The notes under the pieces are model-generated. The model had not been told where the DNA came from and ran no database searches. It was given only the letters and a program-made list of their open reading frames with translations. A DNA stretch of 61,996 nt, the filler included, from Dugesia japonica (Eukaryota): the NCBI GenBank assembly GCA_001938525.1. It is 6 parts of 6 records of this genome, joined end to end, with 100 filler letters (N's around TTAATTAATTAA, not from the genome) between each part and the next. Parts side by side here need not be neighbours in the genome. Positions count along the whole stretch, not along the records: positions 41,277 to 51,762 come from MQRL01587648.1; 5 more parts are not named here. One strand, written 5' to 3'. Positions 1-61,996 of the stretch are shown in pieces. The position numbers were made by a program, and so were the translations under genes. Every line of letters starts with the position of its first letter. Positions within the stretch are counted from its first letter, which is position 1.

Positions 1-195
1 CCAAAAATTAATGTTCAAACTGGTCTTTCTAAATCTTTATCGAATGTTTTTAATTAATTTGATTTATTAGAGAGCATAATTGTTTACATAATAAGAATTT
101 TTCATGTATAATTATTTTTAAAAAATTGATTAAAAAAATGAAAAAAAGAAATAAATATTGTTTAAATAAGAGAATTTTCAAAAAAAATATTATTA

Positions 196-240
196 TTGTA
201 TCCGAAGATGACACTTATGCTGTCGAAACATGTAATGCAG
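196..240 (+). ncRNA. Minimal type I hammerhead ribozyme (Penelope-type), variant core CCGAAGA
   Basis: ttgtat-CCGAAGA-t-gaca(cttatgc)tgtc-GAAA-catg-TA-atgcag: helix I ttgtat/atgcag, helix II gaca/tgtc, palindromic ACATGT in place of helix III. Confidence 0.65.
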
Positions 241-769
241 AAATATATATTTACATTGCGTTACAAAATTTAAATATAATATAAATATTGAAAATAAACT
301 TAAATAATTGAAAATTGATTTTAATCGACCGGCTACTTAAATACTTTTGATAAGGTATTAAGTATTACTTTAGTAGAGTGTTATATTTAAATCATTTGAT
401 TTCGATATATAAATTTGTAAATGTAAATTTTAATTATTTTATTTACATAAACATGAATTTAAAAATATAGAAAAATAGTGAACCATAAAAAACTNNNNNN
501 NNNNNNNNNNNNNNNNNNNNNNNNNNNNNNNNNNNNNNNNNNNNTGTGAAGTATTGATGATTAGATCTTATGTTCCAAAAATTAATGTTCAAACTGGTCT
601 TTCTAAATCTTTATCGAAAGTTTTTAATTAATTTGATTTATTAGAGAGCATAATTGCTTACATAATCAGAATTTTTCATGTATAATTATTTTTAAAAAAT
701 TAATTAAAAAAATGAAAAAAAGAAATAAATATTGTTTAAATAAGAGAATTTTCAAAAAAAGAATTATTA

Positions 770-814
770 TTGTATCCGAAGATGATACTTATGCTGTCGA
801 AATATGTAATGCAG
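770..814 (+). ncRNA. Second copy of the minimal hammerhead ribozyme
   Basis: Same layout as 196-240 with two substitutions (gata, tatg). Confidence 0.55.
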
Positions 815-1399
815 AAATATATATTTAAATTGCGTTTCAAAATTTAAATATAATATAAATATTCAAAATAAACTTAAATAATTGAAAATTGATTTGAATC
901 GACCGGCTACTTAAATACTTTTGATAAGGTATTTAGTATTACTTTAGCACAGTGTTATATTTAAATCATTTGATTTCGATATATAAATTTGTATATGTAA
1001 ATTTTAATTATTTTATTTACATAAACATGAATTTAAAAATATAGAAAAATAGTGAACCATAAAAAACTTTCATTTTGCAGCTTCGTCATTATTTCAATCC
1101 CATGGCAGAGAAAAAAAACGATTTTCCTGTGCACAATATCGTATGCGACATAGGCTGAAAATAAATTATTATTAAAAGTAACAAGACAATTCATTGTTAA
1201 GGTATCTATGTACACCGCACAGAGACAAAGATTGCCCAGAGTTAAACAATCAAGCCTGATTGGAAAGATAGAGGAAGAATTCAAGGAGATGACAAAATCG
1301 GAATAGTTTGAACCACCAAATCAAATGCATAATATGTACCAAGTAACAAAATCTGAAGGCCGTACAATNGATAATTTCACAGATTTATATGTTAAGTAT

Positions 1400-2780
1400 T
1401 GTAATCCTGTTACTCGGACCAAATTTAATGATCATATGCGAAAAGATTTGATAGAACATGGACCTAAATAAATTGAGTAGTTTGATTTTCCTAAAGACAT
1501 TATGAAAAGAAAATTCTCAAAAATTCACTACAATCTTAGATGTGTTAATGGAGAAGAAATTTGCAGACATTGGCTGTGGTATTCTGTAAGTAGTAGCTAT
1601 TTTTATGATTTATGCTGCAAGTTGTTTCACCAGTAAAACAGTGATTGCGTCGTCTCTTTCTGATAAAGGTTCACATAATTGGGATAACATGTCCGCAATT
1701 CCATCAGGGTATAAGATAAACAGCAAGAAAATTTCTAATCATGGAAAGAACTTGAGCTTTGACTGTGACACATCAAAAGAAAATAATGTTGAACATTTAA
1801 GTCTCATAAGGAAAAACAGTATTTGCAGTAAATTTTGAAACACTTATTAGAATACTTATGATAACGGTAACTCCCTGGAATTTCTGGAATCGCTAACTTT
1901 GTTGACCCAATTATGAATAAGCACCATTGAAAGATAAGTAACAATGAGAAACATATACATTACAAAAGCAAAAATTTACATAATGACTGATTAAACTATT
2001 ATCCAATACAATCAAACAAAGATTTCTATCTTCTGTTTGTGATGCTAAATCCTTTTCAATTATTCTAGATTGCGTCTAAAGAAGACAACTGGAACTGGTA
2101 TGACTGATATCATTCTTTGAAAATTCAAAATGATGTCTTATATATCGAGAATTTACGCCGTCAAGGATATGACAATGGCAACAATTTGAAGGGAAAAGAC
2201 AATAGTGTCAAAAGAAGGATTTAGGATGTCAATCGCATAGCATTATTCGTTACTTGCTGTGTACATACCTTGAATTTGGCTATTTTTATTTAAAATGTTA
2301 TTTAAAAGCAACAGCCTTCTTTGATTTAGAGCAATTTATATATTTTATTCTGCAGAAATATGTTTTTGGATAGTTGTAAATCGGCATGTTTTTAATCTCA
2401 ATGTTAAATCACTGAGTGATACAAAGTGAAAAAGTCGAAATGATGACTTGAAACTTATTTGTTATCAGTTTGGTAGTACTGTGATGCTCTGACAGAGTTT
2501 GTGGATACAAATTTAACAGGAACATTTGGCAATACATCAAGAATAAATGCACGAGTTATTGCAAAAGTCATTTCTAGTTTTAGGTTTGTTATTTCTTTGG
2601 TAATGTGGTATGACATGTTGTTTGAGTTTAACAACTTTAGACAAAAGAACTAGATATAAATCAATCATCTGGATGACCCAAAGAAGTTTCTCGTAAACCA
2701 GAGAAATGACACGGAGTTTGAGAAAAAGCTGGTAAATGCAGCTTAAATTGAAGTCATTTTAGAGATACCAGTCACTCCCA
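1400..2780 (+). mobile_element. Decayed hAT transposase (ZMYM1/Tip100-like)
   Basis: Broken frames give RHWLWYSVS, FSIILDC and RQGYDNGNNLKGKDNSVKRRI*DVNRIALFVTCCVHTLNL (hAT DDE and CxxH motif); many stops; ends approximate. Confidence 0.8.
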
Positions 2781-2784
2781 GAAT

Positions 2785-3505
2785 AGTTGAATTATCCAGT
2801 CCACTTATATTCATTCCTATCATTTGACTAGATACTGTAGCTCTACGTTGACCATTTAATTATTTATTTATGTGGCAAAAGTCATATTTTCCAATGTAGT
2901 CCTCAGTGTTCGCTGTCATATTTGGCCAAAAATAATCACGAGTAATAAATTCTGCACATTTTTCTATTCCAATATGATCGAGACCAGAATGGAATTGATT
3001 TATTATTTCTTCTCTTTTAAAAGGTTGGAAAATCATGCGAATACAAATAAAGAATATCTCTTTTAAGGCGTAATTCCTATCTTAATTTCCATAATTTTAG
3101 ACATTCATCTTTATTCATTATTTCACTGAGGTATTCCTCCGCACTTCTGACCTTCCTTCATTAATTTAGTAATTAAACTACACTCGTGCTTTGGTATATT
3201 CTTTAGTAACACGCTAAATAATCCTTTTTCAGGATCATTGGATAAAGCTAATTTTGAGTTTTGTTTTACAGTATTTATAAAATCGTCATCATAAACTTTG
3301 GTGTTGCGTTTCTTTTTTGGATCAGAGTGTTTTAGTACGCATTGTCCCTAATGTGACAATCGTGACAATGTATTTGCATTGATGTGATCCTTGTCTTTTC
3401 TAAAAACCACGTTTATATAATAAGCTTTCAATTCTGTCAGGCAAATGCAATACTCGGATGTGTTCGGATTAACTATGTTCAGCAACTATTTTAATGCTTG
3501 TTATA
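2785..3505 (-). mobile_element. Gypsy pol remnant (RNase H end plus integrase zinc-binding region)
   Basis: Minus-strand INVVFRKDKDHINANTLSRL and GLDHIGIEKCAEFITRDYFWPNMTANTEDYIGKYDFCH. Confidence 0.75.
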
Positions 3506-3770
3506 AATGTTTGTTATATAATGTTTGTTATAAAACATTGAATTTTTAAAATTTCCATTATTATCAAAATTTTCAATCTTATAATTATTCCAACTGTTTA
3601 ATTTTAAATCTTCCACAAATTTCACTCAAATTAATTTTAATAATTATGAAATTCATATTAAATTAATTTTAAAAATGAAATTATTTTTTTAACATTTATT
3701 TGAAAACTCGAAAAATATTGGCAACTTTTTTATAAAAATAAAAGAACACCATTTAACAAAATATTTATTT

Positions 3771-3813
3771 GTTAAAATTAATTTTGATGGACTAAGCGTC
3801 TTCATCGGGCAAC
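3771..3813 (-). ncRNA. Degenerate hammerhead ribozyme (inverted partner of 4054-4096)
   Basis: Minus strand gttgc-CCGATGA-agacgcttagtccatc-AAAA-ttaattttaac; core and helices are mutated. Confidence 0.45.
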
Positions 3814-4053
3814 TAATGATTATTAAAACAAGTATAAANTATTATTGTGCAAAAAATCTTGTGCAAGGAATTTAATAATTATTGAGAGAGAGTGTGATGT
3901 GTGAAACATTTTTGATAAGAGCATTTAATCCTAAAATTAATGTTCAGTTGACGGATTCAACATTACTCTTAAAATTATTTTATTGATTATTTATTGACAT
4001 TGCATAATTGAAAGTATACAGTCATTCAAATTTTATGAATAGTTGTATGAATA

Positions 4054-4096
4054 GTTGCCTGATGATGACGGTTATTCCGTCGAAATTAATTGCAAC
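4054..4096 (+). ncRNA. Minimal type I hammerhead ribozyme with intact core
   Basis: gttgc-CTGATGA-t-gacgg(ttatt)ccgtc-GAAA-ttaa-TT-gcaac: perfect 5-bp helix I and helix II, palindrome AATTAATT at helix III. Confidence 0.85.
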
Positions 4097-4389
4097 AATT
4101 AAATATTTTGTTAAATGGATTTTATTTTAAAATTATTCCATAAATTATTTATTTATAGTTATTCCAAATTTTCAATTAATTTTAATACAAATGAAATTCA
4201 TATTAAACTATTTTTAAAAAATTAAATTTCATTATTTCNNNNNNNNNNNNNNNNNNNNNNNNNNNNNNNNNNNNNNNNNNNNNNNNNNNNNNNNNNNNNN
4301 NNNNNNNNNNNNNNNNNNNNNNNNNNNNNNNATTACAGAAAAGTCGTTTGAAAAGCCAATGGAAAAGGAAGAAACATTATATTTACAAA

Positions 4390-5291
4390 CGATAGTAAGT
4401 TTATTGATATTTTGTTGGGTATTGTTTCATCTTGATAATAGAGGACAATCTTCGTGGCATAGAATCAACGAGTCTGTGACTAAAGGAAGTGGGTATATTA
4501 TACCATATTTTTTGTAACTCCGCCCACATTTCATCAGAGGTCTCAAGGCATTCATTTTGATCTTTATGAAATGCCTCAAATTTTTGATCGGATTGGCATC
4601 AGGAGAATTTGCCGGCTAATTTAATATATCAATTTGACGTTCACTGAGAAAATATAATGTTGATGCAGATCGATGGCAAGGAGCATTGTCGTGCTGCAAT
4701 ATGAACCTACGCAGATGGAAGACCAAGCACTTGCCAACTAGGTCTATGTCATTGAAAATCTTGTTTTGATAGGTTTCAGAATTCAACGTACCCTGTATTC
4801 GTTTCAAAATTCCCACACCGATTCGTGAAAAGCATCCCCAAACATAGATTTGCACACCATATTGAATAACCTTCTTAGTAAAAATAGGACTTAATCTTTC
4901 AGGTTGAAACCGCCTAATTCTATGGGAGCGACTATGACTATATGTGCGAAACATTGATTCATCACTGAAAACAACATGTGCCCATATATCAACATCCCAT
5001 TGCTGTTTAGATATCGCCCATTGTAATCTTTTTTTTCTTTGCTTATCATTGATCAACGGCTTGCTAACAGCCGGAAGACTTCTTAATCCGTACTTATTGA
5101 GAATGCGGTAAACTGTGCATCTGAACACATGTTGAATGCCACCCATGTTACAAGTACGTGCAATTTCCGTCAACGACATGCTTCAATTTTTCAGGCATAT
5201 GCGTCGAATAAATAGATTAATTTTGGTGGTCTTCCACTGCGTTTCCAGTCCACATACATTTCTTCGGCCTTATATTTATGGACAATCTTTT
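4390..5291 (-). mobile_element. Tc1/mariner (Tc1-type) transposase pseudogene
   Basis: ORF 4616-5179 has VVFSDES, VWGCFS and LQHDNAPCH, and continues *PANSPDANPIKNL (WP.SPDLNPIENL with W->stop and catalytic E->K); RSGRPPK motif upstream; bounded by gaps. Confidence 0.9.
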
Positions 5292-5615
5292 NNNNNNNNN
5301 NNNNNNNNNNNNNNNNNNNNNNNNNNNNNNNNNNNNNNNNNNNNNNNNNNNNNNNNNNNNNNNNNNNNNNNNNNNNNNNNNNNNNNNNNNNNNNNNNNNG
5401 TGTCATATAATATTAAATACATTTAATATAAGTTGATAACATTTTTAAAAATATTATTTACTATATATTGCAATTTATATTACTTAAACAAATTGAAAAA
5501 ATTTTATAATTACAATTATTGTGAGAATAATTGTTGGACTTAACCATTGATCGCATTCGAGATTTCATTAAAACAAGAAAAAGCTTCAATCAAAATAAAA
5601 TTTATTTGTAAAAAA

Positions 5616-5649
5616 GTTCAAATTTTCGACAATAGTCTTCTTCAGTAAC
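5616..5649 (-). ncRNA. Probable minimal hammerhead remnant (PLE terminus)
   Basis: Minus strand gtta-CTGAAGA-a-gac(tatt)gtc-GAAA-at-TT-gaac, with one helix I mismatch. Confidence 0.5.
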
Positions 5650-6334
5650 ATGTTCGCTTCTTGAGATATTCAATACAATAGATCTTTGTTACTAAATTCT
5701 TCAAATTTTATCGAAATTTTATTGGTTTATTTTTTTTTAACTTTTAATTTTAATGATTTTAATTTTTATTTTTAAATCAACTCAAAAAATTTTCAAAAAA
5801 AAAAAATTTATTAATACAGAAAAGTCTTTTAGATATTATAAATATATTATACTTAGAATTTTTAAATTTTAAAAATTTTATTTTATTTTGTGTTTTTTAT
5901 ACATATAATTTATGTTATAAATATTATTTTTTATAAATTTCTTTTTTAAAATTCATTCAAAAATGAACTAATTTCACACAAAATTATAAAATTTATTTTT
6001 TTTGAACTAAAACTTTTTAAAATTTCTTTAAAATTATTATTAGGACAACTAATTAATATATTTAATTAATATTATTAATATTATATTTAATTAATATTAA
6101 TTCGTTTTTTAAATTTTTTATATAAAAAATATATTTATTTTAAAAATATTATTTATATATAAACTTTTTTTTAATCAATGATATTTTTTTTCAAATATTG
6201 TAATTATTGAACACTACATTAATCTGAGGTTTATCTTCTTTAATTAATATTTGTAAATAAAATTAAGAATTTCTATTGTTTTATTGGTGGATATAATGTA
6301 TATTATTTGTTACATAAAAAAAGATATGACTTAC

Positions 6335-6823
6335 CATACTATTGTAAATAATGTGAGCACCTTGGAATGATATGTATTGTCCATATTGTTCGAGAAAATT
6401 TATAATATCTGCAACTGTAGTTTCTAAAGGCATACCTTTGATTCTAACAAAAGTTCTTCCTAAATTAAGTTGATCAAGACATGGAGAGTTAATGACTGGA
6501 ATTTGATTTGGTAAAAGTGATATAAGATTTCCATTCATTGAAATTGTGGCTAAAATAGACGGATCGTCAATTGCCGGTGGAGAAGGAGCTGGAATCAACA
6601 CTGAATTCATAACTTGATTAACTTCGGCCGGTGTTGATTTGAATAATTCAATATAACGATTCCCGATATTTTCTCGGTGACTTTTCAATGCTTCCTCAGC
6701 GATTTCTTCACTTTCAAAAATGACAAATGCGTCTCCCGTTGCACGTCCGTCTTTGTGGTTGACAAAGAGTATCCCATCCACTCCGAATTCAACTTGACAA
6801 TTTGTTGAAGTAAAAAATTCCAA
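6335..6823 (-). CDS. ESRP1: Internal coding exon of an ESRP/fusilli-family splicing regulator (qRRM2 and start of qRRM3)
   Basis: GILFVNHKDGRATGDAFVIF...HRENIGNRYIELFKSTPAEVNQV and VRIKGMPLETTVADIINFL...GAHIIYN. Acceptor tttag at 6824-6828, donor GTAAGT starting at 6334; 489 nt, phase 0-0. The symbol denotes the family (ESRP1/2, fusilli). Confidence 0.9.
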
Positions 6824-9800
6824 CTAAATAAATATTCATAAAACTATAATATGAAAAAGAAAACAGTAAACTGAGTTAATTATCAATTCACCAGAATTAA
6901 TGGCAAATTTTCCATACATTTCCTTTTATCTTTTAATTTTAATAATTTAAAACTGATTTAAAGAAATATTTTCGTTAAAAAAAATTTTAAAAATTAATTG
7001 AAATTAATTAATTCTGAAAAATTAAAGAAAAAAATAAATGAATAAAATATTTGCCAGTAACAAATTATATAAAACTTTCTATCAAGATTAAATATACTAT
7101 AAATTCACAACAAAAATCAAGTAGAAATCGTTTAATTCTAAAAATCCAAAAATAAAACTATTTTTAAATAAATAGATTAATAATTAATTATAATTTATTG
7201 GTAATATAATAAAATAACTGTATGATATAATAATAACGAGATATTCCATTACCAATTTCATTGAAAGAAAATTCGTTATCCAATCATTCTATGAGGGACC
7301 ATAACAAGCATGCATACAAGATATTTATAAGACCAGTACACCAGCAAGGTAAGACGATACTACATAAAATTTGTTAACAAATGTGCTTATACTGATCCCT
7401 CAGCCATTGATCTATTATTATTATTATTATAATTATTGTTCTTCTTATTGTTGTTATTTGTAGAAGTGCACCATAAAGAACCATTTACCATCTTTCACCG
7501 TCATTAAGACCATTGAAATTTTATTTAGTTAAATTCATAAGTTGTGTGAAGTTTGAATTTGACTTTGTTTATTTTAATAATAATTTTGAAAATTATTTTT
7601 AAAAAAAGAATAATTAATTACCACGTTATATTTATTTTCGTTAATTTCAAATCGCCTTGATTAGTGTAATCGTTAATAACCATTAATAAAAAAATTGTAA
7701 TCCCACTTCTGTCACAATGTTTGCAAGTGTTTATTTACTTTCATACGTTGAAAAAAATCTGTACTATAAATAACGCGAGTGGAATACAATAATAATAAAT
7801 ACACGTGTAATTTATAATTAAAATATGTGATGATGACACATGAATAAATTTACAAAAACTATTAGTTAAATTTAAAATCTCACAACTCTCCATAAATATT
7901 TATTGATTATTACAAGTTTTTTGATTTTAATTTTAAAATACTTTTATTTTACATATATCTTTAATTTATTTTTAAACATAATTTCATAAAATAATTTTCA
8001 TAATTTTGCATATTATAATATATAGAATTTATTTAAATAATTTATATTTTAAAAATTTGTTTTATTTTTTTGCAATTATATTTGAAAGTTTCAAAAAACC
8101 AATTTTCAAATTATATATAAAAATTAAAAAATCTCAGATATTTGAAATCCACGAATCACCCTTACGGTGTCAAATTTTTATCAGATGAAAATCTTAATTT
8201 ACAAGTTTTTAACTATTATTTAACGCTAATAATTTAACACAACACTCAGAATTCCAATATTAAAACTAAAACAATTTTAATTTAATTACTATTTAAATAA
8301 AAAAATTATAATTAAAAATATAAATATACAAATAATCAAAATTTTTCTGTATCAATCTGTCCCTCTCAATAATATTAATGGGAAAACAATTTTGTCATTT
8401 TATTAACAATTTAAAAAAAAGAATTGTATTTTATTGAATTTTAACTGTACGGTTCATGTAACAAATATCACCAAATGCTATCACGAAGCACCATTGAATT
8501 TTATGATACTTCGGTGATTGTTATAATATTCGGTACATTTATTTTGTTCATAAACGAAACTTTAAAAAAATTATATGGTAATTTAATAATTTATTTTCCC
8601 TCAAGAACATTTAGTATATATTTTTTAGATATCCGTTAATTTATATATAATTCATTATAATCATTGTTAAGAATAAGAATTAATATTTTTTTTGATTTTA
8701 ATAAATTTAAAAAGTTTAATCTCGATTAGTTCATTTGTTTTTAATCCGTTATGAATTGCGAATTTGGCTGAATTTTATTTGATGTAAAATGAAAATTTTG
8801 TGTTTTTAATTATAACAATCTAACAAAATAAGAGATTAATTTTATTTATTTAACTAAAAATTTCTAAATCATTTCCAAAATTTGTAAAAATATTTTGATA
8901 AAATTATTTCTGATCCAGTAAAAATACTGTTAAGTAGTACTTTATAATCAGAAAATCGTGATGAATTTGGAATTTTCTCAAAGTATATTTTTTCAAATAA
9001 TCTAAAATCCAAAGCTGTCGGCAAGTAATATGCTTAGTAGATTCGATGGAAACACAAAATGTTGTAATTTTTAAAATTTAAAATATTTATTTTTTATTAA
9101 TAAGCAGTTCGGGCAATAGGCTTTATTTTACTAATTTATTTTCAGAGTACATTATTTCTTCAATTTCTTTTTTTATAACTTCACATTTCATATTATTTAA
9201 CGGAAATCTAAATTGTCGAGTTTTGAGAGAGATTGAGAAAAGAATTATAAGGAAGCAGATTTAAAACTTTGTGATGGAACTATTCAAAGTGGGTAATTGT
9301 GGTAGACTGTGGGTAGTATTCTGAAAACGTTGGTATTCTAATAAAAATACGAGGAATACGAAAGCAAAGTCAGTGGAAATCCAAAAAATTTTAAAAAATT
9401 AATTGAAATAAATAAATTTTTATAGGCTTTTTGAAAATGTTTTATTTATTCATTATAATGTAAAATTAAATTCATAAAAAATCTTTTAAAAAAAGAATTG
9501 ATTTTTTCAATTAAAACTATTAATTTCCATTTTCGTCTAAAACAGTAAAATATGTTTTCCTTATAGTTTTTTGTTTGTATTTTATTATATAAAAACACGC
9601 CGAATATTCCGTAAAGTTTTAATCGGAACCATTTGAAATCCATATTGCTCTTTGAGACACTGAAACGATTCATTGACTAGAAGTTTATTTTTTGATTTTT
9701 CAAAAATTTTTCGACTGATCTTTATGATTCAAATATCAACAGATATATTACTTTAAGATACGCATTTCTTATAGCTTTATTATTTAGTGAAAATTGTCAA

Positions 9801-10114
9801 AAAGTTATCCTTAAAATTGAGACTCCTAAAAGACATTAGAGTTTTTTCATCTATTTTTGTTTTTAATTTGATTTATTAGGACCTGCTGTTTATTCATCCG
9901 CTAGAATAATTCCAAAAATATGTTTTGAGCTACTAATTAACGAGAATTACGAAAGTTATTAATTATTTTTGAGTTTTTATTTAAATAATTAATTTAATAG
10001 TAAACCACACCTAAAAATTACTTGATATATTAGAAAGTAATTCAAAGTAGAGCCAACTCAATACACCTATACTACTTTCAAAGCGTCTTTCATTTCCGAA
10101 TTTTCCATTAGCTA

Positions 10115-10770
10115 ATGGATATAATCACAAAAATGATTTATAATAATCTAAGGAGTACTCTAAACAAACTGTGCTCAACATCAAATAATGACCAAGAAGA
10201 ATACATAAACAATAATCAAGAAAAAATAACTATAAAACTACCATTCTCGGAAGGATCTAAATTATTAAGATGCTTCCTCGTGAAATATTTTGATGAAAAT
10301 AAATTTCGATTTATTTTCACTTCAAAGAAAACCTCAAGTTATTTAAGCAACAAATCTTCTACACCAAAAGATTTGCTCACTAACCTAGTTTATCGATTTA
10401 ATTGTAACGGGTGTGATGCCATGTACATTGGAGAGACAAAACGTCATCTTTGCACACGTGCTAGCAAGCATATGCAATTGAGTAGGAAAAGTTCGGTTTT
10501 AGATCATACCTGTTGTTGCAAAAATAGAAAAAGCCAAATAAGCATTGATGAGTTTACTGTTTTGAATAGCGGTTTTGGTAACTATTTTGAAAGAATTGCG
10601 TGTGAGGCTTTTAGAGTTGGGTTGCATAATCCGATTACTATACTCAAATTGACACACATTTACTTTTAAATTTATTTTAATTTTATTTTATTGTATTGAT
10701 TACGTGACAGGTTTTATTGGCCAGTATATAAACAATTTCCTTATTTTAGAGCAGTAACTGATGATGGACA
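10115..10770 (+). mobile_element. Penelope-like element 3' fragment (GIY-YIG endonuclease)
   Basis: KLPF...LVYRFNCNGCDAMYIGETKRHLCTR...H...EAF...NP; a disrupted hammerhead half CTGATGA lies at 10758-10764. Confidence 0.85.
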
Positions 10771-11012
10771 TAGATATATATATGAGATATTTGATCAATT
10801 TTTACCTATTGTAGTTGATTAATACTTGGGAGATACTGTTCAGAGCCAGAAAAAAATCAAGGATTTAATTAGGGCAATAATTATTTGTAAATAGATATTT
10901 TAAACATTAAAGTTCAATAAACATATTGTTACATAAATGAAAAAAGCATTTGCATTCACACTATATTAATTAAAATTCCAATTCCAGATTAGTACTGTAC
11001 TTTTGAATAATA

Positions 11013-11112
11013 NNNNNNNNNNNNNNNNNNNNNNNNNNNNNNNNNNNNNNNNNNNNTTAATTAATTAANNNNNNNNNNNNNNNNNNNNNNNNNNNNNNNN
11101 NNNNNNNNNNNN
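11013..11112. other. Artificial contig spacer
   Basis: 44 N + TTAATTAATTAA (stops in all six frames) + 44 N. Confidence 0.95.
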
Positions 11113-11203
11113 AATGATTTAACGCTGTTTTAGTAGTTAACGTCACTGTTAGACTGCAATTAATAAACTTTTTGACGGTAAATTCAATCAAAGTCAGAGG
11201 TGC

Positions 11204-11387
11204 TTTTATACCCCGACTACTTTTCCATTGGCTAACTATTTTTGTTTTTAGGTTCTTTCGTTTTATTGGTGTTAACTCTACAACTCTTTAATTTTTCGAG
11301 TTTTTCTCCGATTCCATTGGTGCCTATTTTTGTAGCACCTGCTGAATTTTCGGGCTTTGTTTTTCGTTTATCTTTTGGCTTCATTGG
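11204..11387 (-). promoter_or_regulatory. Pol II promoter, four CCAAT boxes plus TATA (probable LTR U3)
   Basis: ATTGG on + at 11227, 11265, 11316, 11383; TTTTATA at 11204-11210; same geometry as 46198-46397. Confidence 0.6.
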
Positions 11388-12094
11388 CCGATTCTAAACC
11401 CTTCTTTCCCGACCTTTCCGATAGAGATAACACTTTCCTGTTGCGAGAATCTATTCCCCCGTGTTATTCCCGTTCTGAATTTTCTTTCCAGGGCTTCCTC
11501 CGGTTTTCCTGAACCAGTATATTCCCTTTTAACCGATTTTTTGCTCAATTAAATTTCTTTTTCCCCCACAAAATTAATTAATTTATTTCGAAATTTTATA
11601 ATTACTATAATGTTTTTCTTGTTATTTCATCATAAACTAATATTTCTTTAATCAATTATTTGATCCTGTCNNNNNNNNNNNNNNNNNNNNNNNNNNNNNN
11701 NNNNNNNNNNNNNNNNNNNNNNNNNNNNNNNNNNNNNNNNNNNNNNNNNNNNNNNNNNNNNNNTATTAATTGTTCCATCTTCCACGTTTTAGTACTTCTT
11801 AATAACCCATATCTGGGCCCTTGAGTATATTTTCTGCCATGATCGGATGTTTCACCCCACCACAATAATAGAAAAAAAATTGGACAATGATTTATTGCCA
11901 CATATCTTTTCAATTCAATTCAAATAATGAGACAATTAAATTTTTCGACAATTCGACAGAAGTTGTTAACTTAAATAATTAAATAAGTAATTCGATTAAT
12001 TTCATAAAATAAAGTAGAAAATGTAAAAAATCAAATAATTAAATTGAAATTAATGACTTAATTGAATATATTAATTAATTTAATAAAATATATT

Positions 12095-12960
12095 TGTTGG
12101 GTTTCATATTGAATGTCTAGGGGTTTTAATGGATAACCGCAAATACTGTAAGGTCGGATGCCTTTAATCCGCTCTCGAGTAGATTATGGTGACCCTTATC
12201 CACACCAGGGTGCAGTAACCTATTCGTTCCTTCTGGTCTAGGAACCAGAGTGATATTTCGTCTTCGCTGGTTAAAAAAATCACTATTTAGTCACCACTAT
12301 ATTTCATTGGAAACATCCATTAACCTTTATGGGACACAACACAAAATGTAAATTTACATCGAACGCNGACATTTGCATAAGTAATAGACATGAAAATCGA
12401 TACATAAAGATTCAGTTGTAACAATTGTTTCTGTGGAGACACCACGCGTCAAGTCTAACATTTTTTTTATAGGGTCTTTGTTTCGGCCTTTCCGAGTCGT
12501 CCGTCGTAACTAAAGTCTTGAGTTTGGTCTTTAGATAGGTTAAAACTTTCGTTATCACCGGAAGTCCACGTTCTTTCTTTTCTATTTGATACTCGAGCCT
12601 AGGGTTTCTTTCTGTCATTTGTTGTAACTTTAGTTTCAGATCCCTAATCGTTAGCTGTGAAATTTTATTCTCTTTTATTGATATCTATTTATCGGCTTAA
12701 TAGGACACTACATGCTGATGCTGGACCTATTCGATTTGGTTTCAAATTTCTAGCTTTCGTTGAAGTTCTTGAAATAAGTGCTAATGGACCCAGTATTTTC
12801 CGTTAGGATTGATGGTAACTTCATCATCCGAACCGGATAAAATAATTTTGTTTTGCGGGTTATTGACATATTATCGTTAATTTTACCATCACTATCATTA
12901 TTTTTAAAAGGTATCCAGTGATGATCTAGAATCATGAACCCAAAAAATTATAATAATAAA
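12095..12960 (-). mobile_element. Probable 3' end of a long LTR-like unit with decayed small coiled-coil ORFs
   Basis: Minus-strand terminus ...GAAACCCAACA at 12095 mirrors the TGTTGGG start seen at 45758 and 61927; GC-richer than the flanks; ORFs 12412-12618 and 12750-12935. Confidence 0.35.
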
Positions 12961-13019
12961 TAATAAAAATAGAATAAATAATTTTAATTATAATTTTCTG
13001 ACAAAGGTAATCACAACAT

Positions 13020-13900
13020 ATCAAGTAAATTAGATTCTGTGGTATTTTGTCTTGAACATCACATTTTAAAATCAATAAATGCAGCCTTTCCAGTAAAATT
13101 CATTCCTCTTTTACTTCTCATTCCAGTTTTCAGATTTCCCCACAAACCTTCAATAGTGTTTTTATCAGCCCCTTTTACCGAATCTACATATTTGATTGGA
13201 TGGTTAGCAGCAAAATGTTGATAATTATAATTTGGAATATATCATTGTTTCGGTGAAATAAGCAGTCTATATTTGAATAAATTATAGTTCAATGTCTTAT
13301 ATGTTTTTTAGTTTCTCTGTCACTTTGCAACAACCTGGGCGAACCAATTTTGTGTTATTTCTTTCAATACCACCTAACATCTAAATTTCACTGTATATTC
13401 TACCCGGTTGTATTTTGTTTTCTTTGAAATTAATGTTTCATCAAAACAGTACCGAGGCCCCCTATTTGTAATTCATTCTCTGTAAAANTCAATAAGGATA
13501 TTGANCAAATCTCTAAAAATAAATTGGACCAATCCAGCATAGTTTAATGCAAAACAGCATAGACAAAAATTCTAATGTTAATGAAATTTAATGTTTTCAA
13601 GAGAAAAATGCCTGTCTTACCAGTATTTTTTTCAGCATTGAGAAACTTCTCTCTACAGAAACAGAAGTGCATTTGACACTTTTGAAACAATGCAAAGATT
13701 GACAGTGAACTTTCCTCTCGACTGCAGTTCACAATTGACAGGATCTCACTGATATTCAATCGCTTTTTTAATAACGAGAAATAGCACAGGGATCCATTTC
13801 AAATTGTAGTTTTTTTTAAGTATTCAACAGCTTGTTTAATGTTGCATCCGGCACTGCAAGGAAATTACTAATACTGCTAATTGATGGTAGTTTTGTTGAA
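13020..13900 (-). mobile_element. Decayed Merlin (ISXO2/IS1595-like) transposase
   Basis: Minus-strand FDETLISKKTKYNR, MLGGIERN and HFAANHPIKYVDSVKGADKNTIEGLWGNLK; frameshifted. Confidence 0.8.
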
Positions 13901-14438
13901 TAATCTAAAGATCTTGGACAAGTTGATCAGTTTCCACTGTCTTTTGCTTGTGATACCAAGGAATCTTTATCATCCCATCTGCGCACAATATCTTTCACTT
14001 CTGGAGATATTTTAAATAATATGCAGCCGCTTCAATTCAACTAGCTCATTGAGTAAGTATTGGTGTTGGATGGTATCCAATTGAATTAAATTGGCTTTGT
14101 CTTGATTTGTTTTTAACCGTGGTTGCTTTATTGTGAGCGATCAGTAAGTCAACATTGCTAAAATGAACACGCACCTTTATTGCACAGTTATGTATTAAAT
14201 GAGCCACACAGGTAACATGAAATAGACGTGGACATAATATATCTAAAGTCTATGCCGCAGAAATCATATACAGAGCAGAATCTACTAATAATAAACATAA
14301 ATGATCTCGATGACATCCCAGGAAAGTTGTATCATTAGTAGCCTGAATAATAATATGTGACTCAGCAGATTTNNNNNNNNNNNNNNNNNNCACCATGTAA
14401 GTTTTTTATGGATCTTAAATAACGCCAATCAGAATTGT

Positions 14439-15150
14439 TGCCATGTTAGAGATATTATTTCTTAAGTTAAGAGAATTCATTGAAAACCAAGTTCTGATAA
14501 AAAATAAAAATTCACACAATAAAAAATTACAATAATATAACAACACATTCATTTAAGGATTTTGTCATCTTCTGGTAAATTGATTCATCATACGTAAAAT
14601 GCAACATTTGAAATTTATCTAAACTATTTTTTATTTCAAATCATTAAATTATTATTTTTGAAACTAATTTAAATTCTATATATTATATTAAAATGTGTAA
14701 ATCTCACAAGAATATTTAAAAAATTAGAACCAGAAATTTCTTATTTATCAACAACCATAAATAAAAGTTNNNNNNNNNNNNNNNNNNNNNNNNNNNNNNN
14801 NNNNNNNNNNNNNNNNNNNTTGCCATGTTAGAGATATTATTTCTTAAGTTAAGAGAATTCATTGAAAACCAAGTTCTGATAAAAAATAAAAATTCACACA
14901 ATAAAAAATTACAATAATATAACAACACATTCATTTAAGGATTTTGTCATCTTCTGGTAAATTGATTCATCATACGTAAAATGCAACATTTGAAATTTAT
15001 CTAAACTATTTTTTATTTCAAATCATTAAATTATTATTTTTGAAACTAATTTAAATTCTATATATTATATTNNNNNNTGTAAATCTCACAAGAATATTTA
15101 AAAAATTAGAACCAGAAATTTCTTATTTATCAACAACCATAAATAAAAGT
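14439..15150. repeat. ~330-bp essentially identical direct duplication across an N gap (likely assembly overlap)
   Basis: 14439-14769 matches 14820-15150. Confidence 0.85.
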
Positions 15151-15159
15151 TTACCAGTG

Positions 15160-15561
15160 ATAAGGAACTTTATGCGACACATTTCATCTTGGAACAATTT
15201 AGGAATTCTTGATCTACATGTTTATTCAGATGGTAAGGGATGTTCAATTGTGGCGAAGAGATTGCGAAGTTCTGTATTCCTTGACTTCCATAAAGGAATA
15301 TGCTGGCAAGAAGGCTCTCACCACACGCTTCGCAAAGTATTTTGAGGGAGGATTAATGAACTGTTGAGGATGAACGTTGGAACAGGTTTCTGCTTGTCAG
15401 TACTACGATGTTTTTCAACAAAGTAATTTTATTCATGTTTCACAATGGTGTTGCATAACTGGAAAAAAAGGTTTCTTCCTTGGTGTTGTAGTAAACTCCG
15501 GTGGATGATTTCGTATGATTGTAGCTATCTTTGAACTAATGCACTTAGTGACTTTAGGCAT
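15160..15561 (-). mobile_element. N-terminal fragment of a CGGBP1-like hAT transposase
   Basis: MPKVTKCISSKIATIIRNHPPEFTTTPRKKPF/QLCNTIVKHE*NYFVEKHRSTDK (BED-like finger), then FAKRVVRAF. Confidence 0.6.
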
Positions 15562-16219
15562 GACGTCTCAAATGAAAAGTGAGTAAAAAATATTGGGTCA
15601 GTGAAATACGCCAGGACATGTTATCACAAATATCACACAATTTTCCTGCCATACAGTACCAATAAACTGTGGTAGGTCGTTTGAGGAAGTGGAAAATGAA
15701 CATTTGATGTGAAATCATGCCTGGTCGACACGATCATAGTCACATAGTAACATATTTGTATATATTTATCTTACAGTATGTAGACAGCCGTATAGACAAA
15801 ACTACATATCATAATCCCTCGATACCTGCTGATATTTGACATTTACATATTTATAACTCGCCTACTTTTTGTATACAACATATTTATATGATGTATAAAT
15901 TTTTAAGCTCAATCATGCATGCCGAAACCTATCCATAAGAACTAACCATAAGCGGAAATCATCATTAAATTACTTAAATTGACATAAAAATCTAGTTATT
16001 GACTTAATTGACCTTAAATGGAAAAATAGACTTTTTGTTGACCTAATAACTTTTTATTGGTTTGACGTAAATAATTAGAAATCACATATTTGAGTTTTTC
16101 TTAAAAAAATTAAATATTAATTAAAATTAAAGGTTTATCATCCTTGATTTCAGAAATTAATTGTTTCAAATCTGTATTTAATAATTCATTATATGTTTTA
16201 TGAAGGATTTCTAAATCTT

Positions 16220-16600
16220 TCAATGTGTTCTCATAAACAGATCAAATGAATCTGGCAGGTATATACAACTAAGATAGTCTCCATTGTTAGGATAGTTATC
16301 TAATTGATTGTCACCACGAAAATTTATCTTCTTTCCGCAAACGGCTTGATCATAATCTTTTTCAAAACTTCAATTCTTTTCATTATTGAGTTCTGCACCA
16401 ATTCATAGATTTTTGATATTGAATTTTTATTGATAGATCAGGAAAATGAACCTTTGATTTTCCATCATATTACCATGAATTTTCTGGCGAATTTCAGCTT
16501 ATTCTGTTGTTTGAGCTTAGACCATGAGGTTTTGCGTTTAACATTATTTAGTTCAATCCTTTTTCATCACAAGTTATAAGTTTCATCGAAAATAGATTGG
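16220..16600 (-). mobile_element. Small hAT (ZMYM1-like) transposase remnant
   Basis: FRGDNQLDNYPNNGDYLS resembles the hAT AFRG...NNGNFL motif. Confidence 0.4.
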
Positions 16601-16779
16601 TGTTATTACTTCTTAAGAGCATATCGTAAATATTGATTCTTAATGTTAAATAAATTCACGTGTAATCCAAATATTAAACTTTATATATCCAAGCCATTTT
16701 AATTTGGTCGCTAATAGTTGTTTTCGATAATTTTAGCTGCTATGTTAATTTACAATCCATTGCTTGTTTATCAACTTCT

Positions 16780-17185
16780 TTAGAAGTTTCCAATGTCCTA
16801 TGGAAATATTCCATACTTAACTACCCATGACGCCCCAACTATCAGACACCCTGATCCATTGGTCAAGTCTAACGATACTATTCAAGTTGATATTAGCACT
16901 GATAAAATTATTAACCATGTTCAATTTGAAACTGATAACTTATGCTTCATCACTGGAGGTCACAATCAGGTACGTGTTGAAATCGTCATGAATAGAGAGA
17001 GACACATTGGTGGTATTGATATCGTTCATATTAGAGATAGTCAAGGTCAACAATTTGCGACTAGATTGACCAACGTTTTCATCATTGGTAAAAGCAATAA
17101 GCCTTGGATTTCATTGCTGAAGGGTGCTGGTTTAAGATTGAGTATTACCGAAGAATGAGACAGAAGATTGGAAGCTCAACATTGA
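16780..17185 (+). pseudogene. RPS4: 5'-truncated 40S ribosomal protein S4 (eS4) pseudogene
   Basis: C-terminal half of eS4 ([17 protein letters not shown]...[21 protein letters not shown]); in-frame TGA at 17156 in EE*DRRL (normally EERD); conserved G/R residues substituted; frameshift at the 5' edge. Confidence 0.9.
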
Positions 17186-17524
17186 TTTATTAATATGTGA
17201 ACAATAGTTAGTTGTAGATGATACGCCGGTCATAAGTGTAGTACTAAAAGCTCACACGAAAATGATGGAATTATTAGCGAATGTTGAGTAACTAAAAATT
17301 GAAGACGAAAAAGTTTCATGCAAAGAACGTATGTATAAACGTAATAAAGAATATGATACTTGCACATAAAGAATATTGTTAAATCGGCAAAATCATAAAT
17401 TTAGTATATTTATCTATAATTATTTTTTAAATGTTAATTCACATATATTTATATGTAACATATGTACTTTAATAACGTGATTTTAAGCCAAAAATAATTT
17501 TCCAGGCAAAGATCGTATTTACTA

Positions 17525-17675
17525 CAGAGATCTCGATCGTTTTGACATAGAAGGAAAATTGCTCATGTTTTTATACAATAAAATCATTACATCCGGGGTA
17601 ATTCCACATTGTTGGATGTCTTTAAAACCATTTTGATACCTAAACCAGATAAAGTAAACCAATATGATTGGATTT
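17525..17675 (+). mobile_element. Non-LTR retrotransposon RT fragment
   Basis: DIEGKLLMFLYNKIITSGVIPHCW / ILIPKPDK. Confidence 0.5.
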
Positions 17676-17865
17676 TGTTTTATTTCTTTTTCTAATATTA
17701 ATCCTTGTTCTTCAATTTTTGGCGGTTGCCAAGTTTTTAGTTTAAATTTCAATTTAATTTTTAATTCTGTGCATCAATTCAGATGGTATTGATCTGCTTT
17801 ATCTTCTATTAATAATTTATTATTATTTAAATTATGATACATACATACGAGTATATACATACACT

Positions 17866-19960
17866 CAGAGGTGAGCTGGAGCCCTAAAACCAAACAATAA
17901 GCCATTTTAATAGTATGTTTATGCAAAATATGCAAATCGCCCCGATGTGCCACACTCGCAAACATATCATGCGCGTACGTAAAATACGAAGTGCTTGGCT
18001 CTTGCTCAGTGAGTCACAAGTTGTGAAGCTTCGGCACACTGCACATGGTATCGCCCGCTTTATTTCCTTCGTTACTTGTTGCAACNNNNNNNNNNNNNNN
18101 NNNNNNNNNNNNNNNNNNNNNNNNNNNNNNNNNNNNNNNNNNNNNNNNNNNNNNNNNNNNNNNNNNNNNNNNNNNNNNNNNNNNNNNNNNNNNNNNNNNN
18201 NNNNNNNNNNNNNNNNNNNNNNNNNNNNNNNNNNNNNNNNNNNNTTATAAATTATTATTTGTAAATAATATAAATTCTTAATTCATCTAAAAATTGTGTG
18301 AATATAATGGCAGTATTTAAATTTTAGATTTTTTTACTTACAAAATGAAGAAAGTGCAAGAAAATTTATTGTCTTTCTTAAATGTCAAAAAAGCAAAACT
18401 CGATGAAGAAATACTAGAGAAAACAATAAATTCGGCAGATATTAAACCTATATAATCAACTTCAAATGAAACATCAGCTTCATGTTCATCGGCATCATCT
18501 ACAATATCATTGGAATCATGCATATTACGCAATTGTCAACTGCCAGTGAGTTTGTTCACAGAACAATATTAATGGTTAGTGGTAAAATATGGCAAATTAG
18601 GTTATAAAAACTGTTCAAAAATGAAAACTTTAGCAATAGAAAACAAAAAACATATTCACGTATCAAATGAGTGGATTTCATGTTCAATAATTCCTAATGG
18701 AACTAAAAAAGACACAGGACAAGCTTCTCTACGCAAAAAAATAAAGAACATTCCACTTCATGCTCACATTTAAAAATTCAAGAAACAATTATTCAATCTA
18801 ACATGCAAGTTTTACCAAATGTAGTTAAAATATTAAATTCTGAAGCAATTAAGATTACTGTAAAAANNNNNNNNNNNNNNNNNNNNNNNNNNNNNNNNNN
18901 NNGACCATTGTCTGATATAGAAGCAGCTTTGGAATTACAAAAATAATGGTGTTAATATAGGAAATTGTTTACATTCCAATAAGAGCTATAAAATGATAAT
19001 AAAATGATAATAATAAAATGATAAGAGCTACACAAGAATGATAATTTTGGTGTCTACGGAAAAAGTTCAATATTTAATTTTATCAAATGAGTTCAAATGC
19101 ATACCATTTGATTACAATAATAAATTTGTAGCTCTTCCCAGAGAGCAATTATTAGATAATGTGGCAAAGAATATGAAAGCAAGACTTTTATCGGCTAGTC
19201 ATATAAATATAAATGAGGATAAGAATGAGAACAGGGACACTGATAACTATGAAAAATTTGTGCAGCTCTTCGAGATTTTATATCCTTCTACCTTATCATT
19301 AGATAAAATTATGTCATCATGGCTAGAAGTTGAAGAAACGGTTAGAAAATTATGTGAAATTTTAAAGTTTCAAGTAGATGTTAATGATTTTTGTGACTTT
19401 GTAAACGCAAATATACAACTGAAAAATGTTCAGTTATCTAATTCAATTTTAAGTGGTAAAAAATAGCAAGTGCAATTGCTATTAGCCGTACAGAAGCTGA
19501 GAGAGGTTTTAGCCTTATTTAATTGCACCAAAATTAAGAACCAGCCTTACTGTGGAACATATGTCCAATCTAATGACAATAAATTTATTGGGGAAACCAA
19601 TAGCAAATTTCGATGCCATTTCTTTTGTTACATCTTGGATGAACCAGAATCACAGGTTAGCAACAGAAACAAGGGTAAGAAAATAGCACAATAATGATGT
19701 TTCTGAAAATGAACAAGGCATATGGACTCTACATAAATTAATTAATTAATTATGCATATACATAACATAGTATGTTTAATTTGGAATTTATCAGTTTTTT
19801 NNNNNNNNNNNNNNNNNNTTTAGTTATTTTGTGCAATAAATGTTTTGTTTTGTTATATATATTTTATACTGTACAAAAATAAATAAAGGCAATGTATTCA
19901 TTTACCGTTTTTTTTCTTCGAAATAATATTGTTGTTCAAAATTTGATAGTCCACCCGCTG
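17866..19960 (+). mobile_element. Internally deleted hAT transposon (KIAA1586-like transposase) with 8-bp TSD
   Basis: CATACACT at 17858-17865 and 19961-19968; termini CAG...CTG with imperfect TIR; WLVVKYGKLGYKNC and [13 protein letters not shown]...[12 protein letters not shown] (hAT dimerisation domain). Confidence 0.85.
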
Positions 19961-20297
19961 CATACACTCATGTGTGTATGTATGCACTCTAAAATTTAAA
20001 CTTAAAAAAATAATAAAAATAAAGTTACATAACACAAAACTTCCCCTTTTAAGACCGGAGGTTTGTACAACGATTAAAAAAACACATTCGAATATTTACA
20101 TCAGAATATTTACATAAGAACATAAATCTCTAAAGTGTGTACAATAAAATATGTAAATGTTAAAACGTTATAATTCAGAATAAAATATTTACATCACATT
20201 ATGTTTGTTTATGTTTATTATTCTTATTTGTTATTTTTTTATTATCTGTGTACCTTTTGTATAGATTTTTACTTGGTTTTAGGCTTGACTTTTCGTT

Positions 20298-20458
20298 ACT
20301 GCACTCAATTGCCTGAAATCAAAACATATTCTTATGTCTTTCGTTTTCTTTTTCCAAACACAAATCAGTTGAGTATTCCATGGCGAGTTGCATTTCCGGA
20401 TAATATTATTCTCAAACAGGTTTTAAATAGCTTCTTCAATTTTAGCATCTAAATGCAT
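20298..20458 (-). mobile_element. Gypsy RT N-terminal fragment
   Basis: NLFENNIIRKCNSPWNTQLICVWK/DIRICFDFRQLSAVT. Confidence 0.75.
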
Positions 20459-20558
20459 NNNNNNNNNNNNNNNNNNNNNNNNNNNNNNNNNNNNNNNNNN
20501 NNTTAATTAATTAANNNNNNNNNNNNNNNNNNNNNNNNNNNNNNNNNNNNNNNNNNNN
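20459..20558. other. Artificial contig spacer
   Basis: N run + TTAATTAATTAA (20503-20514) + N run. Confidence 0.95.
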
Positions 20559-21383
20559 TAATGTTTTAATTTAGCATGTGCTCTATCTACTCCAGTAATT
20601 TCTTTTTGAGCTGGAATGCGAGTATATTTATCATATGAAAGTTTTTCTTTATTTAAATCTTCAACTTAAGTTTTATAACGTTTAGCAGATAATTTTATTT
20701 TTTTACTTTTATCATCTGAATGAATTTTAATTACAATATCATCAATTATTTTTGGTTTTGAAACTTGATTAAATTGTTTTAAAACTTTATTATGTTCATC
20801 CCGCTCTTTTTGAAAAGCAACTCGCATTTCATTAATAGCTTTTAAATATGCATTTTTCTCATTATTAATTGAATCAATTAATAAAAGTCTACTTTCATTT
20901 TCTACACATTTTGAAACAATAAAAGTTAATGTTGCTTTAAATAAATTTTTATTATCTTCATCTAAATTAATAACATCTAATCCTATAAATGTTTCATTAA
21001 GAATATCTAAATGGGTTTTAGCAGTATCGCGTGATAGTTCATTATTTAAATATTCTTTTATTTCATCTAAATTTGACTCATCAAATGCGTCAAATTTCTT
21101 TATTGAATTTACTAATGTAAGAAAACTTAATTCACATAAAATCTTTTTCTTATCTCCCATTTTCTATAGAATAAATATGTTTCATTTCAATCTAACAACT
21201 TGGAAAAGTTACATCGTGAAAGTTATAATTATTTTGTATATTTTATGGTTACATTTATTTTAAATATTTAACATTTAACATTTTCATAAAAAATATTTAT
21301 TTTAATATTTTACATTTAAAATTTTCATAAAAAATATATAGGGGTATACCCATATGTCGGTATTACGGTATTATATCACTACT
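20559..21383 (-). mobile_element. Probable Maverick/Polinton terminus with first ORF
   Basis: Minus strand begins AGTAGTGATATAATACCG at 21383 directly against a microsatellite; ORF 20666-21160 reads on past one stop to the contig end. Confidence 0.45.
20666..21160 (-). CDS. Hypothetical intronless coiled-coil-like protein (element-borne, one premature stop)
   Basis: 164-aa ORF starting with ATG, long for this AT content; frame stays open after the stop. Confidence 0.5.
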   Translation of the reverse strand: MGDKKKILCELSFLTLVNSIKKFDAFDESNLDEIKEYLNNELSRDTAKTHLDILNETFIGLDVINLDEDNKNLFKATLTFIVSKCVENESRLLLIDSINNEKNAYLKAINEMRVAFQKERDEHNKVLKQFNQVSKPKIIDDIVIKIHSDDKSKKIKLSAKRYKT

Positions 21384-21600
21384 AATATAATATAATATAA
21401 TATAATATAATATAATATAAAATAATATAATATAATATAATATAATATAATANNNNNNNNNNNNNNNNNNNNNNNNNNNNNNNNNNNNNNNNNNNNNNNN
21501 NNATAATATAATATAATATAATATAATATAATATAATATAATATAATATAATATAATTTAATATATTATAATATAAACTATAAATAATATATATAATTTA
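21384..21600. repeat. (AATAT)n microsatellite
   Basis: Direct tandem, with an internal gap. Confidence 0.95.
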
Positions 21601-22550
21601 TTTTAAGCAAAGATTATATATATAATCAATAAAAATTTTATATTTATATTCAGTATATTTTATTTGGATAAAACTGGAATAATAATTAACACATTAAATA
21701 TATAATCCTATCCTTATAAATTATTTTTTCATAGCATGTTTTACAACATAATTTAAAGTCTTTTTATTAATTCTTATTCAATATTAAGATAACAAATCAG
21801 TATTAATGAATTCACAAAATCCGATATACATTTTATGAGTTGAAATACTAATAATATTGTTTTTATTAGCTTGAATATAATAAGAATTAAAATAAAAACA
21901 AATACAAATTGTAGAAAAATTTATGGTATTCATAAACTTTATCATTCGCAAAATAAATAAATAAATTATAATGTATAAATATGAATAAGCTCTACCTTTT
22001 CAGTGAATATGAGAAAAGAATTTTTATTAATTAAAACAAAATGATTGTACATTATAATTATAATGAAAGTTTTGTGAATTTAACTTGATTTTCAAAACGA
22101 TCTTGTATTCCATTAAGCCTCAAATAATACATTTGAATTTTCTCTTTTTTTATTGGAAAATGTCAACTTTAAAATCAAAAACTTTAATTTGTTAAAATTT
22201 ATTAATATTTTAAATAATTCATTTTTAAGATGAAGGAAAAATATATAAAATCACAGATGAATTATAAATAACAATTTTTTTTATAAATATTTATTATTAT
22301 TTAGTAAAAGTAAATGAATTTTTATTTCAAATTTATTATATGAAAATATATATTTATTTATTAATATTTTCTTTTTAGTATTTTAAATTTATGACATTTA
22401 TTTACTATATATATTTTTAATAATCAATAAATCTAAGAATTCCAAATAAGAGCCGCACCACAATTAAAGAATATTTTCAGATTAACCAAGCAGAATAATC
22501 TCAATAATAATTATAAACATTTAGGCGTTTAATGAAATTGTAATCTAGCT

Positions 22551-23364
22551 CAGGGGTCGGCAACATTGTTATCGCGAGCTACCTTGATGCCAGCAAGAAA
22601 AATTTGAAGTGCAAACATTTAAACATCTAAAAACTAGTAAATATTCTTAGATGTAATAAAAATTTTAGTAAAGTCGTAAANNNNNNNNNNNNNNNNNNNN
22701 NNNNNNNNNNNNNNNNNNNNNNNNNNNNNNNNNNNNNNNNNNNNNNNNNNNNNNNNNNNNNNNNNNNNNNNNNNNNNNNNNNNNNNNNNNNNNNNNNNNN
22801 NNNNNNNNNNNNNNNNNNNNNNNNNNNNNNNNNNNNNNNNNNNNNNNNNNNNNNNNNNNNNNNNNNNNNNNNNNNNNNNNNNNNNNNNNNNNNNNNNNNN
22901 NNNNNNNNNNNNNNNNNNNNNNNNNNNNNNTATATTATATTATATTATATTATATTATATTATATTATATTATATTATATTATATTACATTATATTATAT
23001 TATAATATAATATATTATATCATAATATATTATATTATATGATATTATATTATGTTATGTTACTTTATATTATATTATATCATATTAATACCTTAAATTA
23101 AATTTAGACTAAGTACTCAATCAAAATTTGCGATTACTAGAGATATCAGTTTGTGCATATAAACTAAACTAAATATTTTCTTTCGTCATAATACTCATTT
23201 CGTATACAAGTATAGTTAGGATACAAAATAAGTTGATCATTTAATGTAGCCTGAGTTCCTGTGTAGTTCGAAGAGGTAGTTTTCCAGGAGTGTGTTTTTT
23301 GTGTCCGCCGAAATTTGACATTTCAAAAATATGTCCGATTGCTANAAAAGATTGCCGACCTCTG
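22551..23364. mobile_element. Non-autonomous hAT (Charlie/Buster-type) element
   Basis: TIRs CAGGGGTCGGCAA / TTGCCGACCTCTG; 8-bp TSD ATCTAGCT / ATCTAGTT with TCTAG core. Confidence 0.85.
22931..23087. repeat. (TATAT)n microsatellite inside the hAT element
   Basis: Direct tandem. Confidence 0.9.
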
Positions 23365-24712
23365 ATCTAGTTCAATAATCCGGATCTGGATTTTAAATAT
23401 TTTTAAAAAAAGATGTTTAAAAATGTTTTTGCTTTTAATAAAACAATTGTAGCAAAGTATCTTAAAATCCTCTCAAATTATACTTGTTCGCTGTTTGATT
23501 ACTAGCTGAGTGATATGGTGGCGAAAATGTTGGCTGACAGAAAATCAAATTCTTCGTTGGGCTAAAAAATACATTCTGGTGTTTCTATTAATTAAAAATN
23601 CATGGCAACCATTTCGGCACGACATACAAATTTTACTTCATGTCCGGTTGAATTTTCATTTACGTACCACAAGTGGAAAAAGATTTTAATCTTGCTTTAT
23701 CTGAAGCATTAAGAAGATCTATTTTATTTGTTTTGATAAACTAGATTATTACAAATATCATATATTTGAACAAATAAATTTTAAATATTTAATGGAAAAT
23801 TAATAGACACGCTGTATTTTACAAAACAATTGAATCAATATTATATAACTGACGCAAAATACAAGTGCATACTGTTAGTAAGTGGCTTTTGTAGAACTGT
23901 CATTGAATATATTTTAATGTCAATCATTTCTATATCTTATTGATAGTTTTGAAAGTAAGATAACATTACAGTGCTTTAGTTTTTCGTCACAGTTGTGACA
24001 TTGAAGCAGTGTGCACTGAATGCATGTTAAACCACTTATTTGCGGTTCCATAATCATGTGCATAAAGTAGATAATCATTTGCAATAATTGTCTAATAATT
24101 TGTTCTTCCAAAATTTAATGGATTAAAATTCCTTTTAAATGTTTTAATAAACTGTATATTTTGTTGCTAGTATAATTAAATTATGTCACTTTATGAATTT
24201 CTAAATAATCTAATATTTTACATTTGTATTAATAATAATTAAATTTAGATATATGCCCATATGAATTACTAAATAAAAAGTGAAATTAATTTTATCTTCT
24301 ACTTTAAATTCTCATTTATTACATGTCATTCAAATCAAACATTCTTATTTTATTTTCCCGACTAATTGGATGTATAAATATCTTAACATTGAAACTTCTT
24401 TTCTTATTTAATTTAATTTTGAGCGATACATATTTAATTTCTTATTTTTATTATTACTTTTTCCAAATAAACAAAATATTGATTTTAATAAATTCCTAAA
24501 TAAAATAAATAAATAATAATAATGCCAAATAATTACGTCATTAAAATAGTTTCTTCTGCAACTTGTTTGAAACGTCTTCAGCAATAAATATTTTAATGTA
24601 TTCATTGAAATTTTTAATTGATTATTAAATTATTAATTTATTAATAAAATTAATTAATTGGTTAAAAGGAAGAAATTATTTAAGTAATTTTTTAGAACTC
24701 AGTCTCTTATTT

Positions 24713-27268
24713 GTCGGCGATTTTTTTAACATGTAATAATAATTAGTAATTTTAAAATATCGGTTTCTTTCAAATGTAATAGTTAATTATTAAGAAAATT
24801 TAACTTATGTATACAGTTATTGCAAAGATATAGATAACAAGCAAATTCTCACAGAAATTCAAGTTGAATTCGTAGAAGGGTTCACAGAAAGACCTATCCT
24901 AAATATTTCAACGATTTCAAGAATAATTGAAAAATTTCACAATGATGGTTTTCATAAGACGCAATTTCTAATTTAATTAACTAAATATTTTGACAACATT
25001 ATTCAACAATAGTAAAGATTATAGAAAAAATAAGGTGTTATTTTATTTAGGAAACAACAAGTCAACTACAGCTATTAAAAATCGAGCATACATGCTCATT
25101 CAGAAAAGAGTCTGCCATGAATTAAAAGATTTATTTCACAACAATTTATAAATTCCACCTTTAAATAATTATCTGCTTCTTTTTAATTTTTGATCTTCTT
25201 TCAAAAAAAATAAATATTAAAGAAACTTTTTTCTTTATTAAAATTAATTTCTAAAAAGTTTAAACTTCAAAATATTAATTTAATTATCTTACATCCCTCA
25301 CCTTCCAGAATTTTTAAGTTTTTCGATGTTCCGAGTCAATCTTTTTCCATCTTTCCTTTCTACTACAAAACGTCTCTCATGAATCATTTTCATCACTACA
25401 TACCGTCCCTAATACCGATCTTGGTTTTTATCTCAAGATTCTACTTCTACCAGGACTTCCTCAACTATTTGAAAATGTCTTCTTGTCTGCGTTTTTTTAT
25501 TCTCATCAATATATGTCACTTGATCTTAACTCGTCTTCTCTTTTGACCACCACCCATCCGTGTACATATGTCTCCCAAATACTAACTCGGCTGGACTTCA
25601 TTGTGTAATTTTCTCATTAAGTGTAAACTCCACTTTTGGTAGGATGTCTGCTTAATAAGTAGTTCCTCTTTCTCGCATCAATGTGTACAACAGATTCATA
25701 ATTGCCCAAAATTGTCGTCCGATTTGACCGTTATTCTAATGATGATATGGACTCGACACTTGCCACGTAATCTTTACTTTGTCTGAGAACTTTTTCATCA
25801 TTTTTCTTTCAAAGACCCTCCCGCAATCAGAACGTATCATTCTCGGACATTGAAACTTCAGAATCCAGTGCTTCCAAATACAATCTCAAATCGTACCTTC
25901 ATCCTGTCTACTTAAACTCAATAATACTACAAACTTTGTACATTGATCGATCATGCTTAGGATGTATTTCTCCCTATTCTTCGTCTCCTTAAATGAGCCA
26001 CAAATATATATAAACATCACTTCAAACGGAGCGTATCTGTCTGATTCTTTAGTTACTTCGTGTCTTGTACTTGTCGAAATTTTGGATTCTTGACAGAAAA
26101 TAACTCCTTATAATATTTCTAATTCTTGATCTTAACTGTCTTCCTTCGTATCTTGAGCAGATATAGTCCTCCAATTTCTCTATGCCTACCTGACATAATG
26201 ATTTATGAATCTCCATAATCTTCTGCGCAATTATCTCATCTCAATTATCTTCTCCAAATTTTCTCCGACATTCATTTTCCGCGAAAATCAATATTCAACT
26301 CGTTTATTCCTTCAGTTTTTCCTAGTCTTCAACTTTCCGTTCTTTGTCTTCTCATGTATCAATTGGCATTGCACACATTTATCACACTTCAATCTACTTT
26401 GTGCATCTGGATTGCCGTGGTTCTTACCTTTCCTGAATTCCAATTTCATGTCCAAACTACTAAGGATATTAGTCTAGGTTGTGAACTGCGCTGTGATTGG
26501 CTTTTTGTATGTAAAATGAACGTGATCGCTTTGTGATACGTTTTTAAAATAAAACATTGATCATATAAATACTGTTTAAAGTTTAAACAAAAGTAATATA
26601 CTGCCAGGAGTTACTTACGAGTTATGCAGTATCCTTGTTTGTGAGTAGACATTGCATGAGACCTGTACACTATTGNTCTTTCATTTCTGTCTTTATCNCT
26701 CTGCAACAGCACCGCACCAATCGTTCCGAAGCTAACATCGGTGTCTAGAATAAACTCTTCGTGTAGATTCAGATATTCTAAAATTGGTGAAGAAATTAAA
26801 ACTTTCTTCATTTCTTTGAACTCCTCTGATGCATTCCTCCATTACAGTTCAACATATTCGATCTAACATTTCGCATACATTTCGCATTTGCATAAATGTT
26901 CCGATATCATCGTGTCTTCTGTAGATATCCGACATAAGACAATCCATAATACTATCAGTATTAACAGCTACATCATATTAGAAACCGAGGATACATGCTC
27001 ATTCAGAAAAGAGTCCGTCATGATTTAAAAGATTTATTTCATAACAATTTAAAAAATTCCACCTTTAAATAATTATCTGCTTCTTTTTAATTTTCGATCT
27101 TCTGCCAAACAATCTGAATATTAAAACAACTTCTTTCTTTATTAAAATTATTTTCAACATCTTACATTCAAGCTGTAAAAACTTTCTTAATAATTAAATA
27201 TTTCATTTGAAAGAAACCAATAAAATTACTAATTATTAATTAAAATTACATGTTAAAAAATCGCCCTG
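24713..27268 (+). mobile_element. Tc1/mariner-like TIR element interrupted by a Gypsy remnant
   Basis: ~90-bp inverted repeats (ggcgattttttaacatgtaat...ggtttctttcaaatg at 24716; reverse complement ending cgccctg-TA at 27268); HTH-like ERPILNISTISRIIEKFHNDG near 24890. Confidence 0.65.
25060..27166 (-). mobile_element. Internally deleted Gypsy element with two diverged LTRs
   Basis: Direct repeats ~25066-25293 and ~26964-27166 both end CTTACA; PPT at 25294-25306; RNase H FILDTDVSFGTIGAVL and integrase PFEVMF...SSPYHH remnants; no gag or RT core visible. Confidence 0.8.
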
Positions 27269-27366
27269 TATATATATTTGTTATAACAAAATATCTTGAA
27301 ATATATTGTTCTCATTTAAAAGTTTTCATAAAGTTTTATGATTAATAAATAATTCAATATTTCTAG

Positions 27367-27725
27367 ATGATGTAATCCAAAAGATCTATGTGAAATCGTA
27401 TTCGACAAATATTTTAATTGAAAATCTGTTGACTGAGCAAAATATACAAAAAACTAAAGTTATCAATGATCAGAAAAATGTCAAATTTAAATTTGTAAAT
27501 TTACTATTTCAATATAAACTAAACTGATTAAAATTTTGCTTACTACTTTTAGAAACGGAAATCTGGAATAAAATTTGATGTAATATTTTCAGAAATAAAA
27601 TGGTTGAATCAATTTGAGGATGTCGATCATATTAGTGAGAATCGTATTGTTCTAGAAAGTAATCCTCGTAGTGGTATGGATTATTTAAAGAAGCCTTTAT
27701 TATCTATTATTAACAATTATTGTCG
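27367..27725 (+). CDS. Two internal coding exons (27367-27494, 27553-27725) of an unidentified host gene
   Basis: Canonical AG/GT sites and a 58-nt intron; spliced frame open for ~100 codons: DVIQKIYVKSYST...KFKF|KRKSGIKFDVIFSEIKWLNQF...IINNYC. Confidence 0.65.
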
Positions 27726-28169
27726 GTATGTTCATTTATTAAAATTTTTCTATTCATAAAATATTGTTTTATGTTTCATAATTAATTGATGATTAGATTA
27801 TTTTTATAAAATTCAAAAAAAATTAATTGGTGTTCTTTTAAGTAGTTATTAACATGTTATTTGTAAAGCTAATCTCGGTCGTTGGTTATTGTACAGTTTT
27901 ACCTAATATAGCTATTAACTATGTTAAGTAGTGGAAAGTATTTTATCGAAATTAATCTATCTGTTAATCCTTTCTATGAATCGAAATTTTCTCTCAAAAT
28001 TCTATCATTTCTTGATTAATATCAAAATATAGTATTTAAAAAATAGTATTATATTATATATTATTCCCATTTTTTATTTCTTTTTTTTATTTATAAATTA
28101 TATTATTATTTATAATATTTATATAATATTAAATATAATATTTAACAAAATATTTTTATTTAATAACAA

Positions 28170-28514
28170 GACATACTCGGTCATGCGTGGCTCAGTTTGG
28201 TTGAATGAAACAGAAAAGAAAAGATAATGAATACGTTTATAATATATTTAATACTTTCANNNNNNNNNNNNNNNNNNNNNNNNNNNNNNNNNNNNNNNNN
28301 NNNNNNNNNNNNNNNNAATTGTTTGGAGTTTACGATTTACATTTTTATTTATATAGATATTGCGGGGATATAAAAATATAATAGGTATATATGAACATGC
28401 CTCGATTTGAATGCAACGTTGTATCAAAATGTCCAGGCAATCGGTGAGAAACATTCGAAGGTTATCGATTTTGAAAAAAAGAACATTTATATTTACATTT
28501 TTATTTATCTAGAT
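28170..28514 (+). mobile_element. Possible non-autonomous Helitron-like element
   Basis: Internally repeated end motif tttacatttttatttat(a/c)tagat, resembling short rolling-circle element ends. Confidence 0.3.
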
Positions 28515-28879
28515 AATAATAATAATTATTATTATTATCACATTATTACATTACATTATTACTATTACATTATTATATATTAACATATAATTTTTATTCT
28601 TTTCATTTATAATAATTGAAATTTATTGAAATAAAAGCTTCGATCAAAGTTTTTTTGAGTTTTCGATAATAATTCTTATTTTCAACTTTGTCTTTGTCAG
28701 TAATTGACTTTTGGGATTTATTATGGTACTCACTAATATATTCATCTTGGAATTCATTTAAAAAAAATAAATAAAGTTTTATTTATCAATACAAAGGATG
28801 ACTAGTCCCAAGAAAACGTCATAGTAGGCATAAAAAAATCCATAACCTCAACTTTACTTTTTATAAGTGAACATGCAAC

Positions 28880-29425
28880 AGCTAAGTCTTAAAAAAAACT
28901 GCGCTCCAACATCACGAGAGAAGACTGCAATCAATTGTATTGAACCTGGTCTCATTGATCATATGATGAAGAAAGATAAGATGATTGGTTTTAATTACTT
29001 TTTGTGTAGGTATCTGTGATAAATGTTTTTTTTCTTTGTTGTTGAGGCCAATTCCTTTGAGAGCTTTTTGATTTGTCGGGTTCCAAGATTCAATACTTGT
29101 GATACTTGGTCCCAAGATCCTTTCTAATTTGTTTGTATTTGTTTCTGTTGTCCAATCTCAATTTTTTTAACCACTCCAAAAAATCATATGGCTTTTTGAC
29201 ATCCAAAATGCTGATCTTTGCATTTCTATTGCTAGTCATGAAAAGATGTTGTCTCAGCTTGGTTTTGAGACCTTGAGGATAACAATCATATTGTACATCA
29301 AAGTGTCACTATCTTTGATGGATGCAGTGGTTTCAAGAATTCTTTTGTTTGTTTTTTTTATAAGTCTGTATCTCAGCATGTGTACCACATTATCTGCAAT
29401 GTGTTGGCATTTTCTTTTTATGAGT
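28880..29425 (-). mobile_element. Non-LTR retrotransposon 3' fragment (restriction-like endonuclease)
   Basis: ISILDVKKPYD...SWNPTNQKALKGIGL, resembling RLE-clade C-termini. Confidence 0.5.
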
Positions 29426-29439
29426 CTGTAAGGGTTGTA

Positions 29440-30125
29440 GTTAGTTCATTGAAATAAAAAACTAATTCACTAAAAATTTTGTTCTTATAGCACTGCCTAG
29501 AGAAGACAAGAAAACAATAAGAAAATGTATTTTTGAAAAATGGGTGTTGAGATTTGGATATTCAAGTGAGATAAAACTAGATTGTGAAAAAGCCTTTGAA
29601 TCCAGAGATATTCGAGTGTTTGAGCAGAAGATAGATATTAAACTTTGCTTGTCGAGTACTCATCATTACAATGCAAATAAACAAATTGAAGGACAGTTTA
29701 TGACAACTTGAGATTTAATTAATCTTAATTATTAATATTAATATTAATAAATGAGAGAAAGAAAACAGATCAGGCAGATATTTTATCCGAAACAGAATTT
29801 ANNATGAATTCAACCAAGCCGAAGACGACTGGAAAGAGCCCGGCTAAGATAGTATATGGAAACAAAATTAGCAGAGAAAAGTGGTACAAGTCAGAAGTTT
29901 TGGAGACAACTAAAGAAAACAAATCAGACGTGACTACTAATAGGAAATTCAAAGGAGGAGATTATGTCATCATCAATGTAGAATTACGGAATGAAAGCCA
30001 AGACAGATTTGAAGATTCTTGAATAATTGAGAAAATCCATTAAAGATGATAAGCTGTAAAAGGAGAAAATGAAAAGTGATTGAAGAGAAATGTCGAAAAC
30101 AAAAAAAGTTTTTTAAGAAGGCTGA
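29440..30125 (+). mobile_element. Gypsy integrase remnant
   Basis: WVLRFGYSSEIKLDCEKAFES...SSTHHYNANKQIE...NSTKPKTTGKSPAKIVYG. Confidence 0.75.
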
Positions 30126-30376
30126 TATAAAGAAATAAATAGTTACAGAGAATTTCAACAAACAGAGATAGATTAAAACAATTAATTGTATACAATTATT
30201 TCCATAAACCATATATTTATTTAAATAATTTATTTTTGTCATTTGTAAATAAAGGTACGTCTCAAATTAATAGTTCTGATTTCGAAAATAAATTATCTTT
30301 GGAAGATTTACCCAACAATGTTAAGTAAATATTAAATTATATTAAAAAATATTGTATTAATATTATTATATTAATA

Positions 30377-30476
30377 NNNNNNNNNNNNNNNNNNNNNNNN
30401 NNNNNNNNNNNNNNNNNNNNTTAATTAATTAANNNNNNNNNNNNNNNNNNNNNNNNNNNNNNNNNNNNNNNNNNNN
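30377..30476. other. Artificial contig spacer
   Basis: N run + TTAATTAATTAA (30421-30432) + N run. Confidence 0.95.
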
Positions 30477-30870
30477 AATACATACTAACTCTGTAATATT
30501 ATTTGCTTAGGTACCATGTATATTTACATAACAGTCGTTTAATATACAATTTTGTGTGTATTATTTACATAGCAACCATGTATTATACGTTTTATGAGTG
30601 TTTTAATACATAGTAACCTTGTAATATATTTGTTACATAGTAAACATGTATTATAAGATTTATTAGTGTATAATTTACAAAACAACCGTTTAATATATAG
30701 TATTTTGCGTGTATTATTTGCATAGTAACCCTGTATTATATGGTTTATAAGTATATTATTTACATATTAACTGTGTACTATCTGGTTTATGAATGCATTA
30801 TTTGCATAGTTGACTTAAAGTATTTAAATAAGTAAGGTGTAATATAGGATTTGAGTGTGTAACATTCTTA
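30477..30870. repeat. Diverged ~40-bp tandem repeat (tattatttacatagtaaccatgtattata...)
   Basis: The same unit recurs at 33870-33985, 34645-34685 and, inverted, at 40070-40120. Confidence 0.8.
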
Positions 30871-32036
30871 TATATAACTTATAAGTAATAATTTACATTG
30901 TGTGTGTTTCACAAATATCAAATTTCTAAGTAAATTAATTTAAAAGACAATTCAATAAAAACCCATTTATTATTACTTAAAGCAAACAAAAAAAAACAAA
31001 AACAACAACAATATACATAAAAATCATTAAGCTTTTCCAACTTATCCAATAAAAAAATCTCCTGTTGTTGTATTTGAAAAATCTACCGATGGATCAATGG
31101 AATCGAGATCAACTGGATCATTAGGTAATCCTTTAATANNNNNNNNNNNNNNNNNNNNNNNNNNNNNNNNNNNNNNATCTGTACTATCCGATATCTTATA
31201 AGATTGCATTAGACATTGAATTACAGATACATCAGTTTCTATTTCACTATTTAAATGAATTTTATTCTATTGATATTTTGTAAAATATTATTTAAGCAGT
31301 GTTCAAATTTTTTTAACAACTTCAGTAAATACTTAATAAAAAAGTTTAGTAAAAGATTTTGTAAACAACTTGGAGTAATTATTTGAGTAAAAATTTGATT
31401 TGATGGCTAATTCGGATAAAATACTGAGATGGGTCAACAATGACCATCAGTAATTACAAAGAAATTGAGTAAATCATATCATGGAATGTACAAGGTCAAA
31501 GAAATCAAAATTGACTTGTGTTTTATGTGGCGTGAAGGACATCAAATAATCGTCAAAGAAATTAGTCGAGTAAAACGTGAAGTAGATATTCAGAAGGTCA
31601 GAGTAATATCAAACTGATTTTTGTTTCTCTCTCCATCAATAATATCGAGTGAACATCAACTATATGAAATAAATTCGAGTAAATCGGTTGCAAGTGTCTT
31701 GGAAGTCAAAGAAATCATAAACTGATTTCCAAACTCTTGTAACAGTAGTATTACGAATAAACATCAGGAGATCAACAAGACAAAGTAAGTTACAGATAAT
31801 TATAATATTAACAATGAAGTAAATGTTACAAACGTAGAGATGCGAAGAAACATGATGAAATTAAAGAGAAAATTAAGTGTTATTCGAGGAATCAAAATAA
31901 AAGTCAACGATAATAAAAGGATAATGATTGCTGGAATTCAAATAAATAGATCAGCAAAGAATATCAGGAGTAAAATTAAAGAAATAAAATCAAAACAAGA
32001 ACCTAATTAATAGAAGCACGCGCGATTTTAATGGAG

Positions 32037-32486
32037 ATAAACGAGGAGGAGGAGCGGAGATCTTGGAAATAATTTTTTTGTAGTTTTAAAGATTTGGTTG
32101 TGGTTGGACAAAATTTTGCTCTATATATTGTCTTAAGGACTTATGAGTTTGGATGGATGGGTTTCGCTACAAATGTAGTGGCACACGGGCACAGTCGTAT
32201 GAGTTATCGTGGGTTGTTTTTAGGAAGGTTGTAGGTTTGTAAAAGGTTGATGGAATTTGTTGGTTAATGAGTTGTTGGAAAGGTGATGTAAGGGGGAAGA
32301 TGGTAATTGTTGAATGTGCTTTGATTTTCTATTTAAAATGCTAGAATTTGATTGGTTCGTTTTGTAAGTAGTATAAGTGTGTTTAAAAACATTTTCGTGC
32401 GGTGGAGGTTAGTATGTGTAGAAAAAGAATTAATTATCAGATTTTATAGGATTTATTTGAAATTTTTCTGTGGTTCTGACGTCATA
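32037..32486. repeat. Left arm of long inverted repeat
   Basis: Reverse complement of 40129-40573 with substitutions and small indels. Confidence 0.9.
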
Positions 32487-32809
32487 ATTTTTTGAACTCT
32501 TTATTTTGGTTAAAAATGCTGTATTTTGCTTAAATTGATGAATTTAATGAAAGTAATTGTATTTTTAAGTATTTGATGTATTTTTGGTTATTTTTTCAGT
32601 AATTTTGAACAATGAAGGGTTGTTTATTAATATTTTTGAATATGAAAGAGGGGAGTCTTGATATTTTTGATAACATTTTTGGCGGGAAATTCAAAAAAAT
32701 ATTTTTTGGAGGGAAATTTCAAAAAATATATTTTGGTTGGAAATTTTTCATTTAAATGGGGGGAAATCTTTTTAATATAAATAAATTAAATTTAATTTAA
32801 TTTAATTAG

Positions 32810-33110
32810 TTTATTTATGTAAGAAATGTCGTAGTCTTGATTTTTTGCATAAGATGGGAAGTCTCGATTTTTTTGAGGATATTATTACAAGATATCGGAC
32901 AGTCTTGATATTTTGTAAGATATTAATACAAGATATTGGACTGGCTTGGTATTTTACATGGTATGGGCAGTCTATATATTTGTGCATGGTATGGGTAGTC
33001 TTGATATTTTGCATGGTATGAGCAGTTTCGAAATTTTGAATGGAGAGCCTCTATATTTAGCATTGGATGTGACAGACTTGATATTTTGCAAGGTATGAGG
33101 CATATATATT
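32810..33110. repeat. ~29-bp minisatellite (gtcttgatattttgcatggtatgggca)
   Basis: About ten diverged units. Confidence 0.8.
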
Positions 33111-33479
33111 GCATTCATTTAAAAAAATCAAAATAGCGGCTATGTTGAATTATAAACACTTATTTCTAGTCAGAAATTTATTAAAAGTTCTCAGACTTGT
33201 GATTTTCAGTGTAAGTGTGTTGCATCCGTGTTGCAACTGAGTCGCATACTTATTGCATTTATTAATAAAAATTCCCAGGCACGTGATTTTCAGTGTATGT
33301 GTGTTGCAGCTGTTAAGCTTCTGAGTTGCATTTATGAAAATATATTTATCAAAGAACTTAAAAGAGATGAGTCTTTGTGATATTTGCATGATACAATATT
33401 CAAATAAAAAATTTTTTCCAAAATGATAAAAACATAGACCTTTTTCATAAAAAAAACATTAACTAGATAATTTTCAATA

Positions 33480-33735
33480 AAAACATTAGTGGTGCAATTT
33501 TAAATAGAAAATCTCATTAGCGATCTAATTTTTATTAAAAAGTATCATTAGTGTTGCAATTCTAAATAACAAATCTCATAAGCCATGCAACCTTTAATAA
33601 AAGGTATCATTAGTATTGTAATTATTAATAAAAAGTCTCATTAGTGTTGTAATCTTTAATAAAAGGTATCATCAATGTTGCAATATTTTATTAAAAAGTA
33701 TAATTAGCGAAGCAATGTCTAATAAAAAACATATT
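33480..33735. repeat. ~33-bp minisatellite (aaaaggtatcattagtgttgcaattttaataa)
   Basis: About eight diverged units. Confidence 0.8.
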
Positions 33736-34260
33736 AGTTGAGAACATATCTTAGAACAAAATGATAAAAACATAGGAATTTTGCATAAAAAGCATAAATT
33801 CATGGAACCTGTAAGACATATTTACCTAATATGACTATATAAAAAACGTATAAAAAATATTTTCATGATTGTATAGGGTTTATAAGTATATTATTTGCAT
33901 AGTTACCTTGTATTACTATTTACATATCAACCATGTATTATATGTTATATGAGTATATTATTTACATATCAATCGTGTAATAAGAGGTCACCATGCAAAG
34001 TGTATGCCTAATTGATGCGTGCGTCATGCACAATGCATGTTCGCACCATGTTTATGGGTAATTTAGATAACAAATTATATCATTTTAAACAAATTACAGC
34101 CATTCATATAAATTAAAATTAATAATAACCATTCATTTTCTTTAAAACATTTAATGACCAATAAAAACTAACAAATAACGAGTATGTATGTATCGCAGCA
34201 AGTATATAAACATAGCTTTTGTAAAATAAGTCACTTTTACATTTCAAAGTTGAAAACAAA

Positions 34261-34509
34261 ATGAACCAAATTGAAAGGGGAATTAAACAAATTACAGATG
34301 AAATTACCAGTGGATCCCTTGACGAAATTCAATTCATAAGCAGGATCGACAATGGTCTATTAAGAAAACATGATTATGTTGAACTCATTGTTCGTTCAAT
34401 ATTCATGGAGTAAATTAAGGAAGAAGTAAAGAAACAAAAAAGAAATAAATTTATTGATGGTATTTTATTGACATCTGTTGTGATATTTTATTTGTTTGGT
34501 CGAAATTAA
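34261..34509 (+). pseudogene. Small element-borne tail-anchored protein gene with one premature stop
   Basis: CCAAT and TATA upstream; 83 codons with TAA at 34411; basic patch followed by hydrophobic C-terminus; AATAAA downstream. Confidence 0.55.
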
Positions 34510-34849
34510 TGTAATTATTATTGTTTAGTTGTTTAATAAATAGATTTGAATAATAATTTTGTTTTTTTTCTTGCATTATTTATATAAAAAACTTNTAAGT
34601 AATAGTAATAAGTTATTATAATAGTTTCTTTTAACTACAATTGGTTTATGAGTACATTATTTACATAATAATCACGTAGTATTGTAAATTCATGCTATGT
34701 TCACAAAATTAAATAAATAATATAAAATAATAAAGTACTTTAGTTTCTTAGTATTACTAAAACAGAAAAAATGAAGACATCTTGATAATAAAACACATAT
34801 TGTTTTTATAAAACAAATACATGCAAATAAATATTTCATGTTTAATGTT

Positions 34850-35045
34850 GATTCTTTTATTGTAAACCACTATATAGTGTTCTCTACATAAATTTGTTGT
34901 ATGAGTATTGACGATTATTGCATTGTTTACTGAAATAATATAATTTAAGTAACATTGATGTCCTCCGTTCAATCTAAATAGAATTAAACAATAAATTAAA
35001 CAATAACTCTTACTTTATTACAATTATTTCAAGAATACATAGCAT
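34850..35045 (-). pseudogene. Truncated adenovirus-type (adenain-like) Polinton protease
   Basis: ATG lies 3 nt after the MCP stop; AIIVNTHTTNLCREHYIVVY resembles the IVNT...PGEHW catalytic-His motif; 40-nt intron 34974-35013; no Cys motif visible downstream. Confidence 0.6.
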
Positions 35046-35048
35046 TGT

Positions 35049-36287
35049 TTACACNAATACTGTTCCGTTTACTTTAGCCTGAATTTCTTTTTCAAATACT
35101 CCATAAATTATACCATATGCCGATGTTTTTAAAGCTTTGGCAAACTTGATATCCAATCTCAAATTTCCTTGTTGAGCTAATTGACTCTGATTTATATCAA
35201 AATCTGGAGTAAGAATAAATGTCAAAAAATGATAATTATCCTTAAAATCTCGAAGTGTTATTCCACAATTCATATTCTTATCCAAATATCCCATATTTCG
35301 TACAATAGATTGCATATATGTTGTGGCATAATTATCGTTTTGTAAAATCCTGAGTATATATTTCTCGATAATTAGTGTTTTTTGTCAAGGAAAAAGAAAT
35401 AGTATCTAGATTTTGAAATGTTGAACTCAAGCTTTTATAACTACCATTATATTGTTCACCGCTTTGAAATGTAACCAAATTAAAGCTAGGTAATCGACGA
35501 TCACCAAAGATTTGTTCCTTATAAAACGATGAACTATCTTTAATAATTGCAAATGTAATGACTTCCTTGATTCTTATTGAATAAACAGCATTTTGTGTTT
35601 TTAGTCCCATTTGATGAGCAACTAGTACTGAGGGTTCAACGCGTACACGTCTAACCATTAATTTTGCATCTAGTAATACATATTTAAGTACATTGGCTGC
35701 AGATTCCAAACAATTGTTAGCATCTGTTTGCTTCAATAGATTATGAACATTGACACTAGGAATAAGGTATTTTGGTTGATCCATGAAATCAAGTTGCAAT
35801 GAACCACATAGTGATATTTGTTTTGATTTCGCAATAGACTTTTTTCTATCTGCTTCTGATTCATATTCCAATGCTGAAAAATATATATTCTTACTATCAC
35901 CATTATAATTTATTATAGTTTCAATAATTGCTTTGTGAAGATAAGATCCATTNNNNCCTTCAATTTTGAAATTATTAAACGAAAGAATTACATCCTTAAA
36001 AAGTGTATGCAACATATAGTTACTAGGAATCAAATCATCCTTATCAGTCAAATCTTTGCCATCTTTATCAACTACCTTTACTTTAATATACAATAAAGTA
36101 TAATTCAAATCCAAAATTCTGTTTGAGATCCATTTATAAAAATCTCTACATCGCTTTGTGATTCAGAAAATTAATTCATAGGGAAATACCTTCGAATTTA
36201 CCATATTCAATTACAGTTTGTGGAGATGGTCGATAAAAAATACTTAATTCAGTTTTACCGCAAATCTTTTTTCACATATTGTTCCAT
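35049..36287 (-). pseudogene. Polinton major capsid protein (double jelly-roll), frameshifted
   Basis: CGKTELSIF.RPSPQTVIEYG, DLNYTLLYIKVKVV, NYMLHTLFKDV, QPKYLIPSVNV, GNLRLDIKFAKAL. Confidence 0.85.
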
Positions 36288-36706
36288 GTCCTCTCATTCG
36301 TTTGTTTATAAGTGATACATGAGATTTCTTTCGTTTTCTACTATTTTGTGGTGTTATGTCTTGATTTGATAGCATATTAGTTATTTCAGATGGTATTTTA
36401 TTAGTTAAACTTTGCTGTAGTATACCTACTACTTTTGGAATCATGCTGGTAACTCAACTAGTTACTGAAAAAACTACATTTCCTAGCTCAGACAATGATT
36501 AGATTTCAATATGGATAGTATTTTCCATCATTAGTTAGTATATTCTGAGCTGTTTTCATACCAAAAGAACCAATACGTCTAAGAATAGGCAAACCAAATC
36601 TCTCTTTTGTTTGTAACCACCCAGATTCATACTGTTTTCCAAGAAAGTAAGGTAATTCGACACCTGCTTGACTAGTACTATACAATGATACAATATTAGG
36701 GTTCAT
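36244..36706 (-). pseudogene. Polinton core-like basic protein between the capsid genes
   Basis: YSTSQAGVELPYFLGKQYESGWLQ (QxGxG-type motif) and basic tail RKRKK...KRMRGHG; frameshifted. Confidence 0.65.
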
Positions 36707-37813
36707 TATTAATTTTTCTAAAATCTAACGTTAAATGTGGTTTTGAATCTTCAGCAAAAATGACTAGTTTTCCACTATCATCACGTATATTAATTTCTAT
36801 ATTTTTTATATATGACGAAGAAATAAGTAAATACATCGAATGATCAACAATTATTTTTATTACGTCATCATTATCATGTTCCTCTATCCATACTGCTTTC
36901 AATAANNNNNNNNNNNNNNNNNNNNNNNNNNNNNNNNNNNNNNNNNNNNNNNNNNNNNNNNNNNNNNNNNNNNNNNNNNNNNNNNNNNTCTAGGTTTTTT
37001 ATTACTTTTATATAGTAGTTGTTTATCATTAAATTGTATTTGAGTATATTGCGATTCTTTTAATCCTAATGTTTGTGTTAAGATTTTATCGAATTTAACA
37101 CTTTTAGTTCTATATGCTAATGTAAATTCAAGTACTTCATCTTGCTTTAATGAAAAAGTTTTAAATAACTGTGGAAGTTGTTTCTTAAAATAGTCATTTA
37201 ATTAATTTAAATCCTTTATATACAGTTCAGATTTGAATTGAAAAGAATGTTTAGTTACAATCGGATAATAATATTTAATTTTTATTTTTTCAATAGATTC
37301 GTCGTTTTTAAAGTGTTGAAAGCCAAGAAAAAATGTTTTATCTCCAAAATTTTTACTAGCATCAAAAATTAAGTTAATATCCTTACTTTCAAATACGTCA
37401 CTAAAATATGAAAATCTCTTTATAGTTTCCAGATTTTCAAATAATAAAATGTGGTATGTAATATCACAAGTAAAGACTAAAACATTTTCTTTCGATAATT
37501 CTATAACTGTTTCCTTGTTATTTTTATAATTGTTTTGAGAATTAACAGTTAGAAGAACTTTCATTTCTTTATTGTTAACATCAAGTATTAGTTCCTTCTC
37601 AATTATTGTAAAAAATTCATAATCAATCCTAGATTGACTGTAAATTGGCATGGCTGAATATACAAAGGTGAAATCCATGAAGGCTACTTCCTAACTACCA
37701 TCCATGTAAATTGGCTTTTGAAGCTCAACAATGTAATTACTAGCAACATTATTTGGATGAATTAGGGAACTACTATTATTACGTAAAAGTGTATAGAAAT
37801 TATTTGATTTCAT
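36696..37813 (-). pseudogene. Polinton minor capsid protein (penton)
   Basis: N-terminus FYTLLRNNSSSLIHPNNVASNYIVELQKPIYMDGS*EVAF and C-terminus YIKNIEINIRDDSGKLVIF...LTLDFRK; stops and a gap. Confidence 0.8.
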
Positions 37814-38039
37814 CTGAATTTTTGTCTTGTTATTTTATTTGTGTTGCTACTATTCAAATTGGTTTTTGTATTTATATCATTTTATTTAATATTGTTTATT
37901 CTTTCAGATACTTTTGATTAAAATAGAATAGATCTTGTAAATCTAATGAATACAACGATAGAAGACAAAAATATACTTGTAAAATTTATTAATCATTTCA
38001 ATTAGATACATTTACCATAAATCATCAATACCATAGCCT

Positions 38040-38279
38040 TTATATGCTCTTGTTGGAAATCTTTCCAACTTTGGCTTGTTCAAATTGTATAGTAGATGGA
38101 CAGATAACAACATTTTCGTCTGTCTTTTCGATTTTTTGGGCTGCTTTTATCAATTTTTCTATGCTTCAAAACTTGCCAGGTTTTTTGGATCCGTCTATAT
38201 TGTCTTCATTTTTATCTCCAATACAACAATCTGATGCAAACTTCAAGTCAAAATTAGGTAATGATTGCAATCCACCCAT
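38040..38279 (-). pseudogene. Small protein with N-myristoylation motif upstream of the penton (one premature stop)
   Basis: MGGLQSLPNFDLKFASDCCIG...KF*SIEK...NKSI*, 80 codons. Confidence 0.5.
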
Positions 38280-38785
38280 TGTTCATTATTTATTGTAATT
38301 TTTAAATATGAATATTTTAAGTATTAAAAATATGAAAATAATGGAAGAACAATTTGTAAACGAAGTTTGATTTTTTATTAATTTTATAAATAAATTTAAT
38401 TTAGGAATGCTTATAGACATAATGGAGAAACGAAGGAGGCTTGATGAAGAAAAAATCCCATGCTTCCGGACTGTATTGTCAATGAGTTCATGGAAGCTGG
38501 ATTTTGTGAACCTGATTAGATCGGGTGCGCAGAGTTTAACCTCTATGCCACCACGCAGAACCATCTGGATGATTTTAATTGATATAATGCCTATTTTTGT
38601 TATCTTAAAAAAAATAAATGTATTATTCTTAAGTCTTTGTTTTTTATTTATTTAGTTTTATTTATTAGGGTTTATTTATTTATTTAGATTTTTTTATTTA
38701 GTTTTTAAACAAAAATAAAGTTAACAAGATTTTCTTTCATAAAAATTTATTTCAATAAAAAAAAATAACATCAAGTAAACCAATT

Positions 38786-39180
38786 TTAAATCGTCTTTGC
38801 AATATTTTTAAGTTTCCAAATGACTACTACTGAATTAATGGACTTCTTAAAACCTTTTATTTCCACTTGAATTATATTTTGACTATCGTATTCATATTGG
38901 TTCTCGTCCTTTTCTTTAAAATCTATATAAATTACCTCATTGACCTCAATTTGTCTGCTTAATCTTGCAAACATGGCTTCCAGTACATTTCTATCCTTCT
39001 TATGAATTCCAGATAGAAGCAAACTAAATTTGGGTTTTTTTTTCTAAAATAATAAGTTATAATGAAATTAAAAAAATTACTTTGTAGTCATAGATAATTG
39101 GGGTCTTCAAAAAGAACAACTTGTAATTATGGAAATCTGTAATTTTACCACGTTCCACAGTTATTATTGATACGTTTTCT
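38786..39180 (-). CDS. Spliced accessory ORF of the Maverick-like element (start codon unclear)
   Basis: A 37-nt GT-AG intron at 39044-39080 joins ENVSIITVERG...YDYK in frame to KKKPKFSLLLSGIHKK... Confidence 0.45.
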
Positions 39181-39381
39181 TTATAGAGTTAATTTTCTTG
39201 CGTTTTTGTGTTGTAAAAGTGATTAATGTTATGTAAAACTTTGATTTTATACTAGTTGCGATACATATATACTCGTTATTTATGAGTTCATATTGATAAT
39301 TATTTACTATAATTGATATGATTGGCTATTGGGTTTATATAAATAGGACTGTTTGTTTTAAAAAACTTCACTTTTTACAAA

Positions 39382-39860
39382 ATGAATACATGTGAAATTT
39401 TGTTTTTAGAAAACACTGTCCAAGTAGATTACGAGCTTGAAAATGACATTAACCATGAAGAAATAGAAAATATAATGGAAGCTAATGAGAAAGTAAAAAT
39501 CAATATTAATGACGAAATAAATGAAGAAACAACTATTGAAGATGACAAAGATGGAAGATACATGTCAAGATAATGGTAACGATAGTGGTTATTTTGAAAT
39601 TGAAGTAAAAAATTATGAAAATTATTATCTTAAAAGTTTAATTTATTATTATTTAATTTAATTATTTTTTAGAATTAGCGTAGGAGATATTACATGACGA
39701 TTTCCCAGAATTAATTCATGAATATATGCTGTTGATTATGATTGAATATTTTGAGCATTTATTTCAGAAAAAAGCAATAGATATGTTTCAAGTTATGGAC
39801 AATTTCATCATAGAACTTCATGCAGGTTTCCATTTCAATGAAAACAAGAACCATTAGGAA
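39382..39860 (+). pseudogene. Acidic accessory gene with probable intron 39605-39672
   Basis: ATTGG and TATATAAA upstream, ATG at 39382, E/D-rich, disrupted frames, AATAAA downstream. Confidence 0.4.
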
Positions 39861-40045
39861 GTCTTAAAAGAAAAATTTTTGAAGAAGACTGAATATCATA
39901 AAAATTTTTTAATTAATAAATGTTTTATTGGATAATTGTTTTCTTTTTTTTAAAAGTAAATAAATACAATTTTTTTATAATACTAAGTAAACAAAAACAA
40001 AATAATATTTTAAATAAATTAATTTATGATAACTAATTTCATTAA

Positions 40046-40573
40046 CATACATTTTGAACGGTGACCTCTTATTACACGGTTGATATGTAAAGAATATACT
40101 CATAAAACATATAATACATCATGAAAATATGACGTCATAACCACTCGACAGAAACATTTAAAATAATGTTATAAAATCTGATAATTAATTCTTTTTCTAC
40201 ACATACTAACCTCCACCGCATGAAAATGTTTTTAAACACTCTTATACTACTTACAAAATGAAACAATCAAATTCAAGCATTTAAAATAGAAAATCAAAGC
40301 ACATTCAACAATCACCATCTTTCCCATTACATTACCTTTCCAACAACTTATTAACCAACAAATTCCATCAACCACTTACAAACCTACAGCTTCCCTAAAA
40401 ACAACCCACGATAACTGGGTGTGCCACTACATTTGTAGCGAAAACCATCCATCCAAACTTATAAGTCTCTAAGACAATATATAGCGCAAAACTTTGTCCA
40501 ACCACAACCAAATCTTTAAAACTACAAAGAAATTATTACCAAGATCTCCAGCTCCTCCTTCTCCTCGTTTTAT
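40046..40573. repeat. Right arm of long inverted repeat
   Basis: 40129-40573 pairs with 32037-32486; 40046-40130 pairs with ~33860-34007. Confidence 0.9.
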
Positions 40574-41176
40574 TCACTCTTACAAACATACAAGCTCAAC
40601 TTGACCTACTTTTTAAAAACCACACAAACCAAACACACAAAAAATTTAAAAATACACACACACTTTCAGGATAAAAAAACTGATCCGATAAAAAAAAATT
40701 GATCCGATTAAAAAGTTTTTGAATCCAAAAATCTTACAAAAAAAACGATCACAAAATCATGTAAAAAAACGCAAGTCAAGCGTAATATGTTTATGAGCCT
40801 CTCTCCCGGAGGAGGAGAGACGATAACTCATTAAAAAAATTGCTGCCCAAATTAAATTGTTCCCGTGTGCCACTATCTACCTACTGCCTGAAATATGGTT
40901 AAACAGACAATACCTGGAGTAATGGAGTAGTCTGTCACATGGTTAGACAAAGAAGCTATACTTATCAAGAAATGTAGGATGAGTATCGGGATAGTCAACA
41001 CAGGTAGACTCAAGCGAGTTACTATCGAAATCTTTATCAACTTTAGAACGGAGAAATGGACGCTGGTGTTACAAAGGGTTCTATGATTACTGTGGTGTCC
41101 AACGGATTGTTAATTTACTCAGGTGTACAGTCAGACATAGGAATTTTTCGCTTGTTGTGGGTATACATGAGATTTT

Positions 41177-41276
41177 NNNNNNNNNNNNNNNNNNNNNNNN
41201 NNNNNNNNNNNNNNNNNNNNTTAATTAATTAANNNNNNNNNNNNNNNNNNNNNNNNNNNNNNNNNNNNNNNNNNNN
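41177..41276. other. Artificial contig spacer
   Basis: N run + TTAATTAATTAA (41221-41232) + N run. Confidence 0.95.
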
Positions 41277-43251
41277 TTTAGTTATTTGCAATTTATTATC
41301 AAAATGGAAATTATTATTAATTAACCCCTTTACTTCATTTTAATTCTTTTTAATAACCGATGCAGAATATTTTTGAATAAAATTTTTTATGCCTCATTAT
41401 ACTTTTACAAAAGAAAAGACAAATAAGATACATGCTTACCATCGATTTGGCATACAAATGAGGTCTGCTAAAAAGGTTTCCCATAAATCACCGCATTTTA
41501 GGTGCCTTATTTTTGTCTTTTTCGTTTGTTTTCTCGGGACTTACTCAACAGATCTTATTTTGCTTGAGATCAGTACCTTCTGAATACACTCTTCATGTTT
41601 TCCAACGAACCTCTTGTTTGCATTTATTTTCCCACCAACCACCTACCTTATTTGTAACATCAATCCCTTCAGGAAGTTGACTGATCATGTTCACATGCTT
41701 GTTTTCGTCTTTTAGCTTTAGTTAAAAATTAAAATTTTTTAGCATCATGCACAAACAAACACCACTAGGATTTTAATGCATTAATTTTAGAAGCTATATG
41801 CAAAATCCTAATTTATGAAATTTTTTAAAATTTGTAGAATAATATTAAGCATCACGCAAAAACAAACATAATCACTAGGTTTTGAATATATTAATTGAAA
41901 ATTTTAATAAGAATAATATAAAAATCACAATTTTAAAATTTGTTGAATAATATTGAGCATCACACACAAACATACACCACTGGGCTATTCATATAATTAA
42001 AATTTAACAAATAAGTTATGAACAAGTTTCTTAAAAGTAAATATAATCACTTTTTATAAAACTGGCAATTATCATGCCAGTTGGACCAAGTATTTTTAAT
42101 TATACTTGGCAGTTAGATTGCCCAAAATGAGCAAAGGTTATTCTACTTTCTCACACAATGGTAATGAGTTCACGTCAATATCGATTCTGAGAGTAAAACT
42201 TAAACCATTCGTTAATATAATGAAACAACATTATTTTAAGAAATTGATTCAAATTAATTTATCGTAAAAGGCATAATAACTGTTCTAATGCCTAGAAAGA
42301 CCCAAATTGTGTGCATACATAATGAAGGCTATTGAGGGCTAATTCGAAAAAGCGAAATTATCATTTTAACAAGTTTTAGCAGTTTTCAAAAAATTGTGAA
42401 ATGTATACCCTACCACCATAATCATGGAAAATTACAGATGAATCATGCAATAAAGTTAATTCAATTGTAACTATAAAAAATTAATATCGCTGTAAAAATA
42501 AAGCTGGTTTTAATATAATTTAAAAGCCAGGTCAGTGCTGTCCACCACAATATTACCGCATTGTTTTAGTGTCTATTATGAGAAAACTAATAGATATTAA
42601 TGAAATTTAAAGCTAGCGAAAAGTTAATTCTATTTGAAAATTAATTTAGTTTATTAAGATCTTTTATGTCGATGTGAAAATGATTAGAAAATGTTTATCA
42701 TTGCCACGTTATCTGCAACCATTTTTAATCGATCCTCTATTATTATTTAGCCACATTTTCATTTGATCGTCACAAATATTGCATAATGGTGTTCACATTA
42801 GTTTTTCGTTTTCAATTAGAAATTTTACTAACTTTTCTCTATCTTCGACTAAATTTATTATTTTCTAAAAAAAAATTAATTATAATTGGATTTCAATGAT
42901 ATCAATAAGAAATTCAATAATTCAATTATATTATTTATCTATTAATTACATTAACTTTACTCAATTCTCACTAATTTTGCGGGTCAATAATTGGAAGGCA
43001 TAATATAATTATATCCCGAAATATTACGAAAATATTACTTTAGCTAAATTACTATGTGGTAACATTTTCAATCATAAATGGATTGCATAGCTCCATAAAT
43101 TTAACCAGATGAATCGTTTGTAAAAAATTATCAGTGAATATAATAATATATACATATATAATAAAAACATTAAAAATTCCTTCTCAACTAAATACTTTAT
43201 TTCTTCTAATAAACGATAATAAATCAGTAATTATTCAGAAATATTATTCGA

Positions 43252-43711
43252 TCAACATTTCTTAGCTTTGCAACAATCAGATTCTAAAATAAAATTTCAA
43301 ATGATAACTAAATTATTAAGTAAAATAACTTACTTCCAAGATTTTTTTCAATTTCAAGGTTACTTGGTTTATCATCTCCGCAGGAGATATCTTCTACACT
43401 TCGGCAACATAAAATGAAATTAATTATCATTCAAAATATTAATAAGATCTGTACCATTTTGTCCTTTAGAACATGATTCATCTTAATTATAATTTTAATG
43501 GCGAATCGTATATAATGATATTATTTCTCACTTAATTTATTGCACGACTTTAATTTANGACATTCTGGTGAACATTGAGTACATTTGCATTGACCTTCCG
43601 GACAAACACATCCAGAACCATCCAAACATCCTTTACATTTAAAATCTAGATCAAATCATAAATTGATATGAAAAAAAAGAAAAATTTTTAAAACTAACTT
43701 TTGTTTTCCAT
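43252..43711 (-). CDS. Five-exon Cys-rich metallothionein-like protein, 81 aa, 14 Cys
   Basis: Exons 43711-43699, 43645-43532, 43481-43455, 43393-43334, 43283-43252; four phase-1 GT-AG introns (53, 50, 61, 50 nt). Product MENKNFKCKGCLDGSGCVCPEGQCKCTQCSPECXKLKSCNKLNESCSKGQNEDISCGDDKPSNLEIEKNLGKSDCCKAKKC; AATAAA about 50 nt after the stop. Confidence 0.75.
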
Positions 43712-43792
43712 TAAAATAATGACACTTCGAAAAGTATTTTTTNNNNNNNNNNNNNNNNNNNNNNNNNNNNNNNNNNNNNNNNNNNNNNNNNN

Positions 43793-44160
43793 TCCGCAGG
43801 AGATATCTTCTACACTTCGGCAACATAAAATGAAATTAATTATCATTCAAAATATTAATAAGATCTGTACCATTTTGTCCTTTAGAACATGATTCATCTT
43901 AATTATAATTTTAATGGCGAATCGTATATAATGATATTATTTCTCACTTAATTTATTGCACGACTTTAATTTANNNNNNNNNNNNNNNNNNNNNNNNNNN
44001 NNNNNNNNNNNNNNNNNNNNNNNNNNNNNNNNNNNNNNNNNNNNNNNNNNNNNNNNNNNNNNNNNNNNNNNNNNNNNNNNNNNNNTGAAAAAAAAGAAAA
44101 ATTTTTAAAACTAACTTTTGTTTTCCATTAAAATAATGACACTTCGAAAAGTATTTTTTA
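43793..44160. repeat. Apparently identical partial duplicate of 43377-43742 across gaps (likely assembly artefact)
   Basis: 43793-43973 matches 43377-43557; 44086-44160 matches ~43669-43742. Confidence 0.8.
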
Positions 44161-44829
44161 TTGATTAATTCATAACATAGCAACAGAGAAGATACATATA
44201 TTGTTTCTCGTGTTACATGAAATGCCGAACTGAATATTTTTAAAGTAGAATGTAGGTCATGTAGTTTAATTCAATAAGATATTTTCATACTTAAATTGGT
44301 TTTATCAATATTTAATGAAAATATAATGTGATACTCTCAACGCGGTTTTATTTAATTTGTTACAAAAATTATGACATCCTCATAACATGGTATTCCTTTA
44401 TATTTTAAAGTTTAATCAGATTAATTGTCTTTTTATACCATAAATGTTTCTATCACTCTTTAAGTAGAAAAAAGAAATAATTCTTTTATTTATTTTGCAC
44501 ATAGATCTGAAATGTTTAACTTCAGTTATTAGTTAAACAAGAAAACGATCCCGCATTACTGTTTTTTGAATTATAATGCTTATAAATAGGTGGTACAATT
44601 AGCTTGACAATATTATGGGATTTCTTTACTCGAATAGTTTTGTTTTTCCAATTACTTTCCAAAATTACCCTTCTCGACGACATTGGAATGAACCATTTGT
44701 TTTCTATGACTTTGTTAAAGTGCTTTTTTAAGTGTGGATTTTTAAAATAACTTCTAAAAGATTAGTTCAATTCAACTTATCCATGATTTCATAATTTCAA
44801 CGTAATTTCCTTTTTATACTTCAAAGATG

Positions 44830-45380
44830 AAGAGACAAAATGTGTTAAGTACATATTTTTCGAAAAAAATAGGAAAGAAACATTGATCAAAGATACCAGG
44901 TCGTCCAAATTAGAGGCAAATGAAGATTAATCAACTTTGGAGGAACGCGTATCAGAGATTTTCAGTAATCAAACTATCAATTTACCGATCTGTTGGAATT
45001 CGGAACAAGCAAACCAGTTTCAAATTAAATATGACGGATTATTTGTCGGTAATCAAAAATTGAGATGTGCATATTATAAAAAAATAGAGTGAAATTTAAT
45101 ATCTAATAAATGGAAATAATGTAAAGTTTAGAAATCGACGGAAAACAAAACAGAGGGAGAAAATAAGTGAAAATTTTGCTTGCAAAGTACATAAGGTAGC
45201 TGTTGAATGCCAAAACGTTTTTGAAAAAAAACCTTCCCAGCATAGAAAAAATTAATAGTGATTACGGCATAGTGAGAAAACCTCCAGTTGTTAGATACTG
45301 AATGCGAAATAGAACTTGAAGTAAAAAACGGTTTGAATATTGAAATTGGACTAAATTTTAGACATAGTGCAAGCAGGCTA
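44830..45380 (+). mobile_element. KIAA1586-like hAT transposase remnant, interrupted at 45380 and resuming at ~49050
   Basis: ICWNSEQANQFQIKYDGLFVGNQKLRC...ELEVKNGLNIEIGL..HSASRL | ISKEIRK. Confidence 0.6.
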
Positions 45381-46197
45381 GGGATGCAGACGTAATTTCC
45401 CCCTGGAAATAATTTTAATGATTTGACATATGGTTTTCATGAAATTTAAGGGAATTATGAAGATTTTGTGAATTTTAATGGATAAATGTGATTTTCAACA
45501 ATTTTTAGTGGTTTTATGGGGATTTTGTTAATTTTCAGAGATTTGTGGGTATTTAACGAAAATTCAGGGTTAGTGGGAGTTTTAATGAAATTTAAGGAAT
45601 CATGGAGATTTTTATATGATTTATTGGTATTTTTCGGTAATTTTATTGAAATTGTGAGGTCTTTCTAGAATTTTTAGGGTATTATGGGTCTTCATGAAAT
45701 TTAAAGATTCATATAGATTTCATGAAATTTTTAGGGGTTTATGGGGTTTCAAAAAATTGTTGGGGCGAAACACCCGCTAAACGAGAACAAACTGAAAATT
45801 AAATCCAAGGATGATAATATCAGGACCGTATAATTACTAGTAACAGAATGTAAAGTATGGGATCAACATGGAAAGAAAAACGAAATTAAATCAAATATAA
45901 ATGGGAAATGTAAAGTAACTTACGTTTGGAAATTAAAAAAAATAAAGAAGTAATAAGAAACAACAAAGAAAAGCAGTATGGAAAATAATTAATTAGCGAA
46001 AGAAATTAATTAATTTTAAAATAAAAAAGAAACGAAATTAGTGAAAAACCTGTTTTATCAAGATAACTTCGGTCGGAGAAGGCGGAAAGAATCGGGACAA
46101 GAAAAAATAAAGGGAGAATAGTACGACGCAACTTAAATTACAAAAAAGAAAAACGTATCACCTTCCAGAAGGGTACCACAAGCCTTCCAAGATCCGG

Positions 46198-46397
46198 CCA
46201 ATAGGAAGCCTGAAAATAAAAATAAAACAAAAAATAAAAACTCACATGATAGTCCAAAAATAACGGTCAATGGAATTGCAGAAAAGTCGGCGAAACTCCA
46301 GAAAAGTGGTACCAACGCCAATAGAATCGTGCGAGTTTGAATTAAAAATATCGGGCCAATAATAATCAAGTTGGGGTGCCTCAGAAACCCTATAAAA
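46198..46397 (+). promoter_or_regulatory. Pol II promoter, four CCAAT-type boxes plus TATA
   Basis: CCAAT at 46198, TCAAT at 46267, CCAAT at 46318 and 46356, TATAAAA at 46391. Confidence 0.65.
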
Positions 46398-46901
46398 AGG
46401 ACCTCTGTCTAAGCAGAAAAATAAATATAATTTCTTAAAAAAACCCAACTGCTAACTGGTTATTAAATTGTGGATCCAATCTCAACTGACAATTCAAAGG
46501 TATTCATTAAGATAGTACTAAGTCGTTAAATAAACCGTATTTATAAAGGCAGAATTCGTTATCAGAGGAAAAAATTTGAAATTTAGTAGGAAAAAATTTT
46601 TAGTCTACGAGGACAATCAGCGCTATCAGTTATTAACCTGTTGCAGAAATTCCGTGAATCAATTATAAAAGTAAAAGATTCTTTTTTGTTATGTTGATAA
46701 TTAGTAAAATTTTATGTATAACCTATTATAATAGTTGTAATAGTTGAAATAATAGTTGCAATTAGCAAAACTAATTGCTTTAGCGATATCTGTGTAGTTA
46801 AGGGCAGCATGAAAATAGATATTATGGTTTTGCTTTTGCTCCCTCTTTTCTGTCTTCATGCAATATAATCTAAATTTATTAACTCTATTTTGTTCCTAGG
46901 T

Positions 46902-47168
46902 ATGGATTCTATCTGGATACGCGTCGTTGATAGGAGAACCCGTAGATTAGTACTACGCCGTTATCACAACCCGGATAATCGGGATGCTGGTATCTTGACA
47001 GACCGGTCAAACTTACCACCGATCGAATCAATCGTGGGCCGCATTACTGATTTCGGAGAACGACAGCGCTACCAGGCCTGGACAGGTCCGGATCGTACCA
47101 TCGCGACCCCATTTTCCTATCAACCTGCCACTCCCCCCGGCTCCGGCGATACAAGCATTCATCGCTAA
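46902..47168 (+). CDS. Cassette 1: hypothetical Arg/Pro-rich protein
   Basis: Acceptor ttcctag ends at 46899, ATG at 46902, AATAAA near 47274. Confidence 0.5.
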   Translation: MDSIWIRVVDRRTRRLVLRRYHNPDNRDAGILTDRSNLPPIESIVGRITDFGERQRYQAWTGPDRTIATPFSYQPATPPGSGDTSIHR

Positions 47169-47573
47169 CCTCCTCTGGGGAGTCCGGGATCCGAACGGGA
47201 TAACAGATATCGAAAACACTGCCCCTAACACCGACACTACTATTAATCAACCCTAATTTGTTGTTTATTTAGAAATAAATAGGTGTGTTAGCTTCGACTA
47301 TTTTTAACTGTTCTTGTGAATCAACGTACTAAGTAAATAATTCAATAATGATTTCTAATAAAAATTTCCTTGTAAAATTAAAATACTACTTATAACTAAA
47401 GAGTTCTTCTCGATTTTTATTTAATACAATGGGTAACCATATCTGTTCATTGCTTCTGGTATTAGCCCATGTTGAGTCAAGTGTAATGCTTTAACTGTGC
47501 TTTTATTTCAGTGCATTCGTCCTTAAATAGATCCCAGGCACCAAATAAGAAATTACGTGAGGATAGTGAGGAT

Positions 47574-47870
47574 ATGGCACTCACCTGGGATCTTTATAGA
47601 TTAGCCAAAAGAAGGTGGGAGGCAGAGACTGCCGTGGCAGAAGCCAAGGTAAAACGCTATAAGCGGAAATGCCTAAACTATAAAACAGAGATGGATGCCA
47701 CCCAGAATCAAGAGAGGGTGTGGAAATCGCAAGTTGAAACCTTCGCCACGATGATTAAGTCGTAACAAGAGCGTGAGAACCATCTCGTCGAGAATATAGC
47801 GAAGTTACTTGCTACGATTTCACTAGCCCCACTCTTGATTGACAAGGGCACTCAGACGTCTCGCTCCTGA
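47574..47870 (+). pseudogene. Cassette 2: coiled-coil protein with C-terminal DKGTQT (premature TAA at 47763)
   Basis: Acceptor tatttcag ends at 47511, ATG at 47574, frame continues to TGA at 47868, AATAAA near 47900. Confidence 0.5.
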
Positions 47871-48033
47871 GTTACTCTATCGTATATGTAGTTGCTAATA
47901 ATAAAATATTTTTGTTGTATCGTTTCTAATTCGTTACTTTAACGCTTAATTTGTTTGGTGACGATTTAACTATGCTTTTCATTCAGAGCCACGAATTACT
48001 TTTCCCAGCAGTATCAGGAGGTGCCATGGAATC

Positions 48034-48369
48034 ATGCGCCACTTGTTGATCGATCGACACCTAAAACGTAAAACCGATAGGGCACTTATGAAGCACCTCG
48101 ACCAACGGGATCAACTGATAAAAAAATTAGATCTCATCGTAAAAAAACAGAACGACCTTGCGATTCAAACCAAAGCTCTGGAAGCCGAGAATAAACAATT
48201 GTTGTTAAGAAAAATTGAATTCTTAAAACAATACATTGCTGATCTGTCCCGCAGAATAGTACACCTGTCGGTAACTCAATGGGATGACGATGACGACATC
48301 GCAGTCTTTAATTTCGTGGTGACAGACGGAGACCAATGGTTAGATCCTGAAGCACTGGACTTAATTTAA
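48034..48369 (+). CDS. Cassette 3: coiled-coil protein with acidic/aromatic tail
   Basis: Acceptor ttcattcag ends at 47987, ATG at 48034, 111 aa, AATAAA at 48379. Confidence 0.55.
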   Translation: MRHLLIDRHLKRKTDRALMKHLDQRDQLIKKLDLIVKKQNDLAIQTKALEAENKQLLLRKIEFLKQYIADLSRRIVHLSVTQWDDDDDIAVFNFVVTDGDQWLDPEALDLI

Positions 48370-49389
48370 ATTTTTTTTAATAAAATGTCTCTATTACCAA
48401 GTGTATTTTCCGTCTTTCAATAGAAAAACAAATGAGGGAAAAATCATTGAACCCGAAAATAAAGGTTTGTCGGTGCGTACCTTCCATTAAGTGTAAGGTC
48501 AACCGCCGCAAACTGAGAACCTACCACAAGGACGGTAGGGTAAATTATTGAAAGGGTTTCCCTGAGGGCTGTTTTTCTAAAATTATCATAAATAAAATAT
48601 TTTAAAAAAAGGAAAACCGATATTTTTAAAAAAATATATTTTATTTAAATGTCTCAGATTATTTTTTTGAATACTGTGGATTGTTCTTCATCATTTTTCA
48701 TTTTAATAAAAGACTTGTAATAACCAATAAACAATTTATGGAGACTTGTGAGATTTTGAATTTAACTAATAATAATTATTTCTTTACTTTACATCNGTAA
48801 TATTATTATAATTATTATTAAACATTTAAAGTGGAATATTTTTAGGAAACCATTGAAAATAATAGAAAATTAAGTAAAAGTACTATAAAACCCTGTAAAA
48901 CACATTAAAATATCATATAGAATACCGTTATAAAATCTTTATAAAATTCTTCATTTCGAGGGGAAATTATTTCCAAGAGGAAATTAATTCCAAGGGGTAA
49001 TTATTTCCGAGGGGAAATTATATCCAGGGAAAATTATTGCACCAACCCGTATTTCTAAGGAAATAAGAAAAATAATAGAAGTTTTGAAAGTAATGAAACT
49101 GCACTAAATTGAGTGTTAAAGAAATATTTATTAATTTAATTGAAATAAGCTAGTATTTTGCAAGATGATTTTCATTGGAGTTGTTTGAAGATTGATAATG
49201 AGTTTTATTAAAAAACTTAATTTTATAAAATTTTACGAATCGGAGCTTGTAAACTTCTTGAAACTGAAAACTAGAGAGTTTGTTTGTAACTATTGAAATT
49301 TATTTAAATGTTTAATCACTAGGGCATTCTTTTTTAACCTTCTAAAATGAAAAATGTGACTTTTTGACCAATATATCGACTTAATAATG

Positions 49390-49835
49390 AAAGATTTTGA
49401 CTCATTATACCATTTTTCAAGAATCTTTCTTGTATGTACTCTTTGATATGACATGGATCTTCAATGAATTGCAATTCAGAAAGTTTCTTCAAGACAGACT
49501 CGATTGTTCAATCTGTACTCTCAGCCGGAAACAATATAATTTTGACTACCTCACGCAAACTCTTGGGTACTGTTGGATTTAAACACTTTCTTTTGCCAAC
49601 CTAACAATTATTCCATCATCTTTAAAGTTATCAATAATTGCTTTGATCGTCACGAAGTGCTCAGTATAGTACTTTATAGCATTCAACCAACTTGCCCATC
49701 TTGTGACAACAGATTGGCATTGAATTCTAATATCTGTAAACTATTCATGTCTTGTGTGGTTCTTTGTTAGAGAAGCTTTTAATGTGGCAATCAAGAAGTC
49801 AACATCATTGCAATGTGACTTAGTTCTCAGTGGCG
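49390..49835 (-). mobile_element. CGGBP1-like hAT transposase central fragment
   Basis: SVVTRWASWLNAIKYYTEHFVTIKAIIDNFKDDG (hAT TRW motif). Confidence 0.65.
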
Positions 49836-51762
49836 CACTATAACAAATACTTACAAATTTAATTTAAAACGAATATATACATGTTATGATGAAAAACTTG
49901 GTATGGTTGAACTCATAAGGTGATGTTGGACATTACTGCTATCATAGAATTGAAATCTGATTGGTTATTAAGGATTTATAATTTAAACAAACGCGAAATA
50001 TTCATATCTTTGAATTAAAAACTACCCATATATTGTCCAAAACATTGATATCGAAAAACGCATGCTTTATTATAAAATCAAAAACAAATAACTTAAAAAT
50101 TTTAAAAGTGGTTTTTAGTATCATTTCACTATCTAAGAATTACTAATGTTAATTAATGACGGTATATATTAAAAACAATTAAATGTATTAAATTAAAAAG
50201 TGTTGATTTTTTGTAGAGTGACGTAGATTAATTAGATACATTTTAGAAATTATAACTGGAACATATTTCATATAGGGTTTGCTGTATAAAAATTCATGGT
50301 TGAGGAAATAATAAATAATTATATAATTAATAATGAATTATAATTATAATTAAAATAATGATAATTTTTAAAATATTTTTTACCGTTTAAGTCAAAATTA
50401 AAAATTATATAGGAATATAACTTTACTTTTCTCCAAACATGCTTGGTTCTCTCAGAAAAGGTTCTAGCGCATTAAACTATATCTTCAGTTGTAATTTGGT
50501 TATTTTATATCAAAACCGGCATCTTTTTTTAGAGAATCGAAACGTAGATTTGACATATATTCATGCAAAACTACTGAAAATGCTTAAATCCCCATTAAAA
50601 TTGAAATATTTCAATAATTATTTTCTCAGTAAAAAATTATAGTATGAGGTTTAATTTCCTATCAATATTCTTAGAATTGACAGTTCTTTTTTTGCTAATA
50701 AGGTTTATTAAATGAATATGTTTAGTTCTCTCAGAAAAGGTACTAGCGTATTTAACCACTTTAACGTTAGTTTAGAAATTTCTCAGCCAATATTTATCGT
50801 ATGATTTTGAATTTTATATCATTAAATTTATAATTTAAAACTGTTTATTCATTGTCTAAAGAACTTATAGCTTCAAATGCTTGGTTCTCAAAATAAATTA
50901 AAATTGTTGATTATATTTGTAATTATAATTTTAATTATTTTTATTTTTAAATCATAAAGATTAGAAGAAAAAATTGTCTATATATTACTTAATGAACTAC
51001 TATCGAAAAATGCTTCCTTCTTAATGAAAAGCTACTAAACTTTTCCACATATTTTTCATTGTTTAAGTCATTTAAATTATGATATGACATGCTTTTTTTA
51101 AAAATAATATAACTATTTCAGTATATTTTCACCATTTGATTATTCTTCTGCTTCTTTGCTTGCTCATTAGAAAATTTTCTCATAATTATTTTAAAATTAT
51201 GTATACAATCAATTATATTGGTTATTTTTAACGAAAAATTAAAAAACTATTTCAAAAATATTTATTGTTTAATAAAAATTTCCAATTATAAATTAAAGTT
51301 TGAAATTATCTATGTTCAATAAATATTTAGAAATTATCTCAAATTATCTATTGATTAATAACAATTTCCACTTATGAATTAAACATGAATTAAAAATACA
51401 CGAAATCTAATTTAATTTCAAATTTTCAAGTAAAATATAAAAGAACAGGTTAAATAATTAAGTATTAAGTCCAGATTTATAGAAAAAATATATAATTATA
51501 ATGAAATTGTATTAACATTAGAAACAATTATTTGATGCTTTCACATCAATCATCAATCATAGAAAAAAGTATCTGCAAATTACTTGGTTATAAAAGTTAA
51601 AATCGATATTAGCATTTATTCGAATTAAAGTTTAAATAAAATAAAAGTTTATAAATAGAAACTTTGGTTTACTACAAATTTAAAAGTTGAAAAACATTAA
51701 TCAAACATGATTTTACCACCAGCAAAGAGCAAATCCCTGCAAAAAGCGATAAAACTAGTAAA

Positions 51763-51862
51763 NNNNNNNNNNNNNNNNNNNNNNNNNNNNNNNNNNNNNN
51801 NNNNNNTTAATTAATTAANNNNNNNNNNNNNNNNNNNNNNNNNNNNNNNNNNNNNNNNNNNN
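51763..51862. other. Artificial contig spacer
   Basis: N run + TTAATTAATTAA (51807-51818) + N run. Confidence 0.95.
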
Positions 51863-51964
51863 TTGCCAAAACTAACCAATCCCGAGAAAAATTTCGACCA
51901 AATTTGACCCAATCGCCCAAAAAATTACCCAATCCCCAGGAAATAATTGACCAAATCGTCCCAT

Positions 51965-52810
51965 TGTCAGATGTAGCACACAGAGGCAAAATCAGAGAAA
52001 TCCAAGACTAAATTGTTAAAAGACCATGTAGCAGATCGAAATGTGGGAAATAGATAAAAAGACACTGAAGGGAAAACAACAACTTGACTAACCCTAAATG
52101 AGATGAATACAAAAATATGGGAGATCCACAAATTTTTATGTCACACGGGAACAGAAAAAACCGAGGACTACATATGCACTAGATACACAGGAGACCAATT
52201 GAGAGAAAAAACAAGAAAGTTGGTACGAACATGTATGTAGTTCCAAAAGGTAAAAGTTGACACAACTGGCACGACAGAGGTCACATCTTGGTCTGAAAAG
52301 TACGAACCGTTCGAGGTTATGTTTGTCGATATTGGTGGACCGCTAAAAATAACAAAAGGAAATAAACGGTACATACTGGGTATGATTGACCAGGACGCTA
52401 AATATATCAAATTAATAGCATTGAGCAGACAGGGTGAGAACACAATTTGGGAAAACATTTGGAAACAGTGGATCTTAAAGTTTGGATGTCCTAGAGAGAT
52501 TCGATCAGATTGTGGCAGAGTATTCCAGGCACAAGAAATGAAAGATTTTGCAGAAAAGTTAAGCATCGTGTGGGAGGACAACAGGAAGGATAAGCAAGAG
52601 TCAGGAAACAAAGAAAAGAATAGAAATAAAGACAAAGAGGCAATTTCAGTTAGAACATAACGAGAAAAAGGACAAGATCGATATGATGGACCGTATGAGG
52701 TGGTGGAACTGATCTATGATAGACGGTATGTGTTAAAGGGCCAAGAGGGACAGAAAATAACACGAATCGTGGAGAAACTTAAAAGGGCTCTAAAGTNGGG
52801 GATGTGAGGA
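51965..52810 (+). mobile_element. Gypsy integrase remnant with PPT and LTR start
   Basis: IWEIHKFLCH.GTEK, PFEVMFVDIGGP, WILKFGCPREIRSDCG, RYDGPYEVV; purine tract followed by TGTGAG at 52803. Confidence 0.85.
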
Positions 52811-53169
52811 AAGATTAATAATAATAATAATGTGTTTAAATATTAAACACTATGGTAATAATAAAATACCGTATATGTGATGTAATTAATAAAACTTTCC
52901 GTAAGCATTAACAATTTCATTTTTACTAAAGTAATTATTATTAAATACTTAATAATAATTCTCATTTAATAATTACATTTTATTAATATTTCATCTATAA
53001 AATGCTTACTAGCGAACTATCCCCTAACAGTTTGGATAAAAATTAAAATGAGAAAAAAACATTATTTAACATTTAAATCATTTAACAATCAAAAGATATT
53101 TTTATAAAATATTACCAAAATCTAGGGGGGTCAAATTCTCCCCATGCGGGCGCCCATGGTTACAGATAA

Positions 53170-53995
53170 CCAATATCTACTCTGAAGGACTTGTTGNACA
53201 ATTTTATAAATGTCACTGGGTGAACAAACAAGGCATCTTACCCATACTTATTATCGAGAATTATTTAATTTACTCAAAGATGTTTGTAACAATTATTTGA
53301 TTCCATCTCAATGGTTCAGATTTACTGATAAATAATCTTGTCATGATTTTGACTGTTTCCAAGTATTTTTCAACAATAGATTTAAGTCAAGCATTTATCA
53401 AATGGAGCTGTAGGATGAGTTAAGATTGGTTATAGTTTTGATTTAATCGTATGCCTTTTGTATTAGCAACATTTCAGAAATTAATGTTTAAATTGTTTTG
53501 GTTTACTCGTTTATCTTGACTTCATTATGATTTATAGCTCTATCAAAATGAAGCACGACAATTTATTGGTGGAAGTTTTTCGACGTTTTAATTCTTTCTT
53601 CGGATTAACAAACTATTATCGAATATTAATCACAGATATGCATTAATTGCAGCACTATTACATGATGTCATTTCAGGTAGAGATAAAATCTTACAACGAA
53701 TCAAAAGCTTTCGAATAGATTATGCAATGGACCCCCATTANNNNNNNNNNNNNNNNNNNNNNNNNNNNNNNNNNNNNNNNNNNNNNNNNNNNNNNNNNNN
53801 NNNNNNNNNNNNNNNNNNNNNNNNNNNNNNNNNNNNNNNNNNNNNNNNNNNNNNNNNNNNNNNNNNNNNNNNNNNNNNNNNNNNNNNNATACTGTGTAAC
53901 AAAAAATAGATGTTAGATGATTTTTTTCACATTTTAAACAATACCTATATAGGAAATAGTTTATTACACGCACAGATCACAAAACCTTAGACAGG
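53170..53995 (+). mobile_element. Highly decayed Gypsy RT/RNase H remnant
   Basis: SKYFSTIDLSQAF, RMPF...TFQKLM, FITRTDHKTL. Confidence 0.55.
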
Positions 53996-55953
53996 GTTTG
54001 CAAATTTGTCCATACTTTGAGTGGAAGAACAGAATAGGCAAGAAGCATGGTAATGCTATTTAGATGTCAAGTATTTCTCACATCACATGTGACAGACAAA
54101 CCAAAGTGATGCCTAGATTGAAAAACATGATTGAAGACAAGATATATCAACATGGTGTAGGAGGATATTGGTCAGTTGGAGGCAATACAGAAATCAATTC
54201 CAGTAAAAGTTTTTCAAAGAATTTTTCGGCAGAGGTGAGTTGTCAAAAGTTTCATTAAAGAATATACTTAAATAACAGTCTCGATTTCTGGTTCTAAAAT
54301 ATTCTTAATAAAAAGAACACGTAAAAATCACACAAAAATAAAAAGTTGAATATAAAAAATGAAAATTTAGACTAAACTATCATACTATATTTCCTTACTA
54401 TTTTAGTTAATATCAAAAACCCGTTTGAAGCTGCTAACTTACTAGTAAATTTTCCCATTATTTTAAAAATTTTAATTTATTCATCTCGAAACTATTGAGT
54501 CCTGGTCTCGAAAGTATGGCATAAAATCCATATATTAAAATTAGATTTGTAAGGGTGGAGAACTATTTCTTCATTTAAATAGTTCCTTTCATAACTTTCT
54601 CCAAACTTTATAAANNNNNNNNNNNNNNNNNNNNNNNNNNNNNNNNNNNNNNNNNNNNNNNNNNNNNNNNNNNNNNNNNNNNNNNNNNNNNNNNNNNNNN
54701 NNNNNNNNNNNNNNNNNNNNNNNNNNNNNNNNNNNNNNNNNNNNNNNNNNNNNNNNNNNNNNNNNNNNNNNNNNNNNNNNNNNNGAGATATCAAAGAATT
54801 CCGTCACTTCATTATTTTCCAGAATTGTGTTAACCTAAAATAAACATTATAAAATATAGAAATAGAATAAAATAAAAAAAATATTTAATCAATTTTCAGT
54901 AAAAAAATTGTTTTCACCGATCAAACAAGAAGTGTCAAGCATCATTAANNNNNNNNNNNNNNNNNNNNNNNNNNNNNNNNNNNNNNNNNNNNNNNNNNTT
55001 ACCATTTAATCCTTCCACGGGAAAAATTTCAGTCTTTAGATTTCTAAAAATAAACTTTGTTAAATAATTAATAGAAGATTAAATTTAAATGAATTTTATA
55101 AATTTAATCAGGTTTAAATATCATTTTCATAAATCAAACAAGAAGTGTCAAACATCATCTAATTAAATTGATAACAGTATTTTAAAAAGAACATACTTGA
55201 ACACTCCAATTTTTGATTCTTCGTAAAATAAAAATTCATTTCATTTTATAGAAAATGTCATTTAAAATGCTGTCATTTAAAATTTTAACTTTTATTTAAT
55301 TGTATTTATTTAAACAATTTAAAAAGCTTTTTTGCAATTTAAATGACACCATGTTAATTTTAATTTCTGTTTTTCATTTAAAATTTTTAGAAAATACCGA
55401 AAGTTTTCTATAGAATATTTTTTTTCATTAAAATTTTGTTATGTTTACTGAATGATTTTTAATGTTTACTTATTTTTGAAAAATGTGGGTAAGGCAGTAC
55501 TGCAATGAGGTTTTGATTCATCATTTCATTCAAATTTAATGATAATTGGTTCTTGTGGCTCATCATCATCAGTTAATGTTTTTTCTTTTCATAAGTTTTA
55601 CTTATTTNATTACTCTTTATTTTTTCATTTCTTCAAAGTAATTTTGAATTGGTATCGAATGGATAGTTTCAAATATCCACTATCGTGTGCAAATTTATTT
55701 GTAAAAAATGATAAATATGTTTTTCCAGCAGCGTCATTGTCTTTATTATATCCCATTATCAGATTTTCTAATTCTTCATTAAATGGTATAATTATTGAGG
55801 ATATATCCTTTTGTTTTCTTATTAAGAGACATTTTTGATCTTCTCTTTAATATTGAAATAAGTTCTAAAATATCAATTATTATTTTCTGGTAATTGCTAT
55901 TTTTAAAACTTTCATTCATTATTTTTTCAGGAGTATTTTTTGGAAAATGATAT

Positions 55954-56058
55954 TGTTAATGATAAATTACTAAAATAATATTTATTCAAATAAAACAAGT
56001 TCAAATTTTCTTCTTCTAAAATCTGAATATTTAAACACTTCATTTATATTATATCACA
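55954..56058 (-). repeat. 3' LTR (~105 bp)
   Basis: TG...CA direct repeat of 60356-60463. Confidence 0.9.
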
Positions 56059-59000
56059 TCCCTCTTTTATCATTCGAATTCCCGGAATTTGGTTGGTTTA
56101 CGTCTTTATCTTGTAGGATTCCTTCTTCCTTGTCTCTCGCTCGTTAATTGTTCCGGTTTGATTATTGAACTTCTTTTTGATTGGCTTATTATTGTTGATT
56201 TCTTATGACTCTTTTTTCTTTCTCCTCTAGCTTTTCTATTGTAAATATTGTTAGTTGTTTCATTTTGTGTTATTCTCATACCCATTTCAGCGAATGGAAT
56301 GAAATTTATCCAATTTGTGAGAAATTTTAAGCTGGTTGCAAAAATTCTATCTTTTCCAGTTCTAAAGAATCTTTCTACTATGGCGTTCTCTTGATGATAT
56401 TATGAGCTTGCAAAGGTTTGATTTATTTTAAGAACTTTACAAAATTCTTCCATAAAATTGTTTTTGAACTGACTTCCATTATCGGAGTGAATTATTTTTG
56501 GCATTCCAAAGATAGTAATCCATCTTTTAAATAATTTATTAATTACTTGTCTTGATTTGATGCTTTTAAGATGGATTAACATGGCATATCTTGAAAACAC
56601 ATCTATCACACCTAAAATATATCTATAACCTTTACATTCTGGTAATGGTCCGGTGATATCTATGTATATTTTTTCAAACGCCTCATTAGCTACAAGATGT
56701 TTCTCAGGAATGTAGTTTGAAATTATTCCATTATTTCGATTTTTGCATGGAATGCACTTATCAATAAAGAGTTTTATCTCTTTACTCATATTCTTCTAGT
56801 CATAATAATTCTGAATTAATTCCTTTATTTAGCCCATAATGTTTTGATAATAACCCATTATTTCCTTTTTTCTTTGAGATGTAAAATCCTTTTTTAGAAT
56901 TCGAATAATTGGCTTCTTATCATTTTTTCTCGATCAGTTTCACATTTCTTCGTTTCTTTGGTTCATTATGTCAGAGTTCACATTATTCACATTCCGGTCG
57001 GCTCATACACTCTGCGTTTATGTGTAATCTGCCAGTTTGGTGTTCAATATCAAAATCATATTCCTCTAATTGTGTAATCCAAGTAAAATACTGTGATGTA
57101 TTTGGATTTTCCGAACTTTTTAGCCTCAATAATGCTTTATGATCAGTTCTTATTTTGAAACTTTTCCCCAATAAATAATGCCTAAATTGTTTTACAAAAA
57201 CATAAACAGCTAATAATTCCTTACTAGTAACCCAATATTTCAATTCTGAATTTGTCAGTTTCTTCGACGCATATGCGATAACCTTTTAATCTCCATTTTG
57301 AACTTGGCTTAAGATTCTTCCAATATGACTGTGACTTGCATCTGTGTCTAATATAAAAATACCTTCTTTCAGAGGATAAACTAGAACTAGAGCTGTTGTT
57401 AGAAGTTCCTGTATGTTTTTAAAGGTTTCATTTCCTTCAGCATCCCAAATTATTGGTTTTTTGCTGTTTTTCCCATTTATTTTTTGTTTGTCTCGTTTCA
57501 GTATATTTTCTAAAGGTTGAACGACATACGCCAAATCTTTTATAAATTTTATATAATAGTACTGGAAAGCTATGAAAGAATGTAGATCTGAGTGACACCC
57601 TGGTTCTAACCAATTTCGAACTTTTTCTATTTTTATTGTATCTATTTTTATACCTTCTGCCGTAATTCTATGTCCAAGATATGAAATTTCCTTTTGCAAA
57701 AAATTACATTTGCCAGGTTTTAATTTAACTTCTGATTCTTCTATTCTAGCTAAAACTACTTCCAATCGACTGAGATTTTGGTCATAGGAGTTTTCAAATA
57801 TCAATACATTGTCAAGATAAATAAGACATTGTTCCGAGTTTTCATTTTGCAATATCAGATGCATATGTCGTTGAAATGTTGCTGGGGCTGAACTCAGGCC
57901 ATATGGCATTCTATTAAATTTATATTGTTCTTTCCTAGTAGAGAATGCTGTTTTTGTTTATCCGCCTCATTTACTTCAACATTATAATATCCATTAGATA
58001 AGACTAAAACGCTAAATATCTTTGCTCCACACAATGCATCGAAAAGTTGAAAAGTTTCTGGAATTTGATATATTGGTCTGATTGTGACTAAGTTTAACTG
58101 CCGGTAATTGACACATAATCTTATNTCACCATTGGCTTTAGTGATACACACTAAATGTGTATTCAACGGACTTTCACTTTTCCTGATTATATCTTTTTTC
58201 AATAAATCTGCAACTAAATTATAAACTTTATTCTCAAGTCTTATCGGTATTCGTCTAGATTGTACTGCAACCGGCGCTTCTTCTTTAGCGACAATGTAAT
58301 GCTTTAGTTTTTTACAATGATCAATATCCGTGTCGCATTTACTAAATATGTTAGCATATTTTAATATTAATTTCTTAACCTTTTTTATGTTTTAAAGGAA
58401 AGCCGTCTTCTTTTTCGATTTTATCAATCAAGCCGTTTACATGAGACACCTCTAATTTGTCTGAATAAACATTTCTGATGAACTCACTTTTTTCTTCCAA
58501 GATTTCTAAGCTACCCATTCTTGTACCTTTATAAATTTTTCTTTCAGAATCTGATAAATTGTAAAGTCTTATAAGAATCTTTCCGTTTTTGTCAACAGAC
58601 ACTATCGAATGAGCTGACAAGATATCTAAATTTGCTAGTTTATCTTTATAACCTACAAAGATTTCTTCTTTAATTTTGAATTCATCACAGTCAACTGATT
58701 TACGTACAAAATATTCTTTAAACTTTTCTAGAACCACAGTTTCGTCAAAAATGATGCGTAAAGAGCAATATTGAGTCTCAATGTTTCTAGCACCGGAATT
58801 CTGACTCCTAAAATTGGTGCTTGTTAGTTTTCATTTCCATCGTCACAAACTTTTGTTTCAAATGGTATAGCTTGATTCCTGATATATACAGTCATCCTGT
58901 GGCACAATTTGTATTCTGTGTGTTTTCAGTGATTTAATTCCAATGATAATCTTTGGGAAAACGTTTTCCACCACTTTAAATTCTAGTGTCAATTCTTTTT

Positions 59001-60340
59001 CTCCAATTACTAGTTCAACCTTCTCAACCCCCGCGATTTTCATAGGTGATCCGTTTGCATAGTACATTCTTTCTGTTTTTTTGAAAAATTTAATCCGTTT
59101 GTTACTTTTTCTCAATTCACATAATAAATTATAATTTATTACATTTGATTCTGCCCCACTATCTATTAGTGTCGCTACCCATTTTTGTTTTATTCTCACT
59201 TGGACCAAAGGCTTATTTTGAGAGAATTCTGAGTGATTTTTTGAAATCAGTGTTTTTGCTTTATTTTTGAATTTTGGTATGGCTCTTTGCTCGTTGATGT
59301 ATTGATCTGAGTTGACTACTTCTTTAGTATAACAATTATTTTTTTTTACATTTTATGGTTTCGAATTTTTCTTAATTATTTCGTTCAATGCATGATTGGT
59401 CCCCGTGCGGGACATTTCTGATCTCGTTGAAATCGATCTGATTTTGTCAAATTCCATATTTTCACTATCATTGTCATTAATATATCTGACTTTGTGCATA
59501 TTTCTTGTTCAGCAAAATCTATATAAATGGCCAATCTTTTTGCATTTTTTACACATAATCGGTTTTTTACAATCTTTCACAAAATGGCCAAAATTGTCAC
59601 AGTTAAAGCATTTTATATCTTTAATGTGGATATTTCTATCCCGACTGTCATTAATAATCCTTGTGTTATTCACTCCAGATCTATTTCTTCCGTTCTCTAT
59701 ATCTCTAGATAGCCTGGCTATCGTTTGTTCCAATTCTGCCACCTTCTGTTTTAGTGAACGAATTTCATCTGATAAGTCGTGTTGTGTTTTAATATGTATC
59801 AGATTTTCCTTACTTTCGTTTTTAACTTCTTTTTTTGCAAAGCTATAAGCTTCGTTTAATCATTCTGGCTTAAAAAATTGAACTGCTGCNNNNNNNNNNN
59901 NNNNNNNNNNNNNAAATAAAAAAGCGAATATTTAAGTCTTTTCTCTGTTCTCGCTGTTCAATTCTGGTTGACTTTTAAATAAATAAACTCTCAGTTTTGT
60001 AATAAATTCTCATAAAGAGAGATCATTTTGCTTAATTTGTAAAAGTTCGGTAATATGAGAAATCCTCGAATCTTTAACTTTGTATAATTCTACAAATTTA
60101 TTACTTAACAAATTAAAGTCACCCTTAACATTCTGGTAATCTNGTTAAGAAAATAATTCATATTGAGCATCTTGCTCTAAGGAATTAATAAAATATCTAA
60201 TTTTTTCCTTACCATCTTCGATCTTTAAATTAAGAATGTGGTTCTTAAATCCTTGCAGGTGTTTGCAGAATCATCTCCAATATGAAAACTTGGCAGCTTC
60301 TGAACCATGTTGAATAAATTTAATGAAAATATACTGAATT

Positions 60341-60355
60341 CTGCTCCTGACGCCA
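60341..60355 (-). other. Primer binding site, probably tRNA-Leu
   Basis: TGGCGTCAGGAG immediately after the 5' LTR, near-complementary to the tRNA-Leu 3' end CTCCTGACACCA. Confidence 0.7.
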
Positions 60356-60463
60356 TGTTAATGATAAATTACTAAAATAATATTTATTCAAATTAAATAA
60401 GTTAAAATTCTTCTCTTCTAAAATCTGAATATTTAAACACTTCATTTTAATATTACATCACTA
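60356..60463 (-). repeat. 5' LTR (~108 bp)
   Basis: Direct repeat of 55954-56058, adjacent to the PBS. Confidence 0.9.
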
Positions 60464-61069
60464 ATATCTGGATTTATTTTTATAGCAATAAAAATGAATT
60501 TCTTGCCTGACATGTGATTTTGTTACAATTTCCTTTATGTTTACTTTGGCCTTAATAGCTATGTTGGGTATTATAACTCAACAAAAGATTTTATGGTTCG
60601 TATTTACTATTGATAACAATAAAATATAGTTGAGATTTTATGGGTGTTAAATTTTATCCCTGTATGTATGTTTATACTATATTATATAAGCAATATATGA
60701 CAATATAAATATAGTGATATATTGTGTTACCTTATACAACTAAATAAAATAAGCCCTTTTAAAAATACCTTTATTATTTTTGGTATATAACAGATAGGTG
60801 TACACTAGTTCTAGAATAAGACTTATCACGCTAAATTTAATTATATGAAGTACTGCCGCCCTGAGAGGTTGGAGCCTTCAATAATTGAATGTCTGATTTC
60901 CATTGAAAACTAATCAGTATTTATACTGATTTTACACCGGTAGGTTTTATACACCTACACCATAATTTTCAAAAAATAACTTTACATTTCTAATAAAAAT
61001 TTTCATTTATTAAAACAATTTTCACAAAATAATTGTTTAAAATAAAATTTTTATATAAAATTAAAACTT

Positions 61070-61255
61070 TACAATAAAAATAAAACAAATTCAATGAATA
61101 AAAATATTCAATAAATAAAACAAATTCACTGAATTATAAAATAAAAATATTCAATTCAGATAAATAAAACAATGTCAGATAGATCAAATAAAATATTCAA
61201 GTCAGATAAATAAAACAATGTTAGATCGATCAAATATTCGAGTCACATAAAAATC
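61070..61255. repeat. Diverged AT-rich tandem repeat (aaatattcaa..cagataaataaaacaatg..agatc)
   Basis: Several adjacent imperfect units. Confidence 0.6.
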
Positions 61256-61926
61256 AAATCAGTAGTTGTGGGCTGAATCTGCTTGAGGATTTGAATTTGA
61301 ACTTGCTTTGGATTTGTTGGTCGAAGACTTGATTCTTGATGTCTGATACAGGTTGTGTTTGTATGTATGTTATGTGTGTTCTGCATGCTGTGTGTAACTC
61401 AACAGCTAATTTTTGTTGAATATTAAATATTTCCTCTAATACAATAGATTCTGTAGCACCAATAGTAATTAGATTATTATATTTTTCCTATTCTTTAATT
61501 AATTGTTTCAAAACTGCTATTCTTGATTCGTTAAAAACCATTTTTATAAAAAAAATTTAAATATAAACCATTTTTTAATTTTTTTAGTAATTTTTATTAA
61601 AATATTTTTTGATTCGGGATATTGAGTACTTAGTGTATTTTTTAAGTTTATGTATTCCTTCACCTTGACAAAGATTTAGGTATAGACCTCCGCTGACTTG
61701 ATTTGCTAGACCTTTTTTCTTCTGTGGATTTATTTAAAGACCTTTTCTTTCTGTTGGAATTTTCAATTTATCTAGTTCAGCTTGTAATTTTTGTTTTTCC
61801 AAATTTTGTTTAGAATTTTCATTAGAAAAGTTTGTGCTTCTCTAGATTTTGAAGTTATTGAAGCAATTCCTGATGAAATATTTTTGCTCCAGATAAACCT
61901 GCAATAACTGCTGAGATTAATACTAT
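61245..61926 (-). mobile_element. Possible Polinton-like gene fragments
   Basis: Closely packed intronless decayed ORFs; VSGGLYLNLCQGEG resembles Gly-rich adenain cleavage motifs. Confidence 0.3.
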
Positions 61927-61996
61927 TGTTGGGGTGAAACACCGGATTAAGGCAAATAAAATGGCGTAAGTAAACACGAAATTCGAAAAATTTACA
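61927..61996 (+). mobile_element. Start of another copy of the TGTTGGGG LTR-like family
   Basis: TGTTGGGGTGAAACACC matches 45758 at 16 of 17 nt. Confidence 0.55.

Follow-up and report, generated by a model that had tools for sequence, protein, structure and literature searches.

A decayed Polinton capsid module in Dugesia japonica, probably the remains of a provirus eroded in place

Introduction

What leaves a run of capsid genes between long inverted repeats, with no recognisable genes for replication beside them? The question arises from one contig within a 61,996-nucleotide stretch of Dugesia japonica DNA, here called the window. The original prediction placed penton, core, MCP and protease genes inside inverted repeats and recognised no pPolB, integrase or packaging ATPase. 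It offered two readings, a deletion derivative or the structural segment of a bipartite or satellite element mobilised in trans. Decayed elements of this kind have been described: in vertebrates, 96% of Maverick loci are degraded (PMC8097293 section 6), and partial Polinton copies and terminal inverted repeat (TIR) remnants occur in C. elegans (bioRxiv 10.1101/2024.01.15.575659).

Results

The predicted run of four capsid-module genes is present and collinear on the minus strand (Table 1). Searches by tblastn with the genes of intact relatives gave E values of 1e-8 for penton, 2e-12 for core, 5e-72 for MCP and 0.003 for protease. The last, weak value comes from about 50 codons around the catalytic His region, which lie where the protease is expected and align to a Peptidase_C5 protein; the remainder is unaligned. 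All four genes are non-intact, that is, pseudogenes, a point absent from the original prediction. The MCP gene has frame changes near 36180, 36110 and 35340 and a stop near 36170. Penton has stops near 37690 and 37200 and contains an 83-N assembly gap (36906-36988). In the core gene, whose product we take to be PZ/pVII-like, the first ~60 codons (36706-36521) align and the rest is interrupted, with an approximate end. When 30480-41701 was translated in all six frames, with X in place of stops, Pfam matched 0 of 24 segments; this is uninformative, because the same library also missed the intact homologue P0002.

Table 1. Features of the element and its surroundings (window coordinates; TIR, terminal inverted repeat)
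Feature	Position	Strand	Evidence
About seven units of the element's 42-bp subterminal repeat, outside the left arm	30496..30810	+	74-83% to 33872-33982; adjoins assembly gap
Left TIR, outer block	32038..32483	+	92-93% identity to reversed 40571-40131 in two long ungapped blocks
Subterminal minisatellite block, units 27/41/28/84/31 bp, left arm only	32484..33856	+	
Left inverted repeat, inner block, 42-bp repeat family	33857..34006	+	33857-33867 = 40130-40120; 33933-34006 = 40119-40046 at 92%
TATA + initiator-like motif (34203-34237), then small ORF from ATG 34261 with internal stop	34203..34509	+	no Pfam match
Adenain-like maturation protease remnant	34772..34921	-	35% over 49 aa, E 0.003, to L001 protease
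Double jelly-roll MCP pseudogene (type from predicted structure)	35052..36265	-	70% identical to intact 406-aa homologue
Core protein pseudogene	36270..36706	-	43% over 58 aa, E 2e-12, to L001 gene between penton and MCP
Putative penton (minor capsid) pseudogene	36714..37810	-	E 1e-8 to 1e-6 against syntenic genes of L001, L002
N-terminal remnant of Polinton retroviral-like integrase	37930..38209	-	39% over 87 aa, E 4e-9, to L001 integrase
Small ORFs	38286-38564 (or 38407-38655 on +) and 38786-39043	-	no Pfam match at curated cut-off
Divergent TATA + initiator-like motif pair	39216..39374		39251-39216 on -, 39336-39374 on +
Two small ORFs	39382-39573 (acidic) and 39684-39857	+	no Pfam match at curated cut-off
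Right TIR, inner and outer blocks abutting	40046..40571	-	collinear alignment of arms
Outermost part of right TIR (probable), ends in AGTAGGTAG	40572..40885	-	shared 14-mer and 12-mer

Sequence searches found 48 MCP homologues, the closest at 55-70% identity. The structural model of the intact homologue (pLDDT 87) matches the MCPs of iridovirus, PBCV-1 and Sputnik/mavirus in Foldseek, with E values to 6e-16. The predicted fold of this 70% identical protein thus assigns the pseudogene to the double jelly-roll (DJR) type. A PDB sequence search with the MCP alignment gave 0 matches. The protein belongs to a compact group of 405-419 aa and is 26% identical to a 441-aa homologue, itself a weak match to Pfam DJR-like_dom. 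The minor capsid gene is a putative penton, named from a feature-search lead and from its position relative to the MCP (PMC4028283); the fold predicted from three relatives has a pLDDT of 32.

The closest complete relative, L001 (contig JANOGQ010000345.1), is intact and has the order pPolB (opposite strand), ATPase, integrase, penton, core, MCP, protease. Its ATPase matches Pox_A32, its integrase rve and Chromo, and its protease Pfam Peptidase_C5 (E 1e-7); tandem repeats lie beyond its last gene. In a second relative, L002, the integrase lies directly before its pentons. Both layouts are monopartite as far as the contigs reach. Since the MCPs of L001 and the D. japonica element are only 42% identical, the L001 layout serves as a guide and not as an ancestor.

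The statement that integrase is lacking proved wrong. An N-terminal integrase remnant lies at 38209-37930, with tblastn E values of 4e-9 and 1e-7 and an E value of 3e-13 from a two-sequence profile. It comprises the first ~95 codons, directly upstream of penton, the same place as in L001 and L002. The N-terminal third or less is left, without most of the catalytic core and without the chromodomain. From the integrase match to the penton start is 397 bp versus 1016-1040 bp in L001 and L002, about 620-640 bp short. Its reading frame is broken, and three stops are clustered in one short stretch. Four further rve matches, at 29466, 25970, 52241 and 56403, are not taken for the element's integrase, since all fall outside the element and cover the catalytic core only; the one at 56403 belongs to an LTR retrotransposon with RT/RNase H.

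The other two absences hold for the whole window. For pPolB, a profile built from 60 of 150 homologues gave a best domain E value of 0.075 (18 residues, outside the element), and by tblastn none of the 150 reached E<0.01. For the packaging ATPase, an A32/FtsK-like profile from 120 homologues among the matches listed gave best domain E values of 0.24-0.87; one of these 120 gave a tblastn E value of 0.032, atop the MCP gene. None of six other L001 genes (pPolB, 128-aa ORF, ATPase, 121-aa ORF, TBP-like, 159-aa ORF) had a tblastn match below E 0.3 in the window. The ORF at 38789-39043, which by eye bears a faint likeness to an ATPase C-terminus, received no support from the 120-sequence profile.

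The inverted repeats are borne out by alignment. By blastn, the outer pair (32039-32490 with 40570-40124) is 88% identical including gaps (E 2e-166), and the inner pair (33933-34006 with 40119-40046) 92%. Collinear alignment shows that the right arm corresponds to the left but lacks two blocks, of 1.37 kb and 65 bp. The shared TIR totals about 450 + 85 bp and is asymmetric, with the long terminal inverted repeats expected of an autonomous Polinton. As predicted, ~1.37 kb of minisatellites is restricted to the left arm: block 32484-33856, with periods of 27, 41, 28, 84 and 31 between 32676 and 33728, has no right-arm counterpart.

The termini are less regular than first described. At the right end, AGTAGGTAG reads inwards at 40885 and occurs once in the window, in keeping with a Polinton-like terminus, but this AGTAGG-like motif is not the canonical (AGT)2 or (AG)3 of Maverick ends (PMC8097293 section 7). 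AGTAG alone occurs 71 times in the window, both strands counted. Within the terminal 70 bp, a 14-mer at 40875 recurs at 32176 and a 12-mer at 40831 recurs at 32199, and neither is found elsewhere in the window. By these two motifs, which recur only inside the left arm, 40572-40885 is probably the outermost part of the right TIR. No such end exists on the left, where the outermost ~315 bp of the outer block are missing: a counterpart of the 315 bp at 40571-40885, sought in 30477-34100, scored at best 33 locally versus up to 40 for shuffles. Therefore the repeats said to enclose the element are real, but the left side is not closed. The hexamer flanking 40885 has no second occurrence in 30477-34000, so a 6-bp TSD is missing.

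The two arms allow the decay of the genes to be set against a clock. Of 438 aligned arm positions, 32 are mismatched (7.3%), equal to 3.8% per arm, which predicts 0.64 stops per 100 codons and a change in 8.3% of codons. In the MCP, 16 of 131 conserved columns are changed (12.2%), or 13 of 113 when those near breaks are set aside; the same figure in 35 intact homologues, each tested leave-one-out, is 0-9.7%, with a median of 3.7%. The observed excess is about 8.5% changed codons, with 3 stops in 798 codons. Judged from these sequences, the damage to the capsid genes matches that expected from arm divergence. This indicates that the capsid genes were intact at insertion and under selection until then, as would fit a virion stage. 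Breaks in the integrase stub number 3-5 in ~95 codons versus 6 in 798 for MCP, penton and the N-part of core, a count that leaves out the likewise damaged core C-part and protease (binomial P 0.004-0.12; ranges reflect the counting method). The denser breaks hint that the integrase died before the capsid genes.

Small ORFs and promoter-like motifs flank the module. The TATA + initiator-like motif occurs 3 times in the element and nowhere else in the window, and 0 of 500 shuffles reached 3, although the motif was picked after viewing the sequence. Segment 39212-39330 is a 75% inverted copy of 34124-34241. A sigma-70 promoter scan, a model irrelevant to a eukaryote, stayed at chance level (13 found versus 13.4 expected). 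The ORF at 38786-39043 is possibly joined to ATG 39091 via a short intron, two acceptors giving 31 or 82 codons; searches with 38789-39043 found no homologue, and its best Atlas score, 0.78, is under the lead level.

Discussion

The locus is probably a Polinton/Maverick provirus whose capsid genes still worked when it inserted, and which kb-scale deletions and point mutation have worn down in place. The integrase stub in its ancestral position, the further kb-scale losses in the arms and capsid decay of the extent that arm divergence predicts all favour the deletion-derivative half of the original prediction. The remaining mobile elements of the window are likewise split or partial, which fits an eroded provirus. 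At insertion the Polinton's capsid genes would have been functional and its TIRs identical, at about 2.3 kb. By analogy with established Polinton biology, it would have relied on protein-primed synthesis from the TIR ends and integration by its rve integrase, with a possible virion. Separate internal deletions would have removed pPolB, ATPase and most of the integrase, presumably of the same kind as the losses of 1.37 kb in the right arm and of the left terminus. Neutral point mutations would then have reached about 3.8% per site, leaving an element that is now inert as a virus. The deletions may precede or follow insertion. Some observations speak against the eroded provirus: what was lost is the machinery for replication, packaging and integration, with the four structural genes still collinear; no fewer than two or three separate deletions have to be assumed; and the integrase stub is denser in breaks than the capsid genes.

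As in animal Polintons/Mavericks (polintoviruses, 'adintoviruses'), the run of DJR MCP, putative penton, core and adenain-like protease remnant follows immediately on rve integrase sequence, and long TIRs with subterminal tandem repeats and accessory ORFs flank the core (PMC8097293 section 7). Unlike them, the element has no pPolB or ATPase, only a stub of integrase, no unbroken gene, and neither a second terminus nor a TSD. It shares stops, frame changes, large indels, partial TIRs and partial gene sets with degraded Maverick fossils (Barreat & Katzourakis 2021, PMC8097293). As in such fossils, coding capacity is lost through stops, frame changes and large indels, and the order integrase, penton, core, MCP, protease is kept as in L001. 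Nothing essential separates the two; here both arms are good enough for dating the decay, and the survivor is the capsid module.

Could the deleted layout instead have arisen first and been mobile, as a non-autonomous Polinton moved by a helper via its TIRs, with intact capsid genes that decayed later? We think this unlikely. Such a trans-mobilised copy is conceivable because decay may have gone further in the integrase stub than in the capsid genes (P 0.004-0.12), and the fit of capsid-gene decay to the TIR clock agrees with it. A related scheme, to which we also give little credence, is a capsid donor in which pPolB, ATPase and integrase function went first, the capsid, core and protease genes still worked and the accessory promoters were kept; a helper Polinton would have replicated and inserted it in trans, in a defective-genome or proto-bipartite state. 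This scheme predicts both faster decay of the integrase stub and capsid genes that fit the TIR clock. The break-density test is fragile, however, with three integrase stops clustered and the core C-part and protease left out of the count. The large asymmetric arm losses indicate that this locus loses kilobases in place. A non-autonomous mobile Polinton should have both ends intact; here the left terminus is absent, possibly lost after insertion, as is a TSD, and a single copy is seen in the 62-kb window. Insect polintons that are polB-less, TIR-flanked and seemingly still mobile have been reported (Pannagram preprint, bioRxiv 10.1101/2025.02.07.637071 section 13), and they resemble the element in having kept TIRs and lost polB. 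Those polintons form groups of highly similar copies with LINE or LTR cargo and a packaging gene beside the loss (10.1101/2025.02.07.637071), whereas the D. japonica element is decayed, has no recognisable TE cargo and is missing the ATPase and most of the integrase as well.

It is improbable that the layout is an assembly artefact, produced when a short-read draft collapsed several related Polinton copies or mis-joined their parts, with sequencing errors behind some of the frame changes. The 10.7-kb contig sits between linker-type gaps (30377-30476, 41177-41276) in sequence with 51 N-runs, the contig edge carries stray repeat units of the element (30496-30810), and short-read problems with such elements are discussed in PMC11131425. 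But there is no N in 36989-41176, where integrase, ATPase and pPolB are missing, the 7.3% arm divergence suffices for separate assembly, and in-frame stops with excess changes at conserved positions do not come from homopolymer errors.

It is very improbable that the element is one half of a bipartite or satellite Polinton, a dedicated structural segment whose partner would carry pPolB and integrase between the same repeats. Four virion-module genes without pPolB or ATPase do lie between long inverted repeats, with promoter-like motifs and small ORFs on the module flanks. But this reading is unsupported: such a segment should not carry a truncated integrase, still attached here to penton, the capsid genes are all broken and one terminus is missing. 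The upstream context of two relatives shows a monopartite layout within the reach of their contigs, and the ATPase, which as a rule shares the fate of MCP and protease (PMC4028283), is absent. No partner segment with the same TIRs was found in the 62-kb window, and no animal Polinton with a dedicated segment of this kind among the matches listed by the literature searches.

As a decayed Polinton the locus is ordinary, most endogenous copies being alike. It does provide an animal host for the compact-MCP Polinton group, three other loci of which come from bacterial MAG records. If the deleted layout recurs with distinct flanks, Polintons would be complementable in trans while contributing capsids, and such complementation, if true, bears on how polB-less polintons move.

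Capsid genes and their relatives

The element classifies as a degraded Polinton fossil of the compact-MCP (major capsid protein) group and not as an autonomous Polinton. The original prediction placed penton, core, MCP and protease genes collinearly, and comparison with two related loci, L001 (contig JANOGQ010000345.1) and L002, upholds this. Nine of their 15 proteins match the element at E<0.01 with gene order kept (integrase 2/2, penton 3/3, core 2/2, MCP and protease), the protease weakly (E 0.003); the other six have no element match at this threshold. A penton identity is suggested by gene position (accessible text of PMC4028283) and a feature-search lead. The longest ORF piece of the element has 48 homologues out of 448 candidates. 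Full-length MCP homologues are mostly 405-413 aa, with identity up to 70%, and a model built from 37 homologues (pLDDT 87) matches the double jelly-roll MCPs of iridovirus, PBCV-1, Sputnik and mavirus (E to 6e-16).

A GTDB contig scan reduced 68 pattern matches to three loci. L001 is a near-complete, apparently intact Polinton with the gene order pPolB (the Polinton DNA polymerase, opposite strand), ATPase (Pox_A32), rve+chromo integrase, penton, core, MCP, Peptidase_C5 protease and a TBP-like gene. It fills the entire contig (L001:1-12666) of a bacterial MAG record, and is most likely a eukaryotic-virus contig binned into a bacterial MAG. In Pfam its polymerase matches only Endonuclease_7; we take it to be pPolB from its size, its motifs and 42,200 relatives, with an endonuclease VII-like insert. 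L002 shows an integrase, a core and an MCP gene, with a tandem pair of penton-like genes (L002:1520-3907) between integrase and core. At L003:699-1534 an interrupted MCP fragment adjoins opposite-strand sequence whose product resembles a bacterial oxidoreductase C-terminus; the contig is probably chimeric.

Missing genes and decay

As predicted, neither pPolB nor a packaging ATPase was found: across all frames of the window, profiles from 120 listed of 1220 ATPase homologues and 60 of 150 pPolBs gave no match, and none of the 150 pPolBs hit it by tblastn at E<0.01. The claim that integrase is absent fell. Residues 14-103 of the L001 integrase align at 38209-37939 (39-43% identity, E 4e-9), immediately upstream of penton. 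This remnant lies 397 bp from the penton start, against 1016-1040 bp in relatives, so the integrase is short of about 620-640 bp, covering the chromodomain and the bulk of the catalytic core. Such a stub is what a deletion derivative would be predicted to retain.

The MCP gene is broken by one stop and three frame changes and penton by two stops; the core C-part and protease are likewise interrupted, neither being alignable throughout. Dropping the two most distant of the 37 leaves 35 intact homologues, at least 90% of which agree at 131 MCP columns; the window copy is changed at 16 of these (12.2%), or at 13/113 away from breaks. Intact homologues, each compared with the others, have 0-9.7% changed (median 3.7%). 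If the arms of the inverted repeat were identical at insertion, their drift of 3.8% each should go with changes in 8.3% of codons and with 0.64 stops per 100 codons. The observed excess is about 8.5%, with three stops in 798 codons against about five expected. This agreement suggests that the capsid genes still worked when the element inserted and that neutral evolution followed.

Origin of the element

The best-supported reading, and a probable one, is a Polinton provirus eroded in place. An inserted provirus would have lost kilobase-scale pieces through several large deletions at the locus while point mutations piled up, leaving a copy incapable of replication, packaging or integration. Degradation is common in vertebrates, where the accessible text of PMC8097293 gives 96% of 3,511 Maverick loci as degraded, and intact copies as having terminal inverted repeats (TIRs) 46-1,447 bp long plus accessory regions on the flanks. 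Partial Polinton copies and TIR remnants occur in C. elegans (10.1101/2024.01.15.575659, in part).

It is rather unlikely that a helper element placed an already deleted, non-autonomous copy, a capsid donor mobilised in trans. The sole lead for a deleted form preceding insertion is the denser breakage of the integrase stub, with three to five breaks in about 95 codons against six in 798 (P 0.004-0.12 depending on counting). Trans mobilisation would have precedent in insect polintons that lack polB, are flanked by TIRs and are apparently still mobile (available portion of 10.1101/2025.02.07.637071); an anole survey, in the part available, did not find non-autonomous Polintons (PMC3014272). The stretch 36989-41176, where genes are missing, is free of N, so their loss is not concealed in gaps; this also speaks against mis-assembly, which we judge improbable. 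A deletion derivative, one half of the original prediction, is supported by the integrase stub; the other half, a true bipartite structural segment, goes unsupported and is very improbable. A capsid-only segment is undescribed in the accessible text of PMC8502044, PMC12220804, PMC11131425 and 10.1101/2023.08.22.554363, and a bipartite animal Polinton is absent from the literature searched, in the parts available (subscription journals, Repbase and supplements lay outside).

Inverted repeats and ends

Self-alignment recovered the predicted long inverted repeats: 32039-32490 pairs with 40570-40124 (88% with gaps; 32 mismatches in 438 aligned outer-block positions) and 33933-34006 with 40119-40046 (92%). 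In collinear alignment the right arm equals the left minus two blocks: the anticipated extra minisatellites (32484-33856, 1.37 kb), which have no right-arm counterpart, and 65 bp at 33868-33932. Most simply, an original TIR of about 2.3 kb would have lost both blocks on the right; alternatively, they were gained on the left.

A Polinton-like terminus had been proposed at 40885. The segment before it is element DNA, since a 14-mer and a 12-mer from its terminal 70 bp recur only in the left arm. Position 40885 is a plausible though unproven end, since AGTAG occurs 71 times in the window; vertebrate Maverick ends are (AGT)2, (AG)3 or (AC)3A in the accessible text of PMC8097293. The 315 bp at 40571-40885 have no left counterpart (local score 33; shuffles reach 40) and the hexamer flanking 40885 does not recur in 30477-34000, so the left terminus and target-site duplication are absent. 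The element's 42-bp subterminal repeat recurs in about seven units at 30496-30810. This block borders an assembly gap, which it directly follows, lies 1.2 kb beyond the left arm, and may be a displaced fragment or the margin of a further copy. Left of the element, 31177-32037 is purine-skewed with a loose internal repeat; it has no Pfam match and was possibly once coding.

Promoter-like motifs and the rest of the window

A TATA box followed by TCACTTT, which we take to be an initiator, occurs three times in 62 kb, always within the element; none of 500 shuffles gave three, for a motif picked post hoc. The sites look like host Pol II-type promoters of accessory genes.

Features of the window
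Feature	Coordinates	Strand	Remark
TATA box then TCACTTT	34203-34237	+	upstream of small ORF
TATA box then TCACTTT	39336-39374	+	upstream of small ORF
TATA box then TCACTTT	39251-39216	-	upstream of small ORF
Identical 100-bp linkers	11013-11112, 20459-20558, 30377-30476, 41177-41276, 51763-51862		44 N, 12 nt, 44 N
RRM-domain exon	6281-6823	-	
Ribosomal protein S4 fragment	16784-17158	+	
Tc1/Tc3-type transposase	4616-5182	-	
Split/partial LTR retrotransposons	55900-59900	-	RT, RNase H-like, rve matches
	52000-52800	+	as above
	29400-30050	+	as above
	25000-27150		as above

The window is AT-rich eukaryotic draft sequence (GC mostly 15-35%). Five of its 51 N-runs are the linkers, which do not fix the size of the joins; the contigs between them are roughly 10 kb each, the element's (30477-41176, 10.7 kb) having a linker on either side. 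The RRM exon resembles ESRP/fusilli. Taken with the low GC, this exon, the S4 fragment, the transposase and the split LTR retrotransposons suggest an animal host. Direct repeats at 25063-25251 and 26965-27155 (88%) are spaced only 1.9 kb. At the curated cut-off, the ORFs of 99, 135 and 165 codons at 46869-48369 (+) and 20666-21163 (-) match no Pfam family. The block at 47-48 kb is the GC maximum of the window (41%) and may be another unrecognised element.

What the first reader, a model, noticed from the sequence alone, without database searches (positions are those of the whole stretch)
43252..43711. Hidden five-exon metallothionein-like gene built from symmetric micro-exons
Seen: manual splicing on the minus strand with four canonical GT-AG introns (53/50/61/50 nt, all phase 1) gives an intact 81-aa protein with 14 Cys (CxxC, CxC, CxCxxC, terminal CCxxxxC), K/S/G-rich, almost no aromatics, no signal peptide, and a polyA signal. 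The internal exons are 114, 27 and 60 nt, all multiples of 3. An alternative in-phase donor (GT at 43363-43362) would shorten the 60-nt exon to 30 nt. Established: this composition is typical of metallothioneins. Inference: a lineage-specific metal-binding protein whose linker length and Cys number could be tuned by exon skipping. It is invisible in the ORF track and likely to be missed by annotation.
Basis: partly seen in the sequence, partly recalled or inferred. Interest (0 to 1): 0.78.

Follow-up and report, generated by a model that had tools for sequence, protein, structure and literature searches.

The report
Expressed five-exon metallothionein-like orphan gene
RNA reads confirm the hand-spliced five-exon gene exactly: it makes a small, complete mRNA for an 81-residue cysteine-rich protein that looks like a metallothionein by composition, but it has no detectable relatives and its metal binding is untested.

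Summary
On the minus strand, exons 43711-43699, 43645-43532, 43481-43455, 43393-43334 and 43283-43252 give 81 codons plus TGA. There are 14 Cys and one X, from an n at 43558 that I left unfilled. RNA from four runs shows all four GT-AG junctions at exactly these places. One 376-nt contig spans the whole mRNA to a poly(A) tail 12-21 nt after AATAAA. A cDNA adaptor marks the 5' end, and an in-frame stop lies upstream, so the ORF is complete and has no signal peptide.

The composition fits a metallothionein: 17% Cys against 2.3% background (P = 5e-9), CxC/CxxC/CC motifs, one aromatic residue, no His and 14 Lys. However, exon 2 matches no Pfam family, no solved metallothionein and nothing real among 1.84 billion protein representatives.

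No exon-skipping joint and no 43363 alternative-donor joint reaches 3% of reads. Linker length and Cys number do vary, but between alleles: a second strain carries an in-frame +9 nt in exon 4 and a Cys-to-Ser change.

An identical partial copy upstream (43793-44159, interrupted by N runs) is either assembly redundancy or a recent tandem duplicate. The organism was not identified. Verdict: a real, apparently unannotated, lineage-specific metallothionein-like gene of moderate interest.

The parts
43712..43742 (-). Assembled part of the 5' UTR. It continues into the N run.
   Evidence: RNA contigs and reads cover it (tables 2 and 8). Their loose ends run on with the letters found at 44160 onward.
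43699..43711 (-). Exon 1 coding part: ATG plus 10 nt, ending in phase 1.
   Evidence: The joint 43645|43699 is seen in all four runs.
43646..43698 (-). Intron 1, 53 nt, GT..AG.
43532..43645 (-). Exon 2, 114 nt. It carries 9 of the 14 Cys. One n at 43558 gives X.
   Evidence: Translation. Depth is about 100-116 in X22.
43482..43531 (-). Intron 2, 50 nt, GT..AG.
   Evidence: The joint 43481|43532 is seen in all four runs.
43455..43481 (-). Exon 3, 27 nt, 1 Cys.
43394..43454 (-). Intron 3, 61 nt, GT..AG.
   Evidence: The joint 43393|43455 is seen in X1 and X3. X21 and X22 use the same junction, shown as 43388|43455 with 5 allele-specific letters between.
43334..43393 (-). Exon 4, 60 nt, 1 Cys, Cys-poor linker. 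It is 69 nt in the allele of X21/X22.
   Evidence: tables 5 and 5c.
43284..43333 (-). Intron 4, 50 nt, GT..AG.
   Evidence: The joint 43283|43334 is seen in X1 and X3. X21 and X22 show the same acceptor.
43252..43283 (-). Exon 5 coding part with 3 Cys (CC-x4-C), ending in TGA.
43175..43251 (-). 3' UTR. AATAAA lies at 43201-43196 and the poly(A) sites at 43184-43175.
   Evidence: Loose ends made of T runs at 43175, 43177, 43181 and 43184 in X1 and X3 (table 7). Sequence.
43743..43792 (.). Run of 50 N between the gene and the upstream partial copy. Not filled.
43793..44159 (-). Partial copy, 100% identical where it has letters. It holds the 5' UTR, exon 1, intron 1, the end of exon 2, intron 2, exon 3, intron 3 and the first 17 nt of exon 4. 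A run of 112 N (43974-44085) stands where most of exon 2 would be.
   Evidence: the repeat finder families D1 and D3, offsets 416 and 417. Sequence.
44160..44200 (-). Unique upstream sequence that the transcripts' 5' ends continue into. The cDNA-adaptor-marked 5' end is at about 44165 and an in-frame TAA lies at 44167-44165. A TATA-like TATATG at 44200-44195 is my inference.
   Evidence: Loose ends at 43742 in X1, X3 and X21 match 44160 onward.

Best explanation
This is a real nuclear gene of an AT-rich eukaryote with short introns. It is transcribed from the minus strand, spliced at four GT-AG introns and polyadenylated, giving an mRNA of about 350 nt. The only sizeable ORF of that mRNA encodes an 81-residue protein (84 residues in a second allele).

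The protein is lysine-rich and cysteine-rich and has no signal peptide. It most likely acts in the cytosol as a metallothionein-like thiol protein. I infer that the nine Cys of exon 2 (C-x2-C-x5-C-x-C-x4-C-x-C-x2-C-x3-C-x5-C) form a metal-thiolate cluster, as nine-Cys metallothionein domains do. The sparse Cys of exons 3-5, including the terminal CC-x4-C, would add ligands across a Cys-poor linker.

Shown here: the transcript, the junctions, both mRNA ends, the strand, the complete ORF and the composition. Inferred: translation, metal binding and a physiological role in metal or redox buffering.

The length of the linker and the number of Cys differ between alleles. They do not differ through alternative splicing.
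For: All four junctions appear in RNA, with CT..AC ends on the plus strand (table 5). X3 contig 8 (376 nt) runs 43742 to 43184 across all five exons and ends in a poly(A) tail (table 8).

The stranded run X22 has about 100:1 first mates on the plus strand, which points to a minus-strand RNA (table 2). X1's 5' loose end carries an adaptor-like GGTATCAACGCAGAG plus a G run; I recognise this from memory as a template-switch oligo. It places a 5' end about 37 nt before the ATG (table 7).

An in-frame TAA lies at 44167-44165 and no in-frame upstream ATG stays open. Nineteen Logan-contig runs guessed to be RNA, from eight studies, hold 7-34% of the stretch's words; most hold 7-15%, about the exon share.

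The composition is 14 of 81 Cys against 1.9 expected (P = 5e-9), with 1 aromatic residue, 0 His and 14 Lys. The second allele keeps the frame (+9 nt) and 13 of 14 Cys. The single-sequence AlphaFold model of exon 2 has only moderate confidence (pLDDT 66.7) and no fold match in the PDB. That is compatible with a fold that depends on bound metal.
Against: There is no sequence link to any metallothionein. Exon 2 gave 0 Pfam families at E <= 1 and no solved metallothionein at E <= 10. The only hit among 1.84 billion representatives is spurious.

Cys density (17%) is at the low end for metallothioneins. The C-terminal half has only 5 Cys in 42 residues. One Cys is Ser in the other allele, and the alleles differ by about as many non-synonymous as synonymous changes, so constraint is weak.

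No MRE core (TGCRCNC) lies in the roughly 540 nt upstream that are assembled. Metal induction and translation were not tested.
Confidence: 0.5

Rival explanations
1. It is a small cytosolic cysteine-rich protein with a role other than metal buffering. Possibilities are a cross-linking structural protein of a specialised tissue, a small zinc or iron-sulfur module that acts as an adaptor, or a redox protein.
For: It has no homology to metallothionein families. Its Cys density is lower than in classical metallothioneins, and the second half is long, charged and Cys-poor. The weak best PDB matches are to the Cys-rich iron-sulfur region of FeoC, at E = 0.14, which is not significant. No MRE lies upstream.
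Against: The CxC, CxxC and CC spacing, the near absence of aromatic residues and His, and the small size are the classical metallothionein signature. No known domain of any other kind matches either.
Confidence: 0.3
2. It is a young, lineage-restricted transcript whose ORF has little or no selected function.
For: No relatives were found anywhere. The two alleles differ by 3 synonymous changes against 3 amino-acid replacements plus an indel, and one replacement removes a Cys. Divergence in the UTRs is similar to that in the coding part.
Against: The ORF is intact in both alleles and the indel is a multiple of three. Cys enrichment has P = 5e-9. All four short introns are spliced cleanly, and the mRNA is seen in many runs from at least ten studies. 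In the raw-read runs about 13-16 reads per million fall on a 350-nt mRNA, which is not a trace transcript.
Confidence: 0.15
3. The exons belong to a longer or secreted disulfide-rich protein, such as a toxin, an antimicrobial peptide or an EGF- or knottin-like module.
For: Cys-rich micro-exons of symmetric phase are common in secreted modular proteins.
Against: The mRNA is complete from a cDNA-adaptor-marked 5' end to the poly(A) tail and holds only these five exons (tables 7 and 8). An in-frame stop precedes the ATG. The N-terminus, MENKNFKCKGC, has no hydrophobic core. No joint leads to any other exon within the 853 bases laid.
Confidence: 0.05

Closest known systems
Metallothioneins in the broad, composition-defined sense, such as the nine-Cys beta-type domains of crustacean and vertebrate metallothioneins
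   Same: It is under 10 kDa and has CxC, CxxC and CC motifs. Nine Cys lie in one 32-residue block. It is rich in Lys, Ser and Gly, has almost no aromatic residues and no His, and lacks a signal peptide.
   Different: No sequence similarity was detected to any curated or solved metallothionein. Cys make up 17% rather than about 30%. The C-terminal half is Cys-poor. The gene has five exons, three of them 13-32 nt of coding sequence.
Plant-type and arbuscular-mycorrhizal-fungus metallothioneins, which have Cys-rich ends separated by a Cys-poor spacer (for example GintMT1). This comparison rests on my own knowledge and on citations in PMC4196481.
   Same: The architecture is shared: a Cys cluster, then a Cys-poor spacer, then terminal Cys. 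The overall Cys fraction is moderate.
   Different: No homology was found. The Pfam scan of exon 2, which includes Pfam's plant metallothionein families, gave no match. The C-terminal cluster has only three Cys. The organism is unknown, so no orthology can be claimed.
Dipteran MtnB-like metallothioneins, which start with an N-terminal CKGC. This is recalled from memory and is a lead, not a test.
   Same: The first Cys motif is CKGC and a CC pair lies near the C-terminus.
   Different: This protein is twice as long. The Pfam scan gave no match to any family, and the spacing elsewhere differs.

Membership tests
Metallothionein (composition-defined class) | Low molecular mass (under about 10 kDa) | tested here: met
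   81 residues, or 84 in the second allele.
Metallothionein (composition-defined class) | High Cys content arranged as CxC, CxxC and CC motifs | tested here: met
   14 of 81 residues are Cys (17%), the low end of the class. The motifs are CxxC, CxC twice, CxxC and CC. P = 5e-9 against background.
Metallothionein (composition-defined class) | Few or no aromatic residues and His | tested here: met
   1 Phe and no Trp, Tyr or His. One residue is X, a CNT codon left unfilled. The second allele has one Tyr in the inserted stretch.
Metallothionein (composition-defined class) | Binds several metal ions in metal-thiolate clusters | not testable with these tools
   This needs recombinant protein with ICP-MS, ESI-MS or spectroscopy.
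Metallothionein (composition-defined class) | Expression that responds to metal or oxidant, with metal response elements in the promoter | tested here: inconclusive
   No TGCRCNC lies in the assembled upstream 44160-44700. The single match in the window is at 42309, downstream of the gene, with 1.4 expected by chance. Many lineages do not use MTF-1/MRE. Expression under metal exposure was not examined.
Curated metallothionein sequence families (Pfam) and solved metallothioneins (PDB) | Significant sequence match to a family profile or member | tested here: not met
   The exon-2 peptide gave 0 Pfam families at E <= 1. In the PDB only FeoC-like chains matched, at E 0.14-0.23. In 1.84 billion representatives the only hit was a spurious PKD-repeat protein. 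Only exon 2 (37 of 81 residues, 9 of 14 Cys) could be searched.
Secreted disulfide-rich peptides | N-terminal signal peptide or a longer precursor | tested here: not met
   The mRNA is complete, an in-frame stop lies upstream, and the N-terminus is polar.

The most novel reading that the evidence does not exclude
This is the founding member of a metallothionein family that has not been annotated or described and is restricted to one lineage. Its metal capacity would vary within the species through allelic change (an in-frame linker indel and gain or loss of a Cys). It might also vary through tandem copy number, if the identical upstream copy is a real duplicate and not assembly redundancy.
Probability: 0.3. 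Interest if true: 0.55.

Novelty: new member of a known kind. Interest (0 to 1): 0.4.

Why it matters
Metallothioneins have arisen many times and are too short and too biased in composition for homology searches. Micro-exon genes like this one also escape ORF-based and homology-based annotation. This case shows that such a gene can be recovered from raw sequence and confirmed to the base by public RNA data.

If the protein does bind metals, it would give this organism a marker gene for metal exposure. It would also be a natural case of within-species variation in Cys number and linker length. It does not overturn anything known about metal homeostasis.

Tried and rejected
- Only exon 2 is long enough for most tools.
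- The Pfam scan first failed because exon 4 gives only 19 residues. The rerun gave nothing for exon 2.
Rerun with the natural 44-codon open frame around exon 2, it found no candidate, but it only sees proteins of 24-77 residues.
- The big HMMER search gave one hit, P0001. This is a 1709-residue PKD-repeat autotransporter that matches only through LDGSG..PEGQ repeated ten times, so I rejected it as spurious.
I did not pad the piece.
- An exact 30-mer of exon 2 was absent from metagenome contigs.
- Rfam gave nothing at the gathering score or at E <= 1, and no tRNA genes were found.
- The bacterial promoter and terminator scan was not informative.
- A Foldseek search of the PDB with the exon-2 model gave no match.
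- Attempts to name the organism failed. The neighbouring ORFs have no homologues and are not on record, and no frame in the piece has a Pfam domain above noise. GC is 28.5% and CpG observed/expected is 1.0.
- I guessed an arbuscular mycorrhizal fungus and looked up GintMT1. That gave nothing testable, so I dropped it.
- Literature searches for a metallothionein of 81 residues with 14 Cys or with five exons found only unrelated organisms, Ulva and Biomphalaria.
- I rejected the idea that the upstream copy is the second allele seen in X21/X22. The copy is 100% identical to the main copy at the sites where that allele differs.

Full report
**What is in the sequence.** I read the minus strand from 43711 and translated each exon by reference.
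- Exon 1: 43711-43699, ATG plus 10 nt.
- Exon 2: 43645-43532, 114 nt.
- Exon 3: 43481-43455, 27 nt.
- Exon 4: 43393-43334, 60 nt.
- Exon 5 coding part: 43283-43252, ending in TGA.

The introns are 53, 50, 61 and 50 nt. All are GT..AG, all are phase 1, and their GC is 14-25% against 30-33% for the exons. The four split codons read N, N, E and K.

The product has 81 residues: 14 Cys, 14 Lys, 8 Ser, 7 Gly, one Phe, and no Trp, Tyr, His or Arg. TGY triplets make up 2.3% of all triplets of the piece, so 1.9 Cys would be expected in 81 codons. Fourteen has a binomial P of 5e-9.

**RNA evidence.** One search for runs found 19 Logan-contig runs, from eight studies, that hold 7-34% of the sampled words of 42300-43752. 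Most hold 7-15%, about the share the exons make up. It also listed raw-read RNA runs with the same species label.

I laid two raw-read RNA runs (X22, X21) and two contig runs (X1, X3) on 42900-43752.
- **Junctions.** All four junctions appear exactly as predicted: 43283|43334, 43393|43455, 43481|43532 and 43645|43699. Their ends are CT..AC on the plus strand, which is GT..AG on the minus strand.
- **Whole mRNA.** X3 contig 8 (376 nt) runs 43742-43699, 43645-43532, 43481-43455, 43393-43334 and 43283-43184, and ends in a T run, which is the poly(A) tail.
- **3' end.** Poly(A) sites at 43184-43175 lie 12-21 nt after the AATAAA at 43201-43196.
- **Strand.** In the stranded run X22, first mates lie about 100:1 on the plus strand, as expected for a minus-strand RNA.
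- **5' end.** X1's 5' loose end carries GGTATCAACGCAGAG plus a G run. From memory this is a template-switch cDNA adaptor. It is attached six letters beyond 43742, so one 5' end lies about 37 nt before the ATG. X21 reads reach at least 29 nt further upstream.
- **Expression level.** In the raw-read runs, 183 of 13.6 million records and 171 of 10.5 million records fall on this 350-nt mRNA. That is moderate expression.

**Completeness of the ORF.** The letters that RNA reads carry beyond 43742 match the window at 44160 onward. In that context an in-frame TAA lies at 44167-44165. The only in-frame upstream ATG (44173) is followed by one codon and that same TAA.

No joint leads to any other exon within the stretch laid. 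The N-terminus, MENKNFKCKGC, is polar. The protein is therefore complete, short and without a signal peptide.

**Splicing variants.** Joints were listed from 3% of reads upward, and each junction had 15-62 reads per raw-read run. No exon-skipping joint appears, and no joint from the in-phase GT at 43363-43362. About 2 reads in 83 cover intron 3. The symmetric exon design is real, but these data do not show that it is used.

**A second allele.** All reads of X21 and X22 differ from the window at fixed sites and are 95-99% alike. I mapped these sites onto codons by hand.
- Three changes are synonymous (43566, 43383, 43365).
- 43556 changes K to Q.
- 43544 changes TGC to AGC, so a Cys becomes Ser.
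- The first full codon of exon 4 changes D to G.
- The last 11 nt of exon 4 are replaced by 20 nt. That is +9 nt and in frame, so KNLG becomes NYNKKSG.

That allele therefore encodes 84 residues with 13 Cys. X1 and X3 match the window exactly, so these are strain alleles and not co-expressed paralogues. Linker length and Cys number do vary, but by allele.

The frame is kept and 13 of 14 Cys are kept. Still, replacements are about as frequent as silent changes, and UTR divergence is similar to that of the coding part. Purifying selection is not strong.

**The neighbourhood and the N runs.** Segment 43377-43558 is repeated at 100% identity at 43793-43974, and 43669-43742 at 44086-44159. Between them lie N runs of 50 (43743-43792) and 112 (43974-44085). 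The 112 N stand where most of exon 2 of the upstream copy would be. I did not fill them.

The upstream copy carries the same allele as the main copy. The usual cause of identical flanks around scaffold gaps is gap-closing redundancy. The single kind of 5' loose end in the RNA fits one gene whose promoter is the unique sequence at 44160 onward. A tblastn of the exon peptides found no diverged paralogue in the piece.

**What it is like.** By composition it meets the sequence-level criteria for a metallothionein: small size, Cys motifs, and almost no aromatic residues or His. By homology it matches nothing.
- Exon 2 gave 0 Pfam families at E <= 1.
- The word search with the 44-codon open frame gave no candidate, though it sees only proteins of 24-77 residues.
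- The HMMER search of 1.84 billion representatives gave one hit. It is a bacterial PKD-repeat autotransporter that matches through a repeated LDGSG..PEGQ and is spurious.
- Among solved structures there was no metallothionein. Only the Cys-rich region of FeoC matched, at a non-significant E of 0.14.
- The single-sequence AlphaFold model of exon 2 has pLDDT 66.7 and no Foldseek match in the PDB.
- No MRE core lies in the assembled upstream region.

The absence of relatives therefore rests on exon 2 alone: 37 residues, 9 of the 14 Cys.

**Mechanism and odds.** The transcript and the gene model are certain for practical purposes. My odds for function are as follows.
- **Metallothionein-like protein, about 0.5.** The protein is translated and acts as a cytosolic metal and thiol buffer. 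The nine Cys of exon 2 would form a thiolate cluster, and the scattered C-terminal Cys would add ligands.
- **Another role for a small Cys-rich cytosolic protein, about 0.3.**
- **A young transcript without selected function, about 0.15.**
- **A secreted or longer protein, about 0.05.**

**Organism.** It was not identified. The piece has 28.5% GC and CpG observed/expected of 1.0. Its introns are about 50 nt and end in TAG or AAG rather than in a nematode-type TTTCAG. It has no tRNA or Rfam hit. The neighbouring ORFs have no homologues. Guesses from memory were not testable.

**Verdict.** The exon-skipping idea is not supported, and metal binding is untested. It is a new member of a known, polyphyletic kind, of moderate interest.

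Noticed in passing
window 43743-44159: This is a 100% identical partial copy of the gene's 5' part, from the 5' UTR to the first 17 nt of exon 4, at offsets of 416/417 nt. It is bounded by a 50-N run and interrupted by a 112-N run exactly where exon 2 would be. The single n in the main copy (43558) aligns with the last N of that run. It is either assembly redundancy or a recent tandem duplicate.
   Followed up: partly
window 43334-43393, 43544 and 43556 (reads of X21 and X22): A second allele or strain is fixed in two 2026 RNA runs. It has +9 nt in frame at the end of exon 4, the replacements D to G and K to Q, and one Cys changed to Ser. There are also UTR differences at 43225, 43245, 43721 and 43729.
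   Followed up: yes
window 41716-41976: Three tandem copies of a unit of about 107 nt, with a 46-nt core 63-100% alike, lie in the AT-rich stretch downstream of the gene.
   Followed up: no
window 46869-48369: This is a GC-richer island (37-46% against about 25% around it). It holds two plus-strand ORFs of 84 and 111 residues with coiled-coil character. Each is preceded by a CAG acceptor-like site and followed by AATAAA-like signals. They have no homologues and no exact record, and only sub-threshold coiled-coil Pfam noise. It may be an orphan gene or a transposon remnant.
   Followed up: partly
window 45440-45770: A G-rich stretch (GC skew +0.46) is built from loosely repeated ATGAAATTTAAGG and GGGATTTT motifs. 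It is followed by a very A-rich stretch at 45780-46300 (AT skew +0.44). This looks like degenerate repeat or transposon debris.
   Followed up: no
window 42900-43204: Run X1 has a 358-nt contig at a depth of 9 that covers the region downstream of the poly(A) site, against a depth of 2273 on the mRNA. So X1 holds some genomic DNA or read-through transcript.
   Followed up: no

Follow-up and report, generated by a model that had tools for sequence, protein, structure and literature searches.

A repeated unit of Dugesia japonica with one promoter-like block and three candidate coding cassettes, likely a solo LTR of a gypsy/retrovirus-like element

Complex retroviruses express accessory genes from one leader or carry them in U3, as in the case of HIV nef, MMTV sag and foamy virus tas/bet, and the adenovirus major late unit combines a shared leader with alternative acceptors and poly(A) sites. 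Solo LTRs are commonly regarded as promoters and nothing more. In planarians, the giant gypsy-like Burro/GYPSM1 elements are described, in the accessible part of the source, with an internal region of up to 25 kb, a total length of >30 kb, and a giant gag-env-pol polyprotein with MATH, BIR, BCL2 and ankyrin domains (PMC6431247), and the host genome is AT-rich, with >70% A/T, according to an excerpt of a further source (PMC11410931). For plant LTR retrotransposons, the excerpted text describes gene23 of Grande, an additional ORF with its own promoter (PMC7264820).

We analyzed a window of 61,996 nucleotides from Dugesia japonica (GCA_001938525.1), which joins 6 parts of 6 records and contains, in MQRL01587648.1, a repeated unit of ~2.8 kb (45758–48578, + strand) in which one CCAAT/TATA block is followed by three cassettes, each with an acceptor, an ORF starting with ATG, and an AATAAA. 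Like complex retroviruses, the unit would have one promoter, one donor, several acceptors, small accessory proteins and ORFs inside an LTR; the retroviral mRNAs, however, all use a single poly(A) site and depend on the internal genome, whereas the unit has an AATAAA per ORF and would have everything within the terminal repeat. The adenovirus major late unit follows the same expression logic but belongs to a DNA virus, is >10x longer and encodes virion proteins; no homology is expected. The likeness to Burro/GYPSM1 lies in multi-kb LTRs, which the excerpted description implies, in accessory ORFs, and in the AT-rich host genome, whereas the extra domains of Burro/GYPSM1 are, as far as a comparison by description goes, part of the polyprotein or of an upstream accessory ORF, and not of an LTR-borne spliced cassette. 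The plant elements likewise have accessory ORFs that lack a known function and have a promoter of their own, but in the part of the source at hand these ORFs lie between pol and the 3′ LTR, are often antisense, and have one gene per promoter. None of the entries in the literature listings searched described a three-cassette LTR layout; the original Burro paper, its supplements or Repbase may describe it.

The explanation that we favor, with a probability of roughly one half, is a solo LTR with one conserved promoter-like block and a short leader that would be spliced to any one of three terminal exons, each likely coding. It starts from what is directly observed, namely the presence of the motifs and ORFs, the existence of multiple copies, a promoter block that is conserved, and a terminus that other units share. 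The CCAAT/TATA block would give rise to one short leader transcript starting near 46420, the leader donor at 46500 would be joined to one of the three acceptors, with an alternative choice, and polyadenylation would be coupled to the chosen terminal exon, each of which has its own poly(A) signal and likely encodes a small accessory protein. In a full-length parent, unspliced RNA would have to read through poly(A) signals inside the LTR, and this need for a read-through mechanism past three such signals speaks against the explanation. More tentatively, and with the odds somewhat against it, an invertebrate retroelement lineage may have moved a complete multi-gene unit into its LTR, comprising promoter, leader, three polyadenylated exons and selected novel proteins, so that solo LTRs stay self-contained cassettes and related families share the promoter and the 3′ end and vary the cargo. 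If true, dispersed “dead” LTRs could be a source of element-encoded proteins that act in trans, a whole class of small genes would escape repeat-masked annotation, and the question would arise how full-length RNA passes two or three poly(A) signals in its terminal repeat.

The left terminus of the unit is a TG-starting 17-mer (45758–45774, +) that recurs at two other places in the window. One is at 61927(+), with 1 mismatch, as originally predicted, and the other, which the original prediction did not contain, is at ~11862–11864(−), with 3 mismatches; 0 of 100 shuffles gave any match. The former begins a third unit (61927–61996, +; 76% identity over 37 nt) of which only the start is present, as the window ends there, and the latter belongs to a diverged relative (11113–11864, −) with an assembly gap at 11112. 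The left ends of the three units begin with TG or TT, and each directly follows A-T. Among public contigs (run X1, the material of which may be RNA or DNA), 945 pieces match the unit at 82–100% identity and cover 30 of 30 bins, with 48 at 99+%, 123 at 95–99%, 373 at 90–95%, and 401 below 90%. With related termini at three sites and contigs of graded identity, the unit is not single-copy, and the sequence comparisons support a dispersed multi-copy mobile family. A scan with the terminus motif also matched 9 viral contigs, which we take as chance 17-mers; a scan of metagenomes with the 3′-end motif gave 0 matches, and an Rfam search gave none.

A promoter-like block extends from 45932 to 46400 (+). 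Four CCAAT boxes and a TATA box had been predicted, and three exact boxes upstream of TATA (46198, 46318, 46356) and the TATA box at 46391 are indeed found, whereas a further upstream box (46267) has one mismatch, and a fourth exact CCAAT, at 46476, lies downstream of TATA. At least three exact boxes arose in 35 of 2000 shuffles of 46151–46400. In the relative at 11864(−), all four CCAAT positions (11387, 11320, 11269, 11231) and TATA (11210) are in register with the 45758 unit, and an alignment with 11652–11210(−) has 281 of 456 identical columns (62%, E 7e-25), which supports the conservation of the block, whose promoter function we infer. The window contains three clusters of at least three CCAAT followed by TATA, two of which are those of the 45758 unit and of the 11864(−) relative. 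ATG is absent from 46271–46690 and also from the ~97 nt that follow TATA in the relative. Judged by motifs, a putative ATG-free leader exon would comprise 46421–46499 (+), with its start ~30 nt past TATA, and would end at a candidate donor AAG/GT at 46500. The donor predicted at ~46500 thus exists as a word, with a weak intron side and as one of 16 donor-like words that a loose pattern detects in 46400–48400; it was not clearly found at the matching place of the relative, where the alignment is poor and cut by the gap. The putative intron (46500–46899, +) is AT-rich (GC 0.28), has an X1 contig depth of 0.09–16, and ends at acceptor 1, which runs straight into a donor-like word.

The three blocks with their own ATG, ORF and AATAAA are all present as had been proposed. 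The acceptor AGs end at 46899, 47511 and 47986 (the predicted 47987 is the first exon base), the ORFs span 46902–47168 (88 aa), 47574–47765 (63 aa) and 48034–48369 (111 aa), and AATAAA follows at 47274, 47900 and 48379, all on the + strand, so that cassette 2 covers 47512–47765 and cassette 3 covers 47987–48369, up to their stops. The stops are 405 and 268 nt away from the next ATG, and the predicted alternation of GC-richer blocks with AT-rich spacers was confirmed (GC 0.42–0.53 in the coding blocks vs 0.28–0.31 in the spacers). Acceptor-like sites occur at 4 per kb, and neither AATAAA nor a pyrimidine tract is rare in this DNA. The chance occurrence of three acceptor–ORF (at least 60 aa)–AATAAA cassettes within 1.9 kb was estimated by shuffling. 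Whole-region shuffles (n = 5000) had no cassette in 4937 cases and one in 63, shuffles of 120-nt blocks (n = 5000) had none, one or two in 4762, 235 and 3 cases, and three cassettes were reached in 0 of the 10,000 shuffles of both types, with a 3′UTR limit that had been lifted from 120 to 140 nt after ORF2 was missed and is thus fitted to the locus. Outside the unit, the window contains five such cassettes on both strands together.

X1 depth is higher in nine mostly coding bins than in ten non-coding bins of 46378–48353 (p 0.015), with two non-coding bins (47314–47521) also being deep, and the ORF regions look more constrained than the spacers. The four displayed contig pieces that lie mainly on ORFs together span 593 nt, in which 94 substitutions but 0 gaps occur: the contig of a relative has 22 substitutions and 0 gaps over 46953–47098, and diverged contigs align without gaps at 47504–47669 and 47646–47799 in cassette 2 and at 47979–48105 in cassette 3. 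In two of these four pieces, the alignment begins at the pyrimidine tract, 8 nt ahead of the exon start. Of the 20 indels, 12 are listed, and all of these lie outside the ORFs. Among the 19 ORF changes listed, 9 are synonymous (p 0.013 if the expected share is 22%, and p 0.08 if it is 30%), a count that rests on 40 of 268 rows chosen by the tool, with its 8 ORF1 rows coming from 1–2 contigs. Neutral evolution of the ORFs, which the original prediction had named as the opposing outcome, therefore looks unlikely, and purifying selection is only suggested. An accidental arrangement of ORFs, acceptors and AATAAA in a neutral GC-richer repeat would agree with the commonness of the motifs, with the lack of transcripts, and with searches that found a homolog or Pfam family for none of the ORFs; set against the shuffles, the promoter boxes kept at 62% identity, and the gap-free divergence of the ORFs with its synonymous excess, we regard it as very improbable.

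The leader had been predicted to be non-coding, which the ATG-free stretch supports, but acceptors of the same phase with open frames leave room for a coding shared exon. Each of three alternative protein bodies would then carry the same short N-terminal peptide, and the ATGs of the cassettes would be internal. The acceptor phase is identical for all three ORFs, with the frame open for 0, 20 and 15 codons between acceptor and ATG, three of the four listed changes before the ATG of ORF3 are synonymous in that frame, relatives have no gaps between acceptor and ATG, and the alignment of one contig jumps by 105 nt, in frame, over the ATG of ORF2, where the contig may have other sequence. However, such a peptide would find no ATG in 46271–46690 or in the ~97 nt past TATA of the relative, and a purine is present at −3 of each ORF's own ATG. 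We consider a coding leader improbable.

The original prediction recognized none of the three proteins, and our homology and Pfam searches likewise gave no significant match. ORF1 encodes a basic protein with a Pro-rich tail, and its model (pLDDT 43) is too poor for a fold search. No homolog of ORF1 was accepted: a viral contig (30%, E 7e-4 among candidates only), GAF-like Atlas rows (≤0.90), and an ORF1-like stretch of 28 aa at 38019 (E 0.004), which has a stop inside and lies on the strand opposite to the local ORFs, were all treated as chance. ORF2, which is likely helical, had no significant match in searches of the smaller protein sets. ORF3 is predicted to consist of a 72-residue helix, a beta-hairpin and an acidic tail, and the structure prediction proposed along with the original prediction thus yielded a coiled-coil-like model in this case; its fold search returned generic long-helix or coiled-coil folds only (best Z 7.4), and no homolog was found, with 0 hits at E 0.001 in a search of 1.84 billion sequences. 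In Pfam and PHROGs, all hits of the ORFs were either below threshold or to coiled coils, the best being phrog_20344 (E 1e-4), of unknown function. ORF3, from its model, and ORF2, from its sequence, are likely coiled-coil adaptors that lack membrane segments, and our best guess, by analogy to retroviral accessory proteins, is a role in binding proteins of the element or of the host and not an enzymatic one.

That the ORFs are spliced singly to a common leader is a prediction from the sequence, which the RNA reads did not confirm. Three raw runs (35.7 million reads, 5.2 billion letters, 6–25% of each run), which share only the species label with this DNA and may lack the family, contained 0 leader-to-cassette junctions in 3 of 3 runs, and hardly any read mapped to the unit: depth was zero over 46066–47417, which includes promoter region, leader and ORF1, and ≤0.6 in the bins of ORF2 and ORF3. 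As far as ordinary whole-sample RNA is concerned, the family is probably either silenced or active in few cells, and the unit is a real, likely coding mobile cassette that is silent in the RNA libraries examined. In planarians, LTR elements are reported to be de-repressed upon knockdown of the piRNA pathway (PMC8532177). An interpretation of the X1 depth as spliced RNA was set aside, as depth is low in both 3′UTR bins but high in one spacer bin, and one contig passes the donor unspliced; the five contig joints, none of which is GT..AG, were left out of the splicing count. The cassettes could also be an operon, with a single transcript cut at every poly(A) site and downstream ORFs trans-spliced to a host spliced leader, as the ORFs are on the same strand and AATAAA is separated from the next acceptor by 237 and 86 nt in AT-rich spacers. 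Flatworm operons with spacers of ≤300 bp are reported, as is spliced leader trans-splicing in Schmidtea, and the flatworm leader ends in AUG, according to the consulted portion of the source (PMC12582326). This terminal AUG, however, would not be in frame at any of the three acceptors, a cis donor is present at 46500, and the reads on the unit are close to none. A spliced leader RNA gene was not found in the window. We consider an operon distinctly improbable.

With respect to the LTR identity, the order of motifs is LTR-like, with ~630 nt between the left end and the promoter and ~200 nt between the last AATAAA and the right end, and the unit starts, at 45758, with TG, like gypsy-type LTRs. 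The predicted start at 45758 is retained; the predicted end at 48400 is not, and the right end probably lies at ~48578. The last segment (48370–48578, +) is a structured 3′ end, possibly U5-like, that is common to a more abundant repeat set: the summed X1 contig depth is 1941 at 48458–48561 vs 22–364 over the ORFs, and its folding has a z of −2.06, with 5 of 200 shuffles being equally good. A candidate 5-bp target-site duplication (45753–45757 and 48579–48583) flanks the unit; this 5-mer has a frequency of 0.95% per position across the window and of 1.9% within the right flank, or an estimated ~5% with positional freedom, and the duplication is suggestive only. No CA is present at the inferred right end (48577–48578), and 9 contigs continue past 48577 with other sequence, and the end of this copy and the duplication are therefore uncertain. 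By eye, no purine tract was seen before the unit and no tRNA-binding site after it, as is expected if it is a solo LTR. From the predicted LTR-like nature, the TG start and, at the level of motifs, the order stand, and the duplication is a candidate, whereas a CA end, primer-binding site, purine tract and gag-pol link were not seen.

Introns and several poly(A) signals would cost nothing to an element that lacks an RNA intermediate, and the three-gene unit could thus be carried by a DNA-level element, either a Helitron/Helentron rolling-circle or a non-autonomous cut-and-paste element. Canonical Helitrons start with TC, and Helitron/Helentron 3′ ends have a hairpin and a terminal CTRR, with no target duplication. 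All three left ends of the unit follow A-T, the 3′ 120 nt are structured and far more abundant than the interior, as is the case for Helitron ends, and the weakly agreed sequence past 48577 (0.69, 9 contigs) can be read as a hairpin with a Helitron-type end or, alternatively, as the left end repeated imperfectly in inverted orientation. The TG/TT left ends and the candidate duplication speak against a Helitron. A Ginger-like transposon with terminal inverted repeats is disfavored, as no inverted match to the 17-nt terminus with up to 3 mismatches lies near 48578 and the local alignment of the two ends has a score of only 16; no transposase or RepHel is linked to the unit. A DNA-level carrier is unlikely, and the unit is likely a solo LTR of a gypsy/retrovirus-like element. 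An RPS4 retrocopy in the window matches animal proteins at up to 65%, with no flatworm named among them. No parent element of the unit was found: the gypsy regions of the window do not match its cassettes or ends, and a complete gypsy element in the window has its own short repeats.

The unit, a 2.8-kb repeated piece at 45758–48578 (+), lies in AT-rich, animal-type DNA (GC mostly 0.15–0.35) with assembly gaps and numerous transposon fragments. It is best explained as a likely solo LTR in which one leader would be spliced to any of three terminal exons, a reading to which we assign a probability of about 50%. From its left end, a TG at 45758, the unit runs through exact CCAAT boxes at 46198, 46318 and 46356 and a one-mismatch box at 46267, all upstream of a TATA box at 46391, to a donor-like AAG/GT at 46500; the predicted promoter of four CCAAT boxes and a TATA box was thus correct for three exact boxes and one imperfect box, whereas the fourth exact CCAAT (46476) follows the TATA box. 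Three cassettes come next, each consisting of a pyrimidine tract followed by an AG (last base 46899, 47511 and 47986), an ATG-led ORF (ORF1, 88 aa; ORF2, 63 aa; ORF3, 111 aa) and an AATAAA (47274, 47900 and 48379). A mechanical cassette definition, whose 3'UTR limit was widened after a narrower setting left out ORF2, finds three in 1.9 kb of the unit and five in the remainder of the window, both strands included. None of 10,000 shuffles (5000 whole-region, 5000 block) reached three. The proposed layout of three acceptor–ORF–AATAAA blocks behind a promoter-like block is confirmed.

The 17-nt terminus is found again at 61927 and 11862(−) (0 in 100 shuffles), and the minus-strand copy is a true relative. 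Positions 45932–46377 align to 11652–11210 (−) with 281/456 columns identical (E 7e-25) and a score of 160, where other stretches of the window score no higher than 73, and the relative's four exact CCAAT boxes and TATA superpose on the boxes of the unit. That the boxes have survived 38% divergence is the strongest argument for a functional promoter block. The cargo of the relative is hidden by the gap at 11112, and no further copies of the three cassettes were found elsewhere in the window. A 164-aa ORF at 20666–21163 (−) with no Pfam match, an acceptor 3 nt ahead of its ATG and an AATAAA just past its stop forms a single cassette of similar build.

Among the 24 rows of a run index, none was listed as an RNA holder and two as small-share holders; 4 of the 24 runs were aligned to the unit at 82% likeness. 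In keeping with the original prediction, the unit is not single-copy: three termini lie in the window, and X1, a public run of contigs, holds 945 pieces (48, 123, 373 and 401 at 99+, 95–99, 90–95 and under 90% identity) covering 30/30 bins. X1 is recorded neither as RNA nor as DNA, and probably contains DNA because one contig crosses the donor unspliced. Its summed depth, which does not equal copy number, was 22–364 in nine mostly coding bins of 46378–48353 versus 0.09–284 in ten others (p 0.015), seven of the latter at 16 or less. Among eight pieces listed, the four mainly on ORFs carry 94 substitutions and 0 gaps in 593 nt, those over the leader region and over the 3' end of ORF3 with its UTR each contain 3 gaps, and two upstream non-coding pieces are gap-free. 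In two pieces alignment begins 8 nt ahead of where the exons of cassettes 2 and 3 start, after 15 and 47 letters that do not align. No ORF contains any of the 12 listed indels (20 in total); of the 40 listed substitutions (268 in total), 19 fall in the ORFs, and 9 of these 19 are synonymous (p 0.013 at 22% expected, 0.08 at 30%; rows not independent). Given this range of p and the dependence of the rows, coding constraint on the ORFs is made likely, not proven, by the gap-free ORF pieces and the synonymous share. All five contig joints of X1 within 46032–48462 skip multiples of 3 (117, 105, 198, 189 and 90 nt); two lie in non-coding DNA and none is GT..AG.

Transcription from the CCAAT/TATA block would give a leader of ~80 nt to be joined to one of the three acceptors, and the terminal exon chosen would determine the poly(A) site, so that three mRNAs would result, each monocistronic. 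A full-length parent would need read-through of the unit's poly(A) signals by its unspliced RNA. Such a unit would work like the accessory unit of a complex retrovirus, but with separate poly(A) sites, and it has parallels in retroviral and adenoviral expression. Acceptor 1 and the donor-like word that immediately follows it (46897–46905) are arranged as in a recursive splice site and could permit re-splicing to cassettes 2 or 3. The common phase of all three acceptors, the frames open from acceptor to ATG, and three synonymous changes among the four listed before the ATG of ORF3 sit awkwardly with this scheme and would suit a shared coding first exon fused to three alternative bodies, which we consider improbable, as 46271–46690 contains no ATG. 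An out-of-frame ATG (48026) precedes ORF3 in the window copy, and all three contigs that span it have a different sequence at this site. Even less probable is an operon resolved by spliced-leader trans-splicing: the spacing fits (PMC12582326), but the AUG of the flatworm leader would be out of frame.

The proposed splicing of a leader to the cassettes was examined in 35.7 million raw RNA reads (5.2 billion letters) from three runs that carry the same species label, 6–25% of each run. The runs placed 28, 81 and 32 reads on the unit and its flanks, and nearly all of these fell in the flanks or in an A-rich stretch near 45950. Coverage was nil across 46066–47417 and did not exceed 0.6 on ORF2/ORF3 bins, and no splice junctions, start sites or end sites were seen on the unit in these runs. 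With near-zero depth and no junction, the splicing model is unconfirmed, and the original interpretation is supported in part, by the multi-copy family, the conserved promoter block and ORFs under what looks like stronger constraint than the spacers. The family is either silent in the sampled libraries or absent from those strains; if the host is a planarian, the piRNA repression of planarian LTR elements (PMC8532177) would fit the absence of reads.

Regarding the element class, the left terminus, the promoter ~630 nt from it, the last poly(A) signal ~200 nt ahead of the right end, and the lack of an evident purine tract or primer site beyond the unit together fit a 2.82-kb solo LTR, although this copy has no CA at its inferred end, a point against an LTR. 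X1 depth rises to 1941 at 48458–48577, far above the interior, and the 3' segment folds moderately well (z −2.06). Nine X1 contigs depart from the window sequence after 48577, and their continuation suggests that the family's right end lies a few bases beyond; the 5-mer preceding the TG start recurs at 48579. A Helitron/Helentron-type or other DNA element carrying the unit is unlikely, though the least so of the alternatives, and no terminal inverted repeats were found at the unit ends. The unit lies between inverted arms of another repeat (45393–45415 and 48964–49036), into which it was probably inserted. Both flanks are matched by RNA reads with loose ends and therefore belong to a dispersed repeat. 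Burro elements have accessory ORFs and, by implication, multi-kb LTRs, and the accessible portion of PMC6431247 describes no LTR-internal spliced cassette such as is predicted here; membership of the unit in Burro, or among LTR elements at all, is not established.

Homology searches found no homologs of ORF1, ORF2 or ORF3, and a hydrophobic segment is absent from all three. A single-sequence prediction for ORF3 (pLDDT 80) gives a 72-residue helix, a beta-hairpin and an acidic tail, matching generic coiled coils only; ORF1 gave no reliable model.

A 4.5-kb decayed gypsy-type element (55954–60460, −) with Pfam matches to RT, RNase H and integrase is bounded by direct repeats of ~92 nt at 93%, and matches neither the cassettes nor the ends of the unit. 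An 8.5-kb element (32056–40549), whose inverted arms measure 131 and 265 nt (91–94%), contains broken minus-strand frames (35050–36160) that we take to resemble a Polinton/adintovirus major capsid protein; they had no match in Pfam or the other searches run. A partial intronless RPS4 copy (16793–17158, +; Pfam matches, up to 65% to animal RPS4) is likely a retrocopy. No flatworm is named among the animal proteins that it matched; a planarian host is plausible. Pfam also identified fragments of a Tc1-type transposase (4616–5179, −) and an integrase (52319–52660, +), and two stretches with no Pfam match are presumably a Penelope GIY-YIG-like fragment (10115–10669, +) and an ESRP-like RRM exon (6281–6610, −). 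A short palindromic spacer inside several N gaps (11060–11075, 41221–41233, 51808–51819) is an assembly artefact, and the near-identical local duplications D4, D5 and D8 may be artefacts too.
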